From a virus, in the IMG/VR virus record IMGVR_UViG_3300049893_001204, positions 1 to 64,000 of that record: a stretch of 64,000 nucleotides of DNA; one strand, given 5' to 3'. Position 1 is the first letter of the stretch; every line of letters starts with the position of its first letter. The notes under the pieces are model-generated. The model was not told the origin of the DNA, made no database searches, and saw only the letters and a list, made by a program, of their open reading frames with translations. The position numbers and the translations under genes were made by a program. Shown here one piece after another: positions 1-64,000 of the stretch.

Positions 1-482
1 GGCGGTGATGCCAAGCCTGAGTAGGCCGCTGCATACCGGAGGCTGTTGACGCCTGGTGAGGTGTCATTAACAGCTTGCTCCGTCAGAGCGCCATCGTTCT
101 CAAGCAGAACTTCGGTATCGGGGATCGCCGTATTTGCGCCAGCGGTTACTGTTGCCGCTGACGCATACATCACCGTTGCGTTGTTGGTCCGGTTGACCGT
201 GATGGTCTGGTTGCCGGTACCAAGACCAGAGCCAAGGAAGAACGTGTCTGTTCTGCCTGGCTCACCCGCCGTGTCGATTGCTGCGGCGCCTGCAATACGG
301 GTTAGCGTCAACCCGCCATAGGTGACGCTAGTTACCGTATCGGTTGCGCTGATCGTGTGAACAAAGACCACCACACCCTGGGGCGTGCCGGTCTGTGTAT
401 GCGTCCAGCTGAAAGCTGCTTGGTTGGTTGAGCCTGTTGTCCCTGTATGGGACTCCGAGGCAGCACTATGGGCAACAGCCAT
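1..482 (-). CDS. Tail fibre/virion structural protein (runs off the window start)
   Basis: Not in the ORF track. ATG at 482 with GGAGG upstream reads MAVAHSAASESHTGTTGSTNQAAFSWTHTQ... and stays open to position 1. T/G/A-rich beta-type composition. Confidence 0.6.
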   Translation of the reverse strand, partial: MAVAHSAASESHTGTTGSTNQAAFSWTHTQTGTPQGVVVFVHTISATDTVTSVTYGGLTLTRIAGAAAIDTAGEPGRTDTFFLGSGLGTGNQTITVNRTNNATVMYASAATVTAGANTAIPDTEVLLENDGALTEQAVNDTSPGVNSLRYAAAYSGLASP

Positions 483-504
483 TGTCCTGCCTCCGCGTCA
501 GTTA

Positions 505-924
505 TCAGGCCAGAGTCAGGATGCCAGCAGCGTCCCAGGTGATCGTGAAGGTCTCGCCGTTCAGTAGGTCAACAGCGGCACCGTAGTCATACCAGCCGAT
601 TAGTTCGCCGCTTGCTGCAGTTGCGTTGTAGAGCACCACGTAGCGGAATTGAGGCACAGTGCCAGTAGCGGTAAGCACCAAGTCGTTGGCATCAAGCTTG
701 TAGGTGCCGCTCGTTTGCGCGGAAGTCACACCAGTCAGGTTGCGACCAGTGGTGGTGCCGTTCTGGATATTGGTGTAGGCAATTTGGGTGATGTTTGCAA
801 TCACCGTGTTGGTGTTAACGGGCACAGTGTTAGTCAGTGCTACCGTCAGCGTGTCAGAGCCGAGGTTATGAGTCTTCTCGGCAAGCGCTTCAACGAAAGA
901 GTTGAACTTATTAAAGGTTGCCAT
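505..924 (-). CDS. Virion structural/tail-associated protein
   Basis: 139 aa Thr-rich beta protein (LIGWYDYG...GETFTITW) of a type common next to phage tail fibres. Confidence 0.6.
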   Translation of the reverse strand: MATFNKFNSFVEALAEKTHNLGSDTLTVALTNTVPVNTNTVIANITQIAYTNIQNGTTTGRNLTGVTSAQTSGTYKLDANDLVLTATGTVPQFRYVVLYNATAASGELIGWYDYGAAVDLLNGETFTITWDAAGILTLA

Positions 925-954
925 AGCTGTAGCTTACTTACCTATATCTTAGCG

Positions 955-2880
955 TCAAAATGCAATGGATACATTAAATTCGTCTACGGTTCCACTGACA
1001 TTAGTAATCTTAAGCCAGATATAATATCCGGAAGCAATCGGTTGGTTTTGAATTGCAGCCGAATCTCCCGTAGTTGAATTAGTTACTGTATCTGGAGCCA
1101 TGGCTAAAGTACCTGATGTACTCCGATCGCTAGCATAGCGTATTTCATAAGTAACACTAGGTGTTGAGCTCCCCTGCACTATTCCAATTACAGAAGAAAA
1201 CGTAATCTCTCTATCTGTTCTAAAAAGCGTAAAGCCATCACCAGTTTGTGGTGCAGCAATAGTAATGCTACGTGGAGAAGCATTTGGTAGCGTAATAGGT
1301 TGCCAGCGCTGAAAAGCTTCTGTCCAACCCAAGTATTGAAGATTAGAAGCACCTAGCCCAACATCAACATCATGACAGTCAGCAATGTTGCGACCCGTTT
1401 CAGCCCTTACAAAAAGAATGCCATTTGTAGGATGTGACTTAATAACAGCAGCAGCGGCAATCTTTAGATTTGGGGCTTCTGGTTCTGTTAATTGAAATTC
1501 ACCAGGATTTGTTGGGCTTAACCAAAGGACCGAATCTTCGGGAAAAGCACTCGTATCAACATTACGTACCTTGCCTAATGTTGTGACATACCCTACAGCA
1601 CCGATTGCAATAGGCTCTGTAGCCACGCCAAAAAATACATAGCCAGGCAAAGTGCCATCGGCTATCATGTGGGCTATTTCTATGTATCCAGTAGTTGAAT
1701 CTGCCCCCATGAACATGACGGCTTCACCATCCAGGATATTGTCAGCTGAGGTATTTTTACATTTGAACGATATTTCTTGACCCAGTTGATACGTTACACC
1801 TGGAGTTCCAAGGCGCACGGTTCCTTCTGTGGGATCCCAACTAAGCTCACCAGAACTTGGTGCTAAGTCTAAAGTTGTATTGATTGCCAGCTTGCTAACC
1901 GTTGGGGTTGCAGTCCAGACAGTTGTGTAGTCAGGACCGGCACCACGTGTTAACAGATCATTTACGTTACCTCCTGATGCAACTCCAGGGCCTACTGCAC
2001 CTGTGGCACCAGTAACACCAATAGGGCCTGTAGCACCTGTTACGCCAATAGGACCGGTAACTCCAGTTGCACCAGTAACACCAACGGGACCTGTAGCACC
2101 TGTTACACCAATGGGGCCTGTTTCACCAATTAGCCCAGTTGGACCTACTGCACCTGTGGCACCAGTAACACCTGTCGCGCCCGTAATGCCAATAGGACCT
2201 GTAGCCCCTGTAACACCAATAGGACCGATAGGGCCTGTGGGGCCAGTGACACCGATTGGTCCTGTTGGGCCAATGGCACCTGTGGCACCTACACCACCTG
2301 TATTACCAAGTGGTCCAGTGGCTCCTGTTACGCCAATAGGGCCTGTAGCACCAGTGACACCTGTTAAACCCTGTGGGCCTGTAGGTCCTTGAGTACCTGT
2401 TGGTCCTTGTACGCCAGTAGGACCTGTAACACCAATAGGACCTGTAGGACCCGTGGCACCTGTAGGGCCGCCAGCTGGGCCTGTAGGACCCGTAGGTCCA
2501 ATCATTGTATAAACTTTTTCTAAACCATTTGCTGCATATACTTTCCAGGTTCCATCCTGAACAAGACTCAGCTCTTCTTCTGTTGCTAAGTCACCTTGCC
2601 AAATTGTAGATACTGTTGTCCCATTATCATGATTAACTGTCAGTGTATTGGTACCAAGCCCTTCATTCTTCAGGTAAAGAGTACGTACGTTACGTTGTGT
2701 TGTAGTTGCACTAGGACTTGAAACAATAGTAGTTGTTGTTGCCGTAGAAATTAAGGTGTTTGCTCTACCTGGAACAACTTCACCGGCTACGTTATCAACA
2801 TAAGAAGCATGTACCTCAATAGCATCAGCACTGCTGGTAACCAGTAAAATACGATCTGATGTAGAGGTTAATAAAAGCAT
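955..2880 (-). CDS. Collagen-like tail fibre protein
   Basis: Central uninterrupted G-X-Y repeats ([12 protein letters not shown]) flanked by beta-rich domains. Confidence 0.8.
1990..2500 (-). repeat. Collagen Gly-X-Y coding repeat
   Basis: 9/18-nt periodic repeats encoding [12 protein letters not shown]. Confidence 0.9.
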
Positions 2881-2921
2881 TACCTATATCGACCTGTGTT
2901 TTTCTATTTTACAGCAACTGG

Positions 2922-4559
2922 TTACGCCTGCGGCCGCTCACCGTTGGATGGAACATAGGAATTTCCATCCTTATCATACATAATAAAGCCTTGCATCAAA
3001 ATGAATGTAGATGGGATGTTAAACAATTTCTGCATCATCGGCATCATCATTGGAGATTGACAGTTGTAAGGAGGAACATCCATGTAAGACAAGGCTCTTG
3101 TTGTTAATGCTGATTGCCTTTCAACCTCTGTTTCTGCCTTTAACACAAGTTTCTGTTCCCATTCCACCATGCTTTCTTGTCCCATTGGGAAATCAGAAGG
3201 TTCAGGTGGGAACACATCTTCTCTAAACTTCATTGCATAGATGTGCTTGCAGTAACGCATCTCATCCAACAACGGAGCCCAATAGTCGTCAATACTTGTT
3301 ATCTCTCCTTCACTAGAAGTGTAGTCTTCATAAATAGGCATACCATCTGCCCTGGCACCAGGTAGAGAGGGGTCTGTACTAGACCGTAAATACATGGCAC
3401 CAAAATCTCTAAATACACCAGGATTATCTCGTGTGGTCCCAGGTACTGTAGAGGAGTTAGGAGTAATGGTAGGAGGAACGTTGTATTCAGGGGAAGGTGA
3501 CACAATCGTCATGTTTCTATTTGTGTTCCCCGGTGTCATTGCACTGTTGTCTACGTTATTCAAGCGATCTTTCATAATTTCGTAACGACCAGGCTTAAGA
3601 GAAGCAAGGCTGGTACGAGGAAATTTACGCTTGATACTATCTGTTAATGTTGTCATGTATGAATATTCTCTACGGCTAAAGTCTTGACAGGAGCAACAAT
3701 AACGTGTTCCAGTCATTAAGAACCTTCCAATAGAAGGTGGTCTTGTCGCAGGAGTTACTAGCGTAAGATCCGGTGTTGCTTCAACAGAACCTGCTTTGCG
3801 CAGTTTTAGTATGCCTGTAGAAGGATACGTTTCAACTAAAACTGCTTGAACGTAGCCATATCTTTTTTGTGTTTGTGGATCAATTGTATCGCGTGTTACA
3901 GGAACACCTCCTACAGTTAAGATTCGATCTTCTAGCACCTCACCATTGATTGCCTTGATTCCACCTGGAATACCCGGTACAGGCACATAAAGAGGAGGAG
4001 GTAAAGGAGTTGTTTCACTCCATCCACCAGCCAATTGCACATACCAATAATCAGCATCTTCTGTTACAGATTCAATAGATGCTGGTACTGTTGCAGAATG
4101 TGTTTCTTCATCAAAGAAAAGACCAGGGTTTTCGTAGTCTTCAAACTCTGAATCAGGCCAGTATTCTGTATCTAAGATTTTTGTATTGCGTATGTTATCT
4201 AAACGTAGACTGCCAGCTACACGAGTGCCTGCCCAATGCATGCCAAACTCTTTACAGGATGTAGGAAAGCCTTGGAAGAGTCCAGGAATTGTTGGGTAAT
4301 TACCTGTTATTGGCTGAACACCTGGTGGAAGTGGAATACGATAAGAAAAAGAGTATTCATAGTTGTTGTCCATTAAGGAAGAAACGGCTATCTCAAAGCC
4401 ACGGCGCCATCTTGTCCATGCCGCTTCCCTATTAACTGAATACAAAGAATCAGGGACAGAACCCTTGGAAAATTCTGTCGTGATTGGCTTTACAGGCCTT
4501 GGGTCAAATATGGTTGATCTTTGAAAATTACCAAAAGAGCTTCCACTCTTTTTTGCCAT
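2922..4559 (-). CDS. Hypothetical protein with a split SWIM-like zinc finger
   Basis: YCCSCQDF ... YCKHIYA, separated by about 145 aa. Confidence 0.55.
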   Translation of the reverse strand: MAKKSGSSFGNFQRSTIFDPRPVKPITTEFSKGSVPDSLYSVNREAAWTRWRRGFEIAVSSLMDNNYEYSFSYRIPLPPGVQPITGNYPTIPGLFQGFPTSCKEFGMHWAGTRVAGSLRLDNIRNTKILDTEYWPDSEFEDYENPGLFFDEETHSATVPASIESVTEDADYWYVQLAGGWSETTPLPPPLYVPVPGIPGGIKAINGEVLEDRILTVGGVPVTRDTIDPQTQKRYGYVQAVLVETYPSTGILKLRKAGSVEATPDLTLVTPATRPPSIGRFLMTGTRYCCSCQDFSRREYSYMTTLTDSIKRKFPRTSLASLKPGRYEIMKDRLNNVDNSAMTPGNTNRNMTIVSPSPEYNVPPTITPNSSTVPGTTRDNPGVFRDFGAMYLRSSTDPSLPGARADGMPIYEDYTSSEGEITSIDDYWAPLLDEMRYCKHIYAMKFREDVFPPEPSDFPMGQESMVEWEQKLVLKAETEVERQSALTTRALSYMDVPPYNCQSPMMMPMMQKLFNIPSTFILMQGFIMYDKDGNSYVPSNGERPQA

Positions 4560-4561
4560 AA

Positions 4562-5347
4562 TTAGAAGAAACCACCTTGAGCAATTACGTGTGCGCCAGG
4601 GATGTAACCAGAGCTATTAGGACCATCTGGGAACACACCGACATAAATGCGATCACCACGCTCCAGGTAAATCCCTTTGTTGCGTAGAGGAGCAGTAGAG
4701 CCAAGGCCTGTGGTATTACCCCCAGCTGGCATTGGATATGCAAGTTGCGGCATTACATCACTGCAATCAACAGTACCACTGTTGGCGGGAACTGTTTTAG
4801 CAAACAGAAGACGGTAGTCACCAGAACCAGGAATTGGTGTAGTTGTACCACGTGTTTGATAGAAAGCAAAGGTTACAGCTGGCTGGTAGCCGTAAGCAAC
4901 ACCTTTGTAATCAAAACCACTCGCAATGCCACCGGAGTAGTTAAGGGCTGTATTGACGCCTGTGAGGGTGCTAGAGCCTGTGTAGGTGTAGTACCCGTAA
5001 CCGCTGAAAGGAGCGCCTCCACCGGTCAGTACGCCAGTGCTGGAGATGAATACGATCTGACCACTGACCAAGGAGATGGGTGTGCCAGAGGTTGATGCGT
5101 TAACTGTGTAATCAGCTGCACGATAAGCATCATTACGTACGATGGTGATGGAGTCAACAACACCACCAGAGTTTGTGTCTTCGCTTAGGGCAGCATCCAT
5201 GTCAACAAGGATGGATGGTGCCTGACCACCTTGCACAAACAGTGTATTTGTGGATGCACTACCAACTGTTTGTGTAGTGACACGCACCGAATCAAACAGT
5301 GGGCGATCACTAAATACGGGTTGTTTATTCGAGCTTGTCGACGACAC
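4562..5347 (-). CDS. Putative virion structural protein
   Basis: 261 aa S/T/G-rich protein in the late block. Confidence 0.5.
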   Translation of the reverse strand: MSSTSSNKQPVFSDRPLFDSVRVTTQTVGSASTNTLFVQGGQAPSILVDMDAALSEDTNSGGVVDSITIVRNDAYRAADYTVNASTSGTPISLVSGQIVFISSTGVLTGGGAPFSGYGYYTYTGSSTLTGVNTALNYSGGIASGFDYKGVAYGYQPAVTFAFYQTRGTTTPIPGSGDYRLLFAKTVPANSGTVDCSDVMPQLAYPMPAGGNTTGLGSTAPLRNKGIYLERGDRIYVGVFPDGPNSSGYIPGAHVIAQGGFF

Positions 5348-5396
5348 TGTTACCGCTCAATATCTGTTAGTAGAAACATTCTAGTCTAATTTTTTC

Positions 5397-5663
5397 TTAT
5401 TGGCCAGCTTCGGCTAACCTGTTCATTAGTTGATACATGGCCGGAAGTTTAATGTTTTTAGATGCTATTGATTCAGGATTGCTCATCAAGTTTAAAAAGT
5501 TTTGAAAAGCGCCTCCTTTATCCGTTGGTTGGAATTTGAATTTTTTAGCCGTTAAGTATTGACCAGTAAGAAGAGGATTTTTTGCAAAGTATTCTGCATA
5601 ACCAGACCTCTGCACTTCTCCTGGGGTCACATCTGACTCTAAGTAGTCGGCGTAGCGTGCCAT
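5397..5663 (-). CDS. Hypothetical protein
   Basis: ATG overlaps the upstream stop (TAATG). Confidence 0.6.
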   Translation of the reverse strand: MARYADYLESDVTPGEVQRSGYAEYFAKNPLLTGQYLTAKKFKFQPTDKGGAFQNFLNLMSNPESIASKNIKLPAMYQLMNRLAEAGQ

Positions 5664-6406
5664 TAGATTAGTGCAGACAGACCTTGGTTGTTTGTTGCTA
5701 AATCAAATAAGCCCATCCCACGCATACCTCCTTGTTTATCAATCATTTCATTTAAAAGTTGATTTGCCATATCATCTGCAAGTGCTTTTTTAATGCTTGT
5801 TGAACTTACAAGAGAGGACAAGGAAGATCCAGAGGGGGATGCAGGCATACCACCTTCAGATAACTGAGCAACAGAAGGATCTACCCCTGCGTCAAGTTCG
5901 CTACGTGGCCCAGTTCGCTCCCACCACGGTGTTGTAGCTGGGCGAGGTCTTTCATTAAAAAATGTATTTTCCCTTATATCTGGTTTAAGACCAGAACTAC
6001 GCAATTGCGCGGGGGTCATGAATACACGTTGACCATTTTGAATTGTTGGAATTAAGTTATCGGGATAATTAAATAAGTTACCAGTATCTCTTAAATGCTT
6101 TGTTGCTCTGAAGTCGGTAACCCCTCTTAGCTGTTGTCCACGTGTTATTAACTCTTGCAGACCAGCCGGTGTTTGCAATCGCGATCGTAGAGTAGCGCCT
6201 GCTCCACGGGGGATTCCATGCTGTAAAACTTCATATTGACTGGGGTTTAGCCAAGTCTGCCAGTTAGATCCGTAAGAAGAATTGTAATAGCGATTAAGCA
6301 TGGACGCAAGAGAGGAGACTCCGCCTTCCCGCTCAGCAATTGGAATTGCTCGGTTTAAAAACTGTTCAGGAACACCAAGAACACTAAAAAGAGGACGTGG
6401 GGCCAT
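5663..6406 (-). CDS. Putative virion-associated cell-wall hydrolase (SleB/Hydrolase_2-like)
   Basis: E..G...ASMLNR...Y...PSQYE...GVTDF pattern loosely matches SleB-type hydrolases. Confidence 0.4.
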   Translation of the reverse strand: MAPRPLFSVLGVPEQFLNRAIPIAEREGGVSSLASMLNRYYNSSYGSNWQTWLNPSQYEVLQHGIPRGAGATLRSRLQTPAGLQELITRGQQLRGVTDFRATKHLRDTGNLFNYPDNLIPTIQNGQRVFMTPAQLRSSGLKPDIRENTFFNERPRPATTPWWERTGPRSELDAGVDPSVAQLSEGGMPASPSGSSLSSLVSSTSIKKALADDMANQLLNEMIDKQGGMRGMGLFDLATNNQGLSALI

Positions 6407-6444
6407 GGATATTTCTTGTTGTTTGTTAGTTTCAGTTTGTTCGA

Positions 6445-7311
6445 CTAATTGATTAGAGTCCTACCCAATTCGCGCTGGCTCGCAAGGACGGAAGAATAAG
6501 GGTCATCACCAAAACCGCTAAGGGGACTTGTGTCTTGATTACTTGAGAGAAGCAAGCGTGCGATAAGAGCTTTTTTAAAGGCATTAGTCAAATAACTGGG
6601 GTCATCGGCCCCCGTGGATCCTTGAGATCCTTGTCCGACTGGCGCCGGCTCTCCAAAATCCTCTACAGGAATTCCAAAGATTTGTGCTGGCGGTTGGCTT
6701 TGCTGTGCTCCAAGTGGATCAACAGCTGGCTCTTCTATGTTAGTACGTACCCATCTTGAACCATCCCACCTGACTTCATTACCATTTAATTTGGCAAGTT
6801 GTCCTGGATTAGGAGGTAACTTGGTATTGTAAAGCGTGTTAAAACTTTCAGGAGATTGATACCCCCAATTTTCACCAGCCCAGTATTGCCCTTGTTCGTT
6901 CTTTAAACCAATACGATTTCCTCTTGGGCGAATATTAGGATTAGACAAAGAAGCGCGAGCAGCAGCGTCTAAAGTGCCAGGTGCAACTGAGGTTGCGCCT
7001 AAAACAGTAGTAGTTGCAATACGCGGAACCAAGCCTCCAGGTGTACCCATTAACAACTCAATATTTCCCTTAAGAGGACTGCTTTCAGGAATAAAAGAAG
7101 AAATTACACCTCCTGCTAAAATATTGCGAGCATTTAATGGGTTTAAAGGATTGAATAGCTTACCTGCTCTACCCAAGATACTGGTTGGCTGCCTGGTTGC
7201 TAAAGGATTTAGTGCGGTTGGCAATTGTCCAGCGGCGCGTTGCAGCCTAGCTGGGATTCTTTGCCGCGCTTGATCAAGCAATTGTTGCAAGAATTTATCC
7301 ATTAACGACAA
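6445..7311 (-). CDS. Hypothetical (internal virion-type) protein
   Basis: 288 aa ORF in the late block. Confidence 0.55.
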   Translation of the reverse strand: MSLMDKFLQQLLDQARQRIPARLQRAAGQLPTALNPLATRQPTSILGRAGKLFNPLNPLNARNILAGGVISSFIPESSPLKGNIELLMGTPGGLVPRIATTTVLGATSVAPGTLDAAARASLSNPNIRPRGNRIGLKNEQGQYWAGENWGYQSPESFNTLYNTKLPPNPGQLAKLNGNEVRWDGSRWVRTNIEEPAVDPLGAQQSQPPAQIFGIPVEDFGEPAPVGQGSQGSTGADDPSYLTNAFKKALIARLLLSSNQDTSPLSGFGDDPYSSVLASQRELGRTLIN

Positions 7312-7763
7312 ACCTCTCTTAAATAAATGCGTGAACCGACAGCTGTATCGGCGGGTCCAGGTAACGCCTGGATGAATTCAGCACCAGAACGTTCGTAACG
7401 GTATCTAGCCTGGAACGGATCCTTGTAGTTAGGAACATAAAGGATACCGGCTAAACGATTGGTTTCGTAGAGATAAATCTCATCCCAAACCTTTAGCGCT
7501 TCCTTGGCATTACTAGATCTGATCGTACGATCAACGTCACCAGCAATACTTTCAAGGCGGGTAGAAGGTGAAGTAGCAACCTCAGTTTTCTTTTCTGCTG
7601 TATCACAGCGTCCAAGTTGAATAGCAATCTTGTCGTAGAAATAAGAATCTGGGATGGTATTCATTGCTTCTTCCAACCTGGCATAGTCACCAGCTGGAAC
7701 AGAAACCGTGAAGTATCCGAGGTGATATCTCACCCTACTTTTATCAAAATCACTTAACTGCAC
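7302..7763 (-). CDS. Putative head completion/adaptor protein
   Basis: N-terminal D+.RVRYHLG pattern, size and position near the capsid genes. Confidence 0.45.
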   Translation of the reverse strand: MQLSDFDKSRVRYHLGYFTVSVPAGDYARLEEAMNTIPDSYFYDKIAIQLGRCDTAEKKTEVATSPSTRLESIAGDVDRTIRSSNAKEALKVWDEIYLYETNRLAGILYVPNYKDPFQARYRYERSGAEFIQALPGPADTAVGSRIYLREVCR

Positions 7764-7787
7764 TTCCTTAACCCTTTATTGTTTTCA

Positions 7788-8453
7788 TTATAAGTTCTCA
7801 TAATCAAGCATGGGTCCAAAGCCAGGTACTTGTGAATAGATAGAAGAATCAGCCGATTTGTTTTTCTTTTTAAACAAAGCTTGTATCATTAACTCATTCA
7901 TGAAGTCACTTAAGGGATCACGAGGAGCAGGCTCGGGACCAGGTAAGACTGGCGCAGGGGGAGGAGGACCTGCAGCTCCGGCGCTTGCTTGGGAAGGAAG
8001 TGAATTAAGATGTAAAAAACGTAGATTAAAAGGCCTGTTGTCATGTGTTGTACCACTAAAACTTGCTATGTTACCTGCATTTTCAACGTTTGGAATAGCA
8101 GTTATACGTCCTGGGCCAAGGACTCTAAGTGCTGTGTTTTCTTGTAGAGAAAGATCATCGCCACCATGCCATACATTCCTTTGGCCTGTAACAGGATGAG
8201 TACCACGTACACCCATGGTGTCGGTTACGCGAACACCTGGATTAAGACCTAACTCCCCCCTGGGACCCGTAGGAAGGAATAAGCTTTGCCATTCATTTGC
8301 ACCAGGGGGCCTATATTGTATGCGTTGTCCAATGGATCTACCTGATTGAGTTATTGAAAATGGTTTACCATCTACTGTTAACTCAAGATGTAAATGAGGT
8401 CCTGTTACACGACCTGTTCTACCTACCGTTCCAGCATATGTTGCTTGGCTCAT
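7788..8453 (-). CDS. M23 family peptidase, circularly permuted
   Basis: VGRTGRVTGPHLHLE at the N-terminus, followed by HPVTG..WHGGDD and RFLHL. Confidence 0.8.
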   Translation of the reverse strand: MSQATYAGTVGRTGRVTGPHLHLELTVDGKPFSITQSGRSIGQRIQYRPPGANEWQSLFLPTGPRGELGLNPGVRVTDTMGVRGTHPVTGQRNVWHGGDDLSLQENTALRVLGPGRITAIPNVENAGNIASFSGTTHDNRPFNLRFLHLNSLPSQASAGAAGPPPPAPVLPGPEPAPRDPLSDFMNELMIQALFKKKNKSADSSIYSQVPGFGPMLDYENL

Positions 8454-8484
8454 TACAACACATAAATCTATATTTTCAATTCTA

Positions 8485-8519
8485 AAATAAAAACCCCTGG
8501 TTTCCCAGGGGCTTATTTT
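8485..8519 (-). terminator. Intrinsic terminator after the capsid operon
   Basis: On minus: GCCCCTGG-GAAA-CCAGGGGT followed by TTTTATTTT. Confidence 0.8.
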
Positions 8520-8529
8520 GCACTTTAGA

Positions 8530-8940
8530 TTACACTCGGATTAAATCAGCAGCGAGTACGGAATCCCAATCCACTCTTTTGATTTGTTTTAACTGCTCCA
8601 AGCTATTGAACTTTTCACCTGATAAAGACATCTGAAGGTCTTTAATCTCACGAGCAGTTTTAAGACCAATACCTTTGATGTGATCAGAGATCATTTGAGG
8701 TGTGGCCGTATTGACATTTAAACGCGTCTCAGGTGGAAAGGTACGGGGCTCTTCCTTCGCTGCTTTATCTTTTACCTGTAGAGTCTGCACTTTTTTAGTT
8801 GCAGCTTCATCAGGTAGCAGTTCAGTTTTGTAAGCAGTGTAGAGGCGACCGTCTTGATCTTCGACCATGAACCAATCGCCGTTATCCCACTCACTAACGA
8901 CTTTGACACGTGCACCCGTCTTTTTGTGCTGATAAAGCAT
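8530..8940 (-). CDS. Helix-hairpin-helix (ComEA-like) DNA-binding protein
   Basis: LNVNTAT...IKGIGLKTA.EI...F.SLEQL. Confidence 0.75.
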   Translation of the reverse strand: MLYQHKKTGARVKVVSEWDNGDWFMVEDQDGRLYTAYKTELLPDEAATKKVQTLQVKDKAAKEEPRTFPPETRLNVNTATPQMISDHIKGIGLKTAREIKDLQMSLSGEKFNSLEQLKQIKRVDWDSVLAADLIRV

Positions 8941-8976
8941 AAGGACCAGAATTACTCTGGTCCTAGTTTAACCTAA

Positions 8977-9780
8977 TCAGCTAACAGTGCGACCTGTCAG
9001 GTAGCCATCAATATCTTCGTAGCCAGGAGCCACATCAGGTTGGATGTAGCACACTTCGACCACCAGGTAACCGGTCTTACCGGCACTTGCATCACCGCTG
9101 GAGATGTAGAAGCCACCAGACGTTGTAGTGCTGTTAGCTGTCTCCTTGGCATACACCTTGAGAGTGGTAGCAGCAGTGGCGGAGTAGTACACGTTACCGG
9201 CGGTCACACCAGCGGCACCAGAAGCGATGACGAAGGGGTTAGTGCCATAAGCAGCTGCGCCAGCAGCAAAGAAGATTTCACCTGCTTGGCTACCAGAGGT
9301 AGTGGAAGTCAGGTTGGCTTGAATCACGCCTTCACCCACGCCAGAAGCAGCGGTAGGGCTGCCACCATTATCGCGGCCAAAGGAGATGACGTTACCTGTG
9401 GCAGCGTAGATGCCAGATGCAACACGGCCATCGCCCCAGCCAGAAGCAACGGAGACGGTGGTGCGATACACGTAAGCAGGCAGAGTGCTGCTGCCAGAGA
9501 TCACCATGCCAGTGATGTCAGGACGGGTGTCGTCTTGACGATATGGCGAAGGAACAATTACACTGCCACTAGCTTGGGCACCAGCACCAGAGGTGGTTGT
9601 CACAGGGACATAACCACGCTGCTGGAAGTAACGATAGCCAGGAAGTGCAAGGACAGAAGTAGGGCCGCCTTTAGAGCTGTCATTGGTACCGCTATCATCG
9701 GTATCAATGTTTTTGTACCAGCCATTCAGGGGCTCAGCCCAGTTACCTGGGTAGATTTTCTTTGCGGACAAATAGGTCAT
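8977..9780 (-). CDS. Putative capsid decoration/minor capsid protein
   Basis: G/S/T/A-rich, directly after the major capsid gene, with similar codon bias. Confidence 0.55.
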   Translation of the reverse strand: MTYLSAKKIYPGNWAEPLNGWYKNIDTDDSGTNDSSKGGPTSVLALPGYRYFQQRGYVPVTTTSGAGAQASGSVIVPSPYRQDDTRPDITGMVISGSSTLPAYVYRTTVSVASGWGDGRVASGIYAATGNVISFGRDNGGSPTAASGVGEGVIQANLTSTTSGSQAGEIFFAAGAAAYGTNPFVIASGAAGVTAGNVYYSATAATTLKVYAKETANSTTTSGGFYISSGDASAGKTGYLVVEVCYIQPDVAPGYEDIDGYLTGRTVS

Positions 9781-9815
9781 TTATCTTTCCTTTAGAGAGA
9801 TGTATTAGTTAACGA

Positions 9816-10979
9816 TCAGACGGTACCGTCATCTTGAACGTAGCTGAAGCCAGTGGTCACAAAGTCCTTATTCAGGATTTCAAAACCAGCATACAGCTGC
9901 CAAATGAGGATGATGAAGCGGCTGAAATCGTCGTTGTTGTTGATCAGCACCTGAGCGTTCGGGCCGCCGATACCAACGCCAACAGCTTGTGGACCAAAGA
10001 AGTAACCTTGAGCAACTTCCTTAGAAGCATAGGTGGAGCCACCATCAAAAGATGTGCTCACATTCTTAGTCGGGAAGTTAGTCGACTCAAAGAACTTCAC
10101 GCCTTCAAACTGGACACCAGTCGGCATCACAGGCTCACCAGCGAGGAAGTAAGCCTGACCAGCTTGAGGACCTTGGAAGAAGCTGGAGTTATTAGGCATC
10201 ATGGGGTTACCCATGTACATGCCTTGACCAGGATTACCAGCGTAACGGGCAATCTCACGGAAATCAGGGTCACGACGCAGGTGCATCATGAAGGTAGGAT
10301 CGCAAATGCAGCGATACAGACCATCACCATAGGTGGGGACGTTACGCTTGCGCAGATCCTTAACAACGGTCAGCAGGTCAGTGCGCACAGAGAACTGCTG
10401 CACTTCATTGCCATACTCAGTGCTGGTGTAAGAGATACGACCAGAAGAATCTTTGGTCTTTGCACCAGGGAAGTAGTAGCCACCTTGGCTAGTAGAAGCA
10501 GCGCCATTAGCTTCTGCTTTTGCAATTTCGTCAATGAAGACGCGATCACGCCAGCGGCGATAGTCGTCAAGCAGCGTCAGGCTACCGATCGACTGGTGGA
10601 ACATATTCAGGTTACCGGTGTCCAGCAGCAGACGCTGAGCAGTAACCAGAGTTTCGCGGGCAATCTTGAAGGTGCTGGGTTGAGTCGGGTCACCCGGATC
10701 AGCAGGGCCAGTGTATTCCTTAAGCACCACCAGGACTTTCTCCTTGGTGATGTTACGGCTGTTAGCGGTACCGATGGTTTGGTCGGCAATACGCTCACGG
10801 CTGTCCTTGGTACCAGGAGTAGCCCAGAACTTGTAGCGATCTAACTGAACGGTTTGACCAGGTTGACGAGTGAAGTCATGGACAACCACAGGCTCCACTG
10901 CCATTTCGGCAATATAGGCAGGGTGTGGACGGTAAAGTTCCGCACCAAGAATCTTTGGAAAGTCGGTATCGAGAAACAC
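9816..10979 (-). CDS. Major capsid protein
   Basis: 387 aa, GTG start with GGAGG SD, directly downstream of portal and scaffold; PGQTVQL.RY N-terminal pattern and strong codon bias. Confidence 0.8.
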   Translation of the reverse strand: MFLDTDFPKILGAELYRPHPAYIAEMAVEPVVVHDFTRQPGQTVQLDRYKFWATPGTKDSRERIADQTIGTANSRNITKEKVLVVLKEYTGPADPGDPTQPSTFKIARETLVTAQRLLLDTGNLNMFHQSIGSLTLLDDYRRWRDRVFIDEIAKAEANGAASTSQGGYYFPGAKTKDSSGRISYTSTEYGNEVQQFSVRTDLLTVVKDLRKRNVPTYGDGLYRCICDPTFMMHLRRDPDFREIARYAGNPGQGMYMGNPMMPNNSSFFQGPQAGQAYFLAGEPVMPTGVQFEGVKFFESTNFPTKNVSTSFDGGSTYASKEVAQGYFFGPQAVGVGIGGPNAQVLINNNDDFSRFIILIWQLYAGFEILNKDFVTTGFSYVQDDGTV

Positions 10980-11084
10980 TTTAGTTTATCCTCCAGTGTC
11001 GCAGGAAGTGTTTTTTATCAGGTGAAAGATTCAGACAATTTATGTCTTATCTAACACAAATTTTAGCAGCCGGTAATTTATTTA

Positions 11085-11570
11085 TTACGCGTACTGCATG
11101 GTTGGTGTTTTATACTGAGCACCAGGGGAATTGCTGGAGCCATAGGCCTCAGGATCTACAGCACCACCTTGGACAAAACCTGGTACACCCATCGAACCAG
11201 GAATAGCACCAAGTGCTACGCCACCAAGGCCAGCAGCAAGCGCAGAGACGGGAACAGTGGCGGCAGCTGCAGCTTTGCCAAGACCACGTGGTTGTAACTG
11301 ACCTGCTTTTTCAGCGGCGTTAAGCAATAAGGCTTGCCGCATTCCACCCTCACGGTTTTTAACAGCTGCGTCAAGTAGTTTACCCTGTGTCAAAACAGGA
11401 TCATACTTACCAGCAAGTTGACGAGCGCCAAGTAAACCTGCGGCTCCACCAAGGCCACCAGCAATACCTGCAAGTGCGGCAGAACCTGGATCTTCCCCTT
11501 GAGAAAGGGCGTACCCACCAGTAGCTAAGCCAGCGGCAAGAGGTACGCCATATTTAAGAGCTCCGCGCAT
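11085..11570 (-). CDS. Gly/Ala-rich putative membrane/internal virion protein
   Basis: Hydrophobic glycine-zipper segments. Confidence 0.55.
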   Translation of the reverse strand: MRGALKYGVPLAAGLATGGYALSQGEDPGSAALAGIAGGLGGAAGLLGARQLAGKYDPVLTQGKLLDAAVKNREGGMRQALLLNAAEKAGQLQPRGLGKAAAAATVPVSALAAGLGGVALGAIPGSMGVPGFVQGGAVDPEAYGSSNSPGAQYKTPTMQYA

Positions 11571-11574
11571 GGCA

Positions 11575-12540
11575 TCACTCCATTACAAACAGTTTGTTTG
11601 CCAGGACTTGAGGTTGAGCTTGGTTGATGACACGCCAAGCATTCTGGGGATCACGCTCCATCACTTCGTTAAAAGTGCCCCAGAAGTTTTCAGGCTGCTG
11701 AGGAGCAGCGGCAGCAGGAGGAGCAGGGAATTGACCGAGCTGTGGCTGCTGAACTGCTTGGGTTGGATACCCACGAGTCTCAAGTTGAGTCTCATTCTCG
11801 TACACAGGGTACGGGCCTTCTGGACCAAAGAACTTCAGCGTGTAATCGCTGAGGATATCTGGGTTGGTAAGGATCTCGTTATATGCCAGGTTCTCTTGAT
11901 GTTCGTTGGTAGCGAACTGGGCATAACCTTGGATTGTATTAGCGGCGCGGTTTCCCCACTCGACGGCGCTGTCCAGCATTGCCTCCAGATTCAGGGCGTA
12001 CCCGTTCAGAAGAGCTGGAGCTTCGATCCCGAACGCGTCCATCACCTGACGGCTTTCCTGGCTCATTCCCAGGTAATCCGCGATTTGCTCCAAGGAGGGA
12101 GTCGAGGAGGTTTGGGAAGAGTTGGGCGAGTAATCCTGGCTGGGAGACCAGGTCTGCGTCACCGATTGTTGCGTAGCTGGGCTGCTGACCTGACCGTAAT
12201 TGGCCGGGGTATACGCTGTCGCCGGAGTCGATGGTTGACCCTGGAACGGGGATTGAACTGGAGCGCTCAGCAGGTTCACTACCTTGTTGAACGCCGATTC
12301 CCATGGGTTCGCCTGTGGAGCTTCCGGTTGGGATTGGGGGGCGTACTGAGTAGGGGCTGATTGGTAGCTGGGGGCTGCCTGAGGTACCGCTTGGGGGTAG
12401 CTGGTACCCACCTGATACGCCACTGGAGCCGGCGCTTGTGTCGCCTGGTAGCTGGGGGCTGGTGCCACGTAGCTGCTCGGTGCGACGGCCGCTGGCACTT
12501 GGCTCGTCTGTGGGATCGATTGGACGGTAGCGTCCTGCAT
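11575..12540 (-). CDS. Putative capsid scaffolding protein
   Basis: Q/P/A-rich, AAGGAG SD, lies between portal and capsid. Confidence 0.6.
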   Translation of the reverse strand: MQDATVQSIPQTSQVPAAVAPSSYVAPAPSYQATQAPAPVAYQVGTSYPQAVPQAAPSYQSAPTQYAPQSQPEAPQANPWESAFNKVVNLLSAPVQSPFQGQPSTPATAYTPANYGQVSSPATQQSVTQTWSPSQDYSPNSSQTSSTPSLEQIADYLGMSQESRQVMDAFGIEAPALLNGYALNLEAMLDSAVEWGNRAANTIQGYAQFATNEHQENLAYNEILTNPDILSDYTLKFFGPEGPYPVYENETQLETRGYPTQAVQQPQLGQFPAPPAAAAPQQPENFWGTFNEVMERDPQNAWRVINQAQPQVLANKLFVME

Positions 12541-14290
12541 AACTCATCTCCTTTTGTAGAGCTTCTAAAGTGCGATACAGATATGGGGTTAAATCCAATC
12601 GCGGATCCGCAGCCATCGGTAGATCTGGTGACTGCGGGTGAGGGGTCTGCATCATTCCCCCCACAAGGCTGGCAAATTTAGAGTATGCACCCTGTAGTTC
12701 ACCTACCATCCTGAACGGGAACCCCGATAACATCGCGGCCCGCTCTTCATCCGTTTTTGACGGGAAGAGGTATTTCAGTGCTTCAATGCTATCAACACCT
12801 AACTCCTGCAGGTTGCGTACCACGATGGAGTTATTAAGAATATCTTGAGTTGACTCTTCATAAACAGGACCCAACCAGCGCCAGAGACAAGTAACATCGC
12901 CGTCTGGAATTAAACCAAGAACACCTGGTGGGATTTGTTCTGTCTTTAGACATGCCATCATAAGCTGTTTGACTTTATCTTCAAACATCTTCATGGCGTC
13001 GTTATACATCCGCATATCTTCATCTGTTGATTCCTCTGGTAGTTCCAGGGGGCGCTCAAGTCCTGCAGCTGCAGCAAGCGTTTCTTTAAACAAACGCTCT
13101 TCTTGATAAATAATCAATTCAAGGCAACGACAGATGCCATAGGTATAAATGGCATTTGCTTTCTTCTTGGCTGTAGCGGCAACACGACCAAACAATGATT
13201 TGTATTCAGTTGCAGTTACACCTGCAGAGATGGAAAGTTCATCAACGCCACCAAGTGCAGTACGAATTTCTTCTCGGTATTGACGTGCAAAAGAATTCTG
13301 GTCACCAGTGATTGCATCTGGGACGATGTAACCAACACGATCGTTTGGCTCCAGGTTTGCAATGACTCGTGGCACACGGATCTGGCCATCTACACCACGT
13401 GATACCGGATCTGATTTGAAGCGAGATTGAGATAAAGCTCCCATCCCAGTGAAGCCAGAGTTTGCTGCAATGGAAGGGCGTTGAACAACGGAATCACCAC
13501 CTGCTTCCATCAGGTCTGTCTTAGGCCTGGAAGAAAGAAGGGTCGGATTACCAAAGAATTGTACATTCTTACGCATGGTACGAACCATTTCATCATGCGT
13601 ACAAATGTGATTAGCAAGTGCGTCAAATTCACCCGTACCTTCTGTCGAGAAACCTTTGGGATTGTTAAAGATTTCAACGCAGGGAATGTATCCGAGTGTG
13701 TTTTTAAAAGTCTTTGTTTTACCAGTGGCTACTTGATAGTTTGTATCGAATGAAATCTCACCTTCTGAATGAGTTTCTTCAATTGTTTTACGCTTGATGG
13801 AAAGACGGATGTAGCGTTTAGCACCCCTTTGACCCATCATTTGTGGACCAGTAAGACTTGAGTTATCAATGTCCTGCTGGTAACCAAACCCTTGACGTAC
13901 GCGATAGCTGTAAATGATTACAACTTCATCAAGCTCGCCATCAACGTTGTAAAAGCTACGATATTCATGCTTACGAAAGTAATAAAGACGATAGTTATTT
14001 TGTGTGGGACGAACATAAAAGATACCCTGGCCATCACAAAGGAAGTAGTCCCAGATGGAATCTAAGCGTGTATCAATTTGATTGTATTTGAGTACACGAT
14101 CAATAAAGTCTTTGCGTTGATTGCCGAAGTTGTCTTGAGATGGAAAGAACTCAACCCCTTGGCGAATACCAAAGAGTTTCATTTGGGCAAGATGAGACGC
14201 AACAATGCCAGTATCAATTGCAGCCCCACCGTCCTTTTCAAGGTAGGAGTCAACAATTTCTTTAAGTCGAGATTTAGCGTCGCCAGCCAT
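11939..14290 (-). CDS. Putative portal protein with a C-terminal extension overlapping the scaffold gene
   Basis: About 580-aa globular part between terminase and scaffold, plus a 200-aa G/S/P-rich tail in an alternate frame of the scaffold gene. Confidence 0.65.
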   Translation of the reverse strand: MAGDAKSRLKEIVDSYLEKDGGAAIDTGIVASHLAQMKLFGIRQGVEFFPSQDNFGNQRKDFIDRVLKYNQIDTRLDSIWDYFLCDGQGIFYVRPTQNNYRLYYFRKHEYRSFYNVDGELDEVVIIYSYRVRQGFGYQQDIDNSSLTGPQMMGQRGAKRYIRLSIKRKTIEETHSEGEISFDTNYQVATGKTKTFKNTLGYIPCVEIFNNPKGFSTEGTGEFDALANHICTHDEMVRTMRKNVQFFGNPTLLSSRPKTDLMEAGGDSVVQRPSIAANSGFTGMGALSQSRFKSDPVSRGVDGQIRVPRVIANLEPNDRVGYIVPDAITGDQNSFARQYREEIRTALGGVDELSISAGVTATEYKSLFGRVAATAKKKANAIYTYGICRCLELIIYQEERLFKETLAAAAGLERPLELPEESTDEDMRMYNDAMKMFEDKVKQLMMACLKTEQIPPGVLGLIPDGDVTCLWRWLGPVYEESTQDILNNSIVVRNLQELGVDSIEALKYLFPSKTDEERAAMLSGFPFRMVGELQGAYSKFASLVGGMMQTPHPQSPDLPMAADPRLDLTPYLYRTLEALQKEMSYAGRYRPIDPTDEPSASGRRTEQLRGTSPQLPGDTSAGSSGVSGGYQLPPSGTSGSPQLPISPYSVRPPIPTGSSTGEPMGIGVQQGSEPAERSSSIPVPGSTIDSGDSVYPGQLRSGQQPSYATIGDADLVSQPGLLAQLFPNLLDSLLGANRGLPGNEPGKPSGDGRVRDRSSSSSERVRPESGGNAGQRRRVGKPRR

Positions 14291-14320
14291 TATTGGTGCC
14301 TTTTATTAAATACTAGCAAA

Positions 14321-14527
14321 TTAAAAGACGGATTTACCAGTGAATCCACCTGGAATATTTTGAGATGCTACGCCCGCAACATTACCTACTCCTACAACAA
14401 AAGGACTTGGTGGAGCACCATAGCAAACTTGGCAGGGAGTTGGTGTCACCATAAGATTGCTACGAGTGAACAAATTACCTGGGGCACCAGGGACGTTTAC
14501 TTCTCCGCCGTATCGCATGGCTATCAA
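14321..14527 (-). CDS. Hypothetical protein
   Basis: Fills the gap between the AbrB-like gene and the portal gene. Confidence 0.45.
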   Translation of the reverse strand: MIAMRYGGEVNVPGAPGNLFTRSNLMVTPTPCQVCYGAPPSPFVVGVGNVAGVASQNIPGGFTGKSVF

Positions 14528-14541
14528 TGCTTTTTTGTATT

Positions 14542-14724
14542 CTACTCTTCTATGACTTCGTAGCCGTCAGCTGCATTCAACTTAGAAAGGATGATGCCAT
14601 TACCCTTGATATTCCATTCAAGTAAGTCTCCTTCTTTCCAGCCAACTTCTTCAAGGAGTTCATCTGGTAACTCGATGAAACAGTCACCGTTATCGGCTTC
14701 CTGTACTTCGATGATGTAGCTCAT
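14542..14724 (-). CDS. AbrB/MazE/SpoVT-like DNA-binding protein
   Basis: FIELPDELLEEVGWKEGDLLEW...IILSK. Confidence 0.75.
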   Translation of the reverse strand: MSYIIEVQEADNGDCFIELPDELLEEVGWKEGDLLEWNIKGNGIILSKLNAADGYEVIEE

Positions 14725-15014
14725 TTTGCTAAAAGCTTTTCAATAAGCTTATCAAGCTTATTGTTAATTTCACGAAAGTTATCATGCATTTCTTGAATTT
14801 CCCTTAAGAAGTCCACCTTAAGGACATAGTCCAAAGGCATGCGATTAATCTGCTCTTCCAAGGAATCAATCCTACGTTTTTGAGAGGACGTATAACTAAG
14901 ACTTTGCTGGATTTTTTCAGTATGCCTCTGAAGAATCTTGTTAGCTACCCAGGTACCAGCACCTGCTGCTGGCACTGCAATAGCAACAAGGATTGCTAGG
15001 TACTCTGGTCCCAC
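14721..15014 (-). CDS. Membrane-anchored coiled-coil protein (holin-like?)
   Basis: N-terminal TM helix, then YVLKVDF...INNKLDKL. Confidence 0.5.
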   Translation of the reverse strand: MGPEYLAILVAIAVPAAGAGTWVANKILQRHTEKIQQSLSYTSSQKRRIDSLEEQINRMPLDYVLKVDFLREIQEMHDNFREINNKLDKLIEKLLAK

Positions 15015-15042
15015 CGCACTAAACTTTTCTTTTTATTCTAAA

Positions 15043-16569
15043 TCAATAATCCAGATGTAGTTGCCCTTTACGTGCAAGACCATTTACAAGCCAGACCAAA
15101 GCATCAACACAATCGTCGTGACTACTGATGCCAAAGTTAGTCAGCTCTTCAAACATGGTTGTGAAGTTGCGGAAACGATTGAAGATAATCTTGCGATCTT
15201 CAAACATGCCCATGATTCCACGGAAGCGAGCAAGTTTATCTGCTCGGAATCCTTTAACAGGATGCCAGATCAAGTTGTAGAGAGCTTCATTGTTTAGACA
15301 TACACGCTTGAAATCAGCTTCTAGTGATGCTTGGTATTGGACAGCTTCACTCCAGATGTCGCAAGTTGAATGAGTCGGAAAGTAATTGCCGTTATCATCG
15401 CGACCGAGAATAGACCAATCATTAAGCAATTCTTTAAGAGCGTCAAGCTTCTCCAAGTTACCCATGACACGCAGGCGCCTGTAGTCAATGATGTGGATAC
15501 GATCACCGATGCGGCCGCCCAAGACCATCACCGTATAGTCATTCTTCTCCTTGGTCCCAGCTGAGAGGTCAATACCAACACCAATAGTGTCGAATTCAGT
15601 TGAGATCTCTGCCTTAACCAACAGTTCTGGCGCCAGGGACAACTCGTTCTGTCTGACGACTTGATTCATGTACTGGAAAGAAAAAGCAATAGGTGCTTGC
15701 CTTTTCTTTTCTTTCAAGTAATCCAATGACCACATCTCAGGCCAATAGGAGTATTCATCGCCTGTTACAGGATCTGTCTGGATAGCAGAGAGTACAATCT
15801 GACGCCAGTTGTTTTGTTCGTTGAATGTGGTGGAGTGAATGTCATCATGCCTAAAGCGTGTGCCAAGACAGATTGCTCGTCCACCTTCAAACATGGTGGG
15901 AGCAATCACAGCATTCCAGTTATCTTGCATCTGTTTGCGGATATCTGGATTAGAAATATCTGCAGCAGATTTAATGGCGTCATCGATGATGACTAGATGA
16001 CTACGTTTAGATGTCACCGAACCTTTAAGGCCTGCAGCACAAAGCGTAAATTGCTCATCACCCGTGGTATCAATACCAGCAAACTTATGGTCAATAGACC
16101 AATACTCATTACTGTTTACATTCTTAAGAAGGCGAACAGTAGGAAATACTTCTTGGTATCGCTTGCTTTCAATGATGCGCTTGATTGTTGCCGACTTAGA
16201 GCGAGCAATATCAACCGTATAGGAAAGATAAAGAATCTGCAGAGGCTTCTTGGCAATGGTATGGATGCCGATAGCCCATGCCGTAAACAAACCTAAGATT
16301 GTGGACTTGGCTGAACCGCGTGGTGCCAAGAGATCAATGTTGGGTCCAGCAATATGTAGCAGACAGCTACTGTCTTCTTTCGTTACGAAGTGGCGATTCC
16401 ATTCTTTATGATGTGTAGCCGGTGGTTTATCTGCTACATACTCACAGAAGAAACCAAAGTCTTTTTGTGCCTTGGTGATGTTTTCTGCGTTACGTGGCTT
16501 ACGAATTTGTTGCCGCATGACAGCGGCCTTCGCGTTACGGCGGTAAGCAAGATGGGTATAGCTGGGCAC
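15043..16569 (-). CDS. terL: Terminase large subunit
   Basis: Walker A APRGSAKS, Walker B VIIDD, GTRF coupling motif, GIDLS and HDDCVDA nuclease motifs. Confidence 0.92.
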   Translation of the reverse strand: MPSYTHLAYRRNAKAAVMRQQIRKPRNAENITKAQKDFGFFCEYVADKPPATHHKEWNRHFVTKEDSSCLLHIAGPNIDLLAPRGSAKSTILGLFTAWAIGIHTIAKKPLQILYLSYTVDIARSKSATIKRIIESKRYQEVFPTVRLLKNVNSNEYWSIDHKFAGIDTTGDEQFTLCAAGLKGSVTSKRSHLVIIDDAIKSAADISNPDIRKQMQDNWNAVIAPTMFEGGRAICLGTRFRHDDIHSTTFNEQNNWRQIVLSAIQTDPVTGDEYSYWPEMWSLDYLKEKKRQAPIAFSFQYMNQVVRQNELSLAPELLVKAEISTEFDTIGVGIDLSAGTKEKNDYTVMVLGGRIGDRIHIIDYRRLRVMGNLEKLDALKELLNDWSILGRDDNGNYFPTHSTCDIWSEAVQYQASLEADFKRVCLNNEALYNLIWHPVKGFRADKLARFRGIMGMFEDRKIIFNRFRNFTTMFEELTNFGISSHDDCVDALVWLVNGLARKGQLHLDY

Positions 16570-16600
16570 AACAAAAGATCAGACGTACTTTAATAGTACG

Positions 16601-16759
16601 TCACTTTTTAGCTTTTTGCTTTTGATCTTTATATTTACGTGCTTTATCTAAGGCAGCTTTACGCTTTTCTTTATCTGACATCTCAGAACCATCCTCTTTC
16701 TTAGCTTCTTTTTTCTTGAGGTACTCAAGAAACTGAGGAGGCATTTTACCTTTGGCCAT
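16601..16759 (-). CDS. Small Lys-rich protein (52 aa)
   Basis: MAKGKMPPQFLEYLKKKEAKK...; has its own TAGAAT at 16793-16798; below the ORF-track cutoff. Confidence 0.6.
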   Translation of the reverse strand: MAKGKMPPQFLEYLKKKEAKKEDGSEMSDKEKRKAALDKARKYKDQKQKAKK

Positions 16760-16807
16760 AAGAATATCTGGTTTAGATCCAGGGATTGTTCAATTCTACT
16801 ACGTTAT

Positions 16808-17425
16808 TTACTCTTCCATTTGCATGCGTGCCCACACACTCATGGCAGCTTCTTCCAATGCAATCTCCATCGGGTCATCTTTAAAGACAAGAAGAAGCTC
16901 ACGAATAGCACGATCAGCACCAGACATCAGGAGTCCTTTGCGATCACGATTTGACATGAAACGATCTAATTGATCGATGTGTCCACGAAGCTCACGTTGT
17001 ACGTTAGCGATGCGTGCAACACCTGCATCACGTTTGACAACAGTTTCTTCAATGGCTGTACGTAGCTTACGGATGTCCTCCTGCATCTCATCAATTTCAG
17101 ACAGGAGTTTCTTGCGCTGATCAGGCTTTGGGTAATTGGTATTGACCCAAAGTTCACACGCAGTAATAGGACCCTTGTAACCAAGGAACCTGGCATAGAT
17201 ATAGATCTCAATGACAGAGTTTACATCTGCGGCAAAACCACAGAATGAATCTTGGGTTGATGCATCAAGATTATCAACCCAATAATCAAAGAGCTCAATA
17301 TCGATATGCTCGTTGGGCCTGATTGTAGTCTCGTTCTTCGTCTTTTTGCTTGAACTGCTGGGCTTGTTCAGCAGAGGTACGTTGTTCTTCTGCGCCCTTG
17401 CCGATGGTTTCACGTTCTTGCTCAC
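16808..17425 (-). CDS. Putative terminase small subunit (start uncertain)
   Basis: Helical/coiled-coil protein upstream of terL; only a GTG start is available, and it overlaps the upstream ORF. Confidence 0.4.
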   Translation of the reverse strand: MSKNVKPSARAQKNNVPLLNKPSSSSKKTKNETTIRPNEHIDIELFDYWVDNLDASTQDSFCGFAADVNSVIEIYIYARFLGYKGPITACELWVNTNYPKPDQRKKLLSEIDEMQEDIRKLRTAIEETVVKRDAGVARIANVQRELRGHIDQLDRFMSNRDRKGLLMSGADRAIRELLLVFKDDPMEIALEEAAMSVWARMQMEE

Positions 17426-17543
17426 CAGCAGTCTCCATTTTCTTTTTAGAGAATTCGTAAGCCACGCCAGCAGCCTGGCGGTATTTGTCTAGATCAAACC
17501 AGTCATCGGCATCGGTTTGACCCGCCGGTACGCTAGAAGTCAT
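17295..17543 (-). CDS. Small virion-type protein, paralogous N-terminus
   Basis: MTSSVPAGQTDADDWFDLDKY. Confidence 0.65.
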   Translation of the reverse strand: MTSSVPAGQTDADDWFDLDKYRQAAGVAYEFSKKKMETAGEQERETIGKGAEEQRTSAEQAQQFKQKDEERDYNQAQRAYRY

Positions 17544-17569
17544 GGCTTAAGAAATTATAGAGGAATGGA

Positions 17570-17746
17570 TCAGAAGTTGCCCATCATGCTGGCAAGACCC
17601 TGAGCAAAGATGTCACGGCGACCTTCAGTGGACTTTTGACGCTGTTGACGACCTTTAGAGGCTTCCAGGCGATTGAGAAGCTGCTCAAACTTATTGATAT
17701 CAAAATAGTCGTCAGCTTCAGTTTGGCCAGCAGGAGTAGTAGTCAT
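17570..17746 (-). CDS. Small virion-type protein (58 aa), paralogous N-terminus
   Basis: MTTTPAGQTEADDYFDINKF...; TGCTATAAT upstream; not in the ORF track. Confidence 0.7.
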   Translation of the reverse strand: MTTTPAGQTEADDYFDINKFEQLLNRLEASKGRQQRQKSTEGRRDIFAQGLASMMGNF

Positions 17747-17788
17747 TTATTTAGATGTTGACTCTTAAGTAATTATAGCAATTGATAC

Positions 17789-18682
17789 TTAGGACCAGAA
17801 GCCGGAGACAAGATTGGAATAGACATTGCCCATGGCACCAATCTTAGCAACTTCTTTAGTGCCTTCATTTTTTAACTTCTGTGTTTCTTTATCAATTTCT
17901 CCTTGGAGGTTAGTCAAACCTGCACTGTAAAGATACTGTCTGGTATCGCGAATATTTTGTGTCTGTTCTTCCAGCTCTGCCGGAGTCCCTTCAAACTGAT
18001 CTTTGAAATCTGGAATAGTAATTCCAGTACGTTGTTGAGTTGCTGCTGTGTAAGTGGGCAGTAAGCTCTTATCAAATTTGAAAGTACGTTTACCTGTTTT
18101 CTCACCAGCTGCATCAGTAAGCTGTTTGCCGTACTGAGTGTCGTAATAGTTATCAAGATAGCTTTGATTAAACTTCTTTTGATATTCAGGACTACGAGTA
18201 AGAGCGTCTCTCAGATCTTCATTGGTTTGATAATAGCCCTGGTTAAAACGCTCTTGTGCTTTTGAAAGTTCCTCAGGCGTGGCTTGACGGCCAAGAATTT
18301 CCTCATAAGCAGCAGAAACAGCGGTACCCCTTCGGCCTGGAAGCAACTCTTGTGTATAGATATTTGTAAGAGAAGAAACATCTTGCTCTGGTGGTGCTAG
18401 ATCATATTTTGCAGCATAGTCACGAAGTTGAGATGTGGCATCGCCATAGCTGATGAGCCCTTGTCGCAGCTGTGCTTCAATGCCACTACGAAGACCTGAA
18501 TAACCGGCAGCGCCAGCGGCTGTACGTGCGCTTTCTTTTGCTTTTGCTTCTGCTTCTTGAGCCGCAGCTTTAGCTTCTAGTGCCTGTTCGCGTTGCTGTT
18601 GATATGCAAGATAGTTTTTAAAACTATCATCACGCTCAATAGGAGGTGCTTTGTATTCAACGCGTGTGCCACCGCCACCCAT
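17789..18682 (-). CDS. Putative internal virion/ejection protein
   Basis: MGGGG start, Q/A/Y-rich helical protein. Confidence 0.55.
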   Translation of the reverse strand: MGGGGTRVEYKAPPIERDDSFKNYLAYQQQREQALEAKAAAQEAEAKAKESARTAAGAAGYSGLRSGIEAQLRQGLISYGDATSQLRDYAAKYDLAPPEQDVSSLTNIYTQELLPGRRGTAVSAAYEEILGRQATPEELSKAQERFNQGYYQTNEDLRDALTRSPEYQKKFNQSYLDNYYDTQYGKQLTDAAGEKTGKRTFKFDKSLLPTYTAATQQRTGITIPDFKDQFEGTPAELEEQTQNIRDTRQYLYSAGLTNLQGEIDKETQKLKNEGTKEVAKIGAMGNVYSNLVSGFWS

Positions 18683-18692
18683 GATTTAACTC

Positions 18693-19244
18693 CTAGCTTG
18701 TAAAACGTCGAGAGAATGCAGTCGGACCAAAGGCTGCTTCCATAGGTGCAGCAACATCAAAACCTTTTCTACGCTTGTAATCCAACAGGTTTTGAAACAT
18801 CTCTTCTTTTGCTTTTGGATTAGTGCGTAATTCTTGACCCCTTTTTGCAACATCATATTGAAACTCAACTGCTTTAGGGTTAAAGATGTTTGCCTGCTCC
18901 ATGGCAGCCGTACGTTGTCTGCCTTGTTCAAGATTAGCAAACAAATCAGAAAAATTACGACCTGCTAAGTTTTCTCCTGATTGCGCATATAAACCTGTAA
19001 TTTGATTTGCCGTGTTTTGTCGTGTAGCCCAGTCAGCAGCTGCCAACTGAGCTTCCATCGCGCTTCTTTGAAACTCACGCTGCTTAGCTGCCTCTCTTAG
19101 TTGAAAAGGCATCCCAATAGCACCAAGGATGGCACCAGGTAAGGCCGCGCCTAAACCGCCGCCAAAACCTTCGCCAAATGCAGCACCAAAGCTAAGAGGA
19201 GTAGCGCGAGAGTTAAGAAGAGAAGATAAATCAGTCGCAGCCAT
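18693..19244 (-). CDS. Putative DNA-pilot/ejection-like protein
   Basis: Gly-rich hydrophobic N-terminus followed by a Q/A-rich coiled coil. Confidence 0.5.
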   Translation of the reverse strand: MAATDLSSLLNSRATPLSFGAAFGEGFGGGLGAALPGAILGAIGMPFQLREAAKQREFQRSAMEAQLAAADWATRQNTANQITGLYAQSGENLAGRNFSDLFANLEQGRQRTAAMEQANIFNPKAVEFQYDVAKRGQELRTNPKAKEEMFQNLLDYKRRKGFDVAAPMEAAFGPTAFSRRFTS

Positions 19245-19276
19245 ATAACTTCTATGTTTAAATTATTCTACTATGT

Positions 19277-20083
19277 TTAACGATAGTAAGAATAGTTGGT
19301 TGGGTTAAAGCCTGCAGTGCGCGGCATCTCAATGGGGCGAACATTACTTGGTGATGTAATGTTTGCAATATTTGCGGTTACTTCTTGACTTAGTTGATAA
19401 GGCATAGGACTAAACGCACGTGGTACAGAGGTAAAGAGATTACCTAACTGCTGGAAAGTAAAGTTCCGGCCTTGCTCCCTAAGACTACGCGCTTCTTCCC
19501 TTTGTGATTTGCGAATTGATGCTGCTTCTTGCACTGCAAGATTCTCTAGAGCCATACGATTTGCCAGAGCTGCATTACTTGCAGTAAGTCCTGCCTGCAA
19601 AACAAGGTTACTTGGATCATTCATTGCAAAAGCAAGACCTGCAAGGTCTCCTCCTTTTTCTAAAGCTTTCCGCTTTAGTTCTGCCAACTCTTTAGCTTTA
19701 TCAGGTGATATAAAATCTTCAAAAGGATTTCTTCCTTGTTGTAAAAGCTCATATCGTTGATCCACGGTTAAAGCAGATCCTGGAGCTGGAGCAGTGGCTG
19801 CTGCAGAAGAAGCAGGAGCTGCTGGAGGAGTTGCTGCAGAAGACGCTGGAACAATCGGTTGAACAGGTGCTACTCCAGGGGGAGGGGTGCCTGGCTCTGT
19901 GGCAAGACCGCTGGAGGGAATAGGAAAAGGCTGTCCTGCGCCAGTTGTCTGTGCAATATCACCAAATTTTTTGCCTCTTTTTTGCAAGAAAGTTTCAAAA
20001 AATTTGGGGTTTACAGTGCCAGGTTGAAAATCAAAACCAGCAAGAGGGAAGTTAGCCATGTCAGTTGAAGGAGTACGGAGCAA
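19277..20083 (-). CDS. Hypothetical (internal virion-type) protein
   Basis: P/A-rich, probable ATG MANFPL at the upstream stop. Confidence 0.55.
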   Translation of the reverse strand: MLRTPSTDMANFPLAGFDFQPGTVNPKFFETFLQKRGKKFGDIAQTTGAGQPFPIPSSGLATEPGTPPPGVAPVQPIVPASSAATPPAAPASSAAATAPAPGSALTVDQRYELLQQGRNPFEDFISPDKAKELAELKRKALEKGGDLAGLAFAMNDPSNLVLQAGLTASNAALANRMALENLAVQEAASIRKSQREEARSLREQGRNFTFQQLGNLFTSVPRAFSPMPYQLSQEVTANIANITSPSNVRPIEMPRTAGFNPTNYSYYR

Positions 20084-21233
20084 GTGGCATCATGGCTGCT
20101 TTATAAGGACTGTTCTCTAATTGTGCACGACCCATTGCACCTGCTTCTGCCATGCCGCGCTCCAAGAGTTGAACCATGCCTGCAGTCTTAGTAAGACGTT
20201 GTGCAATAGCACCTTGTGTATTAAGTAATGCTTGTTGGCCAGCCAATTCTCTACGTTGAGCATCGGCAATAATTGGTGCCATGCCACGCATTAACTGCAA
20301 CTGGTTGTCACGTTGAAGGGCAGCCATTTGTGTAGCATACTGCAGATCCTGGGAATGAATAAAGCTTTGCTGCTTTTCCCATAATCCTTGTTCAGCTTTT
20401 ATGTCTTCAATGCGTTGCTCACGTTGGTATGCGGATTCCGCACGTCGTTGTGCACGCTCACCAATGGGGATTCTGCCTAAAAATGGAAGTGTTAACTCAA
20501 AGTCTTGAAGACTTGAACCAAGGCCCATGATTCCTCCGCCACCACCTGCAAGTTGAGGTGCATTACTGGACTGTTGAGGAGTGCCACGCATACCACGAGC
20601 AACACCTTGTTCAACAGCAGTACCAATAAAAGCAGGAGCTAAGTACCGAATAGCCATGCCCGCAGCTTTTGCCGGGCCAGGACCACTCATCAAGCCTTGT
20701 GTTAAGTTTGTAGTAAGTGCATTTGCAATACCACCTGCTGTTACACCAGCTGCTGTACTAACTGTGCCAGCTAATGGATTCTCAATAAAAGTACCTAAAC
20801 CTGAAAGAACTGCAGCAGAGCGTCCACCATGCGCCCTTCGATAATCACCTGCTTGAGTTTTAAACAGACCACCTGGTTGCAACAAATACTCTCTTGTTCC
20901 TGCTCTTGCTGCACGAAGAGATTCCCTTCCTTGATTGAATGTATTACGAATAGCTGACATCATGTCAGGAGCTGCTTCTTGAGCAACTTCTGCAGCAGCT
21001 GTGGCTGTGGCAGGTCCCGCAGAAGTAAAGAATGTTCTTCCAGGATCCCCGGACCTTACACGAGGCCTGACAGGAGGTTGCATGCCAGTTACAGCTGACC
21101 TCATGTTAGAAGCTGCTTCTTGCGCAACTTCTGCAGCAGCTCTGGCTGTGGCAGGTTCAACGGTATAACTAGAAGTGAATGGCTGTCCAGGAATGCCAAA
21201 AGGATAGTTAGGATAATCTGGCGGCAACATCAA
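20061..21233 (-). CDS. Hypothetical (internal virion-type) protein
   Basis: 390 aa with an internal repeat PATAxAAAEVAQEAA x2. Confidence 0.6.
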   Translation of the reverse strand: MMLPPDYPNYPFGIPGQPFTSSYTVEPATARAAAEVAQEAASNMRSAVTGMQPPVRPRVRSGDPGRTFFTSAGPATATAAAEVAQEAAPDMMSAIRNTFNQGRESLRAARAGTREYLLQPGGLFKTQAGDYRRAHGGRSAAVLSGLGTFIENPLAGTVSTAAGVTAGGIANALTTNLTQGLMSGPGPAKAAGMAIRYLAPAFIGTAVEQGVARGMRGTPQQSSNAPQLAGGGGGIMGLGSSLQDFELTLPFLGRIPIGERAQRRAESAYQREQRIEDIKAEQGLWEKQQSFIHSQDLQYATQMAALQRDNQLQLMRGMAPIIADAQRRELAGQQALLNTQGAIAQRLTKTAGMVQLLERGMAEAGAMGRAQLENSPYKAAMMPLAPYSFN

Positions 21234-21278
21234 TATCTCCTATTTAAATAAATTTTATCATCGGTATTTGAATACATT

Positions 21279-22229
21279 CTAACTCATTGGCAGTTGAGAA
21301 TTTAATTGTGTAGCAGCAAGTTGTTGGTTGTTGATATTGTTCTTGATGACTTGGTTAACGACGTTACCGGCACCAACGCCACCTAAGGAGCCGGCAAGGC
21401 CTCCAATGAGGCCACGCACTGCTTTTTGCCTTGGGGTACCAGGGGCTCTGGTAGCGAGGTTAGCGGCGACTGTACCGCCCGCAAAACCACCAACCATAGG
21501 GGCATTGACAGGGAAACCAAGCATGCGGATCTCAGGAGTACCCTGTAGGTTTTCCATGGTGCCCTTCACAATACCAAGACCAAGTAAACCTTTATCCTGG
21601 TACATGAAGTTCATGTAGTTTCCATAGCGCTGGGGAGTAAGATCTGGAATTTCTGCTTTGGCTGTAGCATATTTCAGAGGATCACCACTGCGTTGAAGAA
21701 CAAAACGTTCAAATATTTCTTGTACTGGTTGACCAGTTGTTCTGCGATCTTCTGCACCTTTTGGTGCATAGGATTGAGCAAAACCTTTTGGACGGCCTTG
21801 CTCATCTAAATTAGTGATGTCATATAAGCCAGTGGCAGCAATAGCTGGAACAGCAACACCTAAGCCAATAGCTGCACGTGCCGTAGGAGAAGCGAGCATA
21901 TCTTTATTAACACCTAAGCCAACCAACTTATCTGCAATAGCTAAAGGATGGTTAAAACGCCAGTAATATGAACGCGTTCCATCGTTAGCAACATCAATTA
22001 AAGCTCTGGATGTATAAGCACCAAGAAATTGCGCCGGTGTTTGACGTGCAGTAATTCCTTGTACGCCTAGTTCTTTTTTAAAGCCAGGACCTAAAATACT
22101 TTGCCCATAGGAAAGATTTTTTTCCTTGGCAGTGGCAATCATATCCTGCTGGATACGATCTGCTGTCTTAAAACCAGCTTTATAATCTCGTAAAAGCTGT
22201 TGTGCTTGCTGAAGAACATCCATGATCAA
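21279..22229 (-). CDS. Hypothetical protein with a C-terminal glycine zipper
   Basis: 316 aa ORF. Confidence 0.6.
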   Translation of the reverse strand: MIMDVLQQAQQLLRDYKAGFKTADRIQQDMIATAKEKNLSYGQSILGPGFKKELGVQGITARQTPAQFLGAYTSRALIDVANDGTRSYYWRFNHPLAIADKLVGLGVNKDMLASPTARAAIGLGVAVPAIAATGLYDITNLDEQGRPKGFAQSYAPKGAEDRRTTGQPVQEIFERFVLQRSGDPLKYATAKAEIPDLTPQRYGNYMNFMYQDKGLLGLGIVKGTMENLQGTPEIRMLGFPVNAPMVGGFAGGTVAANLATRAPGTPRQKAVRGLIGGLAGSLGGVGAGNVVNQVIKNNINNQQLAATQLNSQLPMS

Positions 22230-22810
22230 GCACTGGGTTGCATGAGTTCCCGCATCTCAGGAGGCAGGGTAATACCTGGGTAGTGGAACGCAGTTTGTTC
22301 AATGCCTTGCATTTGGAATTGTGTGCCAGGAGCTAAGGCTTGTTGTTGAAGTTGGTTAATCTGCTGACGTTGAAGAGCTTGTTGATATAGCTGTTGCTCT
22401 TGTGATTGTTGCGTCGGCTCAACTTGCGCAATCTGTTGTGCTTGCGGATATAACTTACCTTGTGTTGCAATATCAACTAAAGGTGCAGAAGCAAGGCTGG
22501 CAGCAAAGTTAACACCACTTTCAAGCTGAGATGGCATGTGTGGAATTTCTTTCTGAATAACCTGACCTGTTTTAGTGCGAATAGTAGCCATACCACCTGG
22601 TGTACCAGGGGCAATCTTGCGTGCTAAACCAACTAACGGGTAGTTAAGCAAGAAGTCACCTGCGGCATATGCAGCACCTGCAGCAGGGTTACCCGATAAT
22701 GCGCCAAGAGCAAAGTTAAGGCCTGCGCCAGGGAGCGCAGCAACTGCCGCACCACGAGAAGTTGGTCCTACTAATTTTCTAAATAGGTTACCTACAGATG
22801 AACTTGCCAT
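22226..22810 (-). CDS. Hypothetical Gln-rich protein
   Basis: 194 aa, ATGA coupling to the next gene. Confidence 0.6.
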   Translation of the reverse strand: MASSSVGNLFRKLVGPTSRGAAVAALPGAGLNFALGALSGNPAAGAAYAAGDFLLNYPLVGLARKIAPGTPGGMATIRTKTGQVIQKEIPHMPSQLESGVNFAASLASAPLVDIATQGKLYPQAQQIAQVEPTQQSQEQQLYQQALQRQQINQLQQQALAPGTQFQMQGIEQTAFHYPGITLPPEMRELMQPSA

Positions 22811-22838
22811 GCGCCTCTTGCCATATTGCCATTTTAAA

Positions 22839-23486
22839 TCAAGTTGTCATTGGCTTAACACCAGTGTCTTGTTCTGTTTGTGTAGCAAGCTCTTCTCCTT
22901 CCCTGTCTTCTTTCTCTTTTTCTTTTTTACTAGCTGAAGTATCTTCTGTAAGTAAATCAGCAACAGACTTATTATCTTCTATTTCGTTCTTAGCGCGACT
23001 TTCAGCAGTTGTCATTAAATAGCCATTAGGATCCGGGTTGCGAAGACGTGGCATTGGATTTCTAGCTCGATCTTCTGGATTAAGAGTAGGACTTAATTTA
23101 TATGCTTCTACCCATTGAGGATTGAAATCAGGTTGATCTTGGGGCCTCTGAAATGTTTTAGGACGCCCTTCTTCAAAATCATAGTCTAGTCGTTTAAAGC
23201 GACCAAGACCAGCAAAAAGTTCATACTCTGGTGTTACCTCTTGATTGTTATCAAAAAAGGGTGCATTACCAACAAAATTCAAATCAGGGTTTAAGGTAAC
23301 CTTACGTGTCATTGCACGTTTTACAAGGTCTACCTGATCAAATCTTGATGGGTTCCAGGGATAATCACCTGTTTCTGGTTTGGAGCGAAACAGGTCATCA
23401 AAGTCTAGTTTTTTATTGTTGGCTGAGTTCTTGTTAAAGGGGTTACGAATGTAACGTCCTAGATCAAGCCTTGCGTCGCGAGCCAT
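22839..23486 (-). CDS. Hypothetical protein
   Basis: 215 aa, TGATG coupling. Confidence 0.6.
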   Translation of the reverse strand: MARDARLDLGRYIRNPFNKNSANNKKLDFDDLFRSKPETGDYPWNPSRFDQVDLVKRAMTRKVTLNPDLNFVGNAPFFDNNQEVTPEYELFAGLGRFKRLDYDFEEGRPKTFQRPQDQPDFNPQWVEAYKLSPTLNPEDRARNPMPRLRNPDPNGYLMTTAESRAKNEIEDNKSVADLLTEDTSASKKEKEKEDREGEELATQTEQDTGVKPMTT

Positions 23487-23722
23487 CAGCTTTCAGCAGC
23501 TTTAGATTTCTTCTTACCGTGTAAGCCTACCAGCGTCTTACGTAACCTGGCTTGTTTAACAGTACGTTCATCATATTTCTCAGGATTAGACAAGACATTT
23601 TCTTGAAGTTGAGAAGTGGTAATGCCTTTACGCTTGGCTTTAGCAGTAAAGGCACCTTCCTTCATATCCATCCCCTGGATCCACTTCTTATCTTTTTTAT
23701 CTTTTTTGTTTTCTTCAGCCAT
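23486..23722 (-). CDS. Small basic virion-type protein
   Basis: KKWIQ...KEGAFTAKAKRKG...KQARLRKTL. Confidence 0.65.
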   Translation of the reverse strand: MAEENKKDKKDKKWIQGMDMKEGAFTAKAKRKGITTSQLQENVLSNPEKYDERTVKQARLRKTLVGLHGKKKSKAAES

Positions 23723-23724
23723 GA

Positions 23725-26655
23725 TTAACGCTTGCTACGTTTACCTAAGCGACGTTGTTTTTGTGCGTGCGCCTGACTAAGCGCATGTGCTATGCGCTCA
23801 GAAACCCGTTGATCATCGACAGAAAATGTTTCTGTTGTTCCAGGTGGTTCTATTTTAGCGCGTGCGGCTTGGCGTGCAGCTAATTCAGGATCAATTTCAA
23901 GAGCACGTGAGCTTTGAATGGCGGCCTCAATGTCTCCCCCGATAGTTTCTCCAAAATCATAAGCAGCTACAGTTTGAGCAACTTCTTCAGCAGGAGAAAT
24001 TCTATCCATAGCCGACAAGCCACGTCGACCTTCTTGCATCATTCGACCAGTGGCACGAGCTTGTCCAGAGCCTCTTGCAGATAACACCGCCTGCCGTTGA
24101 ACGTCTAGTGGATCTGCACCTTCTTGATTTGCAATATCTAAAGACATCTGCAAAAAGTCAGTACGCCTCATTGGCCGACCAGATCTTTCGCGATAGTCAA
24201 GCATTGCAGCAGCAAGTCGCCTACCACCTATTTCTTCAGGAGAAATTTCTTTATTTATTGTGCGATATTTTACTTGATCACCAATGTACTCCATTATCTC
24301 TTTTTCTTCATTCCATTCATAAACAGGCTCAGAAGATGCAGAAACCAAAGGAACAGTACGTTGCCTTGAAGGTAAAGTACGAGAAGGACGTTCAGAAACA
24401 CTAGCACCCAAACCATAACGCTCACTCAATTGGTCTGTTGCACCAGGTTCAAGAACTCGTTGGCGAGTAGGTTCCGCAACTTGCGTAATAGTATTTGCAA
24501 TTGTAAGTGCTTTATTTAAATAAGGGTTAGTAGAAGGTCCCCCAAGAAATTGACCACCTTTTTTCTGGTGAAGTGTAAGAGCAAGATCAAGATCTGCCAG
24601 CCTATTATTAGTTAGTGATTCGTATGCAGTTTGTACAGCCTGTAGATATTCATAATTATTACGCTTACCTTGTTGTAGGGTAGGTTCAAACTGACCAACA
24701 TGACCAAGACCAAGCGTCCACGCCTTTGTTTCTTGTTCATCAATAATTTCAGGAACAGAATAACGAGTTTGACGCAGATATTTAGCACCTTCTTCTGTTT
24801 GTGCTTCTTGAATCACGCCTTTTTGTAAAAGAATGTCTTGCATTTGAGAAGACAAAGTTGACTCATCAGTAGCAGACAAACGCTGATAAGGATCAACAAA
24901 AGTTTTACGCCGTCTTCCCGCTGGATCCGACAAAGCAACTTCTAAGGGGCCGCGATAAACTTCAGTTGTTTGAAGTTGTGTATTGATTTGTCCAAGTTGT
25001 TTTTGATTAAACTGTTCATGCACTTGATTTACAAACGCAGCAGCTTCTTCTGGTGATTGCCAGTATTTTCCAGTAACCGGATGTTTATAAAAGAAATTAC
25101 CATACTCTTGATCAAGTCTTGTTTGTAAACGAGAATCACCAACTAAAGAAACTGGTTTTACTTTTGCGTAGATATTACCATTTGAAGATTGGCCTACAAA
25201 TCCTTGCTGAATATGTTCATCTACAGATAAAACAGGTAAAGAATCAACCTCACCAGAAGTGCCAGCACCTGAGCTGCCTCCAAATTCTTTTACGCCGCCA
25301 ATGGCGTATCCAACACCCTGTCCTTTATAACGTTCAGTACCAGAACCTGTGGCACCAGGGGAGGCAACAAATTTAGCTACTTCTTCCCTAGGAACAAAAG
25401 CAACAGCTTGCCCTACTTCTTCTCCAATGCCGGTTCCCGTCGAAGCATCTGGTGTACCACTTGTACCAATATCCGATTTACGGATTAAATTACCATATTC
25501 ATCAAGATACAAAGGTTCGTAATCGCTAACGTCAAATTTGCCGGAAGCTCTCCTTGATATATTTACAACTTCAGGTTTGCCTTCTTCTCCTCTTTGCACA
25601 GTAACCACATCTGCTTGCGAGGCAGGTTTTGCAGACCAACCAAAACCACGCGATTGAATAGCTTGATAATCTCCTGGCTCTGTAACCAAATAATTTTTAA
25701 TAGAGTCTTGATAATCATGAGCTAAAAGATTTTCACGTACGTGACGAGTAGCTGTAAAAACAGCATTTGAATCTTTGAAGGAAAGAACATTTCCTCTAGC
25801 ATCTTTTATTGCACTAGACATTAATTGTTGTGCTATTGAACGAGGCACAACGTTATCATCTCCAAGATGATTAAGAATCACCTCGGTACGAAGCATGCCA
25901 CGATCATCAAATAGTTTTTGATTCCAATCGCGTGTTATTGGTGCTGGTTGACGTTGTTGCCTGCGTTCTTTTGCTTCATTTAATGCTTGTTGTGATGATT
26001 TACCAGCTGTTTCCACTTGTGGCGTAGATAAATCATACCCACTTTGCTCCTCTCCGCTAAGGAGAGCATTTCTTACAGTATTTGCAAGTTCTTGATTTTG
26101 TTGTGCACGAACAGCTTTCCGTTCATTTAGCTTTGAAATATAAGAGGGGGATTCTGGATTACGTTCTTCAGAACTTTCAAGCATTTGCCGTGCTACACGA
26201 TCGGCAATAGAACCAGGTCGATAAGGAGTTGTAGGACGTGGAATACTCCTAAGTTCTTCGCGTTCCCTTAAATCACGTAAAAACGAAGTAAGATTATCTT
26301 GCGCTCCAACAGGAGGCTCTTTGCTTGGTTGAACAGGCGTTTCCTTGTTAAGATTAGCAATTTCACGAACTGCTTCTTCACTTGATTGACGCCCGCTGAC
26401 CAATTCTTCTGCTGCCGCTGGCTGGCGACGCAGCAAACTCCTGGCACCAAAGGCTCCAAGACCTGCAAGACCTAAGCCTGCCGCCGCAAGACCAAGGTTT
26501 TGGAGGAGATTTGACTCTTCGCGGGGGGCAACAAGCTGATTACGGCGAAATGCAAGGACTTCTGGGGCCATCTGAGCCCTTTCTTCCGGATCTTCTGGTA
26601 CCGGGACACCTGTGGCACGGCTGTAGGCGTAGAAATCAGCAGGTGCAAGTACCAT
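23725..26655 (-). CDS. Large hypothetical (internal virion-type) protein
   Basis: 976 aa, first gene of the late block, one N-proximal hydrophobic segment. Confidence 0.6.
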   Translation of the reverse strand: MVLAPADFYAYSRATGVPVPEDPEERAQMAPEVLAFRRNQLVAPREESNLLQNLGLAAAGLGLAGLGAFGARSLLRRQPAAAEELVSGRQSSEEAVREIANLNKETPVQPSKEPPVGAQDNLTSFLRDLREREELRSIPRPTTPYRPGSIADRVARQMLESSEERNPESPSYISKLNERKAVRAQQNQELANTVRNALLSGEEQSGYDLSTPQVETAGKSSQQALNEAKERRQQRQPAPITRDWNQKLFDDRGMLRTEVILNHLGDDNVVPRSIAQQLMSSAIKDARGNVLSFKDSNAVFTATRHVRENLLAHDYQDSIKNYLVTEPGDYQAIQSRGFGWSAKPASQADVVTVQRGEEGKPEVVNISRRASGKFDVSDYEPLYLDEYGNLIRKSDIGTSGTPDASTGTGIGEEVGQAVAFVPREEVAKFVASPGATGSGTERYKGQGVGYAIGGVKEFGGSSGAGTSGEVDSLPVLSVDEHIQQGFVGQSSNGNIYAKVKPVSLVGDSRLQTRLDQEYGNFFYKHPVTGKYWQSPEEAAAFVNQVHEQFNQKQLGQINTQLQTTEVYRGPLEVALSDPAGRRRKTFVDPYQRLSATDESTLSSQMQDILLQKGVIQEAQTEEGAKYLRQTRYSVPEIIDEQETKAWTLGLGHVGQFEPTLQQGKRNNYEYLQAVQTAYESLTNNRLADLDLALTLHQKKGGQFLGGPSTNPYLNKALTIANTITQVAEPTRQRVLEPGATDQLSERYGLGASVSERPSRTLPSRQRTVPLVSASSEPVYEWNEEKEIMEYIGDQVKYRTINKEISPEEIGGRRLAAAMLDYRERSGRPMRRTDFLQMSLDIANQEGADPLDVQRQAVLSARGSGQARATGRMMQEGRRGLSAMDRISPAEEVAQTVAAYDFGETIGGDIEAAIQSSRALEIDPELAARQAARAKIEPPGTTETFSVDDQRVSERIAHALSQAHAQKQRRLGKRSKR

Positions 26656-26738
26656 GGCTAGCCTTATCTGTTTAATATGACCAATATTTGTATTTTAGGA
26701 TGGTATAGACTTAAAAGTACGCAGGAATTAGAAAACAA

Positions 26739-26951
26739 ATGGACGCCGGTACCAGGCAGAAGCGAGTAGAAGGGCTAGAAGCTATTAAAAATAAGGCGAT
26801 GGAGATGGCAAAGTCCGGTAAAGACTCGCTAGAGGTACGTGATTTTGTTACAGAAGCAAGAAAAAGCCTTGCATACGAACTTCCTGATGAAGAATCCTTC
26901 CAAAAAGCGAAGCAAGCAACCCTTGCTTACCGCAGAAGCAAAGGTGAATAG
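26739..26951 (+). CDS. Hypothetical protein
   Basis: TAGACT -10 upstream and a terminator downstream. Confidence 0.6.
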   Translation: MDAGTRQKRVEGLEAIKNKAMEMAKSGKDSLEVRDFVTEARKSLAYELPDEESFQKAKQATLAYRRSKGE

Positions 26952-26976
26952 GGTATAAATACGATAAGTAATCAAC

Positions 26977-27004
26977 GCCGGGGATAACACCCCGGCTTTT
27001 TGTT
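26977..27004 (+). terminator. Intrinsic terminator
   Basis: GCCGGGG-ATAACA-CCCCGGC-TTTTTGTT. Confidence 0.8.
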
Positions 27005-27224
27005 GAAAAGTTTGGGTAAGTCTGTATAAAACACTACATAAATAAAGGTTTTTATTTGGGAAGGGGCTCTTATATACCCCAAATAGGGAAAAAATTTATC
27101 TGGCGCTTCTCCCAACACCCACGCGAAGTGAAATGTGGGAAGAAAAAAAGAAAGGGTGGGTGGGTAAGTAAGAGTAACGGGGGCTGCGCATCCGTACCAC
27201 GCAGAGTTCCATCGCGTTCAGACA

Positions 27225-27527
27225 ATGCAATTGACCAAGGAAGAGCAGAAGTCTTATGACTTCGATACTCGCTGCCAGATGGTGGCAAGTTACCTGCATG
27301 AAGGTAAGCCTGTATCCATGACTGCGAAGCAGCTAGCTTACTATGGCGTAACGCCGCACCAGGTTATAGCTGAGCTGGGTGGTTGGCTTCGCTCGGAAGA
27401 GCAAGAAGCCTGCTGGGAAGCTGAGCATTTATACGGCGGCAGCCGCCGCAAGCGAACATATGTTGTGTACTGCACCAAGGTGCAGGACAAGTATGTGTTC
27501 AAGGCTAAGGTAGCTGACTACGCTTGA
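27225..27527 (+). CDS. Early hypothetical protein
   Basis: 100 aa; its TGA begins element C0. Confidence 0.6.
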   Translation: MQLTKEEQKSYDFDTRCQMVASYLHEGKPVSMTAKQLAYYGVTPHQVIAELGGWLRSEEQEACWEAEHLYGGSRRKRTYVVYCTKVQDKYVFKAKVADYA

Positions 27528-27572
27528 AGGTTACCTCTACCCCTGGGCAACCAGGGGTTTATGTAGCCCTCA
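27525..27572 (+). repeat. Structured element family C, copy 0
   Basis: TGA-A-GGTTAC...CCCCTGG-GCAA-CCAGGGG...GTAGCC-C-TCA. Confidence 0.65.
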
Positions 27573-27696
27573 CCCGCGTTTATTCCCCCATTTCTGATAC
27601 GAATTCGTATCGCGCGCGATGGGTTTGGGTGTAAGGATGGTCTTCTGGAAGAAGACAGTCTATGCATTAGGTGCCAGATATTTTATCATAGGTACA

Positions 27697-27721
27697 TGTC
27701 AAGCTGGACGTTAAACGTAGC
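27697..27721 (+). repeat. Pseudoknot family B, degenerate copy
   Basis: TGTC-AAGCTG-GACG-TTAAAC-G-TAGC. Confidence 0.45.
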
Positions 27722-27746
27722 AGACAACTTGGCGGTCGTTCACGAT

Positions 27747-27780
27747 CTTGGCAGCTGCAATTCCGCAGTGTAAGTCCAAG
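27747..27780 (+). repeat. Structured element family A, copy 1
   Basis: CTTGG-CAG-CTGC-AATTCC-GCAG-TGTAAGT-CCAAG. Confidence 0.75.
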
Positions 27781-27797
27781 CTCACCAGGAGAACATT

Positions 27798-27995
27798 GTG
27801 GACTACACCGTTAACATCATCGAGCTTGACAACAACTACTTCCTTCAGGAAGTTTTTGCTGTCACTGAGTTCCAGTACGTGGAACAGGTGACTGCAGGGC
27901 CGTTTCAGGCTCGATGGCAAGCAGACGTGCAACGTTCTGTTGCTTACCCCGCTTATCGGGGATTAACAGATGAGCATTGCCGTCTGCAACACTGA
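27798..27995 (+). CDS. Early hypothetical protein
   Basis: AGGAG SD and GTG start; its TGA begins element D1. Confidence 0.55.
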   Translation: MDYTVNIIELDNNYFLQEVFAVTEFQYVEQVTAGPFQARWQADVQRSVAYPAYRGLTDEHCRLQH

Positions 27996-28069
27996 GCTGT
28001 AGTACTGCACATCTGTGCAGGGCCAGGTGCAACTCCTGGCCTCAGTTATTGCCTCCAGCGGAGATAGGC
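27991..28069 (+). repeat. tRNA-like element family D, copy 1
   Basis: ACTGA...CTGCAC-ATCT-GTGCAG-GGCCAGG-TGCAACT-CCTGGCC-TCAGT-TATT-GCCT..AGGC. Confidence 0.7.
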
Positions 28070-28092
28070 ACCGCACACACACGGAGAAACCC

Positions 28093-28338
28093 GTGAGCAA
28101 CCGCGACCAGCACCACCTTGCTCCGCTCAACGGAGACGGCAACCTCCCAACCAGGGAAGAAGCCGGCGAGTACGTCTTTAACCAGTGCAAGCACTGGATG
28201 GAAGAAGGTCACTCGCAGGTGTTAACCCGCGACCAAGGTCTTCAGATTGCCTGCTGGGCATTGAAGATCGCAGGAGCTCAAGAGCTTCTGACACACGTTA
28301 TTGCAGAGCTTGTTGAGCTTCCCGATAACTACTGCTGA
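28093..28338 (+). CDS. Early hypothetical protein
   Basis: GGAG SD and GTG at 28093. Confidence 0.55.
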   Translation: MSNRDQHHLAPLNGDGNLPTREEAGEYVFNQCKHWMEEGHSQVLTRDQGLQIACWALKIAGAQELLTHVIAELVELPDNYC

Positions 28339-28403
28339 TCCGTAACCAAGCGGGTGGGCAGGTGCAAACCCTGCCCCAGTTATTGCCACCCACTGAGGGT
28401 GGC
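28334..28403 (+). repeat. tRNA-like element family D, copy 2
   Basis: GCTG-A-TCCGT-AACCAA-GCGGG-T-GGGCAGG-TGCAAAC-CCTGCCC-CAGT-TATT-GCCACCC-ACTGA-GGGTGGC. Confidence 0.7.
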
Positions 28404-28416
28404 CTAGCTCAAGTCA

Positions 28417-28626
28417 ATGTCCATGATCAAGAACTGTTTCGTTGTTGTCTTCAACGGCAACGTTGTTGGTATGCATGCAACTGAGGAGGCAGCTGCTCAG
28501 CAAGTATTACAGTTAGCTGAGGAGTGGCAACTTCATGCCGACTGCGGAGCCGAAGTGCCAAAACCAGTATTGGTTGCAATGTCTTTCAATGAATGGATGC
28601 AGCACGAAAGTGTTGTTGTATTCTGA
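28417..28626 (+). CDS. Early hypothetical protein
   Basis: 69 aa. Confidence 0.55.
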   Translation: MSMIKNCFVVVFNGNVVGMHATEEAAAQQVLQLAEEWQLHADCGAEVPKPVLVAMSFNEWMQHESVVVF

Positions 28627-28681
28627 TTTCTGCATCAAGCCCTGAGTAATCAGGGTTTCTTGCAGGACTCAACATCCTGTA
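28624..28681 (+). repeat. Structured element family C, copy 1
   Basis: TGA-T-TTCTGCA-TCAA-GCCCTGA-GTAA-TCAGGGT-TTCT-TGCAGGA-C-TCA-ACA-TCCTGTA. Confidence 0.85.
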
Positions 28682-28702
28682 TCCCACACCTCAAGTCAGT
28701 TC

Positions 28703-28888
28703 ATGACTGCACTCAACATTCGTAAGAACATTGGCGGTCTGCTCCATGCTACTGCATCAGCAGTGGAGCAGATCAAGGTACCTACCAAGCAGCAGCTTAA
28801 TGAGAAGGTAGATGAGTACCGCATTCGTGCGGCTGCACTCATCATGCCTAATGATGCTGCATTTGTTATTCCTGGAGCTAAGAAGTGA
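28703..28888 (+). CDS. Early hypothetical protein
   Basis: 61 aa. Confidence 0.55.
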   Translation: MTALNIRKNIGGLLHATASAVEQIKVPTKQQLNEKVDEYRIRAAALIMPNDAAFVIPGAKK

Positions 28889-29091
28889 AGAACGATTTTA
28901 CTGGAGCAGTAGTTGCCATTGCTATTGGCAACGGACTAGGCTTTCTTCTGTCCATTGCTGGACAGAAGATGATCAACAAGCATCAGATAGCTGTATGTCC
29001 GAGCAAACCTAATCATTCACTTGTGATGGTTAGGAGTGTAGTTGGTGACAGCTACTACTGCATTGCTGATAAGTACTTAGACAAGCACTGA
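28885..29091 (+). CDS. Early small membrane protein
   Basis: N-terminal hydrophobic helix, GTGA coupling. Confidence 0.55.
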   Translation: MKNDFTGAVVAIAIGNGLGFLLSIAGQKMINKHQIAVCPSKPNHSLVMVRSVVGDSYYCIADKYLDKH

Positions 29092-29146
29092 CGTTTGCAC
29101 ATTCCCTTGTGGTAACACAAGGGTTTCTGCAGACCTCACGTCTGCA
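29089..29146 (+). repeat. Structured element family C, copy 2
   Basis: TGA-C-GTTTGCA-CATT-CCCTTGTG-GTAA-CACAAGGG-TTTC-TGCAGAC-C-TCA-C-GTCTGCA. Confidence 0.85.
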
Positions 29147-29173
29147 CCAATTCAACTCAACCCAACTAGGACT

Positions 29174-29425
29174 ATGTCTCCTGCAAGTGTTGAATATCTG
29201 TTGACCCAAGATGCCAGGTTGCTGGCACGCAGGGATTCAACGCCTGCCCATCCTGCTATCGATGCAGAGATTGAGGACTGCCGTCAGGCAGCACTTGATC
29301 TTTACTTCAAGTGGCAAGATGGGACAGCACAGTTCCAGGAACTTACACCCTTTGTGGTGATCTTGGAGCGCAAGGTTGAATTAAACCGTGCACTCATCAA
29401 GTGGTTGAAGAACCACGAGGATTGA
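29174..29425 (+). CDS. Early hypothetical protein
   Basis: 83 aa. Confidence 0.6.
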   Translation: MSPASVEYLLTQDARLLARRDSTPAHPAIDAEIEDCRQAALDLYFKWQDGTAQFQELTPFVVILERKVELNRALIKWLKNHED

Positions 29426-29491
29426 TTCCTGTACTTAACCCTACCTATTCCATGTGATAGGTGGGTTTTCTACAGGACTTAACATCCTGTA
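29423..29491 (+). repeat. Structured element family C, copy 3
   Basis: TGA-T-TCCTGTA-CTTA-ACCCTACCTAT..ATAGGTGGGT-TTTC-TACAGGA-C-TTA-ACA-TCCTGTA. Confidence 0.85.
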
Positions 29492-29517
29492 CACCACAGC
29501 ACAACTCAGCACTAAAC

Positions 29518-29916
29518 ATGACTGAAGCCATCAAGAAGTATGCAGACTTCCAGCAAGTCGTCTTTCACGGACGCATTGCATACATGGAAGCTGTCAACTA
29601 TGACGGCAAAGAATTTCTTGCTGTTACGTTGATGCACACGTTGTCTGAGACAACGGATCTACGGATTCGTTTTACGAATGGCAACGGTCTTTTAACTGCC
29701 TACCGCAACGGTAATCTTGTGGTTGGTCAGGAGCTTACCATCAGTGGTAACATCAAGGGCATCCGTGCTTTCTACATGAAAGAGGATGAGCTTGTGCCAC
29801 TGAAGCATCCTGAGCTACAGGTCCGTTGCATGGGTTATGTCTTTGGTTCCAAGCCAGAGCAGAAACCTGAGGCAGTAGCAACAGCTGTGCCAACGCTGGA
29901 AGAAATTCCATTCTGA
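29518..29916 (+). CDS. SSB-like OB-fold protein with an EEIPF tail
   Basis: VVFHGRI...LVVGQELTISGNI...LEEIPF. Confidence 0.6.
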   Translation: MTEAIKKYADFQQVVFHGRIAYMEAVNYDGKEFLAVTLMHTLSETTDLRIRFTNGNGLLTAYRNGNLVVGQELTISGNIKGIRAFYMKEDELVPLKHPELQVRCMGYVFGSKPEQKPEAVATAVPTLEEIPF

Positions 29917-29980
29917 TTTCTGCACTAAACCCTGCCCATCGTTAGATGGGTGGGTTTTCTGCAGGACTCAACATCCTGCA
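29914..29980 (+). repeat. Structured element family C, copy 4
   Basis: TGA-T-TTCTGCA-CTAA-ACCCTGCCCATC-GTTA-GATGGGTGGGT-TTTC-TGCAGGA-C-TCA-ACA-TCCTGCA. Confidence 0.85.
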
Positions 29981-30005
29981 AACAGTCTACCCAACATCTC
30001 AACAC

Positions 30006-30269
30006 ATGCGATTATCAATTGATCAACATGATATCGACGAAGCTTGTGCTGAGTTCGGTATTTCTCAAAGCGACTATTACATAACGTGCACATCCAGTGC
30101 AATATATATGCACTGGGTAGCAACACCAGAGCAAATCAAGAAGTATTTTGAAACTGGACATTGTTGTTTATGCATAGATATAGGAGGTGAATGGATAATA
30201 TCTGATGAGGTAGAAGATTACAGAATGCCTAATCGTTTAACTGCATGCCGTTACATTCTTGATGCTTGA
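30006..30269 (+). CDS. Early hypothetical protein
   Basis: ATG after an A/C-rich leader. Confidence 0.55.
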   Translation: MRLSIDQHDIDEACAEFGISQSDYYITCTSSAIYMHWVATPEQIKKYFETGHCCLCIDIGGEWIISDEVEDYRMPNRLTACRYILDA

Positions 30270-30270
30270 T

Positions 30271-30471
30271 ATGAAACACATAGTTTCACTAGGCAACAAC
30301 CGCTATGTACACCTCGATTCTTATGGTGAGTCTTCTAAGACTCGAGCCGTAAGTCAGGTGATGGTTGTTGCCTTTGCACTTGTCATTGCCTGCATTACAG
30401 TGCCTGCACTGGTAGGCATTGACATTACCAACATCAACTCAACACAGAACCATGACAACATTAAGCGTTAA
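30271..30471 (+). CDS. Small membrane protein
   Basis: One TM segment. Confidence 0.5.
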   Translation: MKHIVSLGNNRYVHLDSYGESSKTRAVSQVMVVAFALVIACITVPALVGIDITNINSTQNHDNIKR

Positions 30472-30802
30472 CACTGCACTAATTGAAGAACGTCTGCAGC
30501 AGCTTATTACTGCACTCATCAAACAGTTTGATGAATACAGCAGACGAAACTATGGACATCCAAGTGATACTCATTACTTGTCCTTTGAGATTGTCAAAGG
30601 TACCAAGTATTACAAGCTCATTATGAGGCAAGGTACTGGTACATCGGTGCATGCATTTATCAGTCGTCAGACTGGTGCCATGTACAAACCAGCTAGCTGG
30701 AAAGCACCTGCCAAGCACGTCCGGTACAATCTGCTGGATGACACATCATTTGCTGAGTGTCTACGCAGAGCTGACTGGGCTGGTGGGTATCTATACCTAT
30801 GA
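30452..30802 (+). CDS. Conserved cyanophage hypothetical protein
   Basis: GTKYYKL...SVHAFI...TGAMYKPASWKAPAKHVRYNL. Confidence 0.7.
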   Translation: MTTLSVNTALIEERLQQLITALIKQFDEYSRRNYGHPSDTHYLSFEIVKGTKYYKLIMRQGTGTSVHAFISRQTGAMYKPASWKAPAKHVRYNLLDDTSFAECLRRADWAGGYLYL

Positions 30803-30851
30803 GCTTTATCAGTATTCCAGGTAACTAACGTTTACCAGGAATCCAACTAAC

Positions 30852-30891
30852 TGCTGGGCATCCATGGATATACATGGTGTAAGTCCCAGCA
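30852..30891 (+). repeat. Structured element family A, copy 2
   Basis: TGCTGGG-CAT-CCATG-GATATA-CATGG-TGTAAGT-CCCAGCA. Confidence 0.85.
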
Positions 30892-30907
30892 AATCACAAC
30901 TCCTCCT

Positions 30908-31285
30908 ATGAAGGGACGCATTTCAATCCTCAAAGAAGATCGCATCTGGCAGCTGAGAACACAAGGTTATTGCTATGACACAATCGCACAGATTGTCAAT
31001 TGCAAACCTGGTTCAGTTCCAGCTGCACTTAAACGTACAAGACAACGTCCACCACTGGCACAAGATCCAGTAAAACGTGGACGTGTACGTGGCTTTCTAT
31101 CTGATGATCAGATCTCTGACATCAGAAAACGCAAAGCACTAGGTGAAACATTACATTCCATTGCAGGTGACTATCACATTGAGATATCATCTGTGTGGAA
31201 TATTGTAACCTACAACTCTTACAAGGAACCATCAGGTGATTCTGGTTACCCATTCAAGTTTGGTAACCGCCTGATGCATGGTTAA
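30908..31285 (+). CDS. Tandem HTH DNA-binding protein
   Basis: LRTQGYCYDTIAQIVNC and LSDDQISDIR...GETLHSIAGDYHI. Confidence 0.6.
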   Translation: MKGRISILKEDRIWQLRTQGYCYDTIAQIVNCKPGSVPAALKRTRQRPPLAQDPVKRGRVRGFLSDDQISDIRKRKALGETLHSIAGDYHIEISSVWNIVTYNSYKEPSGDSGYPFKFGNRLMHG

Positions 31286-31286
31286 T

Positions 31287-31318
31287 ACCTGGGCATCCTT
31301 ATGGTGTAAGTCCCAGGT
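31287..31318 (+). repeat. Structured element family A, copy 3
   Basis: ACCTGGG-CAT-CC-TTAT-GG-TGTAAGT-CCCAGGT. Confidence 0.85.
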
Positions 31319-31346
31319 TGTTTACAACTCACACAAGTTTACTGCA

Positions 31347-31478
31347 ATGGACTCAAATCAATTTGAAAATGACATTCCTTCTGATGCATTAGATGCATTA
31401 GCTGATCTTGCCTATGAGCAAGAAGAAGCAATGAGGGAAGAACTTAACCAACCGGAGGTTTATGATGACCAAACATGA
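31347..31478 (+). CDS. Small acidic protein
   Basis: MDSNQFEND... Confidence 0.5.
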   Translation: MDSNQFENDIPSDALDALADLAYEQEEAMREELNQPEVYDDQT

Positions 31479-31565
31479 CTACACCTTTGAGCAGGCATGG
31501 GATGATGGCGACATCATCATCATTCTGCTCACAATCATTTCACTTATCATCACGGAAATTGGATC

Positions 31566-31913
31566 ATGTCTAGTGCCAAGCACTCAACAGCAACAGCACG
31601 TAAGTGGATTGCTGTCTACAACACATTCAAAGAGTGTGTTGGCAGAGAACCAACCACCATCTGTGTCTACGAATGCAGCACTGCATATGGAGGACCACAA
31701 GAAGGAGGTTGGTACTACGAAACCGGCTGGCCGCTCAAGACGATCTGCGTCTTCTCCAAAAAGCAAGCCATCCGTGAAGCCATCCGAGCGGAAGCGGAAA
31801 CCGAAGAGCAACTTGGTAATCGCAAAGACTATCTCGGATGGAACGCCTGGTGTGTTAACTTCGACGTTGAGTACGCCAAGCCGTACCCAGAAGAACGTCC
31901 TTACTATTGCTGA
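31566..31913 (+). CDS. Conserved phage hypothetical protein
   Basis: YGGPQEGGWYY...YPEERPYYC. Confidence 0.65.
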   Translation: MSSAKHSTATARKWIAVYNTFKECVGREPTTICVYECSTAYGGPQEGGWYYETGWPLKTICVFSKKQAIREAIRAEAETEEQLGNRKDYLGWNAWCVNFDVEYAKPYPEERPYYC

Positions 31914-31918
31914 TACCA

Positions 31919-32152
31919 ATGCAAACAATTGGACAGAATCTCACAATCAACCAGCGTAATCTATATCTGTATTACTTGAATCATAAGAAGAAGAACAAGA
32001 ATGCCGTATGCTTTGTTCCAAAGATGCCAATGCAATCAACCCGCATGCAAGACTACTTGCGTGCGATAGAAGCTTTAGAAGAGAAGAAGCTTATAGCTGT
32101 GGACAGAAGCTCAGATAATTACACTGGCTGGATCATTCGAGATCCAAAATAA
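31919..32152 (+). CDS. Putative winged-helix protein
   Basis: LTINQRNLY...AIEALEEKKLIAV. Confidence 0.45.
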   Translation: MQTIGQNLTINQRNLYLYYLNHKKKNKNAVCFVPKMPMQSTRMQDYLRAIEALEEKKLIAVDRSSDNYTGWIIRDPK

Positions 32153-32220
32153 TTACCAGGTAATGCCAGATAGATACTGGCCTACCTGCTACACAACCCA
32201 CTGCTATTTAACACAACACC

Positions 32221-32502
32221 ATGGCATTATCCCTTGAGCAACAACTGATTGGTGATCTGATGGGATACCAGCCCATGACACCAGAAGAAGCTGCAAAACC
32301 AGCGGACACATCACTGTGCAACCGTAAGGTTGAGATGCGTGATGGCTGGCCTCACATCATGTGGCGTAAGGAATGGACTCCAGTTCCAACGATGGAAGAG
32401 TTGGAGGAATGGACGTTTGATTCCGTATGTTTGACACCAGATGAAGATGAGGTGGAACCAGATGATGTACACTCGTGGCTTAGTATTCTTGGTTTAATCT
32501 AA
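32221..32502 (+). CDS. Hypothetical protein
   Basis: DSVCLTPD..VEPD..SWLSILGLI, a pattern seen in phage proteins. Confidence 0.6.
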   Translation: MALSLEQQLIGDLMGYQPMTPEEAAKPADTSLCNRKVEMRDGWPHIMWRKEWTPVPTMEELEEWTFDSVCLTPDEDEVEPDDVHSWLSILGLI

Positions 32503-32882
32503 TGCCTTATAAAGATCCGGACAAAAAGCGTGAGTATGATCGCATACGTCGTCAAACTCACAAAGACCAGATCGCCGGTAATAAACGTAAATGGTCAAAT
32601 GAAAATCGTGACAAGGTACGTTTAAGAAGTCAACGGCGACGAAAAGAGGATCCAGATTATTTTAAAAGATATCATGCAAATCAAGACCCTATTAAACGCA
32701 AAGCTAGGCACATGATTACAAATCGTGTGCGATCTGGCAAAATGCCAAGTTGTTCAGTATTTACTTGTGCAGATTGCAACAAGAAAGCTGAACATTACCA
32801 TCATGAATCGTATGAACAATGGTGGGCTGTTGTTGCTTTGTGTCAAGAGTGTCATTACCGTAGACACCAAAAACCAATTTGA
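32502..32882 (+). CDS. HNH-like endonuclease
   Basis: CADC...HYHH..Y...LCQECH. Confidence 0.7.
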   Translation: MPYKDPDKKREYDRIRRQTHKDQIAGNKRKWSNENRDKVRLRSQRRRKEDPDYFKRYHANQDPIKRKARHMITNRVRSGKMPSCSVFTCADCNKKAEHYHHESYEQWWAVVALCQECHYRRHQKPI

Positions 32883-32949
32883 TATTAGCAACAACTACGT
32901 GAGCCAGATCATCCGCATAGCTGGCTGCGTATACTGGGCATGATCTAAC

Positions 32950-33000
32950 ACTTAGGCATTCACATTATCACACTAGTGTTATGTGATGTAAGTCCTAAGT
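32950..33000 (+). repeat. Structured element family A, copy 4
   Basis: ACTTAGG-CAT-TCACAT...ATGTGA-TGTAAGT-CCTAAGT, compensatory changes in both stems. Confidence 0.85.
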
Positions 33001-33027
33001 ACACAGCTAACACAACACAACAACACC

Positions 33028-33384
33028 ATGGGACGTAGCAAGAAATCTGATGGGCCCTCACCAGATTATCCCCAAGGTCTACACAATGTCACATTTAAAG
33101 ACATTAGCGAAGATGATTGGTGGTTAATCATTCATCTGTTTGAAGGACGCATTGAATACTTTCAACGGAGGTTGAATGACATCATGCAGACTGGAGACCC
33201 TGACTTGATGGATAACACAACTCAGTGGTACAGAGAATCAATTGCACGTCTGACCAAGAGACTAACTGAGTTTGAAGATCAGATTAGTCCTGTTTACTTC
33301 AGACGTAAACGTGCAGAGAAAGCTGCGCGATGCAAGCAGTACAACCTACCTATTGACAAGAACGATCTAACAACTAGAACTTGA
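33028..33384 (+). CDS. Early hypothetical protein
   Basis: 118 aa. Confidence 0.6.
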   Translation: MGRSKKSDGPSPDYPQGLHNVTFKDISEDDWWLIIHLFEGRIEYFQRRLNDIMQTGDPDLMDNTTQWYRESIARLTKRLTEFEDQISPVYFRRKRAEKAARCKQYNLPIDKNDLTTRT

Positions 33385-33388
33385 TAAG

Positions 33389-33418
33389 CCTGGGCATCCG
33401 TAAGGTGTAAGTCCCAGG
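33389..33418 (+). repeat. Structured element family A, copy 5
   Basis: CCTGGG-CAT-CC-GTAA-GG-TGTAAGT-CCCAGG. Confidence 0.85.
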
Positions 33419-33449
33419 GTTTACAATCTATTCACAACATAACAACACC

Positions 33450-33776
33450 ATGCCGCAAGATCAACTGCATTTTGAACCAGAGGTATTCCGTTCTTATAAC
33501 GGTAATGAGGTTGTGCTTCAGATGAATGAAGCCAAACGCATTGACCTAATCATCAAAGAACTGCAGGCTATCTATGCAAGAGAGGAGAAACGTAATCACA
33601 TGTACCTGCATTTTCCATATGAAGCACCAGAGCTTTTGTTGGAAGCCATTGAGCTGCTTGAGAAAGCAACTGAGTGGGGTGAACCATCAGATGGTTATCT
33701 GACAGGTGAACCACCACTGACTGCAGATGAAATGCACACAGCAGCATGGAAGCAGCACCAGGAGTTGCACTCATAA
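33450..33776 (+). CDS. Early hypothetical protein
   Basis: 108 aa. Confidence 0.6.
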   Translation: MPQDQLHFEPEVFRSYNGNEVVLQMNEAKRIDLIIKELQAIYAREEKRNHMYLHFPYEAPELLLEAIELLEKATEWGEPSDGYLTGEPPLTADEMHTAAWKQHQELHS

Positions 33777-33955
33777 GTTGAGTAGTATTACTCACAGCAT
33801 GAGTAGAGGGTGTACCCCCAGACCCCCAGAGGGTACCAGGGGGGCACCCTTATTTCTATAAGGTAAACCTATGTATCTAACCATTACACATTAGATACAA
33901 CCCTTGACTACCCTGATAGACTACCCTCGTTCACTCATCTAACTTCACTTCACTT

Positions 33956-34159
33956 ATGTCTGATCAATTACGTATTCCTGATTCAATAGATAACCAACGA
34001 CTTGCTGCTATGCGTTTAGTTGCTCACCTTAAAGAGCAAGCAGATAAGTCAGGTGTTGGATTCATTGGGGGCTTTATTGCCCCCAATGGAGAAAAGTTTG
34101 TCATGTCCAATATGGATGATGAGGACATGCAGATGTTACTTCCTGATGAACTTCAGTGA
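33956..34159 (+). CDS. Hypothetical protein
   Basis: 67 aa, TAGACT upstream. Confidence 0.6.
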   Translation: MSDQLRIPDSIDNQRLAAMRLVAHLKEQADKSGVGFIGGFIAPNGEKFVMSNMDDEDMQMLLPDELQ

Positions 34160-34464
34160 CAACCATGACAACTACACACAAACTTATTGAACAAGTCATC
34201 AGCTCTTTCGAATTTGAAAAAGTGTTAATCACTATGCAAGCATTGGATTGGAAATGGAGAGATCCAAATACTAAAGAGATGCATGTACCTACTATTGCTC
34301 GCATGAAAGCAATGGCAACAAACCTGTTGTTCTCATCGATAGAAAACACATGCTGTGGCTCTGGTGGTTTTGAAGCTACATACACAGAACCAACAGAGCA
34401 TGAGCCAGAGTCATTTGAACTCAAGTTTATTGTTACCGAAATGAACACAAATTCCAATGCCTAA
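34156..34464 (+). CDS. Hypothetical protein
   Basis: FEFEKV..TM.ALDWKW...GSGGFEA. Confidence 0.6.
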   Translation: MTTMTTTHKLIEQVISSFEFEKVLITMQALDWKWRDPNTKEMHVPTIARMKAMATNLLFSSIENTCCGSGGFEATYTEPTEHEPESFELKFIVTEMNTNSNA

Positions 34465-34654
34465 GAAATCATCAATCAATTTCGACAAGACAATCCTGGG
34501 ATTTAACATTACAGAACATGGTGTTAAGTCTTATACCAAGTCGATCAAGCTTGGTCCATTCCAGGTAACATTGAATGCACGTGACTCAGGTGTACGTGCG
34601 TCAGTAGCATTGCCTGGTACAGGATTGTCTAAACGAAACATTAAATTATTCTAA
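34457..34654 (+). CDS. DUF4236-like protein
   Basis: KSIKLGPFQVTLN...SVALPGTGLS. Confidence 0.55.
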   Translation: MPKKSSINFDKTILGFNITEHGVKSYTKSIKLGPFQVTLNARDSGVRASVALPGTGLSKRNIKLF

Positions 34655-34690
34655 AGATCTGGGCATCCTTACGGTGTAAGTCCCAGGTCT
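34655..34690 (+). repeat. Structured element family A, copy 6
   Basis: AGATCTGGG-CAT-CC-TTAC-GG-TGTAAGT-CCCAGGTCT. Confidence 0.85.
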
Positions 34691-34712
34691 GTTCACCTAC
34701 CAATTCAATTCC

Positions 34713-34898
34713 ATGGATCAAATCACTTTGTTTGACAGAGTTAATCTTGCTAACTGCGCAATGCGCAGGGCAGAGGAGCATCTCTCAGATGCTGAACGCT
34801 TTACTGCGGAGTTTCAGACGGTACGTGCTTGGACTAAATACCGTTGCAACATCTACAAGTACGACAATCGTATTGTTGCTTACACGGAGTCAAACTGA
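34713..34898 (+). CDS. Hypothetical protein
   Basis: 61 aa, TGATG coupling. Confidence 0.55.
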   Translation: MDQITLFDRVNLANCAMRRAEEHLSDAERFTAEFQTVRAWTKYRCNIYKYDNRIVAYTESN

Positions 34899-35161
34899 TG
34901 GCATGCACTGTCCTTGCAATTGAAGAGACTACGATCAATGGATCTGATGTCACAGTTACAGCAATGGTTGAAGACATGCGTCTTCTATACCGTGCAACAT
35001 ATACAGATCCTGAGGAATGGGCTCCTGCATTATGCAGAGCTTCTTTCCAGCTGGCTGATGACGAACAGATTCCTACTGATGAAGATGGCTTCTGCCATTT
35101 CTTGTATCAGTTGGATCTTGAATGGCAACTGGTTGACACATCTGATTGGAGTTTAGACTAA
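34898..35161 (+). CDS. Acidic hypothetical protein
   Basis: ATYTDPEEWAPALC. Confidence 0.6.
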   Translation: MACTVLAIEETTINGSDVTVTAMVEDMRLLYRATYTDPEEWAPALCRASFQLADDEQIPTDEDGFCHFLYQLDLEWQLVDTSDWSLD

Positions 35162-35379
35162 TGCTTGGCTTTTCAATAGAATTCAAACGCTGGTACATTG
35201 TACTGCGTGGCCCCAGGGGTAGGGTTTACCTTGCCACTGGGTTTGCTAAGCAGTTGCCATTTTATGTATCACCAACACAAGCTGCAGCATTCGATGCTGC
35301 AGTAGATGATACACATTGTGCAATACTTGCAGATGAATGGCGTGAAGACGATAATGAAGATGAAGAAATAGAGAACTGA
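35161..35379 (+). CDS. Hypothetical protein
   Basis: TAATG coupling. Confidence 0.55.
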   Translation: MLGFSIEFKRWYIVLRGPRGRVYLATGFAKQLPFYVSPTQAAAFDAAVDDTHCAILADEWREDDNEDEEIEN

Positions 35380-35383
35380 TCAC

Positions 35384-35414
35384 ACGTCCTAGGTCATGAC
35401 GTTAAACTGACCTA
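35384..35414 (+). repeat. Pseudoknot family B, copy 1
   Basis: ACGTC-C-TAGGTCA-T-GACGT-TAAAC-TGACCTA. Confidence 0.85.
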
Positions 35415-35440
35415 CACTACAAACTCAATCCACACCAACC

Positions 35441-37189
35441 ATGCAATTCCGTCTGCCTGACAATCTGCAAACTGAGCTGCTTGCTTATGACCCAAGCCTT
35501 AAGACATTGGCTAAGCAACAGAAAGCTGCTGCTTCAGCAACTAAGAAGACAACACATCCACTTGGTAACCCATATGATTTAATCCCAGTGGATATTGTAT
35601 CTAAAGATACACTTGCTACTGCAATTGAACGTATTAATCGCATGGCTGCTAAGTTTCGTTATTATGTGTTTAATAGGTTTGAAACAATTGATAACCAACC
35701 TATACAGATTACTTATGCCATTATCTATTACTACGCACAATGTTGGTATGCAGCATGGCTTCCACCTGCTGACCAACGTGATAAGTATGTATATGGTTAT
35801 CGATATGCATTCAAGAATACTGAGGCTGCACGCAAAGCTATGTCGCATGCAGTAAAAGGTAAGATAGATCAACATCAAGAAATTAAGTATGGTCGCTCAA
35901 CCTTTTACATTTATGGTGAGACGGTTACCTTAGAGCAGATCAAGACAACACCATCAAACGAACTGCAATACGGATGGAACCTAGCTGGTGTGCCAACGTA
36001 TTACCAAAAGTCTGGTGAGATGCGACGCGCTTGTATCAATGAATTCTACAAGTCATTGTCATTGTTTATACCTACGTGGCAAGATAGCCGTGAAATCTTT
36101 GAGCGTGTTCGTAATCAACATTGCATTGCATCATTGTTGATTAGTTATTCAGACCTTAACATTTCCTATTGGGATACAGTTGACAAGAATACTTGGGTAC
36201 CATCACATGAATCATTGCTTAACTTGATTGACTACAATGTAATCTATGCAGAAAACCTGGGTTATAGCAGAGGCTATGAGTATAAAAGATTACACAAGAT
36301 CAAGCACATTATTAATACACCATTCTTTAAGAAATGGATAGAAGAACAATGTGCATTAGTTATGACGCGTATTAACGATAGTTCAATTACAGATTCAAAG
36401 CTAGTTGCTGCGCCATGGAAAACAATCATTGCTTTGTTGACTGCAATATATGGCATTCATAGTGTATGGGATGACTGTCCTATTGATTACTATCAATCAC
36501 ATATGTCTGCATTGATTGCTAGTGGTAATTGTTTTTCATACGCAAGTAACCTAGTTCAGAAGTGGTTGAAAGATAACATGCCTGTTGCATCATTCTTTAA
36601 GATAGTTGAGAAGTCATACGTTAAAGAATTAGCAGGCAATATGTATTTTGATAGAGATATTCAACATCACACGTATCGTTTGCATGAATGGCGTGACACT
36701 ATGAACATGCTAACTAATATACTTAACAAGCAAGATACATTTGATCCGCCTAGCCGCTGGCGTATTGAAGAGTTCCATGACCATGTGCAATCAACTGCAT
36801 GGAAACTAAACAATGAGAACCAATCATTACCACAAGATTTGTTTCCAACACCAATTAAGATTTCACTTGGTGAATCAACATGGACATTCTTCCAGCCCAT
36901 TGATACACATCAACTTGCAGCTTGGGGCCAGGCCGTACGTAACTGCGTTGGCTCTGCATCAGGCTATGCAGAAGGTGTACGCAAGAAGAAACATTTCATT
37001 GTACTGTGCATGATTGATAACAAGCCTGTGTTTACCATCCAGCTAGATGTCAACAATGGCGTCATGAATGTTAATCAAATTAAGGGGGTATCCAACACAT
37101 CACTTAAACCTGAACAACAAGAATTGTATACAACTGCATTCAGTCAGGCATTGAAAGCCAGGGATGCTGAGCTAGCATCTAAGAGCTGA
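35441..37189 (+). CDS. PcfJ-like domain protein
   Basis: C-terminal EFHD...L..WGQAVRNCVG...Y...FTIQL...QIKG. Confidence 0.7.
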   Translation: MQFRLPDNLQTELLAYDPSLKTLAKQQKAAASATKKTTHPLGNPYDLIPVDIVSKDTLATAIERINRMAAKFRYYVFNRFETIDNQPIQITYAIIYYYAQCWYAAWLPPADQRDKYVYGYRYAFKNTEAARKAMSHAVKGKIDQHQEIKYGRSTFYIYGETVTLEQIKTTPSNELQYGWNLAGVPTYYQKSGEMRRACINEFYKSLSLFIPTWQDSREIFERVRNQHCIASLLISYSDLNISYWDTVDKNTWVPSHESLLNLIDYNVIYAENLGYSRGYEYKRLHKIKHIINTPFFKKWIEEQCALVMTRINDSSITDSKLVAAPWKTIIALLTAIYGIHSVWDDCPIDYYQSHMSALIASGNCFSYASNLVQKWLKDNMPVASFFKIVEKSYVKELAGNMYFDRDIQHHTYRLHEWRDTMNMLTNILNKQDTFDPPSRWRIEEFHDHVQSTAWKLNNENQSLPQDLFPTPIKISLGESTWTFFQPIDTHQLAAWGQAVRNCVGSASGYAEGVRKKKHFIVLCMIDNKPVFTIQLDVNNGVMNVNQIKGVSNTSLKPEQQELYTTAFSQALKARDAELASKS

Positions 37190-37237
37190 AGCCACAGCAA
37201 GGCCATCGTATGCTTGGCATAGGTGGCCTTTTCTTTC

Positions 37238-37477
37238 ATGCCTGACTACACTGATGAACAGCTGCTTGCCATGGCAATGGCAAACATTGGTGAATACATT
37301 CATGATCACTCACCACACTATGTACTGATTGAAGATCCTCGTAATGAGGATGACTATGATACATGGGATTATGGTACTGAGCCATTACCTCATGATCACA
37401 CTTGGCATTCAACTGCAATCACAGTTGATGTAAGTCCAAGTGATGCCGGCGTAGCCCAATCGGAAGAAGGCAAGTGA
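37238..37477 (+). CDS. Small acidic hypothetical protein (3' end overlaps tRNA-Leu)
   Basis: MPDYTDEQLLAMAM... Confidence 0.5.
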   Translation: MPDYTDEQLLAMAMANIGEYIHDHSPHYVLIEDPRNEDDYDTWDYGTEPLPHDHTWHSTAITVDVSPSDAGVAQSEEGK

Positions 37478-37519
37478 CTTAAAATCACTCAAGTACGAGT
37501 TCGAATCTCGTCGCCGGCA
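37445..37519 (+). tRNA. tRNA-Leu(UAA), short variable loop
   Basis: GCCGGCG/CGCCGGC acceptor, AGTGA-CTTAAAA-TCACT anticodon arm, ACGAG-TTCGAAT-CTCGT T arm, A73. Confidence 0.9.
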
Positions 37520-37531
37520 GTCTTTCTTTTT

Positions 37532-38038
37532 ATGTTTATGAGCCAAGCTAAAGCTGCTTTAATACAAGCTTATGAAAAAGGTTATCGAGTTAAAGATAAC
37601 GTTGTTTATGGGATTGTTAAAAAGCAACCATTAAAACTCAGTTGCTCTAAGTCTGGCTATCTATTTTTTAATGTAAAGTTTGGTTCAAAAACAGTTAAAG
37701 TATTTCTGCATCGTTTAGTTGCATATGAAAAGTATCAAGACAAATTGCTTGAGCCGGGTATCTTGGTTCGACATTTAAACGGCAATAGCAAAGATAATTC
37801 ATTTGGAAATATTTGCATTGGAACTCAAACTGAAAACATGTTAGATAGAAGTCCGGAAGAACGTTTGAATCATGCTATTAAGGCATCTAGTTCTATACGT
37901 AAATTTACAAATGAGAAAGTAAATCAAATTAAACTTGACCATTCAAATGGTTTAGGTTATAAAGCTTTAATGGAAAAGTATGGCATTACTTCTAAAGGAA
38001 CCTTGCATTATATTCTTACTCATGAATATGTAACGTAA
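37532..38038 (+). CDS. HNH homing endonuclease
   Basis: SGY...VFLHRLVAY...VRHLNGNSKDN..N...GT..EN; AT-rich, next to a tRNA. Confidence 0.85.
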   Translation: MFMSQAKAALIQAYEKGYRVKDNVVYGIVKKQPLKLSCSKSGYLFFNVKFGSKTVKVFLHRLVAYEKYQDKLLEPGILVRHLNGNSKDNSFGNICIGTQTENMLDRSPEERLNHAIKASSSIRKFTNEKVNQIKLDHSNGLGYKALMEKYGITSKGTLHYILTHEYVT

Positions 38039-38041
38039 ACA

Positions 38042-38069
38042 CTGGGCATCCTTATGGTGTAAGTCCCAG
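38042..38069 (+). repeat. Structured element family A, copy 7
   Basis: CTGGG-CAT-CC-TTAT-GG-TGTAAGT-CCCAG. Confidence 0.85.
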
Positions 38070-38098
38070 CCACCAACCCACACAGCAACTTCAACATC

Positions 38099-38461
38099 AT
38101 GTCAATTTTTGCTTGCTTTAAGTACATCATTCCTGAGTTCCATGCCTTCAGTGATGAAGACAAGCGCTACAACGTAGGTGCGACATGGACTGCACAAGAT
38201 GGACTTAAGGATTACCACAACATTGAGTTGCGGTACGTCCACAACTCAGAACGTCTTGCGCTCCAAGGTGATCCACAACCTGATGGCAGCTGGCGTTATG
38301 TAGAACCCAATGGCAATGTCCATACCATCTCAGCTGATCGAGCTAAACACTTTATGGAGCAGACACAGTTGCATGCCACCATCATGGTTGAGATGCTAGA
38401 CAAGCTTAAGGAATCTGGTACAGGGCAGCCGCCCATTGACACTAGTGTCCAGCCTGCTTAA
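38099..38461 (+). CDS. Hypothetical protein
   Basis: 120 aa. Confidence 0.6.
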   Translation: MSIFACFKYIIPEFHAFSDEDKRYNVGATWTAQDGLKDYHNIELRYVHNSERLALQGDPQPDGSWRYVEPNGNVHTISADRAKHFMEQTQLHATIMVEMLDKLKESGTGQPPIDTSVQPA

Positions 38462-38482
38462 GCTACACTTGAACTGCTGACA

Positions 38483-38514
38483 GATCCCCGGCGCAAGCTG
38501 GGGTCTTTTCTTTT
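38483..38514 (+). terminator. Intrinsic terminator
   Basis: CCCCGGC-GCAA-GCTGGGG-TCTTTTCTTTT. Confidence 0.75.
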
Positions 38515-38579
38515 GATGGACACATTGCTAATCATTTTTATTATCTGTGGTATTTCATTTATTGTTGTTTCTGTAGTTT

Positions 38580-38930
38580 ATGACTGACCCAAACGAAGAA
38601 ACTCATCAAGGAGTTAGACCAATGACTGACATCACCCCACCGCCGGAGCTACTGGATAAGTGGGACAACTTACCAATAAGTACCCAGGAAATCTTTGTAA
38701 TTGCCGTCCAATGGGGCGCCAACCAGGAATTGGAGGCGTGCTGTGAGTGGCTTGACGATTACCTCTTGGCTCCTAAGTCAACTCAGCTTCGCGCCGCCCG
38801 CCGCCCCAAGCCACCGAGCTTGAAGGAGCAAAGCCTTGCCCTGATTGATCTCATCCAAGGCAACAAGAAATCCTGGGACCTCAGAGACTTGGATGTTGTC
38901 CGCCACGCACTGGAGCAACTCGATGCCTGA
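38580..38930 (+). CDS. Cyanophage hypothetical protein
   Basis: ITPPPEL...ELEACCEWL...LRAARRPKPPSLKEQ. Confidence 0.6.
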   Translation: MTDPNEETHQGVRPMTDITPPPELLDKWDNLPISTQEIFVIAVQWGANQELEACCEWLDDYLLAPKSTQLRAARRPKPPSLKEQSLALIDLIQGNKKSWDLRDLDVVRHALEQLDA

Positions 38931-39195
38931 CCTCTCCCCCGCCGCGCAAGCAGTGTTGGATGCCTTTGAGCGGGCTCGTGATGCCGCGCTTGATGAGGAC
39001 GACATGCTTGGTCTTGCCGCCGCCCTTATTGCGCTAGCGGATCAGGTGGTGCCGCACCAGTCAGATCCACCCAGTGGCGATGGTGAACCATGGCCTCGCG
39101 GCTACGCACTTCTTAGCGACGGATGGTGGGAACAGCGCCAAATGACACGCGCCGAGATCCTCGCCATTGCCGCCGAGCTGGAGGGTGAGCAATGA
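38923..39195 (+). CDS. Cyanophage hypothetical protein
   Basis: LSPAAQAVLDA...ALADQVVP...ILAIAAELEG. Confidence 0.6.
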   Translation: MPDLSPAAQAVLDAFERARDAALDEDDMLGLAAALIALADQVVPHQSDPPSGDGEPWPRGYALLSDGWWEQRQMTRAEILAIAAELEGEQ

Positions 39196-39557
39196 CTGAC
39201 TCAATTAATTTAGACCTTGTTGATCAAGTTGTTTCTGTAATTCCTACAGAAGCGTGGCCTGTTGTTAACACTGCATTGATTAATGCCATTGTTGATAACA
39301 TGCCATCTACTGTACTGGAGCAATTAACAAATGATCCGTGTGGGTTTGATGAAGCTCAGCATATCCTTACTAACTACTACAGTAAAGATGGGTATGAACG
39401 TGAGTTAATCATTGACTCATTTAAGATCCTTGGAGATAGTTACGTTTGTAGCATCCTTGATTCTTTAGAACTTTACAAACATGTCATTCACGAAGGGACA
39501 GGTACCTCACTGCAATCAATGCAAGACGGGGAGGATGTTAGTCAAGGAATCTCGTAA
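39192..39557 (+). CDS. Hypothetical protein
   Basis: 121 aa, ATGA coupling. Confidence 0.6.
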   Translation: MTDSINLDLVDQVVSVIPTEAWPVVNTALINAIVDNMPSTVLEQLTNDPCGFDEAQHILTNYYSKDGYERELIIDSFKILGDSYVCSILDSLELYKHVIHEGTGTSLQSMQDGEDVSQGIS

Positions 39558-39852
39558 GGTTGATTCATACATGCGACGCAGGCGCATGTGTGATCATTGT
39601 GGTTATAGAGATACCACATATGAAGTACCAATCGAATTCTTTGAACAAGCTAAAGCCAATCAACAAATTGTTGCAAAGCTAACCCAGCTTGTTACTGGTA
39701 CTGCTACCCTGCAACCACTCCCACTTCAACAGGAGATCAAATGTATTAGATGTCATTTCAATAACAGAACATCATGTTCTTTTGAGTTACCTGAGTACAA
39801 CACTCAGGATGCATTTGATTGTGTTCATTTTTCTTTGCCTTATGCCAACTAA
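39481..39852 (+). CDS. NrdR-like zinc-ribbon protein lacking the ATP cone
   Basis: CxxC...VKESR...RRRRMCxxCGYRDTTYE. Confidence 0.7.
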   Translation: MSFTKGQVPHCNQCKTGRMLVKESRKVDSYMRRRRMCDHCGYRDTTYEVPIEFFEQAKANQQIVAKLTQLVTGTATLQPLPLQQEIKCIRCHFNNRTSCSFELPEYNTQDAFDCVHFSLPYAN

Positions 39853-40141
39853 AGCTAAGTTTAAATACAGCATTGGTGATCGCGTAGCTGAACGCCCCAA
39901 GCTACGTGGTGTCTTTGCACGCACTCAAGAGACACGTGATCGCATTGCGCAGCATCGTAACCAACGCTATGGCACAGTAGTTGGCTTTGATTCCAAGCGT
40001 AATGTAGATGGTCGTACCATGCAGTTCTTAGTTATTCAGTGGGATCATTTGACATCACCAACAGCTCATGCTCAGATGCGTATTTGTCCTATTGATCAGT
40101 TACAAGAACTGACGAATCAAATCATTGTGCCTGGAGAATGA
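39842..40141 (+). CDS. Hypothetical SH3-like protein
   Basis: KYSIGDRV...YGTVVG...LVIQWD. Confidence 0.5.
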   Translation: MPTKAKFKYSIGDRVAERPKLRGVFARTQETRDRIAQHRNQRYGTVVGFDSKRNVDGRTMQFLVIQWDHLTSPTAHAQMRICPIDQLQELTNQIIVPGE

Positions 40142-40833
40142 TCATGAATGTCAAGTTGATCTGGGTAACCCCCAACGCAGAGGAGCTAATTACTTATATG
40201 GCACGTGTCAGTGCCCCAAAAAATCAGGAGAATATGGAGACTGCTCCTAAGTTGTTGCGTTATTTAATTCAACATAAGCATTGGTCTCCTTATGAGATGG
40301 CTAACATGTGTGTTGAAATTAACACAACCCGTGCAATATCTGCACAGATTATTAGACATCGCTCATTTAGTTTCCAGGAGTTTAGTGCTCGCTATGCAGA
40401 TGTCAGTGAACTAGGTTCTGCTGTCATCCCACACTTGCGTAGACAAGATCATAAGAACAGACAAAATAGTATTGATGATTTAGATACAGAGATGGTTGGT
40501 AGTTATTACCGACGTATCAGTCAACTTTTTGAGGATGCTGAACATCTCTATCGTGAGATGATAAGCACTGGTGTTGCTAAAGAGTGCGCCAGGAACATTC
40601 TGCCAATGGCAGCTCAGACTAGAATCTATATGCAAGGATCCTTGCGGTCATGGATCCATTACTTACAGCTACGTTGTGACAACGGAACTCAAGCAGAACA
40701 CCGACAAATTGCAGAAGAAATCAAACGAATCTTCTGTCAACAATTCCCAGTCACTGGAGAAGTTGCCTTCTCAGGAGAAGACAACACAACGCAACCACCT
40801 GAGGAACAACGCATTAGTCGTTTGTTTTTCTAA
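40138..40833 (+). CDS. thyX: Flavin-dependent thymidylate synthase
   Basis: HWSPYE, RHRSFSFQEFSARY, GVAKECARNILP, LRSW...Q.EHR. Confidence 0.95.
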   Translation: MIMNVKLIWVTPNAEELITYMARVSAPKNQENMETAPKLLRYLIQHKHWSPYEMANMCVEINTTRAISAQIIRHRSFSFQEFSARYADVSELGSAVIPHLRRQDHKNRQNSIDDLDTEMVGSYYRRISQLFEDAEHLYREMISTGVAKECARNILPMAAQTRIYMQGSLRSWIHYLQLRCDNGTQAEHRQIAEEIKRIFCQQFPVTGEVAFSGEDNTTQPPEEQRISRLFF

Positions 40834-40958
40834 GAGGGTGTGACCTCACGGTGATCAAGCCGCAAGGTCATTCGTTTACTAGCCAGGGGAAGCAGCAGAA
40901 ACCCTGACTCCCTCGGGACTGACGCTGCTCTTCTGCGTCCCACAACAGTCTACTTGAC

Positions 40959-40985
40959 ACGTCCTAAGCATGACGTTAAACTGCT
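40959..40985 (+). repeat. Pseudoknot family B, copy 2
   Basis: ACGTC-CTA-AGCA-T-GACGT-TAAAC-TGCT. Confidence 0.8.
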
Positions 40986-41008
40986 CCACACCAACTCACT
41001 ACAACATC

Positions 41009-41797
41009 ATGAAACTTCTTAAGTTTTCTACTGGGAACGGCAAGCTCAAGAATCGTTTGATCTTTTCGTTGCCAGCGGGTTATGCATGCCCACATGCTGG
41101 TGTATGCAAGACCTTTGCAGATCGTGTCACAGGTAACATTACTGACTTACCTCAGCACACTGGTACTACAGCGGATGAGTTCCGCTGCTTTGCTGCAATG
41201 GCAGAGACTAGGCCAACCGTACGTGATGCACGTTGGCATAACTGGGATCTGCTGCGTAATACCATCCATCTCAATGGCAATCAGTCAATGCTGATGCGTG
41301 ATCTGATTGACATGTCGTTGTTGATGGAACCAGAGAAGGAACTTGTACGCATCCATGAGAGTGGTGACTTCTGGATTGAAACCTACATGCGTGCATGGGC
41401 AATGGTTGCAGCACAGCGACCTAAGCAGAAGTTCTATGCCTATACCAAGTCTCTTGGCATGTGGTTGAACTTACGTGATCAGCTGCCATCTAACTTCTAT
41501 CTCACTGCATCTTACGGTGGTACGCTTGACTATCTCTTGCCAAAGTATCCAGATGTGTTCAAGCGTATTGCTTATGTGGTATACACAGAAGATGAAGCTA
41601 AAGAGCGTGGTCTAGAGATTGACCATGACGACAGCCATTGCTTTGGCAACAAGCCGTTTGCACTCCTTGTGCATGGCAGCCAACGCGCTGGATCAGACGC
41701 CATGAAAGCTTTGTCTCAACGTAAGAAAGACAAGGGATTCGTTGGGTACGGTAAAACATTCCAAAAAGAATCCGTACCTATTAACGTCTTTGCTTAG
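41009..41797 (+). CDS. Gene product 88 (GP88)-like protein
   Basis: GNGKL...FSLPAG.ACP.A..C...CFA...VRIHESGDF...FYAYTKS. Confidence 0.7.
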   Translation: MKLLKFSTGNGKLKNRLIFSLPAGYACPHAGVCKTFADRVTGNITDLPQHTGTTADEFRCFAAMAETRPTVRDARWHNWDLLRNTIHLNGNQSMLMRDLIDMSLLMEPEKELVRIHESGDFWIETYMRAWAMVAAQRPKQKFYAYTKSLGMWLNLRDQLPSNFYLTASYGGTLDYLLPKYPDVFKRIAYVVYTEDEAKERGLEIDHDDSHCFGNKPFALLVHGSQRAGSDAMKALSQRKKDKGFVGYGKTFQKESVPINVFA

Positions 41798-41833
41798 ACC
41801 CGCTACTATCAGTTAGTTATACCTAACTGATTA

Positions 41834-42061
41834 ATGGCTTATCTGCTGGCATGTTGGAAGTCTGGTACACCATATGGTGTCCGGGCTTCCACTGATTCTT
41901 TTGAGTTGATTCCGTTAGACTCGGAAACAGCATTAGGAAAAGTCTTTAGTCATCCGTATCGCTCAGGTGCACAAAAGATTTTGTCCTGGATCCAGCAGAA
42001 TGATCATGTCCTCAATCGTGAAGAACTCTCAATTCAAGATTGCGCCAGGTTCCAGCGATGA
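41834..42061 (+). CDS. Hypothetical protein
   Basis: 75 aa, TACTAT upstream. Confidence 0.55.
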   Translation: MAYLLACWKSGTPYGVRASTDSFELIPLDSETALGKVFSHPYRSGAQKILSWIQQNDHVLNREELSIQDCARFQR

Positions 42062-43862
42062 ACGTTGGCTCATCTTTGATTTGGAATCGGATGGGTTGTA
42101 TGACGTTGTATCCGTTATCCATTGCATTGTCATCTATGACATTGGAGCCAACCAAACTTTTACTTATGGGCCTGATTGCATTGCTATTGCTCTTGATCAT
42201 TTGGCAACCGCTGATGTTTTGATAGGGCACAACATCATCTTTTATGATCTGCCTGTTCTGCAAAAGTTGCATTCATTTGTCTGCAAAAGTCGGATTGTAG
42301 ACACACTTATTTGCACTCGATTGATCTGGCCTAAGGAGGTACTCTATGACCTTGACACAGAACAATATCCGCAGGTTCCAGAAAAGAACCGTGGATCCGC
42401 ATCACTTAAGGCTTGGGGATGGCGCTTGGCCAATCACAAGATCGACTTCAAAGACTTCAGTGAATACAGCCAAGAGATGTTGGACTACTGTGTCCAGGAT
42501 GTTGTTGTCACCCTTAGCCTTTGGCAATTCATTGTCAAACAAAACTATCCGCAAGCAGCTTACAAACTTGAACACGACTTTGCTATTGCCATTAACAAAC
42601 AAATTAGAGCAGGCATTCCTTTTGACGTTGATGCATCTCTTGATCTTGTGGATGGTCTTAGAACAAAACAAAAAGAACTCGAAGTTCATTTAAAAAAAAT
42701 CTTTCCACCTATCAAACATGAGACTACCTTTATCCCCAAGGTTAACAACTCCACGAAGGGTTACGTTAAAGGCCAAGCTTTTACTAAAGTACATTGGGAG
42801 GAATTTAATCCTGGCTCTCGTGAGCAGATTGTACAAAGGCTACAAGCAAAGTACGGATGGACCCCTGAAACAACTACGGAGAAAGGTAATCCAATTCTTA
42901 ATGACGATATACTTGCGGCACTTCCATATCCCGAGGCAATTCAGTTATCCGAATACATGTTGGTTAAGAAGCGTCTTGGCCAAATAGCAGATGGTCGTAA
43001 CGCATGGCTCAAGCTTGTTAACAATGACACTGGTCGTATGCATGGTGATCTAGTAACCAATGGTTGCATCACAGGTCGTTGTGCTCACCGCAACCCAAAC
43101 ATGGGTCAAGTACCAGCAAGCTATTCACCTTATGGTCATGAGTGCCGTAGTTTGTTCCATGCCCCGCAAGGTTGGGATCTTATTGGTATTGATGCCAAAG
43201 CATTGGAGCTGCGTTGTTTAGCTGGTTATCTTGCCCTCTGGGATGATGGTGAGTATGCATCAATGGTTATTAATCCAGAAGTAGATATCCATAGCTATAA
43301 CCAAGAGCAATTTGGTGTAGCAACCAGGGACATAAGCAAACGTCTTTTATATGGGCTTCTATACGGGTGTGGTGCAATTAAAGCAGGTACTATCATCAAT
43401 GCAGAAGAGAAAGATCCTGAGGTACTTGCAACTTTAGGGCGTAATGCTATCGATGGTTTTATGCGTGGTGTACCAGCACTGAAAAAGCTTAAACAAAAGA
43501 TTGAAGAGACTATTGGAACTCGTGGTTATCTTATTGGTCTTGATGGTCGCACTCTACATTGTCGTTCCGCTTTTAAAGGATTGAATGTTTTGTTGCAATC
43601 CAGTGGTGCAATCATCATGAAACAAGTTGTAATTAATATGCACAACAACATTGAACAAAACCTGGCTTTACCACATGGTCAGGAGTGGGAACAAATGCTT
43701 ATGATCCATGACGAAGTCCAGTTGGCATGCAAGCCTGAGCACACAGAACACATCCGTGAACAAGCATTGCAAGCCTTCCCCCAAGCAGGTGCGTTCTTTG
43801 GATTTAAATGTACAATTGAAGGCGACTCCCGCGTTGGCAAGACGTGGGCTGATACACATTAA
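42000..43862 (+). CDS. polA: DNA polymerase family A (T7-like) with 3'-5' exonuclease
   Basis: FDLESDG, GHNIIFYD, YCVQDV exonuclease motifs; TGR...PN, DAKALELR, R..SK.LLYG.LYG, IHDEVQ. Confidence 0.95.
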   Translation: MIMSSIVKNSQFKIAPGSSDERWLIFDLESDGLYDVVSVIHCIVIYDIGANQTFTYGPDCIAIALDHLATADVLIGHNIIFYDLPVLQKLHSFVCKSRIVDTLICTRLIWPKEVLYDLDTEQYPQVPEKNRGSASLKAWGWRLANHKIDFKDFSEYSQEMLDYCVQDVVVTLSLWQFIVKQNYPQAAYKLEHDFAIAINKQIRAGIPFDVDASLDLVDGLRTKQKELEVHLKKIFPPIKHETTFIPKVNNSTKGYVKGQAFTKVHWEEFNPGSREQIVQRLQAKYGWTPETTTEKGNPILNDDILAALPYPEAIQLSEYMLVKKRLGQIADGRNAWLKLVNNDTGRMHGDLVTNGCITGRCAHRNPNMGQVPASYSPYGHECRSLFHAPQGWDLIGIDAKALELRCLAGYLALWDDGEYASMVINPEVDIHSYNQEQFGVATRDISKRLLYGLLYGCGAIKAGTIINAEEKDPEVLATLGRNAIDGFMRGVPALKKLKQKIEETIGTRGYLIGLDGRTLHCRSAFKGLNVLLQSSGAIIMKQVVINMHNNIEQNLALPHGQEWEQMLMIHDEVQLACKPEHTEHIREQALQAFPQAGAFFGFKCTIEGDSRVGKTWADTH

Positions 43863-43864
43863 CC

Positions 43865-44020
43865 ATGTACTTACTTGTAAAATTACTTAACGAATTACTT
43901 ACTCTTGGTGTTTATTCAACATTGATTAAATGTGCATTTGACTTTACTTGGTATCAAGGATTTGCTCTTGGTTATTTGTTTTGGATTTTACGTGATGCCT
44001 GTAAAAATCCCAACAAATGA
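43865..44020 (+). CDS. Small membrane protein (51 aa)
   Basis: MYLLVKLLNELLTLG...; fills the gap before element B3. Confidence 0.45.
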   Translation: MYLLVKLLNELLTLGVYSTLIKCAFDFTWYQGFALGYLFWILRDACKNPNK

Positions 44021-44025
44021 TTATT

Positions 44026-44052
44026 CGTCCCAGGTATGACGTTAAACTGCCT
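44026..44052 (+). repeat. Pseudoknot family B, copy 3
   Basis: CGTC-CC-AGGTA-T-GACG-TTAAAC-TGCCT. Confidence 0.8.
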
Positions 44053-44073
44053 TAACACCTTGCATCTGTACTC

Positions 44074-44889
44074 ATGAACTTTGCTTCTGTCTGCGCTCAA
44101 ACTAACGAAACTCCACGGGAAGTATTTATTAGTGCAACAGCTACAGCTATCCGCTGTTCGGTAACATTGCCTCCTGTTGGCAAGAAAGCTCCTACTGTAC
44201 TTGAACTCAATGTATATGGAAAAAACGCAGAGCGTTTTGTCCAAGCACCCAAAGGATCCCTCATCTACATTCACGGCGCCAAGCTACGTCACGATCTTGA
44301 CACCAAAACGTTTTTGTTACATGGAGGAATTATTGCTCCGGTTACGGAACAATTCCCGATCTTTAATACAATCATCTTGAGTGGTCGTTGTATTAAAGAC
44401 ATTGACCACGATGACGCACGTGCATTTCGTACAACACCAGATGGTTTGATGATTTGCAATCAAACACTATCTGTTAGCACTGGTCGCAATCAAGCTGATC
44501 TCTTCAACTTCTTTGCGATGAACAATGCACAGGACAAACTTAACAATGCCGAATTGTTAGTTAACTTCACACGCAAGGGAACTGGTCTAACCATTAACGG
44601 TCGCCTTGTAACAGATACATGGATTGACCGTGAAACAAAAGAAAAGAAATCTCAGACCAAGATCCAGCTGGTTAATATGACCCTGGCTCCCAAGGGATCT
44701 GTTGAACCGCAGCCAATTACACCGCAAACCACCGTTGCCTCTACTGAGAATGTTGCCACGCTTTGGGGTGGCCGCACTGCTGACGAAACTCCTGATCCCT
44801 GGAACAAAGCCTCAGGTGGTGGTCTGCCTGATCTCCCTGGACACTATGGCCCTGCTCCAACTGAAATCGATGAAGAGGTTCCGTTCTGA
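44074..44889 (+). CDS. ssb: Single-stranded DNA-binding protein, tandem OB folds
   Basis: Two SSB-like repeats (VYGKNAE..KGSLIYI; NTIILSGR..RKGTGLTINGRL.TDTW.D) and an EEVPF tail. Confidence 0.8.
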   Translation: MNFASVCAQTNETPREVFISATATAIRCSVTLPPVGKKAPTVLELNVYGKNAERFVQAPKGSLIYIHGAKLRHDLDTKTFLLHGGIIAPVTEQFPIFNTIILSGRCIKDIDHDDARAFRTTPDGLMICNQTLSVSTGRNQADLFNFFAMNNAQDKLNNAELLVNFTRKGTGLTINGRLVTDTWIDRETKEKKSQTKIQLVNMTLAPKGSVEPQPITPQTTVASTENVATLWGGRTADETPDPWNKASGGGLPDLPGHYGPAPTEIDEEVPF

Positions 44890-45209
44890 TGTCTGATCAC
44901 ACTCCTGTCAAGCCACTGAAAAGTGAGTTTTGTTTTCTACATGAAGACTCAGATGGTACTGAAACCATTGTTAAGTTTGACCAGGTTTTTACCGACAAGA
45001 TCATTGAGAACTTCATTCAGTTCTTAAGGGGTTGCGGTCACCATGACATTTGTATTTACACTGCATTGCAATTTTTTGCAGAAGAATACTTTCAATCCAT
45101 GGAGTCTATGGATCTTGTAGAGATCCATGAAGATAACAAAGAAATGTTAAAAGACCTTAGAAAGAAAAAGAAGAAGGGAGTTAAGCAAGAAGCTGATGAC
45201 TTAAACTGA
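44889..45209 (+). CDS. Hypothetical protein
   Basis: IIENFIQFLRGCG. Confidence 0.6.
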   Translation: MSDHTPVKPLKSEFCFLHEDSDGTETIVKFDQVFTDKIIENFIQFLRGCGHHDICIYTALQFFAEEYFQSMESMDLVEIHEDNKEMLKDLRKKKKKGVKQEADDLN

Positions 45210-45214
45210 TGGCC

Positions 45215-45242
45215 CGTCCTGGGATGACGTTAAACTCATCCA
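45215..45242 (+). repeat. Pseudoknot family B, copy 4
   Basis: CGTC-C-TGGGA-T-GACG-TTAAAC-TCATCCA, second stem bulged. Confidence 0.7.
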
Positions 45243-45263
45243 CTAACCCACTCGGAACTGACC

Positions 45264-46367
45264 ATGACTTCAACTCCGATTGACATCTTGAGTGATTCCT
45301 GGATGGATGAAATCCAACCTGAAACAACTTCTGCACCACTCCCTGCTTCTACCAACAAAATGACCATGAAGAAAACCTCTTCCCTTGCCAAGCGTGACAT
45401 TGCTTCTTTCCAAATTTTCCAATCTAAGGAATTTGTTTCTGGGTACCAGAACCTCGTCACAATTCAACCTCTTAACAAGTCCAAGACACGAGGTTGGTTC
45501 GTGCGGAAGTCAGACCTGGACACTTGCGGATGGAGTGCCACTGAAAGTGACTTTGCTACAGGTTCAGTTATCTGGAACTACAAGCAAACTTTTGGCATGG
45601 CTCCCAACACTTCAGTGGAAGAAGGACTCAATTTTACTGAGCCTCGTATTCAAATCCTTCTACGTTCTCCCCTCATGGTTGAGGAAACCACAGGGATGAG
45701 GCAAACGATTGGTACGTTTGATAACCCTGAGGTTAAGGAATTGTTTGAAGCCGATAAGGTTGCATCTGATCTTGCCGGCAGCAAAGGTGAGCTGTACAAG
45801 CGCAAGTACAGTGTGCGGACCAAATACCTGATCTACCTGCTGACCAAAGACAACAAGCGTGCCCATAATATTCCTATGGTGCTGACGCTGAAAGGTCTTA
45901 ATGGTACAGATGTATCTGATAAGGTACGTATCTATGAGCGTGAGATGTCTAAGTGTCTGAGCAAAGCTCTGGATACTGAGATTCCTCTGAGCTTCAATGA
46001 GAAGTTCTATGCCACTACAGTGTTCTCTCCTGTGTTGGCTAATGAGATGCGTGGTGCTAACAACGTAGAGATCTGCGCTGTTGAATCATTTGACATTCCT
46101 GATTACAGCACACAAGAAGATGCGATTGAATCTTTGAATCGTTTGTCGATTCCAGATGAAGATCGTGAATCAACTTGGAAGTACCAGGAACTGTTCTTTG
46201 ATTACATCAACATCCATGCCAAGCAGGATGCACAGAAACTGGGTGGTGCCTATGGTATGAAAGATGGTGTAGAAGTATTGCCTGCTTCTCGTACCACAGA
46301 TGCCATTGAGGTTAAGGCATTGCCTTCTCGTAACCCCATCACTGGTGAGGATTCTGATCTGAGCTAA
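45264..46367 (+). CDS. Replication/recombination-region protein (DUF5895-like?)
   Basis: 367 aa, near ssb and gp157; RTKYLIYLL..DNK..H.IP.VLTLKG. Confidence 0.45.
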   Translation: MTSTPIDILSDSWMDEIQPETTSAPLPASTNKMTMKKTSSLAKRDIASFQIFQSKEFVSGYQNLVTIQPLNKSKTRGWFVRKSDLDTCGWSATESDFATGSVIWNYKQTFGMAPNTSVEEGLNFTEPRIQILLRSPLMVEETTGMRQTIGTFDNPEVKELFEADKVASDLAGSKGELYKRKYSVRTKYLIYLLTKDNKRAHNIPMVLTLKGLNGTDVSDKVRIYEREMSKCLSKALDTEIPLSFNEKFYATTVFSPVLANEMRGANNVEICAVESFDIPDYSTQEDAIESLNRLSIPDEDRESTWKYQELFFDYINIHAKQDAQKLGGAYGMKDGVEVLPASRTTDAIEVKALPSRNPITGEDSDLS

Positions 46368-46632
46368 CACTAACAGAAGGATTAGCTAGGTCATTCGGAT
46401 TGATAATCACTTGATTAAAGATCCGAATGTCCTTTACTAAACCTTTAATAATTCCTTGACGTTGAGTGGCAATCCTCGCCAAGAGGGTTGCCATCTCTTT
46501 TAGTTCACTAACGGAATTACATTCAGCAATGGAGCGTTTGATCTTTTCTTCCCAGAACTTATCATCAATTGATGGTTCAATTTCAAACGCATGCAATGGA
46601 GTGTACTCAAGTTCTTGTGTAGATTCTTCCAT
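46339..46632 (-). CDS. nblA: NblA-like phycobilisome degradation adaptor
   Basis: PSIDDKF..KIKRSI..SVSELKEM..LLARI..RQGIIKGLVK aligns by eye with the NblA helix-loop-helix; own TAGAAT at 46655-46660. Confidence 0.55.
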   Translation of the reverse strand: MEESTQELEYTPLHAFEIEPSIDDKFWEEKIKRSIAECNSVSELKEMATLLARIATQRQGIIKGLVKDIRIFNQVIINPNDLANPSVSVSSDQNPHQ

Positions 46633-46684
46633 TGTTTATGTAATTGTTAGTGACATTCTACTCAAAAACAATCAGAGATTCAAA

Positions 46685-46888
46685 ATGAAACCTGAAGAAA
46701 AAGCTGCATTACAGACAGGTGCCATTGCTGCTGGGCTAGGAAGCCTAGTAGCTCTGGTCGTAAGCAGCCCCATTACCTGGGGTGTGCTGGCCTACGGCAC
46801 CTATCGAATCAGTCGTCAGGCGTACCAGCGGACCAAGTACCGTGGTAAGCTGAAGCCTATCCCTGAGGAAGACACCTGGGGGATCTGA
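46685..46888 (+). CDS. Small membrane protein
   Basis: MKPEEKAAL... followed by a hydrophobic segment. Confidence 0.55.
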   Translation: MKPEEKAALQTGAIAAGLGSLVALVVSSPITWGVLAYGTYRISRQAYQRTKYRGKLKPIPEEDTWGI

Positions 46889-46924
46889 TTCCAACTCAAC
46901 TCAAACCACAACACACTATTAGCC

Positions 46925-47866
46925 ATGACAACTGCTCAACTTACAGAACTCAATGAAGGTCAGAAACTTATCTACACACGCACGAATATTGGCCGTGCGT
47001 TCCATGGGTTTGATGACACCGAAATTGCTGGCATTTATTTGCGAGATGATGATTGTTGCGTGGTGCGCCGCGATGGTAGCCAGCAGACTTACAACAGGGA
47101 ACTGATAAGAAAAGCTTATATATGCCACAAGGGTAGGCTTAAGGATTTCTTTTCATATTTAGGTCCTAACTATAGGGGTCCTAGCATATGGCGTAACAAC
47201 GCCTATGTTCTTTTCAAAGGATGGAACTATGTCCATGCACTCGGACACACAACACCCAACGCAAAGTTACAAAACCACTGGGCAGACAAATTTATACACC
47301 TATCAGATCAACACAAACTCACAACCCTCCTTCAATCTGACCAAACAGACCTGGGGCATCTGGTTGCGCCGGACGGGTTGCGGTCTACAGATCGGCCCAT
47401 TGATCTGGACTCTGAGTTGGTGGAAGACGAGAGTACCCTTCCGACATGTGAACCTTGGTGTTCATGCGGGTCCTTTCAGCGTCAGCTCCACAATCTTCCT
47501 CTGCTCAGACAAGAAGCAGAAGGAATCATGCCCTGGTGCATCCACCTGAGTTGGTTTATTAAGTACAGGCAACTGCTATGCAAGCGCACAGAGGTACGTA
47601 ATGCAGCACCATCTGGTACACCAGATAAATGCGTGGCTTGGTTTTATGCTCCACCGGTAGATGCAACCAGTGACGGTAAGTTTGTATTGCTGCATACCAA
47701 GCATGGGTCACAGGCACCGCTAACACACTGGCGTACCTACAAGAAAGATGAAGTCTTTACGCAAGCTGATGCATGGGCTTTGTTTGACAGTATGCTAGAT
47801 GCTGGTTATGTGCCATACCCTGGCACTTCTTTGCCACAACTTAAGACTGCACTCAAGAAACAATGA
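46925..47866 (+). CDS. SWIM zinc-finger protein
   Basis: WCSCGSF...PWCIH. Confidence 0.6.
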   Translation: MTTAQLTELNEGQKLIYTRTNIGRAFHGFDDTEIAGIYLRDDDCCVVRRDGSQQTYNRELIRKAYICHKGRLKDFFSYLGPNYRGPSIWRNNAYVLFKGWNYVHALGHTTPNAKLQNHWADKFIHLSDQHKLTTLLQSDQTDLGHLVAPDGLRSTDRPIDLDSELVEDESTLPTCEPWCSCGSFQRQLHNLPLLRQEAEGIMPWCIHLSWFIKYRQLLCKRTEVRNAAPSGTPDKCVAWFYAPPVDATSDGKFVLLHTKHGSQAPLTHWRTYKKDEVFTQADAWALFDSMLDAGYVPYPGTSLPQLKTALKKQ

Positions 47867-48030
47867 CACCAACCCAACGTTATGATCTGGACATTCCAGA
47901 AGACACCCATTGGGCACTTGTTAAGTTAGCTGCAGAACTTAAGATGCATCATGAAGACTATGCACAAAACATTCTGATTGGTCATGTCGAACACGAATTG
48001 GATCGACAAGCTGCAGCTAACAACGATTGA
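47863..48030 (+). CDS. Small ribbon-helix-helix-like protein (55 aa)
   Basis: RYDLDIPEDTHWALVKLAAE...YAQNIL; ATGA coupling. Confidence 0.45.
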   Translation: MTPTQRYDLDIPEDTHWALVKLAAELKMHHEDYAQNILIGHVEHELDRQAAANND

Positions 48031-48184
48031 AGAACCTGATGGGTCTTTGACAATTCAGATTGACTGGGATCCAGAAGATCCGGAGTTAGCTCTTTGGACT
48101 TCATGGGGTGAGGAAAAACAAAAACAACTTTTCCTCGATGCTTTAACCAAAACTCTTGACAAGGAAATTGACAATGACTATTGA
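47984..48184 (+). CDS. Hypothetical protein
   Basis: EEPDGSLTIQIDWD. Confidence 0.55.
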   Translation: MSNTNWIDKLQLTTIEEPDGSLTIQIDWDPEDPELALWTSWGEEKQKQLFLDALTKTLDKEIDNDY

Positions 48185-48512
48185 TCAGTATGGCTTGAAT
48201 GATCCAGAGTATACCAAGCTGTTCCTTAAGAATGCAGATCAACTAATTGATCTGTACTATAGGTTTAGCAATAAGCTAACGGCTGGTTACCAAATGGGTG
48301 TGCCAGAGGATGTTAAGCGTCAGCTCTTTGATGATGTTGTTTACAGAACCAATGACTGCGCTCGTGAGAAACATAAAGAAGAACATCCTGAAAGCATTGA
48401 ACTATATGTAAGTAATACAGAGTTGAAGAAAGAGATTGATTCTCTTAAAACAATTCTTCTTAATTTAGTTGAAGTATTGATTGCAGCCGAAGAAAATAAA
48501 CCGATGGAATAA
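48174..48512 (+). CDS. Hypothetical protein
   Basis: 112 aa. Confidence 0.55.
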   Translation: MTIDQYGLNDPEYTKLFLKNADQLIDLYYRFSNKLTAGYQMGVPEDVKRQLFDDVVYRTNDCAREKHKEEHPESIELYVSNTELKKEIDSLKTILLNLVEVLIAAEENKPME

Positions 48513-48516
48513 TAGT

Positions 48517-48545
48517 GCGTCCTGGTCATGACGTTAAACTGACCA
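48517..48545 (+). repeat. Pseudoknot family B, copy 5
   Basis: GCGTC-C-TGGTCA-T-GACGT-TAAAC-TGACCA. Confidence 0.85.
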
Positions 48546-48571
48546 CAACCCATCTCAATTAAATCAAGTTC

Positions 48572-48691
48572 ATGTTTGAATCCATCCTTGGTGCCATTGC
48601 TCCAGTGCTTAAAGATTTGCTGTGGGCTGCAGCTGGTATGCTGCTGTCCTACTGCATCAACAAACTCCAAGCTCACTTCAACCTCATCTGA
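48572..48691 (+). CDS. Small hydrophobic peptide (39 aa)
   Basis: MFESILGAIAPVLKDLLWAAAGMLL...; directly follows element B5. Confidence 0.5.
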   Translation: MFESILGAIAPVLKDLLWAAAGMLLSYCINKLQAHFNLI

Positions 48692-48694
48692 GTC

Positions 48695-49393
48695 ATGACA
48701 CAAATTACTTCAACAAAACTCAATACGCTAAACATCATTCAGCTCTATGAGCACTATGCTGCTCTGGAACGCTCTCTTCCTTTGCTCACTCCTCAGTCCC
48801 AGGAGATGGCAAAAGCAGAGCTGGAAATTTGTGCTAACCTCCGATCAGAAAAGATTGATCGCATCCATTACGCAATGGCATCCCATGAAGATGCTATTGA
48901 ACGCATCAAGAAAGAATCAGAGATGATTGCGGATTCCAAACGCCATCACGAATCTCAAATCAAGTCTCTCAAGGGATTGCTAAGCTGGTTACGTCGCGCT
49001 CTGCCCAACGACTCCAATAAAATTACAGGGCGCAACTATCAGTTCACCTTAGTCAAGAAGAAGGAGTTAACCGTTGAAGTCACGTCGGACCCTAACCTTT
49101 GGGACACTGAACAAAAATCTAAATTCTGCATCGAACAAGAAACAACCACAACTAGAAGAACCGTGGTACGTTCAATATCAGGAGAAGTCCTATCCGACAG
49201 GACAGAACCTAAAACCAAACTTGAAATCCTCCCTAACGTCGATGCAATCCGTAACGCCTACCAAACCGGGCAACAACTACCACAAGGAGTCAAAGTTGCA
49301 CAAGAATATTCCATCCGTACACGACGACTTTTCTCCAACCGGTTGGAGATGGATGCATCCGAATATGCAGGAGAACTTCTACCAGAAGCTTGA
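48695..49393 (+). CDS. Siphovirus Gp157-like protein
   Basis: EKID...IKKE...coiled coil, KITG..YQFTL, DAIR.A...G..LP.GV. Confidence 0.75.
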   Translation: MTQITSTKLNTLNIIQLYEHYAALERSLPLLTPQSQEMAKAELEICANLRSEKIDRIHYAMASHEDAIERIKKESEMIADSKRHHESQIKSLKGLLSWLRRALPNDSNKITGRNYQFTLVKKKELTVEVTSDPNLWDTEQKSKFCIEQETTTTRRTVVRSISGEVLSDRTEPKTKLEILPNVDAIRNAYQTGQQLPQGVKVAQEYSIRTRRLFSNRLEMDASEYAGELLPEA

Positions 49394-49646
49394 ACCTCCT
49401 GTTGACATCGAAGATGCACGCATCAAGATGGCATGTCATAACCACAGCGTAGAAGACTTTGATCTACAGCTGGAAATGAATGCTCTTGAGATGGGTATGC
49501 TATGCGATGGTGCTGAGCCCCTCCCTTACCAACAAGATAAAGCAGAGGATCTTGAACAAAAGAAACTTAAGCTTCTTCTTGGTAAACGTTTTCATCAGAA
49601 CGCAGCACGGTGTTACTGGTACTGGATTGCTAAGTCTGAAAAATAA
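49353..49646 (+). CDS. Hypothetical protein
   Basis: MHPNMQENFY... Confidence 0.55.
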   Translation: MHPNMQENFYQKLEPPVDIEDARIKMACHNHSVEDFDLQLEMNALEMGMLCDGAEPLPYQQDKAEDLEQKKLKLLLGKRFHQNAARCYWYWIAKSEK

Positions 49647-49682
49647 CTTCACATACAATTGAATAATACATAGAGGTGTACC

Positions 49683-49943
49683 ATGGCTGATGAAAACCTG
49701 ATCCGTTTATTGGCAGGGTTCACCAGTGATGGTACACCCCTTTCTGCAACGATTGGTTCCAAGATGGAGCATGGTGTTGTCATCTTGACAGCTGCCATGT
49801 TAAGCAATGAAAACCTTGCTGCATCTATGGATGCAGAAGAGATGGTTGATGCTGCTGTTACTTACTACAATCTCATTCAAAAACGACTTGGTTACTACCA
49901 GGAATGTCAAGCACATTCTTTAGAGCGTCTCCTAAACAGCTAA
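49683..49943 (+). CDS. Hypothetical protein
   Basis: TACAAT -10 and GAGG SD. Confidence 0.6.
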   Translation: MADENLIRLLAGFTSDGTPLSATIGSKMEHGVVILTAAMLSNENLAASMDAEEMVDAAVTYYNLIQKRLGYYQECQAHSLERLLNS

Positions 49944-49978
49944 TTACTGCTATGGTAAGAGGGTCTTAAATCCTAGCG

Positions 49979-50179
49979 ATGGATCCAATTCCTGTACCAA
50001 AGCTTACCGTCTCCTTTGCTGTTGAGGTAGACATTGAATACAACTCGTTTGGTGGTCGTACCAAACAAGACATTGCTATTGCTCTAGCAGATGATGTCGA
50101 AAACCTTATCTATGAGGTAACACCAGACATCAAAGCTGTTTTTGTTTCTATTACTGGAATTGATTCCGATGACAACTGA
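49979..50179 (+). CDS. Hypothetical protein
   Basis: 66 aa. Confidence 0.55.
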   Translation: MDPIPVPKLTVSFAVEVDIEYNSFGGRTKQDIAIALADDVENLIYEVTPDIKAVFVSITGIDSDDN

Positions 50180-50471
50180 TCTTAAAACAAAACTTAATAC
50201 TGCTGGTGCTTTTGATACCCCCTGGCTTAAGGAGCAACTCCTTAGGTGGGACGCAAAGGCCGAGCAACGCAAGGCAGACTTCACCGAGCACATGTACCGC
50301 TGCAGTAACAGGACAGACCCCGCTCACCCCATGCACAGCCTCTACACAGGCCTCTGGCATGACTTCTGCATCCGTGAAGCAGGGCCCATCATGCGTGATA
50401 GGTTCTTTGAAATGATGGCAGCCATTGACCTTTATGAGCAAGGTCTGCTGACACCAGAGCTTGCTTCTTAA
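50169..50471 (+). CDS. Cyanophage hypothetical protein
   Basis: EHMY.CS.R..P.HPMHSLYTGLW. Confidence 0.6.
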   Translation: MTTDLKTKLNTAGAFDTPWLKEQLLRWDAKAEQRKADFTEHMYRCSNRTDPAHPMHSLYTGLWHDFCIREAGPIMRDRFFEMMAAIDLYEQGLLTPELAS

Positions 50472-50531
50472 GGTTTCTTTCTTGCACATCTTGTTAGGAC
50501 GGGCCACCATAGTGGAACGTCCTTCCTACTT

Positions 50532-50927
50532 ATGGAATCTACTGACCCCGGCTGGACTAAAAACGCACCCATGGATGCGATTAAAGATTGGCAAATCTGG
50601 TACAAACAACACCGCGTTGTTGCTGAAATGGATGAGCCCCTGGTAACAAAAGACTCACGCGAAAAACTTCATGACACCACTAATGCAACTAATTCTCAAT
50701 TAGAGGATTGGCGTTCCAGCCTTGGGTACCAAGATTGTTATTTCAAGTCAGCTGTTGAGCACTTTAGTGATACGTTAGCTGAGTTTGCTAATGAACTTAC
50801 TGCTGCTCAAATGTATGAAGCTTTCTTGTATGCTGCAATGGATTCAGTAAAACAAATAAAACAAGACTATGAGAATGCTCAAGAACTTGTTGATCTGATT
50901 AAAGGAGAAAAAAACAATGACAAATAA
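50532..50927 (+). CDS. Hypothetical protein
   Basis: 131 aa. Confidence 0.6.
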   Translation: MESTDPGWTKNAPMDAIKDWQIWYKQHRVVAEMDEPLVTKDSREKLHDTTNATNSQLEDWRSSLGYQDCYFKSAVEHFSDTLAEFANELTAAQMYEAFLYAAMDSVKQIKQDYENAQELVDLIKGEKNNDK

Positions 50928-51189
50928 ACCTGTAATTATGAACCCTATTCCTTACCCAGAATGGGTTTGTCATACCTGTGGCATGGACTTTGGTGGCTGG
51001 TATAAAAAAGGTGTGTACACTGGACCAACACATCACTGCTCAACACACCACATGGGTACATGTGGTGTTTGCGGTGCAACAGATGTAAGTGTCACAGAGC
51101 CCAGGGACTATGGTCACCTGCGTAAGGACTGGCGACATGCTGCCTATGAAGCTAAGAAAAAATCAACCCCCAGCAGCAAGGCTGAATAA
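50917..51189 (+). CDS. Zinc-ribbon protein
   Basis: WVCHTCG...STHH.G.CGVCG...TEPRDYG. Confidence 0.65.
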   Translation: MTNKPVIMNPIPYPEWVCHTCGMDFGGWYKKGVYTGPTHHCSTHHMGTCGVCGATDVSVTEPRDYGHLRKDWRHAAYEAKKKSTPSSKAE

Positions 51190-51504
51190 AACTGTTGCAT
51201 TGGTACCACCTGCTTCTGATACAAAGACAGGTTGAACGTATTTAACCGGGTGGTTTGCTACGTTGTAATGGGTGGTGCCATTTGCAGTAATAGTTTGGTT
51301 TGCAATAACCTTAGACCAATTGGTGCCATCAATTGAACCATTTAGTGCCACAACAACGTTGGTATCAACTGTTGCAACGGTAACAAACAATACATAGTTC
51401 TTGGTTACAAGCTTAGGCGGTAGTTGTACTACAGTCGATACACCAGATGCAGGTGCAGTTAAAACTGGATAGTTAATGAATAGATTTTCTTCTTGGTTAG
51501 CCAT
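51163..51504 (-). CDS. Beta-sandwich putative virion protein
   Basis: VVALNGSIDGTNW; TAGAAT upstream. Confidence 0.55.
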   Translation of the reverse strand: MANQEENLFINYPVLTAPASGVSTVVQLPPKLVTKNYVLFVTVATVDTNVVVALNGSIDGTNWSKVIANQTITANGTTHYNVANHPVKYVQPVFVSEAGGTNATVLFSLAAGG

Positions 51505-51543
51505 AACACCATTGGTTTTTACTCATTCTAATTGAATGACTAG

Positions 51544-52362
51544 TTAAAACTTATCCAACATGGAGTTAACATACTTGCTAGTCCAATCTTGTACTTCCTT
51601 TGTTTTTTGTTGGAACGATGGATCAAGAGCTAACCCTAAAGGTGTTCCTGTTTGCCTAGCAAAAATTCTTGTTGCTGGTTGATCCAAAGCATCTGTAGGA
51701 TTTGTAGTTTGATATTGTGGAATGCTTAAACCATAAATGTCTTGAATAGTTTCATCTGCATAAGAGGAAGGATAGCCTTTAAACCATGGATCTGTTTCAA
51801 AAGATTTAGTGTCAATTCCTAGATTAGGATTTAATGATGCATATTCTCTTACTGTTTTTGCACCATACCGCTGAGCTTCTGTTTCAGCTTTTACGTTTGG
51901 TTGTATTTGATTGGTAAAAAGATGTTGTAAATAATCTGTTGGTGTGTCAAAAAATCTTGTTTGAGCAGTTCTTTGTTGGGCATTTAACATGCGTAAATCT
52001 GGATCTCTGGTATGACCAACTTCATGCGCTAATGTCTCATAGCTTGCTCCTGGTGCAAGGAACACGTTACGTTCATTGCTTTTGTTTGGTGGGTTAAATA
52101 GGCCACCAGTAGGATGCTCTGGAAAAAATGCCCCGAGTGTATTTGGATTTCCTTGTGGAAACTGTTGATTGAATGGTTGAACAATGATATTTTTTCCGGT
52201 TTTATTCTGTAAGTAGTTTAAGTAATTACCAAAATCATTGGGTGTTATTTTTGTGCCTGTTGCAGGTCTTTCTTTAGAAAGAATGTTTTCTAGAAAGGGG
52301 TTAAGACTAACTGCAGTATCTCTAACAAGATTAGAAACACCTCTAAGATTTGGAGCTACCAT
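51544..52362 (-). CDS. HExxH zinc metallopeptidase-like protein
   Basis: TLAHEVGH ... ETEAQ. Confidence 0.6.
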   Translation of the reverse strand: MVAPNLRGVSNLVRDTAVSLNPFLENILSKERPATGTKITPNDFGNYLNYLQNKTGKNIIVQPFNQQFPQGNPNTLGAFFPEHPTGGLFNPPNKSNERNVFLAPGASYETLAHEVGHTRDPDLRMLNAQQRTAQTRFFDTPTDYLQHLFTNQIQPNVKAETEAQRYGAKTVREYASLNPNLGIDTKSFETDPWFKGYPSSYADETIQDIYGLSIPQYQTTNPTDALDQPATRIFARQTGTPLGLALDPSFQQKTKEVQDWTSKYVNSMLDKF

Positions 52363-52434
52363 CTAACATGTTGCCATTATGTTTATTTTAATTGCATTAC
52401 TTCAGTGATAAACTTGTATTAGTGCAAGAAATCT

Positions 52435-52986
52435 ATGTATACCCCTGCTCCTCAAGCGCCTGCTCAGCCTGAACTTACTGTTGTTCAACAGTTGCCGCAA
52501 GAGCAAGCAAAGCCCAAGGCTCCTGCTAAATCCAAAGGGACTGATGTTGGATCCTTTATCCAGCAGTGCATCTCTCTGTGCTCGTATCTAAAGGATCTTG
52601 AGACCCAGAGTCACTTAATCCATTTAAACTACGAGGGTGCAAACTTTCTTGGGGTGCATGCCTTCCTTAAAGAGCAGTATGAAGCGCACCTAGAGCAGTT
52701 TGATACCCTTGCTGAGTTTGTACGCAGCATGGATTACCTGATGCCAATGTGTGGTTGTGGTTTAGCTGATGCTTCTCCAGGGCTCCAGAAAGTAACTAGC
52801 TATAAAGGTAATGATCAGCTAGCGGTGTACTACAAGAATCTTGAAGAGTTAGCCAATAAAGCTAAGAAATTAGAACCTATTGCTGCCAAGGTAGGTGCTA
52901 TTGATATCCAAAACTACATGGCAGATCTTGTTGGTCAAGCTTTTAAAGCCGCTTGGTTTGTTAAAGCTACTTTGAGGAATGGGTGA
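52435..52986 (+). CDS. dps: Dps/ferritin-like protein
   Basis: HLNYEGANFLGVH..L.EQYE....FDTLAE..R, W near the C-terminus. Confidence 0.8.
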   Translation: MYTPAPQAPAQPELTVVQQLPQEQAKPKAPAKSKGTDVGSFIQQCISLCSYLKDLETQSHLIHLNYEGANFLGVHAFLKEQYEAHLEQFDTLAEFVRSMDYLMPMCGCGLADASPGLQKVTSYKGNDQLAVYYKNLEELANKAKKLEPIAAKVGAIDIQNYMADLVGQAFKAAWFVKATLRNG

Positions 52987-54071
52987 TGAATTTATTCCAG
53001 AAACTATTAAATACATATAGACGTGCTGATAAATCTTTGGGTGGCTGGTTGCCAGGTGGTGGAACTGCTAATCCTTTAAGCAGAACAGTTTCTAGTATTA
53101 ATCCTCAAGATGCACTTGGTTATTTGGTAACAACAACAGCTCAACCTGTTCAATCAAGAATAAAGAGAGAAGTCCAAAACATTGCTAACTCAGGTAGCTG
53201 GGGAACAACGCTTAGAGAAGTGCCAAGACTAATGTCTGCGGCAACTAAACAAATGAATCGACTTGGTCTTCCTGGTGTTTGGTCTACAGATTTTGCAAAC
53301 ACAACACCAAAAAATTTAGGACAAGGAACGCTTCCTGCTGGAGTTCGAGTTGATGCAACTGGTGCTTATAATATGTTCTCAAGTATGGGTCCGCATTATG
53401 ACATTGAAGGTAAAGTTGTAAGTACAGGTCCAAGGACTCCTTCGTGGATTGTTGCACATGAATTAGGACATGCTGTTGACGTAGCAAGACGACCGCAAAA
53501 TTTTGCATTTATTAACAACCCAGATATTTTTAAATCAGTTATAAAAAATGAACCTTTACGACAAGCATCGCCAGGTGCATTGGTAGTTGGAGCAGGTACA
53601 CTTAAAGATTCAAATCAAGATCAATCATTATTAAGTGCAGGCATCGAAGGTGCTTTAGCTGGACTTGGCGCTGGCCAGCACATATTAAATGCAGAAATAC
53701 AAGCCGATCGTCATGGCATGCCAATAGCAAGAAGAGCAGGTGTTCAATGGAATCACCCACAGAATCTATGGGCTAAAGGAAGTTATGTTTCAACTTTTGC
53801 ATACCCAGGATTTGCTCAAGGAGTTATAGGTGAATTAGGAAACCGTGCTGTTAATACAATAGGTGGGTTATTTAATGCAGCAACCAGGGCTTTAAAAGGA
53901 CCTGGTCTTTCGGAAACAGAACAAGCCTTAACAAAATACGGATACAATCCACTAGAATATAAAATGGAACTAAACAATAATGAAGTAAGACTAAACAGAC
54001 GAAGCAGACAAGAACAAGCCTTGTATGATTTTATAAGCAATCCAGAACAAAAGGTTCAAAAAGGATATTGA
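52983..54071 (+). CDS. HExxH zinc metallopeptidase-like protein
   Basis: IVAHELGHA ... EIQADRHG. Confidence 0.6.
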   Translation: MMNLFQKLLNTYRRADKSLGGWLPGGGTANPLSRTVSSINPQDALGYLVTTTAQPVQSRIKREVQNIANSGSWGTTLREVPRLMSAATKQMNRLGLPGVWSTDFANTTPKNLGQGTLPAGVRVDATGAYNMFSSMGPHYDIEGKVVSTGPRTPSWIVAHELGHAVDVARRPQNFAFINNPDIFKSVIKNEPLRQASPGALVVGAGTLKDSNQDQSLLSAGIEGALAGLGAGQHILNAEIQADRHGMPIARRAGVQWNHPQNLWAKGSYVSTFAYPGFAQGVIGELGNRAVNTIGGLFNAATRALKGPGLSETEQALTKYGYNPLEYKMELNNNEVRLNRRSRQEQALYDFISNPEQKVQKGY

Positions 54072-54088
54072 TTTACTGAATAACTACA

Positions 54089-54202
54089 ATGGCTAAATCT
54101 AAAAACAAAAAGAAGAAAGGTGCAGCAGCAAAGCAAAACGCTAAGCAGAATGCTGGCAATGCTACGGCCAAGAAAGCAAAGAATGGTGGGAAAAAGAAAT
54201 AA
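54089..54202 (+). CDS. Lys/Ala-rich microprotein (37 aa)
   Basis: MAKSKNKKKKGAAAKQNAKQNAGNATAKKAKNGGKKK. Confidence 0.5.
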   Translation: MAKSKNKKKKGAAAKQNAKQNAGNATAKKAKNGGKKK

Positions 54203-54284
54203 ATTAGTGAGTTTTCATCCAGTCCTGCCCTTCTCTAGCTTCACCAGTAAAAGGACACCTTAACTTGAAGAAGAAGTAGAAACC

Positions 54285-55886
54285 ATGCCAGTAGCTCCAA
54301 GCGATTCCGGATTTTTTAACACTATTGGACAAAAGGTCGATCAATACTTAACTAATTACCTGCGCAGTACAACTACTGATCAGGAAATTTTAGATTTTTA
54401 TGGCGAAGGTAATGTCGTAGGTCGCAAAGGAATACCTGCAAATGATGAAGACCTGATTAAATCAGTCGAAGCTGCTCATCGCAATCCTTCCTATAGACCA
54501 GATACTGGTAGGAAAGATTTTAGAGTTGGCAGTATTGACCAAGAGATTGGCTATAACTATTCAACTAAAGACATCCCAGGAGCAGTTTCTCCTGACACTG
54601 GACGGCCTTGGCAAATGACCTTTGGGGTACTGCCAAAAGATTTTGGGGCTAGTTCATTAACACCAGCGGCCAGACAATTCTTAGAAGATTTTCGTATTCC
54701 TAAAAACGCAGGCAACGATTACAGCTTTGCAACAGGACCAAATATACAAGACAGAATTAATTTTGAAACGCAACAGTTAATTGAAAATGATCCTTACTAT
54801 GGTAAACAACCAGAAAAATTAAATCAAAAACTTGAAGAGATACGAAACCAATCCAATCGTATTGGTGACTTTAGCGGGCAACCCGTAACGCCAACAACCT
54901 GGAGAGAACGTGGATACATACAACAAAAACCTGAAGGTTTCAAAGAAAAGACATTAAACGAATTCAGGAATCGAATTTTTCAAGAGCAAGGGCCTTTTGG
55001 TGGCGTTTCTACACTGACGCCAGTGGAACACCGTAGCGCAGAAAATCCAACTTGGCGTGCAAATTTGTATGAAACAGAAGGGTTGGCAGGACCGCTGAGC
55101 GAACAAGGGTACTCAAGCGGGTATGGTGCCGGATCAAGAGATGTACAACGGTTTACAACTGGTTCTGAACGCACGCTTCCATTACAACCGTACACAGAAT
55201 TTTTTCAAAAGATAAGTGGTGCTACAGAGCCAAGCTCACTCGGAACAGTGCCTGCACCTGACTTCACGCCTCTCCAAAAGTTTATTGGAACAAGGAATTA
55301 TCTAATTGGAAAAAATATTCTTGAGGGTCGAGGACATTTAGGAGCCGGGTTTAATGCGACAGCTGATCTTACTGGATCTATCCCATTGTTTGATCCTAAG
55401 TTCAGGGAAGCTGTTGAAAAAGGTGACGTGGGAGCAGCAGCTAGACAAGTTGGTACTGAGTATGTAGCAGGAACGTTGGCAGCACCTGTTGTCGGTGCTG
55501 GCATGGGAGTTCTGCAACGCGTAGCTCCTAGGGCCGCAGCAGCTGCTATCACTGGTCTTAATGCTGTCCGCATAGCAAATCCTGTTGCAGTTGTCTCACA
55601 GCTTGGTGGAGATGCGCCGCAACCAAGAGCTGTTGGCACTTACAACGGCTCGACTGTTTACCGGAATCCACAAGGAGCATTTGTAGCTGCGCCTTTAAAC
55701 GGTCGTCCGATTCGTCTAGGCACAGCTGTCAGAGGCGGGCGGCAAACCTTTGTTCCTTGGGGATCCGTCGCTGGCGAGCGCCGCGTTGGACCGAAGACAG
55801 TTGGTCGGCCTTGGTGGGATGTTCTTGGATCTAAATTTGAAGACGCATTAAACCGCTTTAACTCCGGAAAAATTATCGGACGTTAA
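54285..55886 (+). CDS. Hypothetical (internal virion-type) protein
   Basis: 533 aa. Confidence 0.6.
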   Translation: MPVAPSDSGFFNTIGQKVDQYLTNYLRSTTTDQEILDFYGEGNVVGRKGIPANDEDLIKSVEAAHRNPSYRPDTGRKDFRVGSIDQEIGYNYSTKDIPGAVSPDTGRPWQMTFGVLPKDFGASSLTPAARQFLEDFRIPKNAGNDYSFATGPNIQDRINFETQQLIENDPYYGKQPEKLNQKLEEIRNQSNRIGDFSGQPVTPTTWRERGYIQQKPEGFKEKTLNEFRNRIFQEQGPFGGVSTLTPVEHRSAENPTWRANLYETEGLAGPLSEQGYSSGYGAGSRDVQRFTTGSERTLPLQPYTEFFQKISGATEPSSLGTVPAPDFTPLQKFIGTRNYLIGKNILEGRGHLGAGFNATADLTGSIPLFDPKFREAVEKGDVGAAARQVGTEYVAGTLAAPVVGAGMGVLQRVAPRAAAAAITGLNAVRIANPVAVVSQLGGDAPQPRAVGTYNGSTVYRNPQGAFVAAPLNGRPIRLGTAVRGGRQTFVPWGSVAGERRVGPKTVGRPWWDVLGSKFEDALNRFNSGKIIGR

Positions 55887-56131
55887 TCCGCCCAGTGCTC
55901 AAGCCGGTGGCAGTTGCAGCACAGTGGAATGCATTTATTAATCTCTTCTTTGATTTTGTTCCAGCTATATCCATGGTTCACCATGTTTGATATGTTGTGA
56001 TCCTTATCACCTACGTGGTGAAATTCAAGAATACGATGGTCATCTATCCCACAGTTACTGCAAGATAAAGTCTTCTTGTACTCCAAGAACTTGTTTCGAT
56101 TCTCTTGAAGCCTTGGCTTGGAACTTGGCAC
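55883..56131 (-). CDS. HNH endonuclease
   Basis: CSNCG...LEFHH...KCIPLCCNCHRLEH; GTG start just downstream of the tRNAs. Confidence 0.75.
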   Translation of the reverse strand: MPSSKPRLQENRNKFLEYKKTLSCSNCGIDDHRILEFHHVGDKDHNISNMVNHGYSWNKIKEEINKCIPLCCNCHRLEHWAD

Positions 56132-56175
56132 TAATATCAACAATTCACTGCAATAACTATAACTAACTTTTGAAA

Positions 56176-56247
56176 AGCTGGATAACAGATTTGAACTGTT
56201 GGCCTGAGATTTACAAAATCCCTGCTCTACCACTGAGCTAATCCAGC
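56176..56247 (-). tRNA. tRNA-Thr(UGU)
   Basis: GCTGGAT/ATCCAGC acceptor, GGGAT-TTTGTAA-ATCTC anticodon arm, TTCAAAT T loop. Confidence 0.9.
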
Positions 56248-56250
56248 ACA

Positions 56251-56324
56251 TCGGAATGGTAGGATTTGAACCTACGGCATGTACGTCCCAAACGTACCGC
56301 TCTACCAAACTGAGCTACATCCCG
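56251..56324 (-). tRNA. tRNA-Pro(UGG)
   Basis: CGGGATG/CATTCCG acceptor, GTACG-TTTGGGA-CGTAC anticodon arm, GTAGG-TTCAAAT-CCTAC T arm. Confidence 0.92.
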
Positions 56325-56341
56325 AACTTAAATAGTCTACA

Positions 56342-56443
56342 GCACCCAGGGAGGATTTGAACCCCCATCGCCATATCCACTGAAAGCATTGCGTCCAATA
56401 CCCAGGCTGGTGGCCGCACTATCCAATTGTTTCGGACTGGGTG
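56342..56443 (-). ncRNA. tRNA-like RNA with an expanded anticodon-arm region
   Basis: CACCCAG/CTGGGTG acceptor and GGGGG-TTCAAAT-CCTCC T arm; about 45-nt irregular hairpin replaces the anticodon arm. Confidence 0.6.
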
Positions 56444-56586
56444 GATCTGTACGGTTCCGTAAGTTCACAGTTCTCGTCAATTATGCCAGCATCTTGCAAG
56501 AACTTCTTACATGCCTCAGGATCTTTAAGCATTTTATCCAACCATGGTTGGAGTTTTTCGTGAGTTAATCTTTCTATCTTGTACAT
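56419..56586 (-). CDS. Small hypothetical protein (55 aa)
   Basis: MYKIERL...KKFLQDAGIIDENCELTEPYR; ends inside the tRNA-like RNA. Confidence 0.5.
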   Translation of the reverse strand: MYKIERLTHEKLQPWLDKMLKDPEACKKFLQDAGIIDENCELTEPYRSTQSETIG

Positions 56587-56644
56587 AATTATGGGCGACA
56601 GTATCCACCTACGATCACCTTAGCAGTGCGTTTACGTTGTGGCT

Positions 56645-56900
56645 TAGGGGACTGTTCGTTTAATACAACGTTCCTTGTTGTACCCAAATAGTTGCCTGGG
56701 GAACCACCCCAGGACTTGCGCCTTATCTGCTGCAGCAGAGTTTGGCTGGTGTGAGTCCATCTCTCACGTGGTCTGATTGTCAATCCCCCTACAGACATCG
56801 GGAACCCTCCAAGCGGGAGGATAACGCTGTTCCAGATTCATGGGGAACATTGCCACGGCCACCAACTTTGCTGGTTAAGGGTGGTGGTGCGCTCCACCCA
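56645..56900 (-). ncRNA. Candidate multibranched structured ncRNA
   Basis: GGGGGAUUG/CAGUCCCCU closing helix enclosing four hairpins, with three more hairpins 5' of it. Confidence 0.5.
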
Positions 56901-56922
56901 AGGGAATCATACACCAGATTGA

Positions 56923-56994
56923 GGGGTCGTGCCGGAATCAAACCGACTTTCTGTGTGGCTTGTCGCCCTGTCCTTATCAATGGACTACCGACCC
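56923..56994 (-). ncRNA. tRNA-like RNA/pseudo-tRNA with a non-canonical anticodon arm
   Basis: GGGTCG/CGACCC acceptor, GTCC-ATTGATAA-GGAC D arm, GTCGG-TTTGATT-CCGGC T arm, GGC-GACAA-GCC in place of the anticodon arm. Confidence 0.6.
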
Positions 56995-57048
56995 AGTGAC
57001 CCCCAGGTTTGTGCATCGTTGAGAGGCATAGGGGGTATTGCTGTACAC

Positions 57049-57057
57049 AGTATAACA
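57049..57057 (-). promoter_or_regulatory. Extended -10 promoter for the ncRNA/tRNA cluster
   Basis: TGTTATACT on the minus strand. Confidence 0.55.
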
Positions 57058-57064
57058 GCTTAAA

Positions 57065-57226
57065 TTACTTTGGTTTCTTTGTTGTCTTAGCTGAGTCTTT
57101 AAATGCTTTGGCAGTAGGTGCTCCCTTATCACCAGGCTTGCGCATCTTTTCACCGCTACCTGCAGCAATGCGTTCACGCTTGGCGTTGATGTTCGCATAA
57201 AGACCAGGCTTCTTCTTCTCTGCCAT
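57065..57226 (-). CDS. Small basic protein (53 aa)
   Basis: KPGLYANINAKRERIAAGSGEKMRKPG.KGAPTAKAF, a common phage microprotein. Confidence 0.7.
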   Translation of the reverse strand: MAEKKKPGLYANINAKRERIAAGSGEKMRKPGDKGAPTAKAFKDSAKTTKKPK

Positions 57227-57374
57227 CTTCTAATAACCGTTTGCGTTCTTCTAGTATTTTAGCGTACTTACATGGCTTAGCACTCCTGGCCCAATTAGGG
57301 CCAGGATTTGGAATCATTGTTTCTAGTTTCCAGAAGTAATCTTGGAGACGTTGTTCTTCTGTGATACGTGCCAC
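57174..57374 (-). CDS. Hypothetical protein
   Basis: 66 aa. Confidence 0.5.
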   Translation of the reverse strand: MARITEEQRLQDYFWKLETMIPNPGPNWARSAKPCKYAKILEERKRLLEDGREEEAWSLCEHQRQA

Positions 57375-57580
57375 TAGCTCAGGGTTGTTGGTGTGTCCTT
57401 GGTTTGACTGAACCGCTGCATGAATTCATCCATGTGCTCCAGGGAATCCAGGCGGCATAGAACGTCAGTGAGGCTGCTGATGGTAATGGGATGTTCGGTG
57501 CGGGCGGCAAAGGCTAGCGCATCACGCAGGTGGCCGGCAGCAGCATCAACAGATTCTTTGACTTGAGAAGACAGAGACAT
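57374..57580 (-). CDS. Cyanophage hypothetical protein
   Basis: LSSQVKES..A...LRDALAFAARTE.P. Confidence 0.65.
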   Translation of the reverse strand: MSLSSQVKESVDAAAGHLRDALAFAARTEHPITISSLTDVLCRLDSLEHMDEFMQRFSQTKDTPTTLS

Positions 57581-57705
57581 TTCAGATTCCTTGGGGTTAC
57601 GTAAGAGGGGAGCAATAACAAACATTGTAGTTCATGTGTCTAGTAATAGTATGAACTACAAGTCATGAGTAGAAAAGTAAGGTAAACACAACAGGTAGGT
57701 TGGGA

Positions 57706-58296
57706 TTACTCGTCATCAAAGTCGGTCCAGATCCAGCCAATTTGATAGTCATCAAACAAAGGATCAATGCCAATGGCATCCATGACTTCGTAGATTAAAC
57801 GACCTTTGCCGTTGCGCTTACCTTTGAGTATAAGATTGTCGTCAACAACGATCAAAGTGCCAGGGCAAATGATGTCTTTGGCGGCAAACAGTTCCTTTAG
57901 GTGGTGGGATGCTGCTTCCCAGTCGTCTGCCCAATTAGTAATGTTGAAAGAATCTAGGTAGAGTAGGGCAACATTGCCGCTCAAGCTGGAGAGATACTCA
58001 ACGGAATCTGATTGGATGATTTCTGTTTTGGAGCTGGTGTTGCTGCGGGCAAGTTTGCAGGCAACAGGATCAATATCAATTGAAATCAGGTGGCCTCCAT
58101 TGTGTTGGATGTAGTTGTCAAAGAGAAGGGTTGAGCAACCATCGCCCGTGTAGTTGTCCTGTTCTCGGTAAGTACCTGTCTCAACAATGATGGGATGATT
58201 GGTGGAATCTAGAAACTTAAAGATTTGATCAAAGGTCTTTTCTCGGGCACCAAGGCGGCCTTTGATCCCTTCGTAGTATTCAGTCCAACCGCTCAT
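57706..58296 (-). CDS. Class I SAM-dependent methyltransferase
   Basis: IVETGT...DGCST...SIDI...DSVEYL...LLYLDS...IVVDD. Confidence 0.75.
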   Translation of the reverse strand: MSGWTEYYEGIKGRLGAREKTFDQIFKFLDSTNHPIIVETGTYREQDNYTGDGCSTLLFDNYIQHNGGHLISIDIDPVACKLARSNTSSKTEIIQSDSVEYLSSLSGNVALLYLDSFNITNWADDWEAASHHLKELFAAKDIICPGTLIVVDDNLILKGKRNGKGRLIYEVMDAIGIDPLFDDYQIGWIWTDFDDE

Positions 58297-58431
58297 GGTG
58301 TGTGCTATAAATCAATCCGAGTATAGGTGATTTCTTTTGACTGGAGTTCCTTCTCTTTTTCTTCAGCTTCAATAGTTTCTACATCTTCTACCACAGGCCA
58401 CTCCTCAATGTCGTAATAGAACCTTGTCAAA

Positions 58432-58680
58432 TTACAAGACACCGATGAGACTCCAGATGGATTGTTTGTGGAACAGCTCCCAGTACATGATGAACATGAC
58501 CGCAAGCATGGCGACTCTTCCATTCCAGCGCTCTGCAAACCACATATAGTCATTTGGATGTGTTGGAATCTTGAATAAGTTTAGGTCTGGGCAATACTCG
58601 TTAATCATTTCTTTGGCTAACCAGGCAAGGCACATAGCCATTCCTTGGATGAAAAGCAACGTCTTCATGAATCCGTTCAT
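58432..58680 (-). CDS. hli: High-light inducible protein (alternative start 58608)
   Basis: AERWNGRVAML chlorophyll-binding motif followed by a TM helix. Confidence 0.9.
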   Translation of the reverse strand: MNGFMKTLLFIQGMAMCLAWLAKEMINEYCPDLNLFKIPTHPNDYMWFAERWNGRVAMLAVMFIMYWELFHKQSIWSLIGVL

Positions 58681-58781
58681 TGTCTTGCCAGGAGTTCGCG
58701 GATGAAAATGAAGGCATCAATGCCTGTGATTAGGAGGATAGCACCCAAGATGCTGGCAATGGCATAGACAAAACCATTCAT
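58677..58781 (-). CDS. Small TM peptide (34 aa)
   Basis: MNGFVYAIASILGAILLITG...; ATGA coupling to hli. Confidence 0.45.
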   Translation of the reverse strand: MNGFVYAIASILGAILLITGIDAFIFIRELLARQ

Positions 58782-58831
58782 CGCAAAAAGGAAAATACCT
58801 GGTACATTGAGGTTAATATACAAAACCTCAG

Positions 58832-59686
58832 ATGGTTGCTAAAGTAGACATATCCAAACCTTGGATTCAAGTCCAGGATAAGCAGCCAGATATAATGCGG
58901 AACCTTAATAAGGCCGCAACTAGGGTTTCAATCAATGGTAGGCGGCATTACAGCACTCCGCTACCCGTTAACTTTGCTCCCTCAGTTACCACAATATTAA
59001 GTGAGACTGCATCTGAGGCAAACAAACGTAAGCTGGAGATGTGGTCAAAAGCAAATCCAGGTGTTAAGGAGGCTGCTGCTGAGCGTGGAACAGCTATCCA
59101 CTATGGCATGGAGCAGTATCTCAAAGGGAATAAGGAGCCCAGTATTCCGGAAGAGTATCAAGATTTTTGGTGTGGTATGCCGCCAATCTTGGATCAGTTC
59201 CAGGAGGTCTTATGGGCTGAAACTCCAGTGGATCCTAAGTTTGATTTTACTGTTGGTGCTGATGACGTGGCTCGTGTGTGGGGTTGCGATGCTGACGGGA
59301 GGGCATGGGCTGGTGCTCCCGATATTATTGGCGTGGTTAATAATAAGCTCACTCTTGCTGACTTGAAAACCAGTGTCAAGCCTTATAGCCGCAACTGGCC
59401 TAAAGACTTAGAGAAAGGCTCAGTTGAATGGCGTGATCTACTGGGTGGTCATATGAAGTTTAAAAAAACCTGTAAACAGTTAGCTGCGTATGACATTGCA
59501 ATTGAACAGACTCTTGGGATGACAGTACAACAAGCAGCTATTTTGGTATCAACGCCAACACGTACACAGGTATTTAAGATTTCCAGGAATTTCTTGAATA
59601 TGTTAAGGGAAGATTGGTATAAGATTCTTGAGTCTTACTATAATCAAGTAGAAGAGTTTGGGGAGTCAGACCCAGATCTGATTTGA
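58832..59686 (+). CDS. PD-(D/E)xK exonuclease
   Basis: PSVTTIL, ERGTAIH, AGAPD, DLKTS, QLAAY. Confidence 0.85.
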   Translation: MVAKVDISKPWIQVQDKQPDIMRNLNKAATRVSINGRRHYSTPLPVNFAPSVTTILSETASEANKRKLEMWSKANPGVKEAAAERGTAIHYGMEQYLKGNKEPSIPEEYQDFWCGMPPILDQFQEVLWAETPVDPKFDFTVGADDVARVWGCDADGRAWAGAPDIIGVVNNKLTLADLKTSVKPYSRNWPKDLEKGSVEWRDLLGGHMKFKKTCKQLAAYDIAIEQTLGMTVQQAAILVSTPTRTQVFKISRNFLNMLREDWYKILESYYNQVEEFGESDPDLI

Positions 59687-59689
59687 ATT

Positions 59690-59896
59690 ATGGATGGCGC
59701 CCCAGATGAACAACTTGAGAAATTGAGAATGGCTTGGAATCCAGAAGATCCGATTGAGAAACAAAAGCGTATCGCGTGGGCGGTGGCAACATCAACAGCT
59801 ATTGAGACCAGGGAGGATCCTGTGCTGATTTATGAAAGGTTGATGAAACAACCAGTGTTAATGGGCGTCTCACTTAGTGACGCAGATAAGACATAA
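59690..59896 (+). CDS. Hypothetical protein
   Basis: 68 aa. Confidence 0.5.
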   Translation: MDGAPDEQLEKLRMAWNPEDPIEKQKRIAWAVATSTAIETREDPVLIYERLMKQPVLMGVSLSDADKT

Positions 59897-59972
59897 AGAT
59901 TTCAACTTTTTATCCCGGCCTTTTGGATTCCCGGAAGTAGGATAAATAGACATCCAAAACCACACCTCCGTC

Positions 59973-60155
59973 ATGGACATTCATCATGTCTTTGTCGGTG
60001 AGTGGATGAATACGCTCCAATGCCTCATGTCTAATGCGGCAGATGGGGATGTTTTTTGTCTACCCACACCGATGCATCTTCATGCTTTCCTTCTTGTTAA
60101 GGAGAATTTTCCTGAACGAGACTTTAAAGTAGAAGTGCTCCAGGGGGATTGCTGA
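59973..60155 (+). CDS. Hypothetical protein
   Basis: 60 aa, TGATG-coupled to the primase gene. Confidence 0.55.
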   Translation: MDIHHVFVGEWMNTLQCLMSNAADGDVFCLPTPMHLHAFLLVKENFPERDFKVEVLQGDC

Positions 60156-62794
60156 TGTCTAGTACGCAGAAACTGTCGCTGTCGCCAGGAGAGATTCGCC
60201 TTGACTATATTCCCATTGAATGGCCGCTTACACCGCTGGGTGGCAACAAGGATCCCTACATCGTTGGTTGGCAGAATCAACCATTTACGGTACGTGAAAT
60301 TGAGGAAGAAATTATTAGTGGCAAATGCAAAGCTGTTGGCCTGCATTCTGGTCCTGTTTACAACTATCCATATGGTCTTATCTGGGTCGACGTGGATGGA
60401 CCAACGGTTTATGAACTGGTCAAGCAGCTTTCAAACCTTGAATTTTCTGATGCACTCCCCAGTACCTTAACCATTCTCAGTGGCAAGGAAGGGAGAGAGC
60501 GTAAGTTATACAAGATTGATCGAGAAAAACACAAGCATCTTGTAAGGAACAAGTACACCTGGACTGCAGGTGGCAATAAAGAAAAGCTTGAGATTCTTTG
60601 GCGTCGGCACCAAGGTGTGCTAATGGGGTTGCATCCGGATACGGATGGTTACTACACGGCACAAGATCAAGGGTTTGAGTGGATCCAGCAGTTGCCTGAA
60701 TTTCCGGATTGGTTGCTGAATCAGATCATCAATAAGAATGTCAAGCAAGGGGTACCTGCTCGGCAAACAACACGGGTTGTTGGTCCAGGGTTTGTAGTTA
60801 ATGCTCAGATCGATTTAGATCGTGACATTAAAAAGGCAGCAGAGGCAATGTGGAAATTACCTCAAGCTGCCGTAGATGATTACGACATCTGGATTGCTAT
60901 TGGTCAGTCGCTCCATTCATTGGATGAATCCCTGCTAGAGCAATGGGATGAATGGTCTAAGCAATCAGATAAGTATAGAGAAGGTGAATGCCACAGGCGC
61001 TGGCTTTCGTTTACTAAAGGTGGTGGCAGAGGCATCGGTACTATTCTGCATATTGCTCAGGAGAATGGTGTCCGACTCTCTGATGATTCCCGTGTACTTC
61101 CTGTTGATGATGCGCTGTTAGATCACCAGGCACAACTCCTTTCTCAATATGAAGGTGAATCCATGGAAGCTGTTCATGTTTCTGAAGTCCTTGCTCCCAA
61201 TTTGGGACAGACGTTTGCCGAAGCGCCGCATCAGCAGAAGCGTGCAAAGCGCAAGCAAGGAGACAAGGAAACAAGACAAGGGAACTATTCATGCAACCAG
61301 ATTGCTGACAGAGTCATGCAAGAGTTTAAGGGGGATGTGGTCTACAGTCAAGCCCGTGATTCCTTCTTTTACTACGGACGTAAGTCAAAAGGTGTTTGGT
61401 CCCAGCTGTCTGATACAGAAATTAAGGGGGCCATTAAGGAGGTTGTGGATCGCGTCAGTGGAGAAATGTTGCCTAGTGGGTATGGTATTAACTTGATTAA
61501 TAATCTTACGGAGCTAATTAAGATTGAGCTGTGCTCAGATGAGTGGTACGAAAGTAATGATCTGTTGTTGTTTACGAATGGTGTGTTGAATGTGGCAACA
61601 AGGCAACTGATGCCTTTTGATCGGGAGCTGCGCATGACACAGCAACTGCCATATGACTATGACGCAGGTGCTACTTGTGAGCCAATCATTAAGTGGCTGA
61701 AGAATGCACAGGAAAATAACTGGGGTAGGGTCCAGGTGCTTAGGGCTTGGTTACGTGCAGTGCTGTTGAGTTACTCTGATATTCAAAAGTTTGTTGAGAT
61801 TGTGGGACCTGGTAAGTCTGGTAAGTCCACATATTCAAATTTGGCGCATGCACTGGTTGGTGATGACAATGCCATGATCTCGTCATTGGAGCATCTTGAA
61901 AAGAATAGGTTTGAGACGGCAAACCTCTATAAGAAAAAGCTGTTGCTCTTCAATGATGTTGAACGGTATGGCGGATCTGTCTCCGTGCTCAAGGCTATTA
62001 CTGGTCGTGACCTGATCCGTAATGAACGTAAGTTTCAAGCTGGGTCCCAGAAGCCGTTTAAGTTCAATGGCCTGGTTATGATCACGGCTAATGAACCCAT
62101 CCAAACTACTGATCCGACTTCTGGTCTGGCTCGTCGTCGGCTCACCATTCCTTTTGACAAGCCTTTTACTGGCAATTCTGCAGAACAACGCACACTTATT
62201 GACATGGACGATAACGGTCGTCCTTTCGGTGAGTTTGCTGCTCTCATTCCAGGGCTTGTGAATTGGGTGCTGGATATGTCAGAAGAAGAGATGAGGGAAT
62301 ATCTGATGGAAACAAATAATAAGGTTGACTTCTTTGCTAAGCACCACAGGGATCAGATCCTTAAATCCAATCAGATCATGGATTGGATGGAGCATTGTGT
62401 GGTGTTTGATCCAGGGGTGTCAACGGCAGTGGGCTTGGCTAAGCGGGCAACGGGTGGTGCATCTAATGTGTATGCAGGCTGGGATACAATGCTCTACGCC
62501 AGCTACTGCGAGTTTGCCTGTGCTTCCAATAGCAACATCTTGGGTAGGACTCGTTTTGAGACTCTGTTAATGGATGTGTGTATCCACCAGCTGGGGCTGA
62601 ACGTCTACAAATTCAAGAACAGGAAAGGTATGCGTGCTGTCAACATTGCATGCCGTGCTTCTGATCAGAAGTACACAAGCTTTCCTTCCATTGTGGAAGT
62701 GGGCTTGAATAAAGAAGAGTGGAGAGTTTACTACGGAAATGTACTGGATAAGCAGATGGATGAGAAAATAGAATCTGCAGAGGAAATCCAGTGA
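60155..62794 (+). CDS. Prim-pol primase / PriCT-2 / D5-like SF3 helicase
   Basis: K.P...GW, VDVD, HPDT; DYDIWIAIG..L...WDEWS.QS.KY; FTNGV; GPGKSGKST; ITAN; RR. Confidence 0.9.
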   Translation: MSSTQKLSLSPGEIRLDYIPIEWPLTPLGGNKDPYIVGWQNQPFTVREIEEEIISGKCKAVGLHSGPVYNYPYGLIWVDVDGPTVYELVKQLSNLEFSDALPSTLTILSGKEGRERKLYKIDREKHKHLVRNKYTWTAGGNKEKLEILWRRHQGVLMGLHPDTDGYYTAQDQGFEWIQQLPEFPDWLLNQIINKNVKQGVPARQTTRVVGPGFVVNAQIDLDRDIKKAAEAMWKLPQAAVDDYDIWIAIGQSLHSLDESLLEQWDEWSKQSDKYREGECHRRWLSFTKGGGRGIGTILHIAQENGVRLSDDSRVLPVDDALLDHQAQLLSQYEGESMEAVHVSEVLAPNLGQTFAEAPHQQKRAKRKQGDKETRQGNYSCNQIADRVMQEFKGDVVYSQARDSFFYYGRKSKGVWSQLSDTEIKGAIKEVVDRVSGEMLPSGYGINLINNLTELIKIELCSDEWYESNDLLLFTNGVLNVATRQLMPFDRELRMTQQLPYDYDAGATCEPIIKWLKNAQENNWGRVQVLRAWLRAVLLSYSDIQKFVEIVGPGKSGKSTYSNLAHALVGDDNAMISSLEHLEKNRFETANLYKKKLLLFNDVERYGGSVSVLKAITGRDLIRNERKFQAGSQKPFKFNGLVMITANEPIQTTDPTSGLARRRLTIPFDKPFTGNSAEQRTLIDMDDNGRPFGEFAALIPGLVNWVLDMSEEEMREYLMETNNKVDFFAKHHRDQILKSNQIMDWMEHCVVFDPGVSTAVGLAKRATGGASNVYAGWDTMLYASYCEFACASNSNILGRTRFETLLMDVCIHQLGLNVYKFKNRKGMRAVNIACRASDQKYTSFPSIVEVGLNKEEWRVYYGNVLDKQMDEKIESAEEIQ

Positions 62795-63165
62795 GCAATG
62801 GTAAGCACTTAATCCTAGATCTTTATGGCTGTGATCCAGAGCTGTTGAATAACTATGAGATGTTGGAAGAGTGGTTGCAAACCGCTCTTCTGATGGCTAA
62901 GGCTACGATCTTGCGCATTATTGGTGAGAAGTTTAAGCCGCAAGGAGTTACGTTACTTGCGTTGTTGGCTGAATCGCATGCCTCTGTGCATACGTGGCCT
63001 GAGATGGAATACTGTGCAATTGATCTCTATACGTGTGGTGCCACGACTGATGGGAAGAAGGCAGCTGATTTTTTGAAGTACAAGTTAAAAGCTCAACTAT
63101 CAGAAGAACGTGAGCTTATTAGGTCTGTTACACCTGTTATCGGTGGTCAATCAACTGATCAATAG
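62791..63165 (+). CDS. speD: S-adenosylmethionine decarboxylase proenzyme
   Basis: GKHLILDLYGC, F.PQGVT..ALLAESHASVHTWPE, DLYTCG. Confidence 0.95.
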   Translation: MSNGKHLILDLYGCDPELLNNYEMLEEWLQTALLMAKATILRIIGEKFKPQGVTLLALLAESHASVHTWPEMEYCAIDLYTCGATTDGKKAADFLKYKLKAQLSEERELIRSVTPVIGGQSTDQ

Positions 63166-64000
63166 TACCGATTACCTAACTGTTGCTGGAGTTGCTCAAT
63201 CTTTTTATCTTTGTCACTTTTAATTCCTAGTGCTCCAGCAGCTACTCCACCTAAGCCCATGCCTGTAAGAACACCTATTTCATCTCCAATAAAACGACCT
63301 GCAGCTCTCCCAACATGCTCACCTGTGATATCCTTTGCTGGCTTTAAAAGAGATTCAAATACAGTTCCCATATTCACATCTACACCAGGAATTGTTTCAT
63401 TTTTATGTTTAGCGGCTGCATAAGCAAGGCCTTCATCCATTTTTCCTGCTGCTTGCTTGGCGATTAACTGTTCAACTTGACCATATCCTTCTTTAAGCTT
63501 CCCTTATATTTGTTCTTTAATTGCTTGTTTTTCTGCTGTTCCTAAGGTTTCATAAGTTTCTAAACCAGCCTTAAGGCGACCTCCTTGTTTAACAAGAGGT
63601 GCATGTTTTTGAAAAGTTTCAGCATCTATGCCGTAGCGCCCTGCAAATTGAACTGGATTTTCTAGAGCCTCATGCATTAAACGCGCAGATGTTTGCTCCA
63701 TTAATTCTTGTTTAATTCCTGCTTTTCCATATCTTGCCATCTCAGCAGCACCTGAAGCAAGTGTTTTTTGACCTGCAAGACGACCAACTTGTGACAATAA
63801 ACTATTTTGATTTTTAAGTGCTTGTGAGTGTAAAGCTTCACCAATACGTGCGCCAATACGTGTTCCTAACAAACCAAGCCCAACACCTCCGACCATTCCA
63901 CCCAACGTTTGAAGAGCGACTTGTGGAAGGGGTGTGTTTGTACCTAGCAATCCTAAGCCTGCTAAAGCGCCTCCCATCACACCTTCTTGTGCTTCTTGAA
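63159..64000 (-). pseudogene. Gly-rich virion-type gene interrupted by one in-frame TAA (5' end outside the window)
   Basis: ORFs 63504-63980 and 63159-63440 share a frame and are joined by 21 sense codons after the TAA at 63504-63506. Confidence 0.6.

Follow-up and report, generated by a model that had tools for sequence, protein, structure and literature searches.

Five pseudoknots ahead of DNA-metabolism genes

The stretch of DNA analysed here (the window, 64,000 nt of IMG/VR record IMGVR_UViG_3300049893_001204) comes from the 77.7-kb genome of a cyanophage that is a distant relative of Synechococcus phage S-EIVl. With a covariance model trained on 76 related copies, five full copies of a small pseudoknot are found in the whole phage genome, all on the plus strand, with scores of 32-47 bits (E 7e-9 to 2e-5). 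The knots are 27-30 bases long and co-oriented with the genes (Table 1). An earlier note, made from the sequence alone, had placed these copies correctly to within 1 nt, and the genes that it had named behind them (PcfJ-like, GP88-like, ssb, the ORF at 45264, and a peptide followed by gp157) are those found here. Cultured S-EIVl has six copies of its own; the copies are located at the orthologous genes there, and the orthologue of the 39-aa small ORF is an annotated CDS (AHV82166.1). P2 of copy 3 recurs unchanged in front of the ssb orthologue of L044, L054, L068, L074 and L079. The sequence GACGTTAAAC occurs exactly 6 times on the plus strand of the window, and its count with one mismatch allowed is reached in none of 100 shuffles. 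At 27697, the earlier note had seen a degenerate copy; GUC-N6-GAC and the 10-mer are indeed there, but the loop is off consensus, the stem has 3 bp, P2 is absent and the match is poor, which leaves a doubtful relic. Another bare 10-mer lies on the minus strand near genome position 76913.

Table 1. Pseudoknot copies, accompanying features and downstream genes (positions in the window)
Feature	Position	Strand	Details
Doubtful relic	27697-27716	+	GUC-N6-GAC and GUUAAAC 10-mer only; local match 10.7 bits, E 1.6
Pseudoknot copy 1	35385-35414	+	P1 CGUC/GACG, loop 9 nt, P2 7 bp; 45.8 bits, E 1e-8; 5 nt past TGA of 77-aa ORF 35146-35379; 26 nt to ATG 35441
PcfJ-like gene, 582 aa	35441-37189	+	PF14284, E 2e-7; led by copy 1
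Structured spacer, 125 nt	40834-40959	+	MFE -43.7 kcal/mol; precedes copy 2 instead of a stop codon
Pseudoknot copy 2	40960-40986	+	P2 4 bp, AGCA/UGCU; 45.8 bits; 19 nt to ATG 41006
GP88-family gene	41006-41797	+	PF17338, E 2.5e-41; led by copy 2
Pseudoknot copy 3	44026-44053	+	P2 AGGUA/UGCCU, U.G wobble; 46.6 bits, E 6.6e-9; 5 nt past TGA of 51-aa ORF 43865-44020; 20 nt to ATG 44074
Single-strand DNA-binding protein gene	44074-44889	+	PF00436 E 2.8e-9, phrog_44 E 3e-21; led by copy 3
Pseudoknot copy 4, atypical	45215-45243	+	Loop 7 nt; 32.0 bits, E 1.7e-5; 5 nt past TGA of ORF 44889-45209; ~20 nt to ATG 45264
DUF5895 gene, 367 aa	45264-46367	+	PF19247, E 1.2e-12; led by copy 4
Pseudoknot copy 5	48518-48545	+	P2 UGGUCA/UGACCA, 6 bp; 46.4 bits, E 7.5e-9; 5 nt past TAA of ORF 48156-48512; 26 nt to ATG 48572
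39-aa hydrophobic conserved small ORF	48572-48691	+	Translation starts MFESI; led by copy 5
gp157 / Mu Gam-like gene	48695-49393	+	PF05565, phrog_253; after the 39-aa ORF

The elements are set in a cassette of constant order: upstream stop codon, 5 nt, knot, a G-poor unstructured leader, and AUG. The leader measures 19-26 nt, so that the 21-26 nt given in the earlier note needs to be widened only at its lower end. In four of the five copies, the knot starts exactly 5 nt past the upstream stop. This exact placement is a new observation, and it extends beyond the present phage: among 82 distinct upstream contexts, the spacer is 5 nt in 30, 6 nt in 8 and 7 nt in 5, and it is shorter than 5 nt in two (4 nt in one, and overlapping the stop in the other). 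The leaders contain 0-15% G, fold weakly at -1 to -4 kcal/mol (copy 4, -8.9), and have no Shine-Dalgarno sequence between the knot and the AUG. It is to be noted that CA-rich leaders of this kind, also devoid of a Shine-Dalgarno sequence, precede many knot-less genes of the phage.

Fold and covariation

Each element is a compact H-type pseudoknot in the sense-strand RNA. S1 consists of 4 bp between NGUC and GACN', L1 is a single C, the junction is one base (U), and L3 is UUAAAC; in S2 (P2), the hairpin loop pairs with the bases after AAAC, generally over 5-7 bp. The fold with a covarying P2 had been proposed in the earlier note and is borne out by covariation of both stems in about 90 related copies, and the P2 pairs listed there (TAGGTCA/TGACCTA, AGCA/TGCT, AGGTA/TGCCT with its U.G wobble, and TGGTCA/TGACCA) are present in the sequence. 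S2 shows double-sided changes in 70 cells against 27.5 +/- 4.4 in shuffles, none of 500 shuffles reaching 70, and pairing is seen in 94.7% of its cells, where slid partners give 17-52%. P2 of copy 4 pairs only in a shifted register, over 4 bp. As for S1, the outer pair of the 92 distinct model-found copies is CG in 74, AU in 5, UA in 5, GC in 2 and UG in 1, and GUC/GAC is invariant in 89-91 of them. The per-copy mean is 0.79 for G.U pairs against 0.13 for A.C pairs. Since G.U pairs far outnumber A.C pairs, the plus-strand RNA is the strand that folds.

Inside this frame, some bases hardly change. The loop of 7-9 nt is closed by a C8-G pair in 91 of 91 copies and begins with C in all; its second position is U in 58, C in 4, A in 3 and G in 2 of 67 copies, its penultimate base is A in 64 of the 67, and its final U is kept. 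In the spacer, AAACU is invariant while the first two bases vary (GC, UA, GG, CU), and position 20, G in 54 and A in 8 (n = 67), is mostly G because it is paired with the loop. No match to this RNA is obtained in Rfam: cmscan of positions 35000-49000 at E <= 10 gave no match at any copy, neither to the ToxI-type, preQ1 and STAXI models with which the earlier note had suggested a comparison nor to the pistol ribozyme, and nothing was detected at gathering scores in the whole window.

Could the conserved bases instead be read in double-stranded DNA, with ATGACGTTAAACT as the -10 region of a promoter or as an operator? TAAACT conforms to TAnnnT, and in copy 2 a perfect TTGACA precedes it by 17 nt, in a sigma-70-like TTGACA-17-TAAACT arrangement. 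However, the promoter scan finds a -35 match in this one of the five copies only, and the region shows no excess of promoter-like matches over shuffles (27 vs 34.6 +/- 6.4). CGTC and GACG are 7 to 9 nt apart, depending on the copy, four copies are located within operons, 5 nt past a stop codon, and the motif is also present in RNA-virus genomes. With covariation of both stems and the excess of G.U over A.C pairs added to these points, a DNA-level signal is hardly credible.

Kinship with coremin and other known pseudoknots

The same fold precedes unrelated genes in two unrelated phages, Moorella phage MTATph1 and Nostoc phage NMeng1, in the latter of which it adjoins a tRNA-like gene (a pseudo-tRNA), and it is found in bacterial leaders of Rrf2, hemerythrin, USP and flavodoxin-like genes. 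A viral-contig scan recovered the short form, canonical hexaloop coremin, in picorna-like and tombus-like RNA-virus contigs. The element can be described as the coremin / xrRNA-C motif extended by Watson-Crick pairing and devoid of the second hairpin, hp2. Coremin is an experimentally proven roadblock for Xrn1 and ribosomes, found in beny-, cucumo-, umbra-, hypo-, chryso-, picorna-like and tombus-like RNA viruses (PMC6546385; PMC10520033); Xrn1 is blocked one nucleotide 5' of hp1, and scanning ribosomes are blocked too (PMC10520033). Common to both are the (N)GUC/GAC(N') hairpin with its covarying stem, the closing C-G pair, C as the first loop base, A as the penultimate one, and much of the spacer UUAAACU. 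The same positions appear to tolerate or refuse change: in coremin, U13U14 are tolerant and A16-A20 essential (PMC6546385), and against the coremin spacer UUAAACUAC the phage knots keep AAACU, vary in the first two bases and mostly have G at position 20.

There are also differences. The phage loop of 7-9 nt does not fit the coremin consensus YGAD or YGNNAD, although an 8-nt loop is tolerated in vitro for GRV (PMC10520033), and its second position is mostly U or C where coremin requires G. Downstream of AAAC, 5-7 Watson-Crick or wobble pairs are formed with the loop, and the helix beside the spacer, made by hp2 in coremin, is formed with the hp1 loop instead. The settings differ as well: coremin lies in UTRs or intergenic regions of RNA viruses of eukaryotes, the present form at boundaries between DNA-phage genes and in bacterial leaders.

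The members of the Watson-Crick-type coremin (xrRNA-WCC), namely Sanxia picorna-like virus 5 and two RNAs selected in vitro, Hit1 and Hit2 (PMC10321173), have an antiparallel pseudoknot stem between hp1 loop and spacer and share the A(loop)-U19 pair. Their S2 has 3 bp (6-20, 7-19, 8-18), includes C18 and needs G at loop position 5, whereas the phage S2 runs from U19 downstream over 5-7 bp with C at position 5, and its C18 is unpaired, facing an unpaired U. The BWYV P1-P2 knot (~28 nt) is alike in size, in its short G-C-rich S1 and 1-nt L1, and in an A-rich L3 suited to minor-groove triples with S1, but the phage knots follow a stop codon, lack a slippery site and conserve other bases.

What the knot may do at gene boundaries

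In phage T4, a pseudoknot in the leader of gene 32 mediates translational autoregulation by gp32. The earlier note had offered an SSB-sensing regulon as one of two alternatives. On the T4 model, the knot would serve the phage SSB, or some other protein of the phage, as a translational operator, nucleating cooperative binding on the unstructured leader and repressing the five genes together. The order of knot, unstructured leader and AUG does resemble that before the T4 ssb gene, ssb is among the five genes, and all five belong to DNA metabolism. However, the sequences are dissimilar, G-poor CA-rich leaders are general in the phage, and the invariant bases coincide with those for protein-free Xrn1 stalling. 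An operator of the gene 32 type should be restricted to ssb leaders or to phages with a cognate SSB, and the knot is not: it stands before unrelated genes of unrelated phages and bacteria and beside a tRNA-like gene, and its short form is present in eukaryotic RNA viruses without such an SSB. Given how varied its downstream genes are, in phages and bacteria as well as in RNA viruses, an SSB-specific role is very unlikely, and the proposed regulon is left unsupported.

Location at gene boundaries would also suit a processing signal, at which the polycistronic RNA is divided into gene-sized pieces by an endonuclease of host or phage, as in RNase III, RNase P-like or tRNA-punctuation processing, or at which the knot cuts itself. 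The neighboring tRNA-like gene in NMeng1 and the other structured intergenic elements of the window, for example that before copy 2, are in line with this. Against it, the closest characterised relative blocks enzymes and is not itself cut (PMC6546385), Rfam gives no match to a ribozyme or processing family, and the invariant bases are those needed for the coremin roadblock fold, so that we regard processing as unlikely.

The explanation that we favor, with moderate confidence, is that the knot stands between genes as a mechanical barrier to decay that depends on the 5' end, whether through RNase E scanning or through RNase J; as the core is common with coremin, shielding of the downstream message is likelier than SSB sensing. 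The barrier would be direction-dependent and would mark the 5' edge of the downstream cistron on long early/middle transcripts. Decay begun in the upstream RNA, through RNase E scanning from a 5'-monophosphate end, RNase J 5'-to-3' exonucleolysis, or both, would be stopped or delayed on reaching the knot. The PcfJ-like, GP88, SSB, DUF5895 and peptide plus Gam-like messages might thereby keep a base-paired, protected 5' end, with the free leader beyond the knot serving for ribosome loading. The 5-nt spacer may be the shortest distance at which a ribosome on the stop codon need not unwind the knot, and would leave no naked RNA between the two.

How well does the barrier agree with what is known of such RNAs? 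The pattern of invariant and variable bases appears to match coremin mutagenesis, and this supports it. Bacterial RNase J1 is blocked by a flaviviral xrRNA (PMC5760640), and therefore such blocks are not enzyme-specific. Of the two functions suggested in the earlier note, it is the exonuclease (RNase J) roadblock that fits the evidence, through the core common with coremin (hairpin, closing pair, first loop base and AAACU). Several points count against the barrier. No RNase J above the family cut-off is detected in a knot-bearing Zixibacteriota chromosome and an Omnitrophota MAG, and RNase J is therefore not a universal target. Ordinary frameshifter pseudoknots, such as those of the BWYV type, do not stop Xrn1 (PMC10321173). 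In vitro, neither BNYVV-type nor 3-bp Watson-Crick-type coremin resists Xrn1 without hp2 (PMC10321173), and the phage form has no hp2, so that its longer S2 would have to compensate; loop position 2, U or C, also speaks against it, given the G that coremin requires there. RNase E scanning is obstructed by small H-type knots in proportion to their coaxial base pairs (PMC9943677), and the about 10 (9-11) of the phage knot would predict a modest obstacle only. Finally, a spacer set so sharply at 5 nt would be equally expected if the terminating ribosome itself were the partner.

The main rival to the barrier, possible though doubtful, is that the knot is directed to the ribosome that terminates on the upstream gene, and sets the translational coupling of neighbors by blocking the sliding of post-termination 70S or 30S particles into the following cistron (insulation), by holding them for re-initiation, or by slowing release at the stop codon. 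The placement at 5 nt in 30 of the 82 independent contexts, and almost never nearer, is in favor of this, and 5 nt is in the range of frameshift and readthrough stimulators. Besides stalling scanning ribosomes, coremin drives -1 frameshifting, as screened in E. coli, and the Watson-Crick-type coremin without hp2, which is the state of the phage form, retains frameshift stimulation while it loses Xrn1 resistance (PMC10321173). However, elongating ribosomes never enter the phage knots because a stop codon precedes them, and there is no recoding product, since the stops are not preceded by a slippery heptamer and the next gene is out of frame. Knot-less genes of the phage use the same kind of leader, so the knot is dispensable for initiation, and the lower bound of 5 nt is equally expected if the knot merely stays folded.

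A related and somewhat more doubtful idea is that the knot is a 'stop-sign' module used across kingdoms, with the terminating ribosome as its true partner: 5 nt past a phage stop codon, it would decide the fate of ribosome and RNA at the gene boundary, while in anaerobic bacteria translation of a micro-ORF would open or shut it and thereby govern redox and metal stress operons of the Rrf2 type. If true, this would be a new class of translation-sensing riboregulator on an xrRNA fold. In the same view, natural covariation would also fix the long-sought register of the coremin pseudoknot, loop A with U19 and then onward. At about 20 bacterial loci, also in line with a role at the ribosome, the final 3-4 codons of a conserved micro-ORF and its UGA stop fall within the knot; in anaerobic bacteria it closes a conserved Cys/His micro-ORF with the core RPVAHCKEGC, the UGA lying inside the knot.

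The knots of the phage genome and their fold

The motif GACGTTAAAC occurs exactly six times on the + strand, and its one-mismatch count was reached by none of 100 shuffles. A covariance model (R1) was built from 76 non-identical copies of the knot, taken from the window and related viral contigs, and when it was scored at every position of the whole genome it returned five full copies (see table), everything else staying at or below 11 bits. The pairs quoted in the earlier note for the second stem, called P2 there and S2 here, are all present, with a U·G wobble in copy 3; copy 4 is weaker (32 bits), with a 7-nt loop and an S2 that forms only in a shifted register. The element at 27697, described previously as a degenerate copy, does keep GUC-N6-GAC and the GUUAAAC 10-mer, but S2 does not form there and the loop deviates from the consensus. 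It may be a relic and is not a folded copy. Neither is the 10-mer on the - strand outside the window, judging from the R1 scan and its sequence. Copy 2 is preceded by a strongly structured 125-nt spacer, which is probably another structured intergenic RNA family among those noticed earlier in this genome.

Positions of the knot copies and other features (genome numbering), and loci of related elements (L-numbers, matched viral or bacterial loci)
Feature	Position or locus	Strand	Remark
Copy 1, before PcfJ-like gene	35385-35414	+	R1 scan
Copy 2, before GP88 gene	40960-40986	+	R1 scan
Copy 3, before SSB gene	44026-44053	+	R1 scan
Copy 4, before DUF5895 gene	45215-45243	+	R1 scan
Copy 5, before 39-aa peptide and gp157/Gam-like genes	48518-48545	+	R1 scan
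10-mer only	76913	-	not a folded copy
Structured spacer before copy 2	40834-40959	+	MFE -43.7 kcal/mol
Terminator-like hairpins	38486-38503; 46466-46494	+	
Starts of genes with CA-rich leaders	29174, 30452, 32221, 33028, 33450, 38099, 46925	+	
39-aa ORF	48572-48691	+	
tRNA-Thr/tRNA-Pro pair	56176-56325	-	
abiF RNA (Rfam RF03085)	56999-57035	-	52.2 bits; gathering score 37
Knot and pseudo-tRNA of Nostoc phage NMeng1	OQ540924.1, L251 1497-1606		44.6 bits
Bacterial micro-ORF with knot	L129, L133, L154, L235, L238, L228, L170, L156, L197, L168, L188, L200, L213, L220, L233, L152, L137, L161, L149, L177, L222		genome contigs
Ruminococcus prophage locus	L147; viral contigs L008, L029, L038, L046, L056, L067, L071, L082, L090, L093, L094, L120		among the matches listed
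Tandem hexaloop coremin	L045, L058, L077, L112, L047		viral contigs, among the matches listed

The fold is a classical H-type pseudoknot, in which the first stem (S1) has 4 bp, L1 is a single C, S2 has 5-7 bp between the loop and the bases after AAAC, the junction is 1 nt and L3 reads UUAAAC. Scanning IMG/VR with CGTCC-N(4-10)-TGACGTTAAAC gave at least 116 loci, and among the matches listed 63 of the 81 unique instances with an 8-nt loop have at least 5 contiguous S2 pairs. In A1, the alignment of knot copies, both sides of S2 have changed in 70 cells compared with 27.5 ± 4.4 in shuffles (0 of 500 reached 70), and pairing amounts to 94.7% against 17-52% with slid partners. Thus, the compact H-type pseudoknot with a covarying P2 that had been proposed from the sequence alone is borne out. 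Since the initial search pattern had fixed S1, 42 related loci were searched with R1 instead, which yielded 97 matches; R1 contains no S1 pairs, and hence counts of the outer S1 pair are free of model bias. This pair covaries in reality: among 92 distinct copies it is CG in 74, AU in 5, UA in 5, GC in 2 and UG in 1, and is unpaired in 2. Which molecule is folded, then? Each copy has on average 0.79 G·U pairs but only 0.13 A·C pairs, and from this excess the folded molecule is the sense RNA, neither the antisense strand nor a DNA cruciform.

Kinship with coremin

The comparison with Rfam suggested in the earlier note gave no family at any copy (Rfam 15; gathering thresholds over the whole window, E ≤ 10 over 35000-49000), and a likeness to P1 and the linker of the pistol ribozyme was not borne out by the search. 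Among the matches listed, the viral scan also contained a second class, CGUCC-GNRA-UGACGUUAAAC-UA, in contigs of 2-9 kb that encode picorna-like polyproteins with dicistrovirus-type capsids, or tombus-like RdRp and coat proteins. Full-text search with the 10-mer led to the literature on coremin, which consists of GUCCGAAGACGUUAAACUAC and then a second hairpin, hp2, and is an Xrn1-resistant RNA (xrRNA-C) of many eukaryotic RNA viruses (PMC6546385, PMC10520033). Coremin requires a first hairpin (hp1) of 3-5 bp with a C-G closing pair, a loop of YGAD or YGNNAD, and hp2 directly 3′ of the spacer, in which U13U14 can be changed while A16-A20 cannot (PMC6546385, PMC10520033). The GNRA class is therefore ordinary hexaloop coremin. 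Canonical hexaloop coremin was also seen, among the matches listed, in tandem arrays (period 22-27 nt) that lie in the intergenic region of contigs from dicistro-like RNA viruses.

The phage class has in common with coremin the GUC/GAC, the closing pair, C as the first and A as the penultimate loop base, and AAACU. Their tolerance maps appear to be alike as well: in natural variants of the phage class, changes are confined to the outer pair of S1 and the first two bases of the spacer. Unlike coremin, the phage class has a loop of 7-9 nt whose second base is U or C, its bases from U19 onward are paired with the loop, and the next 19-26 nt are G-poor and unstructured, so that there is no hp2. 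Dilweg and co-workers, who suspected that loop and spacer of coremin form a pseudoknot, selected 'Watson-Crick-type' variants with a 3-bp S2 (PMC10321173); the phage element differs from these in being natural, in its much longer S2 and in a slightly different register. The data show a coremin-type RNA pseudoknot that sits in a fixed cassette. The structure of coremin was unsolved as of 2023 (PMC10520033, PMC10321173), and its suspected loop-spacer pseudoknot appears here as plain Watson-Crick pairs with abundant covariation, which offers a structural clue.

The short form from RNA viruses is already known; the pseudoknotted form without hp2 in DNA phages and bacteria is absent from Rfam, and we found no paper on it. 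To our knowledge, all known exoribonuclease-resistant RNAs come from eukaryotic RNA viruses. Phages and bacteria are not mentioned in PMC6546385, PMC10520033 and PMC10321173, and our literature search gave no paper that connects phages with xrRNA or coremin. If conserved in phages (cyanophages and others) and in many bacterial phyla, a coremin-type fold would bring the RNA roadblock into prokaryotes, where the place of Xrn1 is taken by RNase E and RNase J.

Stop codons, micro-ORFs and spread

S1 begins exactly 5 nt past the stop codon of the upstream ORF in copies 1, 3, 4 and 5; the exception is copy 2, which has the structured spacer upstream. When the upstream 30-mers of all related copies were clustered at 60% identity, 82 distinct contexts remained; 30 of them have a spacer of 5 nt between stop and S1, 8 have one of 6 nt and 5 have one of 7 nt. 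Only two fall below 5 nt (one of 4 nt, one overlapping the stop); 14 contexts have no upstream ORF end within 60 nt, and the rest have longer spacers. The spacer sequence itself is unconserved, and AAAC is followed by a start codon after 25-34 nt in most copies. In a ribosome with its A site on the stop codon, a spacer of 5 nt brings the first S1 pair to about +12, counted from the first base of the P site, and so just outside the entrance of the ribosomal helicase. By this geometry, 5 nt is the closest position where a terminating ribosome does not unwind the structure. Among the spacings used by frameshift stimulators, 5 nt likewise lies at the short end. Recoding is unlikely because slippery sites and in-frame continuations are absent: no X XXY YYZ heptamer was seen before the four upstream stops, the ATG at 35441 is not in frame with the TGA at 35377, and the AUG inside the knot opens merely a 4-codon frame at copies 1 and 5.

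At the nucleotide level, Synechococcus phage S-EIVl, which comes from a lake in the high Arctic, is the sole named phage that the contig matches (80.6% identity over 846 bp). This cultured phage has six copies in the orthologous leaders, namely those of ssb, GP88, DUF5895, the small peptide, the PcfJ-like gene and one further gene, some with compensated outer S1 pairs (U-A, A-U) and several with the 5-nt spacing. Nostoc phage NMeng1, an autographivirus, i.e., a T7-like cyanophage unrelated to S-EIVl, carries one full copy ending exactly at the start of an annotated pseudo-tRNA, and Moorella phage MTATph1 carries two; all three phages are systems ready for the bench. A Ruminococcus prophage locus, near-identical throughout among the matches listed, has a knot with S2 UUGAUA/UGUCAG (two G·U pairs) about 12 nt past an intrinsic-terminator-like hairpin and about 60 nt ahead of a gene led by a Shine-Dalgarno sequence.

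Bacteria were scanned by pattern in one genome per species (596 Gb). We estimate, from 16 fixed bases, 5 gap lengths and two strands, that chance would by itself produce more than 1000 raw matches in 596 Gb, and for this reason only matches with at least 5 S2 pairs in register were counted. They are 37 of 125, against a chance estimate of about one, and come from Bacillota, Omnitrophota, Planctomycetota, Nitrospirota, Zixibacteriota, Thermodesulfobacteriota, Chloroflexota, Saccharibacteria and Actinomycetota; all four matches in Gammaproteobacteria are without S2. At about 20 bacterial loci (Omnitrophota, Planctomycetota, Bacillota, Nitrospirota, Zixibacteriota and Thermodesulfobacteriota) there is a micro-ORF, 19-30 codons long and led by a Shine-Dalgarno sequence of its own, whose 3′ end is overlapped by the knot and whose conserved core reads (K/R)-x-(F/Y/W)-M-L-R-P-V-A-H-C-K-E-G-(C/H). 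Its variation falls mostly on third codon positions, which indicates a coding sequence. The micro-ORF usually terminates at the UGA within the AUGACG of the knot, and in some cases at a stop 2-5 nt ahead of S1. Genes downstream encode Rrf2-family regulators and hemerythrin-like, USP and flavodoxin-like proteins. No Pfam or NCBIfam family matches the peptide and no Rfam family the RNA, and the association of this micro-ORF with a coremin-like knot appears to be new. Both in phages and in bacteria, the position of the knot is set relative to the terminating ribosome, and the 5-nt rule together with the micro-ORF gives concrete ideas on the interplay of ribosome, decay enzyme and knot.

Function of the knot and its genomic setting

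What would a knot do at such a position? As the best reading we infer a mechanical barrier against 5′-end-dependent decay, at the head of each downstream cistron. Cyanobacteria possess both RNase E and RNase J; the Synechococcus elongatus control genome gave a match to the RNase J family, which may lie either above or below the family cut-off. Coremin and other xrRNAs halt 5′-to-3′ exonucleases without protein, and bacterial RNase J1 is halted by a flaviviral xrRNA (PMC5760640). To find its sites, RNase E scans from a 5′-monophosphate; it bypasses ordinary hairpins, while its scanning is obstructed by H-type pseudoknots in proportion to coaxial base pairs (PMC9943677), and this would explain why a knot is used rather than a hairpin. 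The 5-nt rule fits such a barrier, because the knot would stay folded during upstream translation and no bare RNA would be exposed between ribosome and knot. The reading is weakened by the need of coremin for hp2 in Xrn1 resistance in vitro, hp2 being absent from the phage form, by the ten coaxial pairs, which predict only a moderate obstacle to RNase E, and by a knot-bearing Zixibacteriota chromosome without recognisable RNase J. RNase J was rejected as a universal partner, since no more than 3 of the 5 knot-bearing bacterial genomes have it above cut-off, a test limited by incompleteness of MAGs.

The main rival is that the ribosome itself is the target, so that the knot may insulate genes or control re-initiation after termination. 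The 5-nt rule and the micro-ORF arrangement speak for it, as does Watson-Crick coremin without hp2, which keeps its ribosome-directed activity. The regulon responding to SSB proposed in the earlier note is unlikely, given the spread of the element beyond ssb leaders. A promoter is likewise unlikely in view of the covariation, the wobble asymmetry, the variable spacing and the lack of -35 elements except at copy 2, the only copy with a sigma-70-like match; promoter-like matches in the region are below the shuffle mean. A promoter for a phage RNA polymerase was also discarded, no such polymerase being found among the ten largest ORFs scanned. A portable 28-nt stabiliser or insulator for cyanobacterial and Gram-positive synthetic biology is a possible tool.

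The source contig is an IMG/VR phage of 77.7 kb, about 98% complete, of which the window is the initial 64 kb. Genes run leftward over 1-26.6 kb and rightward from 26.7 to about 56 kb, the latter block including genes for family A DNA polymerase, SSB, GP88, PcfJ-like, DUF5895 and gp157/Gam-like proteins, and every copy of the motif lies in this block on the coding strand. Two good intrinsic-terminator-like hairpins inside the block place the five knots on at least three separate transcription units. Most rightward genes after an intergenic gap have CA-rich, G-poor leaders without Shine-Dalgarno (e.g., ...CACAACACAACAACACC-ATG), and an SD-like tetramer is present at only 10 of 44 ORF starts; this leader type is phage-wide and not limited to knot-led genes. 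Between copy 5 and the gp157/Gam-like gene there is a small hydrophobic ORF of 39 aa (beginning MFESILGAIAPVL), which is kept in related contigs and annotated in S-EIVl as AHV82166.1. On the opposite strand, an abiF RNA match adjoins a pair of tRNA genes.
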